25,109 nucleotides of DNA. Source: Coleofasciculus sp. B1-GNL1-01 (GTDB lineage: Bacteria > Cyanobacteriota > Cyanobacteriia > Cyanobacteriales > Coleofasciculaceae). Position numbers and translations under genes: made by a program. Location of the stretch: assembly GCA_040220235.1 (NCBI GenBank), contig JAVJTO010000137.1. One strand, written 5' to 3'. Positions within the stretch are counted from its first letter, which is position 1, and the number at the start of each line of letters is the position of its first letter. Positions 1 to 25,109 of the stretch are shown here, in pieces. A model generated the notes under the pieces. The model was not told the DNA's origin, did no database searches, and saw nothing but the letters and a program-made list of their open reading frames with translations.

Positions 1-1
1 T

Positions 2-209
2 TAGGGCTTGCTGCACAAGACCGAAACCCTTGGCTACCAAAGCTTTGAGTAGCATGAACATTGGCTCATCTTCAAAGAAAAAGGATAAAACCCTTTCATA
101 CCTTTGCACCATTATCAGGGAAAATGTATCATTGCTTCCCCCGCTCCCTCTGCTTCCCCTGCTTCCCCTGCTCCCTACCCCCACCACAATACTTATTCAG
201 CAGCTCCTA
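2..209. repeat. MITE-like intergenic element with imperfect terminal inverted repeats and an internal TGCTTCCCC-type tandem tract
   Basis: Left end TAGGGCTTGCTGCACAAG (2-19) matches the reverse complement of the right end TAGGAGCTGCTGAATAAG (192-209) at 13/18. 9-mer tandem repeats lie at about 133-176. The right end (CACCACAA..CTTATTCAGCA.C.CCTA) recurs at 21480-21507. Confidence 0.55.
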
Positions 210-321
210 ATTATGTCCACCTACTTATAACCCAGCACTCTAATCTGCGATTAGAGTGCTGGAGGATGTCACGCGAAGGGAAACAACCAAACCCACCCCT
301 ATCAATCAACACTTAGAAAAA

Positions 322-1689
322 TTAACGCCCAACTCCGACATAGCGGAACCCCGCACCTTCTAGCACTTTAGGATCAAGGAAATTACGACCATCAATTAAG
401 ACGGGATTATGCATCAGCTTCGCCATCTTGCCATAATCCAGACTCTGGAATTGTTCCCAGTCGGTGACTAATACTAAGGCGTCACAGCCATCTGCCAAGC
501 GATCCGGATCACCTTCTACCTGCACACCAGATATACCGTGACTCATCCCACTAGATGAAATAATCGGATCATAAGCTTTAACTTTTGCACCCAATCGGTT
601 GAGATTTTCAATCAGAATCAATGCGGGAGCATCGCGCATATCATCCGTATCCGGCTTAAAGGTTAATCCCAGAAGTCCCACCGTTTTACCTTTAAGGATT
701 TTAAGTTCTTGCTGGAGTTTTTCCACCGCAATTAAGCGCTGACGTTGATTGACACTCACCGCCGCTTTCAACAGTTGAGCATCGAACCCATAATCATCCG
801 CCGTATGAATCAAGGCGGAGACATCCTTAGGAAAGCAGGAACCGCCCCAACCAATCCCGGCTTGCAGAAATTTACCACCAATGCGAGTATCTAAACCAAT
901 CCCTTGGGCGACTTGAGTCACATCCGCGCCCACGCGATCGCAGATATTGGCGATTTCGTTAATGAAGCTAATTTTGGTGGCTAAAAAGGAATTGGAGGCA
1001 TATTTGACCATCTCGGCTGAACTCAAATCCGTCACCACCACCGGAACCGGGGGTAGGGATTTATCTTCAGCGGGTTCACGCTTGACAATCGGCGCATAGA
1101 GTTCCTGCATCATAGAAATAGCGCGATCGCTATTACTCCCCAACACGATGCGATCGGGGTTAAAGGTATCATAAATCGCTGATCCTTCCCGCAAAAACTC
1201 TGGATTACTCACCACATCAAACTCAACGCTTGTGTCTGTCGTCGTACCTCCAGAGGACTTCTGGTGATCAGCCACACCATCCATGACAATCATGCGTACC
1301 CAATCCCCAGAACCAATTGGCACCGTTGACTTATTCACAATCACCTTATAGCCGCCATTCAGGTGATTGCCAATCCCACGGGCGACGGCTTCCACATAGC
1401 GAGTATCACTTTCACCATTGGGTAATGCTGGCGTTCCCACTGCAATAAACAAAATCTCGCCATGAGCGACACCCTTCGCCAAATCTGAGGTAAACTCCAA
1501 ACTGCCCGCTTTACTGCAAGCCTGCATCAGTTCAGATAATCCCGGTTCATAGATGGGCGACTGTCCAGATTTCATTAACTTGACTTTTTCCTCATTGTTA
1601 TCCACACAGATAACATGGTGTCCGATATGGGCTAAGCACACCCCGGTTACTAAGCCAACATATCCAGTACCAATAACACAAACGCGCAT
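322..1689 (-). CDS. ugd: UDP-glucose 6-dehydrogenase (UDP-glucose/GDP-mannose dehydrogenase family)
   Basis: Rossmann motif VIGTGYVG, NKSTVP, SNPEFLREG, catalytic GGSCFPKD and FKPDTDDMRDAP; 455 aa. Confidence 0.93.
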   Translation of the reverse strand: MRVCVIGTGYVGLVTGVCLAHIGHHVICVDNNEEKVKLMKSGQSPIYEPGLSELMQACSKAGSLEFTSDLAKGVAHGEILFIAVGTPALPNGESDTRYVEAVARGIGNHLNGGYKVIVNKSTVPIGSGDWVRMIVMDGVADHQKSSGGTTTDTSVEFDVVSNPEFLREGSAIYDTFNPDRIVLGSNSDRAISMMQELYAPIVKREPAEDKSLPPVPVVVTDLSSAEMVKYASNSFLATKISFINEIANICDRVGADVTQVAQGIGLDTRIGGKFLQAGIGWGGSCFPKDVSALIHTADDYGFDAQLLKAAVSVNQRQRLIAVEKLQQELKILKGKTVGLLGLTFKPDTDDMRDAPALILIENLNRLGAKVKAYDPIISSSGMSHGISGVQVEGDPDRLADGCDALVLVTDWEQFQSLDYGKMAKLMHNPVLIDGRNFLDPKVLEGAGFRYVGVGR

Positions 1690-1783
1690 GAGCTGATCCT
1701 CTCTGGTAGATGGTAGGACTCAGGGCTATCTAGCGGATTGATTCGTGTGCTAGTAAGTCCCCTTGAGTTAATACTGTAGTCGC

Positions 1784-3733
1784 TTAACGGGAAACCAGGG
1801 AATACCCTTCTTCGGTTAAGCGATCGCGGAAATCTGCTATTGTCGTTTTTAACCCCTCCTGTAAAGGGATCGTCGGTTGCCAACCCAGTAACGTCTTCGC
1901 TTTCGTAATATCTGGGCGGCGACGTTGCGGGTCATCTTTCGGTAAGTCCTTAAAGATAATTTCTGCATCCGGATTCACCATATTTTGCACCGCTTGCGCC
2001 AGTTGTAAAATCGTATACTCATCCGGATTCCCCAGATTAATCGGTCCGGTATGCTCATTATTCATCAACCGAATTAATCCTTCAACTAAATCCGACACAT
2101 AACAGAAACTGCGAGTTTGTGAACCCTTGCCATACACCGTTAGGGGTTCACCCTTGAGCGCTTGCACCACAAAATTACTCACCACACGCCCATCATTTTC
2201 CAGCATTCGAGATCCGTAGGTATTAAAAATGCGAGCTACCCGAATTTCTACACCATTTTGCAGATGGTAATCAAACGCCAGTGTTTCCGCTACTCGCTTC
2301 CCTTCGTCGTAACAGTTGCCGCAAAACGCAACTCGTCCATGGCGACGCACACACACCACATGATTCTGCACATTAACGCAGTAAACATTGCCAGCATATC
2401 GAAATGGTTCTGGGGTGACTAAATGAGCGTCTTTCGCTGGTCGAATATTCACCCGATATAAATCACGACCCACCGCATGAGACACAACAGACGCCGCATA
2501 GCCGCAACGCATGGCTAATTCTTGGACATCATCAGCCAGTTGTTTGGATTTGGTGTAATAAACATAGCCATCTCCGCGCTGGGAACCATCTCCCATCATT
2601 AGCGCCTTAAACAAAATCAGCGACTGACGCTTGGATAACGATAAAAACTGGCGCGGAATATATTTCTCACCCGATTTACCCAGAGGGAGTAAAATTTCTG
2701 CCAGTTGTTTACTACAAATCCGAAATTGGTGGTCATCCGATGAGAAAAATTTAAACCCAAGGTTGGTTAAACAGTGGGTGATTTTAGCTCGACCCTCTGG
2801 ATTTTCTTGGGCAATCAGGATGTTATAGTCAGCCACATCATAGTCACGTCCACCGACAACCCGCCCTCGTCGTCGGACATGAACGCAGCCTTCAGAAATG
2901 TAGTAACCGAGGAATTCTAACCAATCATCCATCCGAATTCGCTCAACGCTCACCTTAGCATTTTTCGGTGCAGTTCCCAGTTCAAACCATTCGGGTTCTT
3001 CTCCCTGAAATTCACCCCCGGTAGGGACACGCCAAGAATGCCAATGTCGGTCTTCATCTGCACGCAAAAATTGCAATTTTCCGGTTTTACTGCGTACATA
3101 CATCCAATGATTGGGTGTTACACACAGATCGAATTTAGCATTGGCAAACCGGAGCAAATTGCCCACGTAAGGCTGCACAATATACTCATCTGGGACGTGA
3201 TACTCGACTTGATTATCGGGATTAAGAGTCGCCACTCGCACCCCTGGCTGTAATTGGGGAAAAGGAACCCAGCCATGTTCCGTTAAAATTTCAGTTTCAG
3301 CGTCATAACAACTGCGCGGTCCAATTGGATTAACATTTCCTCGATATTCTTCGGGTTGAGGATGGACTTCCGGATCACCATACACTTCTGAAGTTGAAGC
3401 TAATAAAAATCTTGCCCCTATCCGCTTGGCTAACCCCAACATATAGAGGGTACCAATGACATTTGTTTTAATCGTCTTGACAGGATTGTATTGATAGTGT
3501 ACTGGCGAAGCCGGACAAGCCAGATGGTAAATTTGGTCAACCTCTAACCGAATCGGTTCCGTAATATCGTGACGGATCAGTTCAAAGTAAGGATGATTCA
3601 GCCATTTAACGATATTTCGCTTCGTGCCAGTATAGAAGTTATCCAGACAGAGAACTTCATGACCTGCTTCCATTAACCGATCAACAAGATGGGAACCAAT
3701 AAAACCAGCACCACCTGTAACTAGAATTCTCAT
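1784..3733 (-). CDS. uxs: UDP-glucuronate decarboxylase (UDP-xylose synthase, extended SDR), intein-containing
   Basis: Start moved to the ATG at 3733 (MRILVTGGAGFIGSHL). Motifs YHLACPASPVHY, LASTSEVYGDP, (S)CYDEGKRVAE, RIFNTYG and TRSFCYVSD. Removing 2315-3310 leaves a normal extein of about 317 aa. Confidence 0.9.
   Translation of the reverse strand: MRILVTGGAGFIGSHLVDRLMEAGHEVLCLDNFYTGTKRNIVKWLNHPYFELIRHDITEPIRLEVDQIYHLACPASPVHYQYNPVKTIKTNVIGTLYMLGLAKRIGARFLLASTSEVYGDPEVHPQPEEYRGNVNPIGPRSCYDAETEILTEHGWVPFPQLQPGVRVATLNPDNQVEYHVPDEYIVQPYVGNLLRFANAKFDLCVTPNHWMYVRSKTGKLQFLRADEDRHWHSWRVPTGGEFQGEEPEWFELGTAPKNAKVSVERIRMDDWLEFLGYYISEGCVHVRRRGRVVGGRDYDVADYNILIAQENPEGRAKITHCLTNLGFKFFSSDDHQFRICSKQLAEILLPLGKSGEKYIPRQFLSLSKRQSLILFKALMMGDGSQRGDGYVYYTKSKQLADDVQELAMRCGYAASVVSHAVGRDLYRVNIRPAKDAHLVTPEPFRYAGNVYCVNVQNHVVCVRRHGRVAFCGNCYDEGKRVAETLAFDYHLQNGVEIRVARIFNTYGSRMLENDGRVVSNFVVQALKGEPLTVYGKGSQTRSFCYVSDLVEGLIRLMNNEHTGPINLGNPDEYTILQLAQAVQNMVNPDAEIIFKDLPKDDPQRRRPDITKAKTLLGWQPTIPLQEGLKTTIADFRDRLTEEGYSLVSR
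2315..3310 (-). mobile_element. Intein (332 aa) with LAGLIDADG homing endonuclease, inserted in uxs
   Basis: In-frame insertion GPRS|CYDAETEILTEHGW...VAFCGN|CYDEGK. It has Cys1, block B TPNH, LAGLIDADG-type motifs FLGYYISEG and LFKALMMGDG, block F VYCVNVQNH, terminal Asn and a +1 Cys. Confidence 0.93.
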
Positions 3734-4208
3734 AGGTTTTTCCGAATAGAGCGATCGCGTAAGCTTAGTGCGGTAAAGTCTCAAGCTCTACCATGTTACA
3801 TTGAAACCCAGACTGGCAAGTCTTCGCCATGGTTAAAATCGCTTAATTCCTTTCAGGACGTGAAATTGAGACAAATTCAACGCCCAACCCCTGACAATCG
3901 CTCTTGCCTGTGGTTATGATATTGGTTGAACTTTCTTAACACAACTAGATCTTGGGCAAACGAACGCGGTTTAGGGTGCATGATTTGAGCGTTGACGTGC
4001 CATACCTCAAGAGTTTTACCTGATTCACAGACAAAACTGCCCAATTTATTTTGGCTCAAAGGTTGTCGCTCGATCCTCACGGATCGAAGTGAGGCTATAA
4101 CCTGGCACAACGTTGCTGGGAGGTTCCCCTGAGCAATCCTCTGGCAATTTTTCCGCCAGAGATATTAATTCGGTGCTTGATTTGTATCTACCTGCTTGAA
4201 CTTAATTT

Positions 4209-6347
4209 ATGCTGCTAGAGACCTTACACTCGCCAGAGTCTGTCCTCGCTCAAATGGATACGTTCAGTACCGGGAAATTAGAACTGTGGTTTCAGCCCGT
4301 TTATCAAACAGCGACGGGTGCTGTATTACACAATGAAATACTTCTGCGTTGGCGAGACGAAGCCGGAAATCTGCACTTACCCCAGGAATTCTTACCCACG
4401 TTGTCGGATAAAGGACAACTGCAAAAGGCTGATCGCGCCGTCATTCGCAAGGCAATAGAACTCTTAGCCGAACAGCCGGATCGATGCCTGTCGATTAATC
4501 TTTCGGGAGAGGGATTAAATAACTTTGAACTAATCGAATATATCGAAACCCTCCTGGATCAGTCAGGGGTTGACCCGAAGCAACTGAGTTTTGAGCTAAC
4601 CGAATCAACCATCGCCAAAGATTTTCCCACAATTCGGGCATTTGTCCGCGAACTCAAAAGTCTCGGTTGTGCAATCATTCTGGATAACTTTGCCAGTCGC
4701 GAATTAACGCTGTTCCAATGCCAACAACTGGCGGTTGATTTGGTTAAAGTGGATGGTCAACTGATCCAACGCCTAAAAACGGAACCGAGTAGTCGCGTCT
4801 TAACCAAAGCCATTCTCGAAGGCATTCAGGCGCTGAGTCAGGTAGCGGCTAAATTTGTCAGCGATGCGGTTACCCTATCCCTGGTGGAAGAGGTTGGGAT
4901 TAACTTAGTCCAAGGACACCATCTTAAAACCCCTAGTCCAGCACCCGATTGGACGGAACTGGTTCGCCCAGAGGAGGAACAGGATTCACCCACGGCTGAA
5001 GTCCAAAAACCTACTCAATCTTGGCGCTTCCTGGTGGGAACGGGGTTTGTTCTGCTGGGATTAGGTGCAGTCGGTGTGGGGATTGCCTCCATTGGTTATC
5101 GCCTCAGCCACTTAGTTGTAGACGGTAGCACGATTAACGGGCGAATTGTGCGGCTACAAGCGCCAACCACGGGTAATATTCAAGCATTTTACGCCCAGCC
5201 AGGAGTGGTTGTTAAATCAGGACAACTTCTCGCCCGGATTAGCAAAGAACCCAGTCCCCAAGAACAAGAAGCCCTACTCCGCCTAGAACGCGCCCAAGAA
5301 CAAGAACAAATCCGCAATCAGCTTGAAAGTCTCGAATTACAAGGACAGATTCAGGTTAATGCAACTCAGCTAGCATCGGCGAAACAGTCCCTAGCATTGC
5401 TGAAAACGCAGTTACAGCAGCTTGAACGTCGAGACCAAGCCGTGCGACAAGTGGATGTAGAATTGGGGTTAGATTCGATTAAGGAACAGCAAGCTGTGGT
5501 TCAAGCGGCACAGGCAAAAGCCGAAGCTGCCCGATTAGATTATCAACGGTATCAAACTCTATTAGAAGCAGGGGGTGTATCCGCACAGGAAACGGATCAG
5601 TTGCGCTTAGTCTGGCAATCGGCACAAGCCGAAGTCAAGCAAGCCCAATCTGTCCTGGATGCGACGCAAAAGGCGGTCAATGCTGCCCAAACAGGTATTG
5701 CTCGCAGTAATCGCAATAATATTATGGGCGGGGTTCTGTCCGATCAACGGATTAGTTTGCAGCAGACGATTCAACAGCAATCTGTTGTGGTGAATACGAT
5801 GGAAGCGCAATTGGCTAAACTCAAGCAGCAGCTAAATAACAGCCAGTCTCTACAAAAAAACGCCCCTTCTCTGGTTAATGATCTCAAACAACTGCAAAGC
5901 GAACGGAAAGTACAAAATGTGTCAGCCCCCTTTGCGGGTGTTGTCTACACAGCGGAACGAGAACAAGGCGAACAGGTTAATCAGTTAGAACCAATTGTTA
6001 CGTTGCTTGATTGCAATAATCTGTGGGTAGAAACCGTGGTTAGTGCTGAACAAGCCAGTTCAATTAATACCGATAAACCTGTGACTGTCGGATTAGCAGG
6101 TTATGCCCAAACCGTCAAGGGTGAAATTGACCTGATTCAGCCAATTAGTAATATGCAACAGCTTAATAAGTTGACCCAGGTTCAAGCCCTACAGCCTGCG
6201 ATTCCACCTAAATTAGTGGGACAACCGTTGACGCGGATTACAGTACGGATTCCACCGCCGCCGCAACATGAGAATTCCCAACAGTTTTGCGGATTGGGAC
6301 AAGCGGCGAGGCTGACGTTTCCTAAGAAACTTTTTGGTAATCGTTGA
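4209..6347 (+). CDS. Degenerate EAL domain + single TM + HlyD/membrane-fusion domain (Alg44-like co-polymerase)
   Basis: The N-terminal ~245 aa has EAL-fold motifs FQPVY, NEILLRW, SINLS, FELTES, LDNFASRE, KVDG and QG. TM FLVGTGFVLLGLGAVGVGIASIGY. Lipoyl-like halves RLQAPTTGNI..VKSGQLLARI and VSAPFAGVV..GEQV flank a Q-rich coiled coil. C-terminal LLDC..CGLGQAARLTF. Confidence 0.8.
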   Translation: MLLETLHSPESVLAQMDTFSTGKLELWFQPVYQTATGAVLHNEILLRWRDEAGNLHLPQEFLPTLSDKGQLQKADRAVIRKAIELLAEQPDRCLSINLSGEGLNNFELIEYIETLLDQSGVDPKQLSFELTESTIAKDFPTIRAFVRELKSLGCAIILDNFASRELTLFQCQQLAVDLVKVDGQLIQRLKTEPSSRVLTKAILEGIQALSQVAAKFVSDAVTLSLVEEVGINLVQGHHLKTPSPAPDWTELVRPEEEQDSPTAEVQKPTQSWRFLVGTGFVLLGLGAVGVGIASIGYRLSHLVVDGSTINGRIVRLQAPTTGNIQAFYAQPGVVVKSGQLLARISKEPSPQEQEALLRLERAQEQEQIRNQLESLELQGQIQVNATQLASAKQSLALLKTQLQQLERRDQAVRQVDVELGLDSIKEQQAVVQAAQAKAEAARLDYQRYQTLLEAGGVSAQETDQLRLVWQSAQAEVKQAQSVLDATQKAVNAAQTGIARSNRNNIMGGVLSDQRISLQQTIQQQSVVVNTMEAQLAKLKQQLNNSQSLQKNAPSLVNDLKQLQSERKVQNVSAPFAGVVYTAEREQGEQVNQLEPIVTLLDCNNLWVETVVSAEQASSINTDKPVTVGLAGYAQTVKGEIDLIQPISNMQQLNKLTQVQALQPAIPPKLVGQPLTRITVRIPPPPQHENSQQFCGLGQAARLTFPKKLFGNR

Positions 6348-6400
6348 ATTGGGATTTATATCTCAATTTTTTTTGTCTGGATTCCCTTGATTGTTTACAT

Positions 6401-6571
6401 CTAGTCAAGAAACCGGGTTTCTTTGGGTAAAAGCTTGATATTTCATTGTCATCCTCACGAGAAACCCGGTTTCTAGGAATACTTGACCGACGCTCTAGGT
6501 GAGGTGACAAATGATAGTAGTGAAACCCGCCCCTACACATAATTAAAGACGCGCAATGGCACGTCTCTACA
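6401..6571. repeat. Cluster of small intergenic repeats: CTAG-bounded MITE-like element and REP-like (GTAG-type) half-palindromes
   Basis: 6401-6498 reads CTAG TCAAG...CTTGACCGACGCT CTAG and contains an AGAAACCGGGTTTCT / AGAAACCCGGTTTCT inverted pair. AAACCCGCCCCTAC lies at about 6523-6536. AGACGCGCAATGGCACGTCTCTAC at about 6547-6570 has a related copy at about 16705-16728. Confidence 0.6.
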
Positions 6572-6583
6572 TCCAAAAACTCT

Positions 6584-8689
6584 ATGACTCGACTATTTCG
6601 TTGGCAAAACATCTCGTCCTATCTCAATTGGTTAGCCCTGCTGTGTCTTTCCGCCTTCGGTTTTATTGGTTTCTACCTGCTGCGTAATCCGGAACAATTA
6701 AACCTATTAGGCATATCCGGTTTAATTAGTATGGGACTGATCGGTATTTGGCGATGGTCATGGTGGGCGCTGCAAGTGATTCGTTCCCGGATTTACCTAC
6801 ACTGGGTTTTTCCCCGATGGCGCAAACAAGCCGATCGCATCCCCTTGGATAAGTTACCGCCTGTTTGCTTATTAGTCCCAACCTATAAGGAAAAACCCTG
6901 GATCACGGAACGAGTTTTCCGGGTAATCGCCCAAGAAGCCCAAAGCCTTTCTCACCCCCTGACACTGCTAGTTACCAGTAGCAGTGATGAGGAAAATGCT
7001 GCCATCTTAAAAGTACTGAAATCTGTTGACCCGGAACTCAGTTGTATTCGCCTGATCCAAATGGTGCAGACAGGGGAAGGGAAGCGCAAAGCCATGGCGG
7101 ATGGATTACGAGAATTAGCGCGTTTAAATCTACCCCAAAATGCCGTTGTTGGTTTAATGGATGGCGATTCTGAACTAACACCTGGAACCTTACGTCGCTG
7201 CTTGTCATTTTTCCGCCTATTTCCCAAAATGGGGGCGCTGACAACGGATGAATTACCAATTGTTGAGGGCTCGTATCTGTTTTCTGAATGGTTCCATTTA
7301 CGCCTATCCCAGCGTCATTATCAAATGTGTTCGGTGTCCCTGTCGCAAAAAGTCATGTGTTTGACGGGACGCTTTTCCCTCTTTCGGGCGGAGGCGGCGC
7401 TGCATCCCACATTTGCGGATCAGTTAGAAGTAGATACGTTGGATGATTGGCTGTGGGGACGGTTTAAATTCCTCTCTGGCGACGATAAAACGACGTGGTA
7501 TTGGCTACTACGCCGGGGTTACGATATGTTGTATATCCCCGATGTGATTGTCTATTCCATTGAGACGATTTCTGGGTCATTAATGGATCGCGCTTACCAG
7601 AATATGCGCCGTTGGTATGGGAATATGCTGCGGAACAGCGATCGCGCGATCGGATTGGGTCCAGGTAAGGCGGGATGGTTTATGTGGTACTGTCTGTTGG
7701 ATCAACGGATTAGTTACTGGACGACTCTGATCACACCGGGTTCATTATCAATTTGTTTAGTTCAAGGGTATTGGTTAGTCGCCGGAGTCATTCTTTGTTG
7801 GATTCTTTGTACTCGACCAATCATTTTAACCATCATTTTCTGGGGACGACAATCTCGGCTTAAACCGATTCATTTACCTGTATTTTTAATCGCCCAGTGG
7901 AGTTCTTGTATTATCAAAATCTGGACTCAGATGAACCTTGCCCAACAAAAGTGGTCGAACCGAGGTAATCAAAGTATCTCCGCCGCCGGATCGGGTTGGG
8001 AACGGTTAGTGAAAGTGAGTGTGTCTCGTTTTCTTTATGTCTCCCAGTTATTTGGTTTTGTGATTATTTTATGTTGGTTTGCTAGCCTTCTCAGTCCCTT
8101 ACAAGATATGGCAGGTTTATGGTCAAATAGTAGCTGGGCAATGAGTCAATCGGTTCCACCGCAAATTGTTGAGGCGATTGACCATGGAATTATTCCCAAT
8201 GATGGTCAAGATGATGCCAAATCCCTCCAGGCGTTAATTAATCGATTGTCTGGTGAAGACCCGGTTCAGATTAATTTACCCATTGGTGAAATTGACTTGT
8301 TTTATCCCGTTGAAATTAATCGCAGTCACACGATTATTAAAGGGCAAGGGATGCGGCGAACGATTTTACAAGCGCATATTAGTAAACTAGAGACAGAAGC
8401 CGTTCTGGTCATTCGCCCCCGTGAATATCCTTTGACCGAAAAAGCGGAGTCTGATCAGAATCGCATTCAAGATATACATTTGAGCGGGTTTACACTTCGG
8501 AAAAAATCACCCAACTCAACTGAAAATATATCTGATGTTGGCAGTATACTTTTGGAAAATGCAGTAAAATCATCGCTGAGAAACCTTGATTTAGCAAACA
8601 GTAGCAATCGTGCTTTAATTATGCGTCACACTGAGGATGTAACTGTCGAGTATGTGTTGCCAGATACAGCAATAAAGAAAAAGGAATAA
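6584..8689 (+). CDS. Alg8-like processive GT2 polysaccharide synthase with C-terminal beta-helix (pectate lyase 3-like) domain
   Basis: Motifs GKRKAMA, MDGDS, CLTGRFSLFRA, GRFKFLSGDDKTTW, QNMRRWYGNMLR and LLDQRISYWT closely recall Pseudomonas Alg8 (from memory). TM segments flank the catalytic core. The tail after about 8160 has DHGIIPNDGQDDAKSLQALIN, LPIGEI and IKGQG, typical of a Pectate_lyase_3-type N-terminus. Confidence 0.82.
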   Translation: MTRLFRWQNISSYLNWLALLCLSAFGFIGFYLLRNPEQLNLLGISGLISMGLIGIWRWSWWALQVIRSRIYLHWVFPRWRKQADRIPLDKLPPVCLLVPTYKEKPWITERVFRVIAQEAQSLSHPLTLLVTSSSDEENAAILKVLKSVDPELSCIRLIQMVQTGEGKRKAMADGLRELARLNLPQNAVVGLMDGDSELTPGTLRRCLSFFRLFPKMGALTTDELPIVEGSYLFSEWFHLRLSQRHYQMCSVSLSQKVMCLTGRFSLFRAEAALHPTFADQLEVDTLDDWLWGRFKFLSGDDKTTWYWLLRRGYDMLYIPDVIVYSIETISGSLMDRAYQNMRRWYGNMLRNSDRAIGLGPGKAGWFMWYCLLDQRISYWTTLITPGSLSICLVQGYWLVAGVILCWILCTRPIILTIIFWGRQSRLKPIHLPVFLIAQWSSCIIKIWTQMNLAQQKWSNRGNQSISAAGSGWERLVKVSVSRFLYVSQLFGFVIILCWFASLLSPLQDMAGLWSNSSWAMSQSVPPQIVEAIDHGIIPNDGQDDAKSLQALINRLSGEDPVQINLPIGEIDLFYPVEINRSHTIIKGQGMRRTILQAHISKLETEAVLVIRPREYPLTEKAESDQNRIQDIHLSGFTLRKKSPNSTENISDVGSILLENAVKSSLRNLDLANSSNRALIMRHTEDVTVEYVLPDTAIKKKE

Positions 8690-8890
8690 AAAGAATATTA
8701 CTTTCGTATTATTCGAGGTAACTACACAGAATGAATAGTTCTTCAGAAAAGGCACTTGATATTAACTCACTAGGTATTGATGGCGAGTAAAAAGACGTTG
8801 CTTGAGATTAACAAAGTTATAGTTTTGAGCCAGTTCCTATCTGTGCTGTTGATCTTTTTGGCGATTAACATGATTTTTGGGGATTTTGAC

Positions 8891-8918
8891 TTGACAAAGT
8901 AGCTCAAAACGGTAAGCT
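8891..8918 (+). promoter_or_regulatory. Candidate sigma70-type promoter for the kinase/peptide cluster
   Basis: Perfect TTGACA (8891-8896), a 16-nt spacer and TAAGCT (8913-8918), in AT-rich intergenic DNA about 105 nt upstream of the ATG at 9023. Confidence 0.35.
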
Positions 8919-9022
8919 AATTAGCAATTGTATATTTTGAATCCTTTCGGTCATCGTTGCTTTTGATTGCATCCATTTGATTGATCGCATCCAATGGACT
9001 TCTATCCGATGAAAACCTTGCA

Positions 9023-9976
9023 ATGCCAAGTTTAACCTTAGCGAGTCTGAATCAACCAAGTGAAGAGAACTCTGATTCACTTGAATTGGATTGCCTCAAG
9101 TGGGAGGCAGAATTCTCATTTATCAGTTATGGGGTGCGTATTGGCATTCGCGTCAATAAAGCAAAGGTGTTGGAATGCCTTCCTGATTATTTGCCCCCCG
9201 GTTGGCAACCTTCCGCCTCACCCGATGTAGATCAACTGTACTCGCTGATTGGTGATGAATCGAATTATCAACTCTGGCGCGATCGCGAGATACTGGCTGA
9301 AGCGAGTTTACTGGAAACAATACTGCATACCTTAGACACCGATTTGCGCTTACAGATTGGCATGTTGGTGCAGGACAGATTGTTTGTCCATGCGGGGGTG
9401 GTGGGGTGGCGAGGACGAGCGATCGTGATTCCGGGACGCAGTTTTAGTGGTAAAACTACCTTAACGGCGGCGTTGGTACAGGCTGGTGCGACTTATTATT
9501 CTGACGAATATGCCGTATTTGACTTGCGGGGATGGGTTCATCCTTATCCCCGGCGCTTGGCAATCCGGGAATGGGAGGGAGAACAGGAGGTAAAACGGCA
9601 ATGTACCGCCGAGGAACTTGGGGGAACGGTGGGAAGTGAACCCTTACCTGTGGGGTTGGTGGCTCATGTTCAATATCAGCCGAATGTGGTATGGTGTCCC
9701 CAAAAGATTTCTGCTGGAGAAGCAGTGTTGGCGCTATTGGATAATGCGATAGTCGCTCGGACTCGACCTGAGTTTGCCCTATCTATTTTACCGAGTGTTG
9801 TTTCCGATGCTTTCAGGATTGCCGGGAAGCGGGGGGAAGCTGCAGCAGTGGCGGTAGCGTTGTTGCACCAATTGGATGATTGGATTGAGGATTCCTCAGA
9901 TATTACACCTGTCGCTTTAACCATCAAACCCGCGAACCTCCCAGAAGAAAAAAGAAAAGAAATGCGATCGCGCTAA
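9023..9976 (+). CDS. HPr kinase/phosphorylase-related P-loop kinase (type found in RiPP clusters)
   Basis: LFVHAGVVGWRGRAIVIPGRSFSGKTTL (HxG + Walker A), YYSDEYAV and VHPYPRRL. The ATG at 9023 is preferred over the TTG at 8981. Confidence 0.75.
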   Translation: MPSLTLASLNQPSEENSDSLELDCLKWEAEFSFISYGVRIGIRVNKAKVLECLPDYLPPGWQPSASPDVDQLYSLIGDESNYQLWRDREILAEASLLETILHTLDTDLRLQIGMLVQDRLFVHAGVVGWRGRAIVIPGRSFSGKTTLTAALVQAGATYYSDEYAVFDLRGWVHPYPRRLAIREWEGEQEVKRQCTAEELGGTVGSEPLPVGLVAHVQYQPNVVWCPQKISAGEAVLALLDNAIVARTRPEFALSILPSVVSDAFRIAGKRGEAAAVAVALLHQLDDWIEDSSDITPVALTIKPANLPEEKRKEMRSR

Positions 9977-10018
9977 TATTTAAGTTTTGAGATGGAAGCA
10001 AGCAACTGAGGAAAAATA

Positions 10019-10621
10019 ATGACGACGCTGCTCATTCAAACCCAAAATGTCCCCCTGACAGTGAATTTTCCTGCTCTCAAATCGATTAGTGTTGAACAAT
10101 TCTACGAATTCTGTCTAGCCAATCGCGATTTGAGAATCGAGCGTACTGCCAGTGGGGAAGTGATTATTATGCCACCAGCCTTTTCAGATACAGGGAATCG
10201 CAACATGAAAATTGCTCAACAAGTTGCGAACTGGGCAGAACAAGATGGTACGGGTGAAGTGTTTGACTCCAGCGCTGGCTTTACCTTACCCAATGGAGCA
10301 ACCCGCTCCCCTGATGCTTCATGGATTAAATTAGAGCGCTGGGATGCCTTAAGTGAGGAACAAAAAGCCTCTTTTGCACCGATTTGTCCAGATTTCGTCA
10401 TTGAGTTACGTTCTCAGAGCGATACCCTTAGTGGATTGCAAGACAAAATGCAGGAATATATTGACAATGGTACATTACTCGGCTTGTTGATCGACCGCAA
10501 AAACAGAAATGTTTATATCTACCGCCCCAATCAAGAACCGGAAATCTTGGAGAATCCTGAAACAGTCAGCGGTGAGCCAGTGCTACCAGGATTTGTCTTG
10601 CGGATGGCAAAAATTTGGTGA
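10019..10621 (+). CDS. Uma2/DUF820 family restriction-endonuclease-fold protein
   Basis: RIERTASGEVIIMPP, FDSSAGFTLPNGATRSPDASW, PICPDFVIELRS, KMQEYIDNG and GEPVLPGF; RBS-like GAGGA upstream. Confidence 0.9.
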   Translation: MTTLLIQTQNVPLTVNFPALKSISVEQFYEFCLANRDLRIERTASGEVIIMPPAFSDTGNRNMKIAQQVANWAEQDGTGEVFDSSAGFTLPNGATRSPDASWIKLERWDALSEEQKASFAPICPDFVIELRSQSDTLSGLQDKMQEYIDNGTLLGLLIDRKNRNVYIYRPNQEPEILENPETVSGEPVLPGFVLRMAKIW

Positions 10622-10701
10622 TTGACATTTAGGGAGCGCGATCGCAGCCACAAAATTTTCTGGTAAGATGCTGCCAGCCGAATTTTTAGGAGTAAACGAG
10701 G

Positions 10702-11370
10702 ATGATACCGTTAGCTAGAACTAACAAATTGCTGATTACCCAAGTCGGTGAAGAAGTTATTGCTTATGACCAAGAACGGGATACGGCACATTGTTTGAAT
10801 GCGATAGCGGCGAGGGTTTGGCATTACTGTGATGGTCAAAATACTGTTGAGGATATTGCCAAACTGTTATCAGAGGATTTAGAAGTATCGGCAGATGAGG
10901 ATGTTGATTGGCGCGGATTGGTTTGGTTGACGTTGGAGGAATTGGAGTGTTTTTATCTGATTCAGGAGTATCTATCGCAACCTATAAGTTCAGAGGTTCA
11001 GCCAGCCGATGCGTTACGGGTTTCACGGCGGAAGATGATTAAGACGGCGACGTTAGTGGGTGGATTTGCCGTAGGTTCAATGTTTCCTCTAGTTAAGTCG
11101 ATTGTTGCACCAGCGCCGGGAATGGCAACACCACAATCACCAACACCATCGCCGACTCCATCACCGACTCCCACTCCGACACCAACACCAACCCCAACAC
11201 CAACCCCCACCCCAACTCCTACATGTGAAGAACGTGGTGGTATGATAATTACCCAAACTTGTACAGTTAACGGACGCCAACTAAGTGCTAGCTGTTGTTT
11301 TCCATTTGAAAGATTGCAATGTGGAATCGACGAAAACGGAAAGCCATTTGCAAGATGCGTTAACGCATAA
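10702..11370 (+). CDS. PqqD/RRE-domain protein fused to a putative exported precursor peptide (twin-Arg leader, PT tract, 6-Cys core)
   Basis: aa 1-90 are PqqD-like (VGEEVIAYD..AHCLNAIAARVWHYCDGQNTVEDIA). aa 108-142 read SRRKMIK, a hydrophobic stretch, then PLVKSIVAPAP. aa 147-174 are 14 Pro-Thr/Ser dyads. Cys at 175, 187, 198, 199, 207 and 219. AGGAG and GAGG lie upstream. Confidence 0.75.
   Translation: MIPLARTNKLLITQVGEEVIAYDQERDTAHCLNAIAARVWHYCDGQNTVEDIAKLLSEDLEVSADEDVDWRGLVWLTLEELECFYLIQEYLSQPISSEVQPADALRVSRRKMIKTATLVGGFAVGSMFPLVKSIVAPAPGMATPQSPTPSPTPSPTPTPTPTPTPTPTPTPTPTCEERGGMIITQTCTVNGRQLSASCCFPFERLQCGIDENGKPFARCVNA
11140..11223 (+). repeat. Coding (Pro-Thr/Ser)14 low-complexity tract
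   Basis: Encoded with mixed synonymous codons (CCA/CCG/CCC/CCT; ACA/ACT/ACC), so it is not a perfect DNA microsatellite. Confidence 0.9.
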
Positions 11371-11385
11371 ATCTAGAAAAGAAAA

Positions 11386-12951
11386 ATGATAGCTTATTTC
11401 AGCACCTTCATTGTCGGTACTGTATTTTTTGTGACCGGAGTAGCTAAGGTTTTTAGTTCAGAAAAATTTATCCATCATAATTATAAATATAATTTGATGC
11501 CACCAAAGATTGTCCCTCAAGTGTCAATTACCTTTATCGGGTTTGAGACGGCTTTTGGTGTTGCTCTAATTTTGCATGAATTCCCTAAATGGCTAATTCC
11601 TGGCTCAATTATTTTGATAGTAGCTTTATCAATATTAAACTATTGGTCAACGTCTACAGGGCGCACTGACGACGATTGTGGTTGTTATGGTGGAATCGTA
11701 CTGATTACTCCTCGGCAAAGTTTGCTCTTGAATGTAGGATATATCATTTTACTGATCGCCGCTTGGCTCAGTCTCATCACCAATCATCAGACAGAAACCT
11801 GGCAATGGATACTGACATTAATTGTATGGGCATTTACTAGCCTCCTTGCATGGCTATCTAGAAACAAACCCTTAGTAGACTTCTCCCGCCTAAAAACTGG
11901 AAACCGCTGGAAACGCCGTTGGCTAAAAGATAGCACCCATGACTTACAACAAGGGTCTCATTTTGTCGTGTTCCTGAGTAAAAACTGTCCCTACTGCAAA
12001 AAATGGATACCCTTACTCAATATCATGAACACCCAGAAAGATTTACCCCAAGTCACGGGTATCATGTCCCTCACTCAGGAAGAAATCGAGACATTTAAAA
12101 GTGAACAACGGGTACGCTTCCCAGTAGTCTCCATGGATAAGCTGCTATTCGGTTACATGGTGGAAGCCTTACCCACTGCTGTCTTAATTGAAGATGGGAG
12201 AATTTCCAGTAAATGGATAGGACGAATACCCGAAGAATTTGTTAATCGTATCAAACAATACTACGAGAAAGCACTCGTCACTAAAACCAAACAGAACGGA
12301 TTTATTAAATCCCCGGAACCATTCATCCCCTTAAAATTATCCAAAACCACAATTTCCCCAGCACATCATTACCTGCAAATTGATGATTTTCTCCCAACGG
12401 AAGAGTGGAACCGCTTGCTTAACTATGCCTTAAACCAACAATCGGCTTTTACCCCAAGCGCCACCTCAACCAATGAACCAGATTATCGTCAGTCGATGAT
12501 TCTTCACTCATTGCCTGAGTTTTCCGAATTAATGGTCAAGCGAATTCTGTCAATTATTCCCCATCTCCACAGAGAATTAGAGTTAGAGCCATTTATTCCA
12601 TCTCAAGTTGAAACTCAATTGACCGCCCATAACGATGGAAATTACTACAAAATTCACAACGACAATGGAAGTTGGGAAACCACCAATCGAGAACTCACCT
12701 ACGTTTACTATTTTTACCGTAAACCCAAGCCCTTTTCGGGCGGAGAATTAGTCATCTACGACACCAAAACCGAGGATAACTCTTATGTGAAAGGCGACTC
12801 ATTTAAAATTATTGAACCTCGAAACAACAGTCTGATTGTTTTCCCTAGTCGTTACCTTCACGAAGTCCTGCCAGTCCGTTGTCCCTCACAATCCTTTGCT
12901 GATAGCCGCTTTACCGTTAATGGCTGGATTCGCAGGTCTCTGTTTAATTGA
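11386..12951 (+). CDS. Triple fusion: MauE/DoxX membrane domain + thioredoxin-like (MauD-like) domain + 2OG-Fe(II) oxygenase (prolyl 4-hydroxylase-like)
   Basis: About 5 hydrophobic segments with FFVTGVAK and DCGCYGG (MauE-like). FLSKNCPYCKK and EALPTAVLIEDG give a CxxC thioredoxin fold. YYKIHNDNG (HxD), FSGGELVIYD, YLHEVLPV (distal His) and SRFTVNGWI mark the oxygenase. Confidence 0.8.
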   Translation: MIAYFSTFIVGTVFFVTGVAKVFSSEKFIHHNYKYNLMPPKIVPQVSITFIGFETAFGVALILHEFPKWLIPGSIILIVALSILNYWSTSTGRTDDDCGCYGGIVLITPRQSLLLNVGYIILLIAAWLSLITNHQTETWQWILTLIVWAFTSLLAWLSRNKPLVDFSRLKTGNRWKRRWLKDSTHDLQQGSHFVVFLSKNCPYCKKWIPLLNIMNTQKDLPQVTGIMSLTQEEIETFKSEQRVRFPVVSMDKLLFGYMVEALPTAVLIEDGRISSKWIGRIPEEFVNRIKQYYEKALVTKTKQNGFIKSPEPFIPLKLSKTTISPAHHYLQIDDFLPTEEWNRLLNYALNQQSAFTPSATSTNEPDYRQSMILHSLPEFSELMVKRILSIIPHLHRELELEPFIPSQVETQLTAHNDGNYYKIHNDNGSWETTNRELTYVYYFYRKPKPFSGGELVIYDTKTEDNSYVKGDSFKIIEPRNNSLIVFPSRYLHEVLPVRCPSQSFADSRFTVNGWIRRSLFN

Positions 12952-12956
12952 ATACC

Positions 12957-14069
12957 ATGGAAACCATTTTTATTCAAATCGCCGCCTATCGCGATCGCGA
13001 ACTCATCCCCACAGTCCAAGATGCGATCGCCCAAGCTACCCACCCTGAACGCCTCAGTTTCGGTATTTGCTGGCAATACCAAACTGAGGAAGAGTTAAAC
13101 TCGATTAATTTACTGAGGCAAATTAACAACTGTCGGATTAAAGCTATCCCAGCTACCCAATCTCGTGGTGCAGGCTGGGCACGGGCAAAAACCCAAAAAC
13201 TCTGGCAGGGAGAACGTTATACCCTACAAATCGACTCCCACATGCGCTTGGCAACAGGGTGGGATACCCAGCTTATTGAAATGCTTGCTCAATGTCCTAG
13301 TGATAAAGCTATTCTCAGTGCCTATCCTCCCGCCTACGAACCGCCCAGAAACTTACTGGGAAACACACCGAGTCGATTAGTAGCCAATAGATTTAATGAA
13401 TCTGGTATTCTCGGTCTTGTCGCTACAGATGATTTGAGCAACTATTCCAGCCCACAGCCCGGTGCTTTTATTGCTGCTGGATTTGTTTTTTCAGATGCTT
13501 TGATCATTAAAGAAGTCCCCTATGACCCCAATATATACTTTCTCGGAGAAGAAGTCCTCTTTTCAGCTAGAGCCTGGACAAGGGGTTGGGATATTTTCCA
13601 TCCTCATCGTGTCGTCTGCTGGCACTATTACCATAGCAATGGCAAACGCTCCGTACACTGGGCAGATCACCAAGACTGGTGGACTCATAATCAAGTGTCT
13701 GAGCAAAGATTCAGACAAATTACAGGGAGTGAATTTTCCTCTAAAAAGTTTAAAGTCTATGGTTTGGGGACAACTCGCACGTTAGCCGAGTATGAAGCTC
13801 TTACAGGAATTCATTTTCAACAAAGAAGAAAAGATAACGATTTAGAACTACTCCAACTTGGCGTCAGAACTCAGATAGACTCTCCAACTGCCGATAGAAT
13901 CAGAACCTTGCTCAAAGAAGACATTGACTGGACATCTCTCATCGACACGGCATATCACCACGGACTCCTGCCACTCTTATACCACAATCTCAATACCATC
14001 TGTCCAGAAGCCGTTCCCTCTGCTACATTTGTGACATTGCTCAAGTTATTCGTACTTATCCCAACTTAA
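12957..14069 (+). CDS. Skp1-type hydroxyproline N-acetylglucosaminyltransferase-like protein (GT60/GlcNAc family) with an N-terminal nucleotidyltransferase remnant at its C-terminus
   Basis: IFIQIAAYRD, GAGWAR, LQIDSHMR (DxH), LSAYPP, FIAAGFVFS, EVPYDP, FLGEE, RAWTRGWDIF and YGLGTTRTLAEY. The ATG at 12957 lies 5 nt after the upstream stop; the alternative TTG at 12948 overlaps that stop. Confidence 0.8.
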   Translation: METIFIQIAAYRDRELIPTVQDAIAQATHPERLSFGICWQYQTEEELNSINLLRQINNCRIKAIPATQSRGAGWARAKTQKLWQGERYTLQIDSHMRLATGWDTQLIEMLAQCPSDKAILSAYPPAYEPPRNLLGNTPSRLVANRFNESGILGLVATDDLSNYSSPQPGAFIAAGFVFSDALIIKEVPYDPNIYFLGEEVLFSARAWTRGWDIFHPHRVVCWHYYHSNGKRSVHWADHQDWWTHNQVSEQRFRQITGSEFSSKKFKVYGLGTTRTLAEYEALTGIHFQQRRKDNDLELLQLGVRTQIDSPTADRIRTLLKEDIDWTSLIDTAYHHGLLPLLYHNLNTICPEAVPSATFVTLLKLFVLIPT

Positions 14070-14404
14070 ATTGGCAAACTCTCATCGAAACTGCCAGGAG
14101 ATTGGGAAGTTTACGAATGCTCTATTTTGGACTTTTGTTAGCCAGCAACCTCCTGGATACAACCATTCCCCAAGACATTTGGCTCAACATAAAAGCCGAC
14201 ACCGTAGCCCTATCCCTAGCCAACCAAGTCTGCCAGCATCTTTTTGGCAAAGGCAATCGTCAGTCCTCTTTTTTCCGTTACTTACCCACCCCGATCAATA
14301 TCCGGATTCAACGCTTTATTTTTTATGCCAGAATCCGGGAAAAAATGCAACACAAAACTCAGTACATTGCCGACTTCCTGCGGCGAGAAGTAATACAGCC
14401 CTGA
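13833..14404 (+). pseudogene. Nucleotidyltransferase-family (NTP_transf_5-like) domain with central deletion and frameshift
   Basis: Frame A (13833-14026) reads ELLQLGVRTQIDSPTADRIRTLLKEDIDWTSLIDTAYHHGLLPLLYHNL..PEAVP, the family N-terminus. Frame B, from 14027, reads ICDIAQVIRTYPNLNWQTLIETARRLGSLRMLYFGLLLA, the family C-terminus. The catalytic LKG..DxD core is absent. Confidence 0.65.
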
Positions 14405-14600
14405 CTTCGCGATCACACCTGAAGATAAAGTAAGTGAAGTGTTATGACTACTGTAACTTTCCATCACCTTCAGAAAGCAGAGTTTTGTGGAAATAATCGC
14501 ACTCCCGATAACTGAGATATTGCAGCATTTTCAATCAGCTAGGGTTGCTCTCAATAATATGAGAATCCATCAGAAAGTTTATCCTGGAGTTTCGGAATTA

Positions 14601-14691
14601 TAGCAGTCGCCAGGGTCATTAGGACATTAAGATCAATGCCATGTATTGTCTTGAGCCATGCCTAGTGTCCTAACCGTTGTGGCAGTTGCTA
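14601..14691. repeat. Small TAGCA-ended inverted-repeat (MITE-like) element
   Basis: Left end TAGCAGTCGCCAGGGTCATTAGGACA versus the reverse complement of the right end, TAGCAACTGCCACAACGGTTAGGACA. Confidence 0.55.
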
Positions 14692-14816
14692 AGCTGTTCG
14701 GCATTTAAACCTTAATATCAATAATGGCGCAATCCTTGTAGTGCGTTTAGCGAAGCCATGCCGCAGGCTTTGCATCTTGCTCGCTACTAATACCCAATTT
14801 AAATGCATGACAGCTT
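14691..14816. mobile_element. MITE (AAGCTGT..CATTTAAA TIRs, TA-flanked) carrying an extra 26-nt insert
   Basis: TIRs AAGCTGTTCGGCATTTAAA / AAGCTGTCATGCATTTAAA. A near-identical inverted copy at 22948-23047 lacks the 14746-14771 insert. Confidence 0.75.
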
Positions 14817-14836
14817 ACACAATCCAACATCCTACC

Positions 14837-15451
14837 TTAAGACAAATGTTGTTCACATCGCTGAAAAATATAGCGCAGTAAACCTAAAATCTCGTCGAGA
14901 TGAGCAATTCCATAGAGTAATGTTTCATACACCTCACCTTCAGTTGTTAATTTATAAAACCGCCAACCATCTCCATTGGTAACGATTCCAAATACATCAA
15001 TCTCCTGCTCGCGTTGGCGATTTTGCCAGGAACACGCTTGCATTTCTACTAAACACTGAGCTAATCCTTGCTCAAAGTCATCTTTTTTGGCTTCAACAAT
15101 ACAGAGATAAGGAGCTTCAATATACGCCTTACGTTCAGCAATCAAGTAATCAACATTTCCTGTGGTTATATCAGAGTCTAGAGCCGCCCCTTTCCATATT
15201 TTCAACTTCTTATAGGGTTGTATAGCTTCTTCGCAAATTGCATCAATCACTATTTTTTTAGATTCTTCATACTTTTGTAAGTCAAAACATTGTAATCTAG
15301 CCCAGCGTTCTTGGAAAAAGGGACTGGGTATAACAGATTGGCTATCAATATTCCAGAGTAATAATTCAGTGATGCTTAATTGCTTGTAAGCTTCTGTGGT
15401 ATTAAAACTAGCAAAGTTTTTTTTCTTTCGCTTTTTTGCATTTGACGACAT
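14837..15451 (-). CDS. Hypothetical protein with a PD-(D/E)xK restriction-endonuclease-like fold
   Basis: GNVDYLIA..LCIVEAKKDDFEQGLAQCLVEM and VFGIVTNGDGWRF (D..ExK and TxG..W motifs, HsdR-N-like). Confidence 0.7.
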   Translation of the reverse strand: MSSNAKKRKKKNFASFNTTEAYKQLSITELLLWNIDSQSVIPSPFFQERWARLQCFDLQKYEESKKIVIDAICEEAIQPYKKLKIWKGAALDSDITTGNVDYLIAERKAYIEAPYLCIVEAKKDDFEQGLAQCLVEMQACSWQNRQREQEIDVFGIVTNGDGWRFYKLTTEGEVYETLLYGIAHLDEILGLLRYIFQRCEQHLS

Positions 15452-15574
15452 GTCACGCCTTCCTGGTTAAAAAATACGCCGAAAAGGACTTATAGCTGGG
15501 GGTGAGGGTTTTAGCTTAGAGTGAATAGCACGCTCAGATGAGGCTGGTGGGCAATGCCCACCCTACCTTTTGTG

Positions 15575-16477
15575 CTATTCGTTCACCTCTGAAACTGAGA
15601 AATCAGCAAAATCGACATACACATCTTTCGGAGTTGCCCAAGACGGATCACCACCGCCAAAAAAGGTGGAGAAAAATATACCATCAATTTTCAGGTCTTC
15701 AACGGTGCGAAATGTCAATCCTTGTTCATCTAAAACCATATTGCCATCCAACCAAACTTTAACCCGACCATTGGCTTGACCTGGTTCATTAAGGACAACT
15801 TCTTGCTCAATATGATGCCAAGTTCCAGGGATAAATTGCCAATTCCCCCGACCAATTGATGTGCCGTATTCGTCACTGGTGGGTAGATAGGCATACAGTT
15901 CCCCATCGCCATTGCGTCTCCACATAAAGCGCGTCGAAAATCCATCGGTTCCATCAGGCGTTGTCCCGCCACTAGCACCGTCACCGCCGTACAGTCCCGG
16001 CAATTTCCCCCCCTTCACAAAGTCAAAGTCGTCGGAAAAACGAACATAATAACTCAAGCGCAGGGAGTCTTTAGCGGGTAAACCTAAATCCGCATAAAAC
16101 TGCGTACCTCCTAAGGGGGCATCATTTTTTCGAGAAACTGTAGGGCTAGCTGAACCCGCCGGATAGTTTACCCGCAGCACTTGAGCAAATCTGCCGTCGG
16201 CATCTTTAATCACTTCACTATTTTCTAAACCCCATTGTTTCTCACTTTTAAACTGCCAAGATTGCTGCCAATCCGTTGCGGCAAAGCTATCTGACCAAAG
16301 CGGGGTAACATCAGTGTTAGAGGCTACATCTTGACTGGTTTCTGTGGAATTGCTTAAAGCAGAAGAGGACTCTATTTCATTTGAAGCAGTCTGAGCGCAA
16401 CTATTCAGCATGATGACTAAAAAAGCTGCACTTAAGAATTGACCTGAAGCGGTTAGATGCTTAAATTTGATTGACAT
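15575..16477 (-). CDS. Polysaccharide lyase family 14-like lipoprotein (alginate/glucuronan lyase type)
   Basis: Lipobox-like LNSC after a hydrophobic signal, then a Ser/Thr-rich linker. LRVNYPAGS, FDFVKGGKLPGLYGG, GFSTRFMWR, ELYAYLP and FFSTFFGGGD. Confidence 0.78.
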   Translation of the reverse strand: MSIKFKHLTASGQFLSAAFLVIMLNSCAQTASNEIESSSALSNSTETSQDVASNTDVTPLWSDSFAATDWQQSWQFKSEKQWGLENSEVIKDADGRFAQVLRVNYPAGSASPTVSRKNDAPLGGTQFYADLGLPAKDSLRLSYYVRFSDDFDFVKGGKLPGLYGGDGASGGTTPDGTDGFSTRFMWRRNGDGELYAYLPTSDEYGTSIGRGNWQFIPGTWHHIEQEVVLNEPGQANGRVKVWLDGNMVLDEQGLTFRTVEDLKIDGIFFSTFFGGGDPSWATPKDVYVDFADFSVSEVNE

Positions 16478-16704
16478 GGGTTTGGCTTAAACGTGCGGGA
16501 TAGCGTAGAGTTTTGAGCATTTTCATCTTGATGCACCCTCAACCATCCAATTTAATCCTTGCTCTCTGCTTTTGTCAGCCCTTGACTGAAGAAAGGCAGA
16601 TGGCAGATGGCAAGGTGATAAGGAATAAGGAAATCATCACTGTTTAGATAGACCTCAATACTCCTCGGATACGCTCTAATTTAATTGCTTCTCCCCCAGC
16701 TTCC

Positions 16705-16728
16705 AGACGCGCCATGGCGCGTCTCTAC
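16705..16728. repeat. REP-like palindrome downstream of lepA
   Basis: AGACGCGCCATGGCGCGTCT is a perfect palindrome followed by CTAC; it is related to the copy at about 6547-6570. Confidence 0.55.
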
Positions 16729-16746
16729 ATCGCTTCCCCATCTCCC

Positions 16747-18558
16747 CTACTGGGGTTCAAGGCGCAAGACTGCCATAAATGCTTCCTGAGGCACATCAAC
16801 TGTACCTAAAGACTTCATCCGCTTTTTCCCTTTTGCCTGCTTCTGCAACAATTTTTTCTTGCGGCTAATATCCCCGCCGTAACATTTAGCTAGTACGTCT
16901 TTCCGCAGTGCGGGAATATGCTCACTAGCAATGACCCGACTCCCAATTGAGGCTTGCAGGGGAATTTTAAATTGGTGACGGGGAATCAATTCTCGGAGTT
17001 TTTCGACTAACGCCCGACCAACACTGTAAGCTTTATCCCGGTGAACAATCATTGCCAGGGAATCGACTGGATCACCATTAATTAACACATCAAGACGGAC
17101 GAGCGTGTTTTCTCGATACCCGATAAGCTGATATTCCATACTGGCATAACCGCGCGATCGCGACTTGAGTTGGTCAAAAAAGTCAGTCACGACTTCCGCC
17201 AAAGGTAATTCATACACCAAGGTGGTTCGCCCTTGGGTTAAATACCGCATATCTTTAAACTCACCCCGCCGCGTTTGGCACAGTTCCATCAGCGTCCCCA
17301 CATAAGTTTCTGGGGTAATCATCTCGATGCGAACATAAGGTTCTTCAATTTTCTCCCGCTGCTGGGGTGGAGGGAGTAAGCTGGGGTTGTCGATTTCCAA
17401 CACCTCCCCATCGATATTGGTAACTCGATAGACCACCGACGGGGCGGTAATAATTAAATCTAAATCATACTCCCGTTCTAATCGCTCCTGGACAATTTCC
17501 ATGTGCAATAAGCCCAAGAAACCACACCGGAAACCAAACCCCATGGCGCTGGAGGTTTCCGGTTCATAGTTGAGAGCCGAATCATTGAGTTTGAGACGGT
17601 TTAGAGCTTCGCGTAAATCTTCGTACTGATCCGCGTCGGTGGGGAATAAGCCACAGAACACCATGGGTTTGGCTTCCTTATAACCCGGTAAGGGGTTCTC
17701 CGCTGGTTCAGTCGCTAGGGTAATTGTATCGCCGACACGGGCATCTTCTACGGTTTTAATCGCCGCTGCTATATATCCCACTTCTCCGGCGTGGAGTTGC
17801 TCAACCTGGATTTGTGTTGGTGATAGTACGCCCAGTTCATCAATTTCATATTCTTTTTTGGATGCCATCAGGCGAACTTTATCCCCGGTTTTCACCGTAC
17901 CATCCATCACCCGGAAATAGACGATGACGCCTCGGTAGGGGTCATAGTAGCTATCAAAAATCAAGGCTCGCAGGGGCTGATCGATGGTGTCTTGGGGAGG
18001 AGGAACCAAATGCACGATGGATTCTAAAATCTCATCCACACCAACACCCTCCTTTGCCGATGCGAGGATGGCTCCGCTACAATCGAGACCAATGACCTCT
18101 TCGATTTCTGAGATCACTCGTTCGGGTTCTGCTCCTGGGAGGTCAATCTTATTCAGAACCGGAATGATTTCCAGGTCATGCTCCAAGGCTAAATAAACAT
18201 TTGCCAGAGTTTGAGCCTCAACCCCCTGAGAGGCGTCTACCACGAGCAATGCGCCCTCGCAAGCGACAAGCGATCGCGAGACTTCATAAGAGAAATCCAC
18301 ATGACCCGGGGTGTCAATCAAATTGAGAACGTATTGCTCACCATCTCGCCCCTGATAGTTCATGCGAGCGGCTTGCAGTTTAATGGTAATCCCGCGCTCC
18401 CGTTCCAATTCCATGTTGTCCAGGAACTGTTCCTTCATCTGGCGATCGCTCACCGTACCGGTTGTCTGCAGGAGGCGATCGGCTAAAGTGGATTTACCAT
18501 GATCAATATGAGCAATGATGGAAAAATTGCGAATGCGAGAGACAGGAACATCAGTCAT
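16747..18558 (-). CDS. lepA: Translation elongation factor 4 (LepA)
   Basis: [55 protein letters not shown] and [14 protein letters not shown]. Start moved to the ATG at 18558 (603 aa). Confidence 0.98.
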
Positions 18559-18761
18559 AAAATTATCGGGTGACAAAAAAAATCGGCAACACGGAATGGA
18601 TGGCTCTTAATGTATTTTAATGTTTCTTCCCAAAAAGGGGACAATACTCCTGATACTCTAACTCCAGAGAACCTTTTTGGGCTAAGTACGTCACGAATCT
18701 CAGGTGGCAAGAGAGCAAGTTGTCGTAAAATGTAGTGTAGGGGAAGACCAAAACGCTGAAA

Positions 18762-18992
18762 ATGAATAATCATGCCGTCCATCGAGAGCATTCAACAGAC
18801 AAGGAAGAAATCTCCATCCTCATGGATGCTCAACTGTTAGACCAAATCAAACACTTAACCAATGATCCGTCTAAGGTGATAGAAACAGCCATTCGTCAAT
18901 GGCTAAGAGGAGAGCGCGATCGCGATGATGAGCTAACCCGCACCTTGAGACGAAATCCACCAGTACCGCCACGAGGCGAATGGAACGATTGA
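18762..18992 (+). CDS. Small conserved protein, ribbon-helix-helix/CcdA-antitoxin-like
   Basis: 76 aa. KEEISILMDAQLLDQIKHLTNDPSKVIETAIRQWL fits a beta-alpha-alpha pattern. No adjacent toxin gene is visible. Confidence 0.55.
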   Translation: MNNHAVHREHSTDKEEISILMDAQLLDQIKHLTNDPSKVIETAIRQWLRGERDRDDELTRTLRRNPPVPPRGEWND

Positions 18993-19117
18993 GAGCCAAG
19001 AGGTTCGTCGCTTTATTCTTTCGCCTGAGGCTCCAGGGCGTTAAGGGGTTGCATTTATGTCTGTCTTGGTGCGAGCGCTAATCCTTTCGCTGCTTGTAGT
19101 TTCCAGGTTTCTTGTAG

Positions 19118-20827
19118 ATGATTGCTCCTGCTGATTTCCACCATCCTCGATTCGGGTATACCACTATGCAATCTACTACTGCACAAGGCAAGTCAAGCTT
19201 TTTGCAGGAGTTAGAGGTTGAGCTGATGTGTAGCCAAGATGCATCAGGTCAGTATCACTCCTTTTATTGGCGACAAGCCGAGCAGCATGATTTAACTCAA
19301 GAACAGGTTATTGGGGTTCCCCTCAACGAAACCTTTCATCCCATTGCTCTAGATGCTTATCGGGATCGAATCCAGCGGATTCTAGACAACCGCACCCCAG
19401 AACGCTGTATCCACGACTTCTGCTATGGCGATCACGTTTTTCCCTTTGAACTGGTGATCAGCCCAATTTTACAAGCAGACGGTCAGGCGACTCAGGTTTG
19501 GGTGATAGGTCATCTATTACCTGAGGGTTCGGTGCAAAAAGTGATCGATTCGCTGGTACCGTTAAGTGTCGATCCGAATCAAAAACTGCTGACCCAAATT
19601 GCCCGCCGGATTCGCCGGACGTTAGACTTAGATACAATCTGGCAACAAACGGTAGACAGTTTAGGCAAAGCTCTACAAGTCAGTCGCTGTATTATCTGTT
19701 CCTACAAACCCGACTATACGGATGTCAAGGTGGAAGCGGAGTATCGCCAAGACTCATTAGAGGAAATGTTGGGGATGACGCTGGAACTGGAGTCGGAACT
19801 GATAATGAAACAAGCGATGTGGAGTTCCGAACCCGTTGTAGTTGACCAAATCGTCCCGAGTCGGTTTCAGGAAAAATCCCTGCTGGTGGTTTCCACGTCA
19901 TATAAAGATGAACCCAATGGCTTAATTAGTTTACAACAGTGCGATCGCCACCGTCCGTGGAGTGATGCGGAAATTGAGCTAGTGCGGGAGTTAGCCGAAC
20001 AAGTGGGAACCGCGATCGCTCATGGTACGCTCTATAAAGAACTGGAACTAGCCAGAGAACAAGCCGAAGAAGTGTCTCGCCTCAAGAGTGAATTTCTTGC
20101 TAGCACGTCTCACGAATTGCGGACGCCCCTAAATGGGATGATTGGCTTTCTCAAGCTGATTCTGGAAGGGATGGCGGATGATCCTGAAGAACAGCGCGAG
20201 TTTATCCAGGAAGCCCATAATAGCGCCTTACATCTGCTCAACATCATCAACGATATCTTAGATATCGCCAAGATTGAAGCCGGAAAAATGGAGCTGGAGT
20301 TTAGTCCAGTTGAGTTAGAGTATCTATTTAATAAGGTCTATGATTTTACCGCTCAGCAAGCTCATCATAAAAACTTGAGCTTCACCCTGGAAATTCCCGC
20401 CGTCTACGATGGCATTGTTATGTATGGGAACTATCAACGGTTACTCCAGGTGATGCTAAATCTGGTGGGGAATGCGATTAAATTTACCGATGAAGGGGGA
20501 ATTACCATCAGCGCCGAAGTCATTCGCAAGAAAGTCCATTTCCAAGGACAGGAATTTCCCGGACATGTGAAAGTGCGGGTTGCGGATACAGGAATTGGGG
20601 TTTCCTTGGATAAGCAGGACAAACTCTTCCAATCCTTTAGCCAGGTGCATGGTGGACTCAATCGTCCTTACGGGGGAACCGGGTTAGGGTTAGCCATTTC
20701 CCAAAAGCTAGTGGAAACCATGGGCGGTGTCGTACATTTCTTTAGCATGGGGGAAAACTTAGGTTCAACTGTGACATTTACTGTACCCCTTTATCAAGAA
20801 CCCGTGATGGTGTCGCGCACAGATTGA
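19118..20827 (+). CDS. Cytoplasmic PAS-like/GAF sensor histidine kinase
   Basis: GAF (IRRTLDLDTIWQQTV..LQQCDRHRPWSDAEIEL), H-box SHELRTPLN, N-box NLVGNAIKFT, G1 DTGIG and G2 GGTGLGLAIS. No TM or receiver domain. The start may be further downstream. Confidence 0.92.
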   Translation: MIAPADFHHPRFGYTTMQSTTAQGKSSFLQELEVELMCSQDASGQYHSFYWRQAEQHDLTQEQVIGVPLNETFHPIALDAYRDRIQRILDNRTPERCIHDFCYGDHVFPFELVISPILQADGQATQVWVIGHLLPEGSVQKVIDSLVPLSVDPNQKLLTQIARRIRRTLDLDTIWQQTVDSLGKALQVSRCIICSYKPDYTDVKVEAEYRQDSLEEMLGMTLELESELIMKQAMWSSEPVVVDQIVPSRFQEKSLLVVSTSYKDEPNGLISLQQCDRHRPWSDAEIELVRELAEQVGTAIAHGTLYKELELAREQAEEVSRLKSEFLASTSHELRTPLNGMIGFLKLILEGMADDPEEQREFIQEAHNSALHLLNIINDILDIAKIEAGKMELEFSPVELEYLFNKVYDFTAQQAHHKNLSFTLEIPAVYDGIVMYGNYQRLLQVMLNLVGNAIKFTDEGGITISAEVIRKKVHFQGQEFPGHVKVRVADTGIGVSLDKQDKLFQSFSQVHGGLNRPYGGTGLGLAISQKLVETMGGVVHFFSMGENLGSTVTFTVPLYQEPVMVSRTD

Positions 20828-21083
20828 TCGGGTAGCTGAAGGATGTTTTATCTTATTCAGTCAGCTTTTGCCGACTGGAGCTTTCAGCCTTGAGTTTACA
20901 TCAAAGGCTGTTGAATATTCAAAAAGTTAGGGGAATCCCCTAAGTCTGATACCTTCCCCTAACTGTTTATTTGAGATAATCACTACCATCCAGCCTCTAG
21001 AGGATACGGTTGGCATAAGGAAAGTTCTGCCAACTATTCTGAACTCAACGTAAGCGATTAGAGTTGAGTCAGGAACATTATCT

Positions 21084-21512
21084 ATGAATACTCAGGCTGG
21101 CATAGTATTAAACCTAATTCTTTGGGGAACGGTTTTGAGTCAGCCTGTCATTGGCATTCAACCTCATCAACGTTTCCTGATGTTATCATTTTACCCTCAA
21201 GCTGGACAGGATTTATTATTAACCCAAAAAAACGTCATCCAAGTAGGCGAACCCCCACTCAATCCAGGTTCTCCCGATGAACGGATACCAGCAGGAACCC
21301 ACAAGAGCAATAGTTTGGCTGTTTCGCCAACACGGAAGGATTTGGCAAGAGTGGAAGAGGAACCGACTCCACCAAAAGAGCAGATACCAGGGGGTAGTCG
21401 GTGGATTGCGATACTACGAAATGTGAACAAGCATCAAATCCTGGGGGTTCCCTGTTTCCTGTTGCCTGTTCCCTCGCCTCACCACAACTCTTATTCAGCA
21501 ACCCCTACTTAA
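21084..21512 (+). CDS. Hypothetical small, possibly secreted protein; 3' end runs into a repeat
   Basis: AGGA upstream, hydrophobic N-terminus, and two Pro/Gly motifs (PGSPDERIPAGTH, PTPPKEQIPGGSR). The last ~20 codons derive from a TGTTCCC heptamer tract and a MITE end. Confidence 0.4.
   Translation: MNTQAGIVLNLILWGTVLSQPVIGIQPHQRFLMLSFYPQAGQDLLLTQKNVIQVGEPPLNPGSPDERIPAGTHKSNSLAVSPTRKDLARVEEEPTPPKEQIPGGSRWIAILRNVNKHQILGVPCFLLPVPSPHHNSYSATPT
21448..21507. repeat. Heptamer tandem repeat plus MITE right end
   Basis: TTCCCTGTTTCCTGTTGCCTGTTCCC followed by CACCACAACTCTTATTCAGCAACCCCTA, matching 182-209. Confidence 0.55.
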
Positions 21513-21627
21513 ACTTAAATCAATCTTAAGGAAGAGGCAAATGCAGCGACAATTTTTTAATAAAAATCATCCGATATTTCTAGGACAAATCTACGTAATT
21601 CGATAGAAAACCTGAACCCGATCACTT

Positions 21628-21643
21628 TGTTAATCTGATCACA
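21628..21643. promoter_or_regulatory. Candidate CRP-family binding site
   Basis: TGTTA-ATCTGA-TCACA has one mismatch to TGTGA-N6-TCACA and lies about 85 nt upstream of the DUF2267 start. Confidence 0.45.
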
Positions 21644-21726
21644 GTGGTGTTACAGAGGTTCACAGCAATAAAAACCTCTGGCATCCGATGAAAATAACAT
21701 AAATAAAAGGAGGAATAATAATAGTT

Positions 21727-22170
21727 ATGTCTATGACAGGATTACCAGCATTTGACACCACCGTTCAAAAGAGCAACACTTGGGTCAATGACGTAGCCAA
21801 AGAATTGGGCTGGGAGGATAAACACAGAGCATTCCAGGGATTGCGTGTCACCTTGCACGCTTTGCGCGATCGCTTGACGGTAGACGAAGCGGCTCAATTG
21901 GCTGTTCAGTTGCCCATCCTACTGACTGGGTTTTACTACGAAGACTGGAAACCGGCAACCAACCCCAGTAAGGAACGCACTAAAGACCAATTCTTGAGCC
22001 ACATCAGCGATTACTTCCAAACCATTGAACCGAACATTGATGCTGAGGCGATCGCACGCGCTGTTTTCAAGCTTATGTCTAACCGTGTTTCCACGGGTGA
22101 AATCGAAGATATCACCGGCATTCTACCCGCCGAGATTAAAGAACTTTGGCCCCAAGCAGTCCGTGCGTAA
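21727..22170 (+). CDS. DUF2267 domain protein
   Basis: FDTTVQKSNTWVNDV, LRVTLHALRDRLTVDEAAQLAVQLP, FYYEDW, VSTGEIEDI and LPAEIKELWP; AGGAGG upstream. Confidence 0.85.
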   Translation: MSMTGLPAFDTTVQKSNTWVNDVAKELGWEDKHRAFQGLRVTLHALRDRLTVDEAAQLAVQLPILLTGFYYEDWKPATNPSKERTKDQFLSHISDYFQTIEPNIDAEAIARAVFKLMSNRVSTGEIEDITGILPAEIKELWPQAVRA

Positions 22171-22211
22171 TTGTAAATAGCAGCAATAGCTGAATTGAGG
22201 ACTGATAATTT

Positions 22212-22832
22212 ATGCAACTTCCCTTAGAAATTTCCTATCGGGATGTACAAAAAACCGACGCGCTGGATGCATTAGTCCAGGAAAAAGTTGGTAAGTTAGA
22301 GCAGGTTTGCGACCACATTAATAGTTGCCGCATTGCCATTGAACAGGCACATAAGCAACCAAATAGCGGTTCTCCCTATCGGGTGCGAATCGATATGACA
22401 GTACCACCAGGTCACGAACTTGCCGTAGTCGAAAATCCGGGAGAAGGAACGCAGTACCAGCCCGTAGAAACCGTAATACGCAACGCCTTTGAGTCGGCAC
22501 GTCGCCAGCTTATCGAACTTAGCGAACGGCAACGGAATGAGGTCAAAACTCATCCGACTCAGGAAATGACAGCAATAGTGACCAAGTTATTTCCCGAGGA
22601 AGGGTACGGCTTTCTCAAAACCGTGGAGGGTCAGGAAGTCTATTTCCACCGCAATAGTGTCCTCCATGATGACTTTGACCGCTTAAGTATCGGTACAGGT
22701 GTGCGCTTCTTTGCCGAGGAAGGTGAACAAGGACTGCAAGCCAGTACCGTGCAGATTGTGAACAAGCCGGGTGAGCAGATTTCCAAAGTTGATGAATTGG
22801 AAATTGAACAGCCCCTCGGTTGGAACAAATAA
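22212..22832 (+). CDS. HPF/RaiA (ribosomal S30AE)-like domain + cold-shock domain protein
   Basis: MQLPLEISYRDV..INSCRIAIE..YRVRIDMTVPPG..IRNAFESARRQL. CSD motifs GYGFL, VYFHRNSV and GLQASTV. Confidence 0.85.
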   Translation: MQLPLEISYRDVQKTDALDALVQEKVGKLEQVCDHINSCRIAIEQAHKQPNSGSPYRVRIDMTVPPGHELAVVENPGEGTQYQPVETVIRNAFESARRQLIELSERQRNEVKTHPTQEMTAIVTKLFPEEGYGFLKTVEGQEVYFHRNSVLHDDFDRLSIGTGVRFFAEEGEQGLQASTVQIVNKPGEQISKVDELEIEQPLGWNK

Positions 22833-22843
22833 ATTAGCACTTG

Positions 22844-22948
22844 TGTAGGGGTGGGTTTCACGATTATCGTTTCTGACATCACAACAGATGCGACTAAACC
22901 CGCCCCGACCGATGAGTTCCAGACGTAGCAAGCTACGTCTGGAACTCA
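22844..22948. repeat. REP-like inverted repeat plus a perfect 17-bp hairpin between convergent genes (possible terminator)
   Basis: GTAGGGGTGGGTTT...AAACCCGCCCCGAC (about 22845-22909). TGAGTTCCAGACGTAGC-AA-GCTACGTCTGGAACTCA (22913-22948). Confidence 0.65.
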
Positions 22949-23047
22949 GCTATCATACATTTAAATTGGGTATTAGTAGCGAGCAAGATGCTCGCACTAC
23001 AAGGATTACGCCATTATTGATATTAAGGTTTAAATGTCGAACAGCTT
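22948..23047. mobile_element. MITE, inverted second copy of 14691-14816
   Basis: The reverse complement aligns to 14691-14816 with a few substitutions and without the 26-nt insert. Its end overlaps the moeA stop codon. Confidence 0.75.
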
Positions 23048-24311
23048 AGCCTACCGACAAAACTTGCACCGTTTCTCCGGCTGAAATTAAAGTTTGACCC
23101 ACGGGTACAACCGCCAGACCTGTGGTTTGAGCTAAGTTAATTAAATTCCCCGAACTGTGACTCCCACCCGCCAGATTGAATTCATAGTTTCCCTCAACTA
23201 ATTGAAGCTGACCCCACAAATAGGATTCTCGACGCCCATCGGATTTAAGTTCGCTACGGGAGATGGCGTTGATAAATCTGGGCTTCCATTGTTGCGTTGG
23301 TAAACCAGACAGCTTTTTCATCACAGGTTGCACAAATCGCCAACAACTGACTAAAGCCGAGACTGGATTTCCGGGGAGACCAAAATATAAGACTGGATGC
23401 GATGAGCCTTTTTTATTCCCCTGACTCGGAGGCGGAAACGCCGCCACGGTTAAGGGTTTACCGGGTTTAACCGCAACCGAACGGATGTGAATCTCCGCAT
23501 TCAGTTGGGCTAAGATTTCATCTACATAGTCATACTCGCCCACAGAGACGCCACCTGTAGACAGAACCATATCGGCAGCTAGAATCGCTTGGGCAATGGC
23601 TTGCTTCAGGGCGTCCGGTTGATCACGGACAATCCCCTGTACCTGAGGGATTCCGCCACAGAGAGTCACCCAAGCGGCTAAGGCGTATTGGTTGGAATCG
23701 ACAATTTGACCCGGTTGCAAGGGTTGGTACGGCGTAACCAGTTCATTCCCCGTGGAGAGAATCGCAACTTTGGGACGGCGATAGACGGTGAGTTCCGTAC
23801 ATTGGGCGGCGGCGAGGACAGCAATTTCTGGCGCACCTAGTTGAATTCCTGATTCTAAGAGGGGGTCTCCAGCCCGGTAAAAAGATGCCTGATGACGCAC
23901 AAAGCCTTGCGGTTTGGGGACTTGTAAGATTAAAACTTGGTTATCCCGGCGCTGGGTATGTTCCTGCATTACCACTGTATCTGCTCCCTGGGGCATACAG
24001 GCACCGGTGAAGATACGCGCCGCTTGTCCGGGTGCAATGGTTTTTTGTGGTTGATAGCCAGCGGGAATCTCTTCAACTATGTTTAAACTGATTGGTTGCT
24101 GTTCACTCGCTGACTGCACATCCGCATAGCGTACTGCATAACCATCCATCGCCGAATTATCCCAGTGGGGAAAATCTAATTGGCTGGTTACAGGAGACGC
24201 CAAAATGCGACCTGTGGCGGCGGATAGGTCGATGATTTCGCTATCTAACTCAGGGTCTAAAGGTTGGACGAGATCTAAGATAATGGATTCGGCTTGGTTA
24301 ACGGGTAGCAT
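23046..24311 (-). CDS. moeA: Molybdopterin molybdotransferase
   Basis: DNSAMDGYA, RIFTGACMPQGADTVVMQE, ILSTGNEL, STGGVSVG, VKPGKP and GLPGNPVS. Confidence 0.95.
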   Translation of the reverse strand: MLPVNQAESIILDLVQPLDPELDSEIIDLSAATGRILASPVTSQLDFPHWDNSAMDGYAVRYADVQSASEQQPISLNIVEEIPAGYQPQKTIAPGQAARIFTGACMPQGADTVVMQEHTQRRDNQVLILQVPKPQGFVRHQASFYRAGDPLLESGIQLGAPEIAVLAAAQCTELTVYRRPKVAILSTGNELVTPYQPLQPGQIVDSNQYALAAWVTLCGGIPQVQGIVRDQPDALKQAIAQAILAADMVLSTGGVSVGEYDYVDEILAQLNAEIHIRSVAVKPGKPLTVAAFPPPSQGNKKGSSHPVLYFGLPGNPVSALVSCWRFVQPVMKKLSGLPTQQWKPRFINAISRSELKSDGRRESYLWGQLQLVEGNYEFNLAGGSHSSGNLINLAQTTGLAVVPVGQTLISAGETVQVLSVG

Positions 24312-24328
24312 GGGACAAGAATAATGCG

Positions 24329-24739
24329 TTATTCGGCTTCTCCAATCAGTGTAAAGGCTGCCCAGTCTCTAGGATGAGGATGTTTTGCCATGGTCGTCAG
24401 CATGGCTTGTCGCAGCGCTTGGGCTTTGTCAGGATTGTTTTGTAGATTTTGATAAAATTCCTGCATCAGGGAGACTGTAGGAGCATCTGGCACTGTCCAC
24501 AGGGATACAATCACACTGGGTACACCTGCCGAAATAAGGAAGCGGGATAAACCAATGACGCCATCCCCGGTAATTCGACCTTGACCCGTATTGCAGGCGC
24601 TGAGGACAACCAATTCGGCGTTGAGATTCATGGTGAGGATTTCATCAGCTGTAAGTAAGCCGTTATCGTTATTAGAAGGAGCTAGTGCGATCGCACTCCC
24701 TAATCCCCAGATATCATCGAGTATGCCGTGGGTAGCTAG
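24329..24739 (-). pseudogene. C-terminal fragment of a CHAT (caspase-like) domain protein, truncated by an insertion
   Basis: The frame stays open upstream of the listed ORF: LATHGILDD..SAIALAP..GLLTADEI..LVVLSACNTG..VIVSLW..HPRDWAAFTLIG. Homology stops at the CTAG at 24736-24739. Confidence 0.8.
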
Positions 24740-25109
24740 AGCGTCGGTTCAGTAACCAAATTTCGTGGTCACGCCTAAGTAAAAAGCCTGCCCGACAAGC
24801 GAAGCGAAGACACCGGAGATTTGGTATTGTAAAGTTTCAATAACAATATAGTCAGATATAGTCATGTTTGGTAATATATAAACATGAAACTATCAGACTA
24901 TGCCAAAAAAGCAGGAATCAGTTATCGAACTGCCTGGAGGTGGTGGAAACAAGGAAATTTGCCAGGTCATCAATTGCCGTCTGGTACGATTATCATAACT
25001 TCGGAGGCGATTGAGGACAACTTGAAACCTGACTTGATAGCTTGTATTTATGCAAGAGTTTCCAGCGCCCAAAACAAAGATAATCTAGATCGACAAGCAG
25101 AGCGGTTAA
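24740..25109. mobile_element. Insertion at a CTAG site in the CHAT gene, containing the left part of an IS607-family element (runs off the window)
   Basis: The end CTAG|AGCGTCGGTTCAGTA resembles the reverse complement of the 6480-6498 element end. ATATAGTCA direct repeats at 24846-24864 precede tnpA. Confidence 0.65.
24884..25109 (+). CDS. tnpA: IS607-family serine-recombinase transposase, 5' part only (not in the ORF track)
   Basis: MKLSDYAKKAGISYRTAWRWWKQG (MerR-like HTH)..IYARVSSAQNKDNLDRQAERL (catalytic YARVS Ser); open to the end of the window. Confidence 0.9.
   Translation, partial: MKLSDYAKKAGISYRTAWRWWKQGNLPGHQLPSGTIIITSEAIEDNLKPDLIACIYARVSSAQNKDNLDRQAERL

Follow-up and report, generated by a model that had tools for sequence, protein, structure and literature searches.

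What kind of peptide system is encoded by a short run of genes in the cyanobacterium Coleofasciculus sp. B1-GNL1-01, and which modifications would its product carry? The run lies within a window of 25,109 nucleotides, the whole stretch of DNA analysed. A sequence-only reading described a co-directional series of kinase, RRE-precursor fusion, MauE-Trx-2OG fusion and GT60 genes, and all four are indeed found on the + strand: an HprK-like peptide kinase of 317 aa (9023..9976, starting at ATG 9023; the longest ORF begins at TTG 8981), a precursor of 222 aa (10702..11370), a MauE, thioredoxin-like and 2OG oxygenase fusion (11386..12951) and a GT60-type glycosyltransferase joined to the start of an NTP_transf_5 domain (12957..14069). 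The reported spacings, 15 nt and 5 nt, are correct if the glycosyltransferase gene begins at ATG 12957; an alternative start, TTG 12948, gives a 4-nt overlap with the upstream fusion gene. The kinase does precede the precursor on the same strand, but an intervening Uma2 gene (PF05685; Pfam E 4.9e-44; 10019-10621, + strand) had been missed. This gene is borne by an insertion of about 800 bp (9889..10687, given without strand) that is missing from relatives, including locus L065, where kinase and precursor are about 24 nt apart. In run X5, an RNA-library contig passes directly from 9889 to 10688; the insertion is present in a DNA contig from run X1. RNA-library contigs from three studies cover the kinase-to-precursor and 2OG-GT60-NTP_transf_5 stretches of close relatives, with DNA carry-over possible. 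The arrangement of genes is not due to chance, because L065 repeats the gene order and a kinase orthologue adjoins the precursor gene in 15/15 genome loci. The setting in the window is one of exopolysaccharide (EPS) genes (UDP-glucose dehydrogenase, GT2, EAL-HlyD and PL14). Acidobacterial loci lie downstream of glycan operons, a polysaccharide context like that of the window.

The precursor comprises a PqqD/RRE domain, a twin-arginine signal and a core. The PqqD match (PF05402; E 1.7e-7; 31.9 bits against a cut-off of 23.4) spans residues 18-68 (10753..10905, + strand). The signal (11023..11127, + strand) consists of SRRKMIK (11023-11043), the only hydrophobic segment of the protein (residues 117-131) and a c-region, APAPGMA, ending at residue 142. 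Among 31 aligned sequences from Cyanobacteria and Acidobacteria, R109 and R110 are invariant (31/31) and S108 and K114 are present in at least 90%; the hydrophobic region follows, and a small-x-small site is conserved at fixed spacing from the twin arginines in both phyla. The signal is Tat-like by its motif, the sole basis for this assignment; TatC is encoded in the genome. The 107-residue folded domain ahead of the twin arginines is unusual for Tat signals. The core of 80 aa begins with a (PT)n tract of 32 residues (143-174; 11128..11223, + strand), in which a composition count gives 15 Pro, 13 Thr, 3 Ser and 1 Gln, so that the earlier figures of 14 Pro and 14 Thr/Ser become 15 and 16. It ends with a 48-residue head (11224..11367, + strand) whose six Cys, correctly counted before, follow the pattern C-x12-C-x10-CC-x8-C-x14-C. 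A Ser lies within the first four core residues in 27 of the 31 sequences. The wider family has the same build. Across 81 homologues, a 140-aa leader is conserved (50-94% identity) and the C-termini are hypervariable and Cys-rich; several paralogues occur per genome. A profile search returned 965 cluster representatives at E<=1e-30, from Cyanobacteria and Acidobacteria; in the best 150 of these, twin arginines lie 60-170 residues in (150/150), and the pattern [ST]RRxx..[KR] fits 122/150. Cores mostly have even numbers of Cys, and the genes occur in one to three tandem copies. This anatomy and the conservation of the signal support the proposal of a RiPP-like system acting on an RRE-fused, exported and disulfide-rich precursor.

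The kinase has no Pfam match in a profile search and matches the NCBIfam model HprK_rel_A weakly (E 4e-13, 49 bits, cut-off 200). Its P-loop, GRSFSGKTT (residues 138-146), is intact, and H123, G143, K144, S160 and D161 are invariant. In a predicted complex with precursor residues 1-105 the ipSAE is 0.78, against 0.00 for the best of three controls; 116/157 solved complexes and 2/215 mismatched pairs reach that mark. Model runs agree in 100% of contacts, with a partner pLDDT of at least 84, and the modelled interface sets kinase residues 230-261 against PqqD strands 11-33. The precursor's PqqD domain is the predicted docking site of the kinase, the score being a measure of model confidence. The HPr-rel-A system (kinase A, TIGR04352; PqqD_rel_X, TIGR04353) is likewise a pair of kinase and PqqD protein, as yet uncharacterised, and supplies the best-scoring models for the kinases of these loci; membership was rejected because the scores fall far below the cut-offs (49-84 bits versus 200; 20 versus 35).

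The fusion protein begins with a MauE domain of five transmembrane segments (TM; residues 1-158; Pfam E 6e-18), followed by a thioredoxin-like domain with CPYC at residue 201 (11986-11997) and a PHD/P4H-type 2OG oxygenase domain (residues ~326-518; 12361-12939) with the motif H424-x-D426. The last matches 2OG-FeII_Oxy_3 (PF13640; E 7.5e-19), and its best solved match is 6T8M (E 5.8e-6; HxD…H aligned), the structure of Dictyostelium PhyA (DdPhyA; PMC7864055). Eight other proteins are full-length MauE-Trx-2OG fusions (58-87% identity), and in P0101 a cupin-like domain stands behind Trx. MauE(-Trx) is adjacent in 11/11 cyanobacterial loci with Cys cores and in 0/3 with Cys-free cores (L004, L006, L069). 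The module is not universal, because acidobacterial 6-Cys cores, L007 excepted, have no linked MauE-Trx. The 2OG domain occurs with a Pro-rich core, and with GT60, in both loci where it is seen (the window and L065). Such co-occurrence across loci supports the view that the accessory enzymes are each matched by a feature of the core. The 2OG domain was recruited from a widespread stand-alone cyanobacterial family without linkage to GT60, and this PhyA-like domain probably hydroxylates Pro of the precursor. The adjoining glycosyltransferase matches Pfam GlcNAc (PF11397; E 2.3e-73) and has the motif D93-S-H95; neither it nor the kinase contains a hydrophobic segment or signal.

The suggestion that no characterised RiPP class has such a gene set needs revision. 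Among described systems, the nearest is the Bacillota LPP (linear polyphosphorylated peptide) family, LppA/K/B/S/D/N (Popov et al., Nat Commun 2026, PMC13381572), which, in the available parts of that report, shares the kinase/NTP-transferase/RRE/signal-peptidase logic. There, the kinase poly-phosphorylates core Ser3; precursors, one to three per cluster, have conserved N-termini and variable C-termini; a signal-peptidase-type enzyme takes off the leader; the clusters are located in polysaccharide loci; and LPPs are called restricted to Bacillota (PMC13381572). Measured against those parts, the common ground comprises an HprK-like kinase, a PF14907-type NTP transferase and a PqqD-type RRE, precursors of like build and number per cluster, a type-I-signal-peptidase-type leader cut (predicted for the present precursor), a Ser near the core N-terminus, polysaccharide loci and a patchy distribution. 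The RRE is discrete in LPP systems and fused to the precursor here. Instead of a dedicated SipW-like peptidase and an MsbA-like exporter, both missing from the window, there is a twin-arginine signal with its AxA site. Cores are Cys-rich and accompanied by MauE-Trx; GT60, 2OG, cupin and FkbM modules are additional; and the hosts are Cyanobacteria and Acidobacteria. No YxxP leader motif is seen in the precursors here. As far as the available account of the LPP family extends, the RRE-precursor fusion, the Tat-like signal, MauE-Trx, 2OG and GT60 are absent from it.

Parts of this gene set recur in other systems. For the phosphorylated lasso peptides paeninodin and pseudomycoidin, the tailoring set likewise combines a kinase of HprK-like type with a PF14907 transferase, and the ribosomal peptide is recruited through a PqqD-type RRE; here, in contrast, lasso cyclase and B2 protease are both missing, and export would involve a signal peptide. 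Glycocins (sublancin, glycocin F) are ribosomal peptides that receive both sugars, added in the cytoplasm, and disulfide bonds; their clusters include genes for thiol-disulfide oxidoreductases. They differ in their GT2 enzymes, in leaders of the double-glycine type and in export by ABC/C39 exporters, and have no RRE, kinase or Tat-like signal. MauA, the small subunit of methylamine dehydrogenase, is small and Cys-rich, has a twin-arginine leader and depends on the membrane protein MauE and the thioredoxin-like MauD; the L007 homologue matches MauD (E 7e-19). Unlike that system, the present one shows neither a TTQ cofactor nor a dehydrogenase context, and MauE and Trx form one polypeptide.

Which residue would be glycosylated is a separate question. 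In the Skp1 pathway of Dictyostelium and Toxoplasma, the prolyl 4-hydroxylase PhyA is followed by Gnt1, a GT60 enzyme. The sequence-only reading transferred both steps to the window: the 2OG domain would make 4-hydroxyproline (Hyp) in (PT)n and GT60 would then attach GlcNAc to the Hyp residues, so that an extensin-like stalk results. The family assignments of both enzymes, with PhyA as best solved match, the 5-nt spacing of their genes beside a Pro-containing acceptor and the recurrence of the 2OG/GT60/Pro-rich triad in L065 all fit this proposal, and PF13640 proteins occur elsewhere in 4/5 GT60-NTP_transf_5 genomes. The window's own 2OG type, however, was found in only 1/5 of these genomes, 76 kb from the GT60 locus; it is fused to MauE-Trx instead of the glycosyltransferase; and its stand-alone relatives, found in 60/400 cyanobacterial genomes, neighbour purH, ankyrin or hflX genes, not GT60. 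Nor is the pairing conserved among GT60 orthologues. GT60-NTP_transf_5 fusions with 53-63% identity adjoin Thr-rich substrates in L004, L103 and L104, with no hydroxylase within about 8 kb; in the latter two loci these are RR-signal proteins with poly-Thr tails, and the L103 tract contains no Pro. The acceptor tracts share Thr, not Pro, and the substrate is an exported peptide rather than Skp1. GT60 is found in 3/3 loci that have P/T-dense cores and visible downstream genes (the window, L065, L004) and in 0/13 without such cores, counts drawn from few lineages, with the window and L065 close kin and L103 and L104 likewise. Because GT60 accompanies Thr-rich tracts, one of them Pro-free and in a locus without a nearby hydroxylase, Thr O-glycosylation is likelier than Hyp glycosylation; the Skp1-style sequence is unsupported as originally stated, and we regard it as unlikely. 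GT60 polypeptide alpha-GlcNAc-transferases of Dictyostelium and Trypanosoma cruzi start mucin-type O-glycans on Thr. They belong to the same family and act on similarly Thr/Pro-rich, repetitive acceptors, but are Golgi membrane enzymes in eukaryotes, whereas the bacterial GT60 enzyme here is soluble and forms a fusion with NTP_transf_5.

The NTP_transf_5 portion bears on the state of the cluster. NTP_transf_5 follows in L001-L004, L006, L007, L009, L011 and L012, and orthologues of the GT gene are intact GT60-NTP_transf_5 fusions of 655-705 aa. In the window, only the first 42 of 249 profile positions are matched (~13920-14042; 22.4 bits, cut-off 31.2). Searches with L065 (tblastn/blastn), whose orthologue is intact at 655 aa, show that its residues 368-519 are missing from the window copy and that an out-of-frame C-terminal remnant (14003..14398, + strand) matches its residues 520-651. 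The frame-shifting deletion measures about 515 bp, with its junction near 14017-14028; the X5 (RNA library) and X1 (DNA) contigs have about 504 extra bases at 14028/14029. Of the transferase/nucleotidyltransferase gene first described, the GT60 half stands intact and the NTP_transf_5 half is broken by this deletion of about 0.5 kb. The window copy may be partly defunct, because the NTP_transf_5 core has been lost and a Uma2 gene gained. These two events, the intact form of relatives in public runs and the absence of the cassette from 4/4 same-genus genomes searched would also suit a decaying remnant whose product is no longer made. Kinase, precursor, MauE-Trx-2OG and GT60 nevertheless all keep intact frames, catalytic motifs included, the Uma2 gene points the same way as its neighbours and would not necessarily interrupt the operon, and deletion of the NTP transferase left detectable LPP products unchanged in the available parts of that study (PMC13381572). 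Complete decay is distinctly improbable.

Just as doubtful is Sec or YidC export with periplasmic disulfide formation, in which the Trx and 2OG domains would face outward as in MauD/ResA-type proteins. The Trx part does resemble ResA, TrbB, PedC and StoA-type periplasmic oxidoreductases, and the MauD match of L007 points the same way. By the positive-inside rule, however, the 30 residues past TM5 (net +6; loop 1 is net +3) would be cytoplasmic; the 2OG and cupin-type oxygenases behind Trx need cytoplasmic Fe(II) and 2-oxoglutarate; and the twin arginines are invariant. Most unlikely of all is a permanently anchored, N-in/C-out surface glycoprotein of the exopolysaccharide or biofilm layer, with a mucin-like stalk, a Cys-rich head and the RR segment as uncleaved signal anchor: the lone hydrophobic segment with basic residues N-terminal to it, the glycan-related surroundings and family members of up to 328 aa would suit it, but the small-x-small site at fixed RR spacing in two phyla, the RiPP-precursor-like hypervariable C-termini and tandem copies, and the signal-peptidase-type removal of LPP leaders in the available account (PMC13381572) argue for cleavage.

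For the preferred reading, an exported and tailored peptide, we infer the chemical steps, export route and cleavage from the observed domain content, conservation and co-occurrence. The PqqD/RRE domain (residues ~1-95) would stay in the cytoplasm and dock the tailoring enzymes. (i) In the cytoplasm, the HprK-like kinase would phosphorylate Ser/Thr near the core N-terminus, by analogy with LppK on Ser3. (ii) The GT60 enzyme would O-glycosylate Thr (or Ser) of the stalk. (iii) The PhyA-like 2OG domain would hydroxylate the core, most likely at stalk Pro. (iv) Membrane-bound MauE-Trx, whose Trx and 2OG domains would lie on the cytoplasmic side, would make the three disulfides. (v) Tat would export the folded, modified core, and signal peptidase I would release it after Ala-x-Ala. 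A deletion has removed the NTP_transf_5 step from this genome, and the Uma2 gene has entered the operon by insertion. On balance, the window probably represents a Gram-negative variant of the LPP-like kinase/NTP-transferase/RRE peptide systems, in which a tailored core would be exported through Tat.

The cluster at 9023–14404, which a sequence-only reading had proposed as a RiPP-like gene block, was borne out: all of its genes were confirmed on the window, in the same direction on the + strand, with corrections. The first gene (ATG, 9023–9976, +) encodes a 317-aa HprK-like kinase. This protein has no Pfam match and meets HprK_rel_A (NCBIfam) only weakly (E = 4e-13, 49 bits), below the cut-off of 200; the P-loop (GRSFSGKTT) is preserved, as is a set of invariant residues. 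A Uma2 gene follows (10019–10621; Pfam E = 5e-44), which the earlier reading had omitted in passing from kinase to precursor. The 222-aa precursor (10702–11370, +) contains a PqqD domain (PF05402, 31.9 bits, above the gathering cut-off of 23.4), and its core comprises a tract of 15 Pro, 13 Thr and 3 Ser and a head with 6 Cys; of the composition previously given, the six cysteines stand and the 14 Pro and 14 Thr/Ser do not. Next comes a 521-aa fusion (11386–12951, +) of MauE, a thioredoxin-like domain (Trx; CPYC at residue 201) and 2OG-FeII_Oxy_3 (2OG; E = 7.5e-19). The last gene (12957–14069, +) encodes a 370-aa GT60 protein (PF11397, E = 2.3e-73) whose D93-S-H95 matches the metal-binding DxD/DxH motif; a PDB sequence search with it returned no solved homologue, only a chance-level match to an epimerase (E = 0.17). 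Gaps of 15 and 5 nt separate the last three genes, as stated before. The same reading had called the final gene a GT60/nucleotidyltransferase; the GT60 part holds, but the NTP_transf_5 part is a remnant covering the first 42 of 249 profile positions, with an out-of-frame tail.

The peptide cluster lies within an exopolysaccharide module: upstream are an EAL–HlyD fusion protein and a 701-aa GT2 with a long C-terminal extension (4209–8689, +), and downstream is a PL14 polysaccharide lyase (15575–16477, −). Directly downstream of the cluster is a 204-aa ORF (14837–15451, −) with no Pfam or NCBIfam match. The flanks also hold a UDP-glucose dehydrogenase and an epimerase. A 666-aa NAD-dependent epimerase/dehydratase (1784–3784, −) has its Pfam match split in two, with LAGLIDADG_3 at residues 392–453; this segment looks like an intein-type insertion.

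The 222-aa protein is read, from its domain order, as a putative precursor: an RRE domain, then a Tat-type signal acting as leader, then a core. The RiPP-like character first proposed is supported. A set of 81 homologues has a 140-residue N-terminus in common (50–94% identity), and their C-termini are hypervariable, Cys-rich and very different in length; two or three copies occur in several genomes. Full-length relatives found by genome and metagenome scans come from Cyanobacteria (loci L001–L006 and L063–L069) and Acidobacteria (L007–L015), in one to three tandem copies. The cassette has a patchy distribution, with the leader detected in one of 40 further genomes from the family and in none of four from the genus. 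Aligning 31 sequences drawn from the two phyla shows R109 and R110 in every one (31/31) and S108 and K114 in 90% or more; the arginine pair is followed by a moderately hydrophobic stretch and a Pro-containing c-region ending in small-x-small. The Tat consensus consists of a [ST]-R-R-x-F-L-K-like motif, a moderately hydrophobic region and an AxA c-region. With SRRKMIK, a hydrophobic segment at 117–131 and APAPGMA142, the window's precursor has a candidate signal that fits this twin-arginine consensus, and TatC is encoded in the same genome. The signal does not have the N-terminal position of a Tat signal; 107 residues, including the folded PqqD domain, precede the RR motif.

With a profile built from the 31-sequence alignment, a threshold of E <= 1e-30 gave 965 representatives, each standing for a 50%-identity cluster; relaxing it to E <= 1e-10 gave 5,267, a set that may include plain PqqD proteins. 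All of the best 150 representatives have the RR pair 60–170 residues in. The predicted cores of 149 of these mostly have even numbers of Cys (6 in 43, 8 in 27, 10 in 15, at least 12 in 22, none in 17), and only five of the 149 are dense in Pro and Thr; the cleavage-site heuristics behind these figures and behind the locus-by-locus core compositions below are crude, misplace the cut in a few rows (e.g. L006, L009) and were used for composition only. In 27 of the 31 sequences the first four core residues include a Ser (Ser146, position +4, in the window), and acidobacterial cores almost always start A-x-A|x-x-S-C. The conserved 'EYLxQP' after the PqqD domain, considered as a YxxP-like leader motif, was dropped, being absent in Acidobacteria.

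The kinase is a conserved partner: an orthologue adjoins the precursor in every one of the genome loci (15 of 15), and also on metagenome contigs wherever the flank is visible. An NTP_transf_5 gene follows in nine loci (L001–L004, L006, L007, L009, L011 and L012). In Acidobacteria the trio of kinase, precursor and NTP_transf_5 stands directly behind a conserved five-gene glycan operon (L008, L009, L011 and L012; about 3400–9900 in each), whose genes encode a Polysacc_synt_2 dehydratase, a UDP-GlcNAc 2-epimerase, GT4-type transferases and a WecA-like Glycos_transf_4; this setting is comparable to the polysaccharide genes flanking the window's cluster. The predicted complex of the kinase with precursor residues 1–105 reached an ipSAE of 0.78, against 0.00 for the best of three controls; that mark was attained by 116 of 157 solved complexes and by 2 of 215 mismatched pairs. 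All contacts (100%) recur between runs, the partner pLDDT is 84 or higher, and the modelled interface places kinase residues 230–261 on PqqD strands 11–33. As a prediction, the model supports binding of the kinase to the precursor's PqqD domain.

Among known systems, glycocins can be set aside: they use a GT2 S/O-glycosyltransferase, a double-glycine leader and an ABC/C39 exporter, and, unlike them, the window has a PF11397 glycosyltransferase and no such leader or exporter. In the literature searched outside subscription journals, neither an RRE-fused precursor family with a Tat signal nor peptide glycosylation by a bacterial GT60 is described, and only one report was relevant, that on the linear polyphosphorylated peptides (LPPs) of Bacillota (Popov et al. 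2026, PMC13381572). In that report, LPP clusters are embedded in capsule loci and encode one to three precursors of 35–200 aa with conserved N-termini and variable C-termini; the kinase places several phosphates onto core Ser3, leader removal depends on the RRE, and deletion of the NTP transferase caused no detectable change (PMC13381572). Set beside this description, the window cluster is LPP-like in its HprK-like kinase, below the HprK_rel_A cut-off with the P-loop intact, and in its precursor family, with the same division into conserved N-terminus and variable C-terminus and one to three copies per cluster. In sequence, the frequent Ser near the core N-terminus resembles LPP core Ser3. Of the PF14907-type NTP transferase that belongs to LPP clusters, the window retains the remnant described above; intact genes are seen in L065 and in the nine loci listed for NTP_transf_5. 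The LPP RRE is a discrete protein, whereas here the RRE is in cis on the precursor; the PqqD domain forms the precursor's own N-terminus and is discrete only in the variant loci L103 and L104. LPP clusters are also described there with a dedicated archaeal-type SpI/SipW-like leader peptidase and an MsbA-like exporter, but no Peptidase_S26 or ABC exporter is among the window's ORFs; of the compared loci, only L011 has a Peptidase_S26 gene, 2.2 kb downstream. The window cluster further adds features that LPPs are without. By analogy, the window system would work like an LPP though it fails several features of LPP membership. The cluster is real and unusual, and its most fitting place is among the LPP-type peptide systems, as a variant whose RRE is in cis and whose leader is Tat-like. 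The window copy carries rare add-ons, GT60 and a PhyA-like hydroxylase, together with a broken NTP_transf_5.

The accessory enzymes follow core composition. In Cyanobacteria, MauE(-Trx) adjoins 11 of 11 loci with Cys-containing cores (window, L001, L002, L003, L005 and L063–L068) and none of the three with Cys-free cores (L004, L006 and L069); acidobacterial 6-Cys cores have no linked MauE except in L007. GT60 is present in all three loci with P/T-dense cores and visible downstream genes (window, the close metagenome relative L065, and L004) and absent from 13 of 13 with less dense cores. The densest 12-residue stretch is 12/12 Pro or Thr in the window and L065 and 8/12 in L004, whose Cys-free core is (PPRTT[RE])n and whose locus is without MauE. 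GT60 occurs in nine of 400 genomes of the order, five of which encode ~700-aa GT60–NTP_transf_5 fusions, and in none of six same-genus genomes searched. Two loci, L103 (6447–10929) and L104 (6718–10957), hold a variant cassette in which this fusion sits between a separate PqqD gene with a 212–220-aa protein on one side and an HprK-like kinase on the other. The 212–220-aa protein has a KRRAL(L/I)TAGW…AQAQ signal followed by a poly-Thr tail, made of TTTAA-type repeats without Pro in L103 and including a run of 15 Thr in L104; only the L104 copy has a KilA-N Pfam match (E = 1e-7). L102 and L105 were rejected as evidence on the acceptor, since GT60 stands alone there in unrelated contexts (DndB, VWA). 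Two further arrangements were seen: in L003 (11506–13482) NTP_transf_5 is fused to an FkbM methyltransferase, and L007 (10438–13433), from a Blastocatellales MAG, encodes a FliB-like protein and a MauE-Trx-redoxin.

The best solved match of the 2OG domain is 6T8M (E = 5.8e-6), which is Dictyostelium PhyA according to PMC7864055; its HxD…H iron triad, H424-N-D426 and a distal His, aligns with that structure. The match places the domain among PHD/P4H-type enzymes, and its reaction is most likely Pro hydroxylation. Stand-alone relatives of ~300 aa (50–65% identity) occur in 60 of 400 sampled cyanobacterial genomes and have a conserved ~100-aa N-terminal domain of unknown function (L035–L062, e.g. 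L035 1195–2073). They often adjoin purH or an ankyrin-repeat gene. Six of their loci, examined in full, showed purH, ankyrin, hflX and other unrelated genes as neighbours, and no GT60, PqqD or kinase was found within ±1.5 kb in 28 loci. The window's genome has the fused copy only. Eight other proteins from metagenomes and MAGs are full-length MauE-Trx-2OG fusions (58–87% identity); in two sets of 400 genomes each, one from the phylum and one from the order, the fusion was found in the window's genome only. In P0101, a protein of a Dolichospermum MAG, a cupin-like domain takes the 2OG position behind MauE-Trx; its precomputed Pfam accessions are PF13621 (Cupin_8), PF02373 (JmjC) and PF08007 (Cupin_4). 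In a tree of 54 2OG domains (one short row dropped) the fused forms make two long-branched clades, and a single origin is not rejected (p-AU 0.197). The oxygenase thus appears functionally tied to the MauE-Trx module in the sub-lineage whose cores start Pro-rich.

The fusion protein has five hydrophobic segments; loop 1 has a net charge of +3 and the 30-residue stretch following TM5 one of +6, the other loops being negative. By the positive-inside rule, this pattern places the Trx and 2OG domains on the cytoplasmic side, an appropriate compartment for oxygenases, which require Fe(II) and 2-oxoglutarate. The kinase, GT60 and NTP_transf_5 are soluble enzymes using nucleotide substrates, so that all tailoring would precede export. 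Tat accepts folded cargo. Tailoring would then be completed in the cytoplasm, followed by Tat export of the folded product.

Which residue GT60 modifies bears directly on the mechanism first proposed, in which a prolyl hydroxylation prepares hydroxyproline for glycosylation. Unlike in the Skp1-type PhyA→Gnt1 pathway, the hydroxylase and GT60 are not a conserved pair: they occur together in two of five GT60–NTP loci (window and L065), and no linked hydroxylase was found in L004, L103 or L104. This type of 2OG domain is encoded in one of the five genomes with GT60–NTP_transf_5 fusions, 76 kb from the GT60 locus, and other, unlinked PF13640 proteins in four of the five. Thr, not Pro, is common to all five GT60 contexts, which represent few lineages, the window and L065 being close kin and L103 and L104 likewise. 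Pro hydroxylation would therefore not be a prerequisite for GT60 action in the wider family, and the pairing in two of five loci, with an L103 acceptor tract free of Pro, speaks against the proposed mechanism. Of the two options, glycosylation of Hyp is the less likely, and rates as rather improbable; that GT60 glycosylates Thr is held with moderate confidence.

The window copy differs from a close counterpart in two rearrangements. On the metagenome contig L065, gene content and order match those of the window's cluster (82–91% nucleotide identity), the kinase–precursor spacing is ~24 nt and the GT60–NTP_transf_5 protein is intact, with 655 aa. Against it, the window shows an ~800-bp insertion (9889–10687), which carries Uma2, and an ~515-bp frame-shifting deletion, by which residues 368–519 of the NTP_transf_5 domain are gone; the domain is intact in L065 and in the nine other loci listed for NTP_transf_5. 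Contigs from public runs show both states. One RNA-library contig joins 9889 to 10688 and so lacks the insertion, one DNA contig has it, and contigs of both RNA-library and DNA origin have an additional ~504 bases at 14028/14029. In three RNA-library runs the Uma2 region (10017–10646) has 15–100 times the contig depth of the adjacent genes, and both of its limits, 10017 and 10646, are loose ends, which indicates that the same sequence sits in other contexts or organisms in those runs. RNA-library contigs from three studies (88–99% likeness) cover kinase to precursor and 2OG to GT60 to NTP_transf_5 of close relatives, and prove neither transcription nor a single transcript. No public run held half or more of the window stretch. 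The span 11261–11654 (Cys-rich head and start of MauE) was uncovered in the four runs compared, and nothing is concluded from this.

In a bolder reading, the window may encode a pathway whose product is completed in the cytoplasm and then leaves, already folded, by way of Tat. The precursor's own RRE would recruit the kinase, a PhyA-like hydroxylase and GT60 would build a Hyp/Thr O-glycosylated mini-mucin or extensin-like stalk, and the inward-facing MauE-Trx would form a cystine-knot-like head. This full scheme is tentative and, as a whole, unlikely. If true, Hyp-linked glycosylation would be seen in bacteria for the first time, and a Tat signal would for the first time serve as the leader of a RiPP-like class.

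On the main reading, that of an LPP-type variant, the family's design would differ from described RiPPs in carrying the recognition domain in cis on the substrate, in a leader that doubles as Tat signal, so that the cell's general Tat machinery and signal peptidase stand in for a protease and exporter of its own, and in the addition of disulfides, sugars and hydroxyls all before export. The window is a rare member combining a PhyA-like hydroxylase with a Gnt1-family transferase, so that O-glycosylation of a bacterial peptide, of mucin type (or Hyp type), can be put to a direct test. Should this main reading hold, the LPP family of 2026 would extend beyond Bacillota, with a set of interchangeable modules (MauE-Trx, GT60, 2OG, cupin, FkbM) whose presence is predictable from the core sequence. 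Cyanobacteria, Acidobacteria and groups beyond them would then harbour a large, unstudied reservoir of secreted disulfide-rich peptides, of the order of ~1,000 50%-identity clusters at E <= 1e-30.
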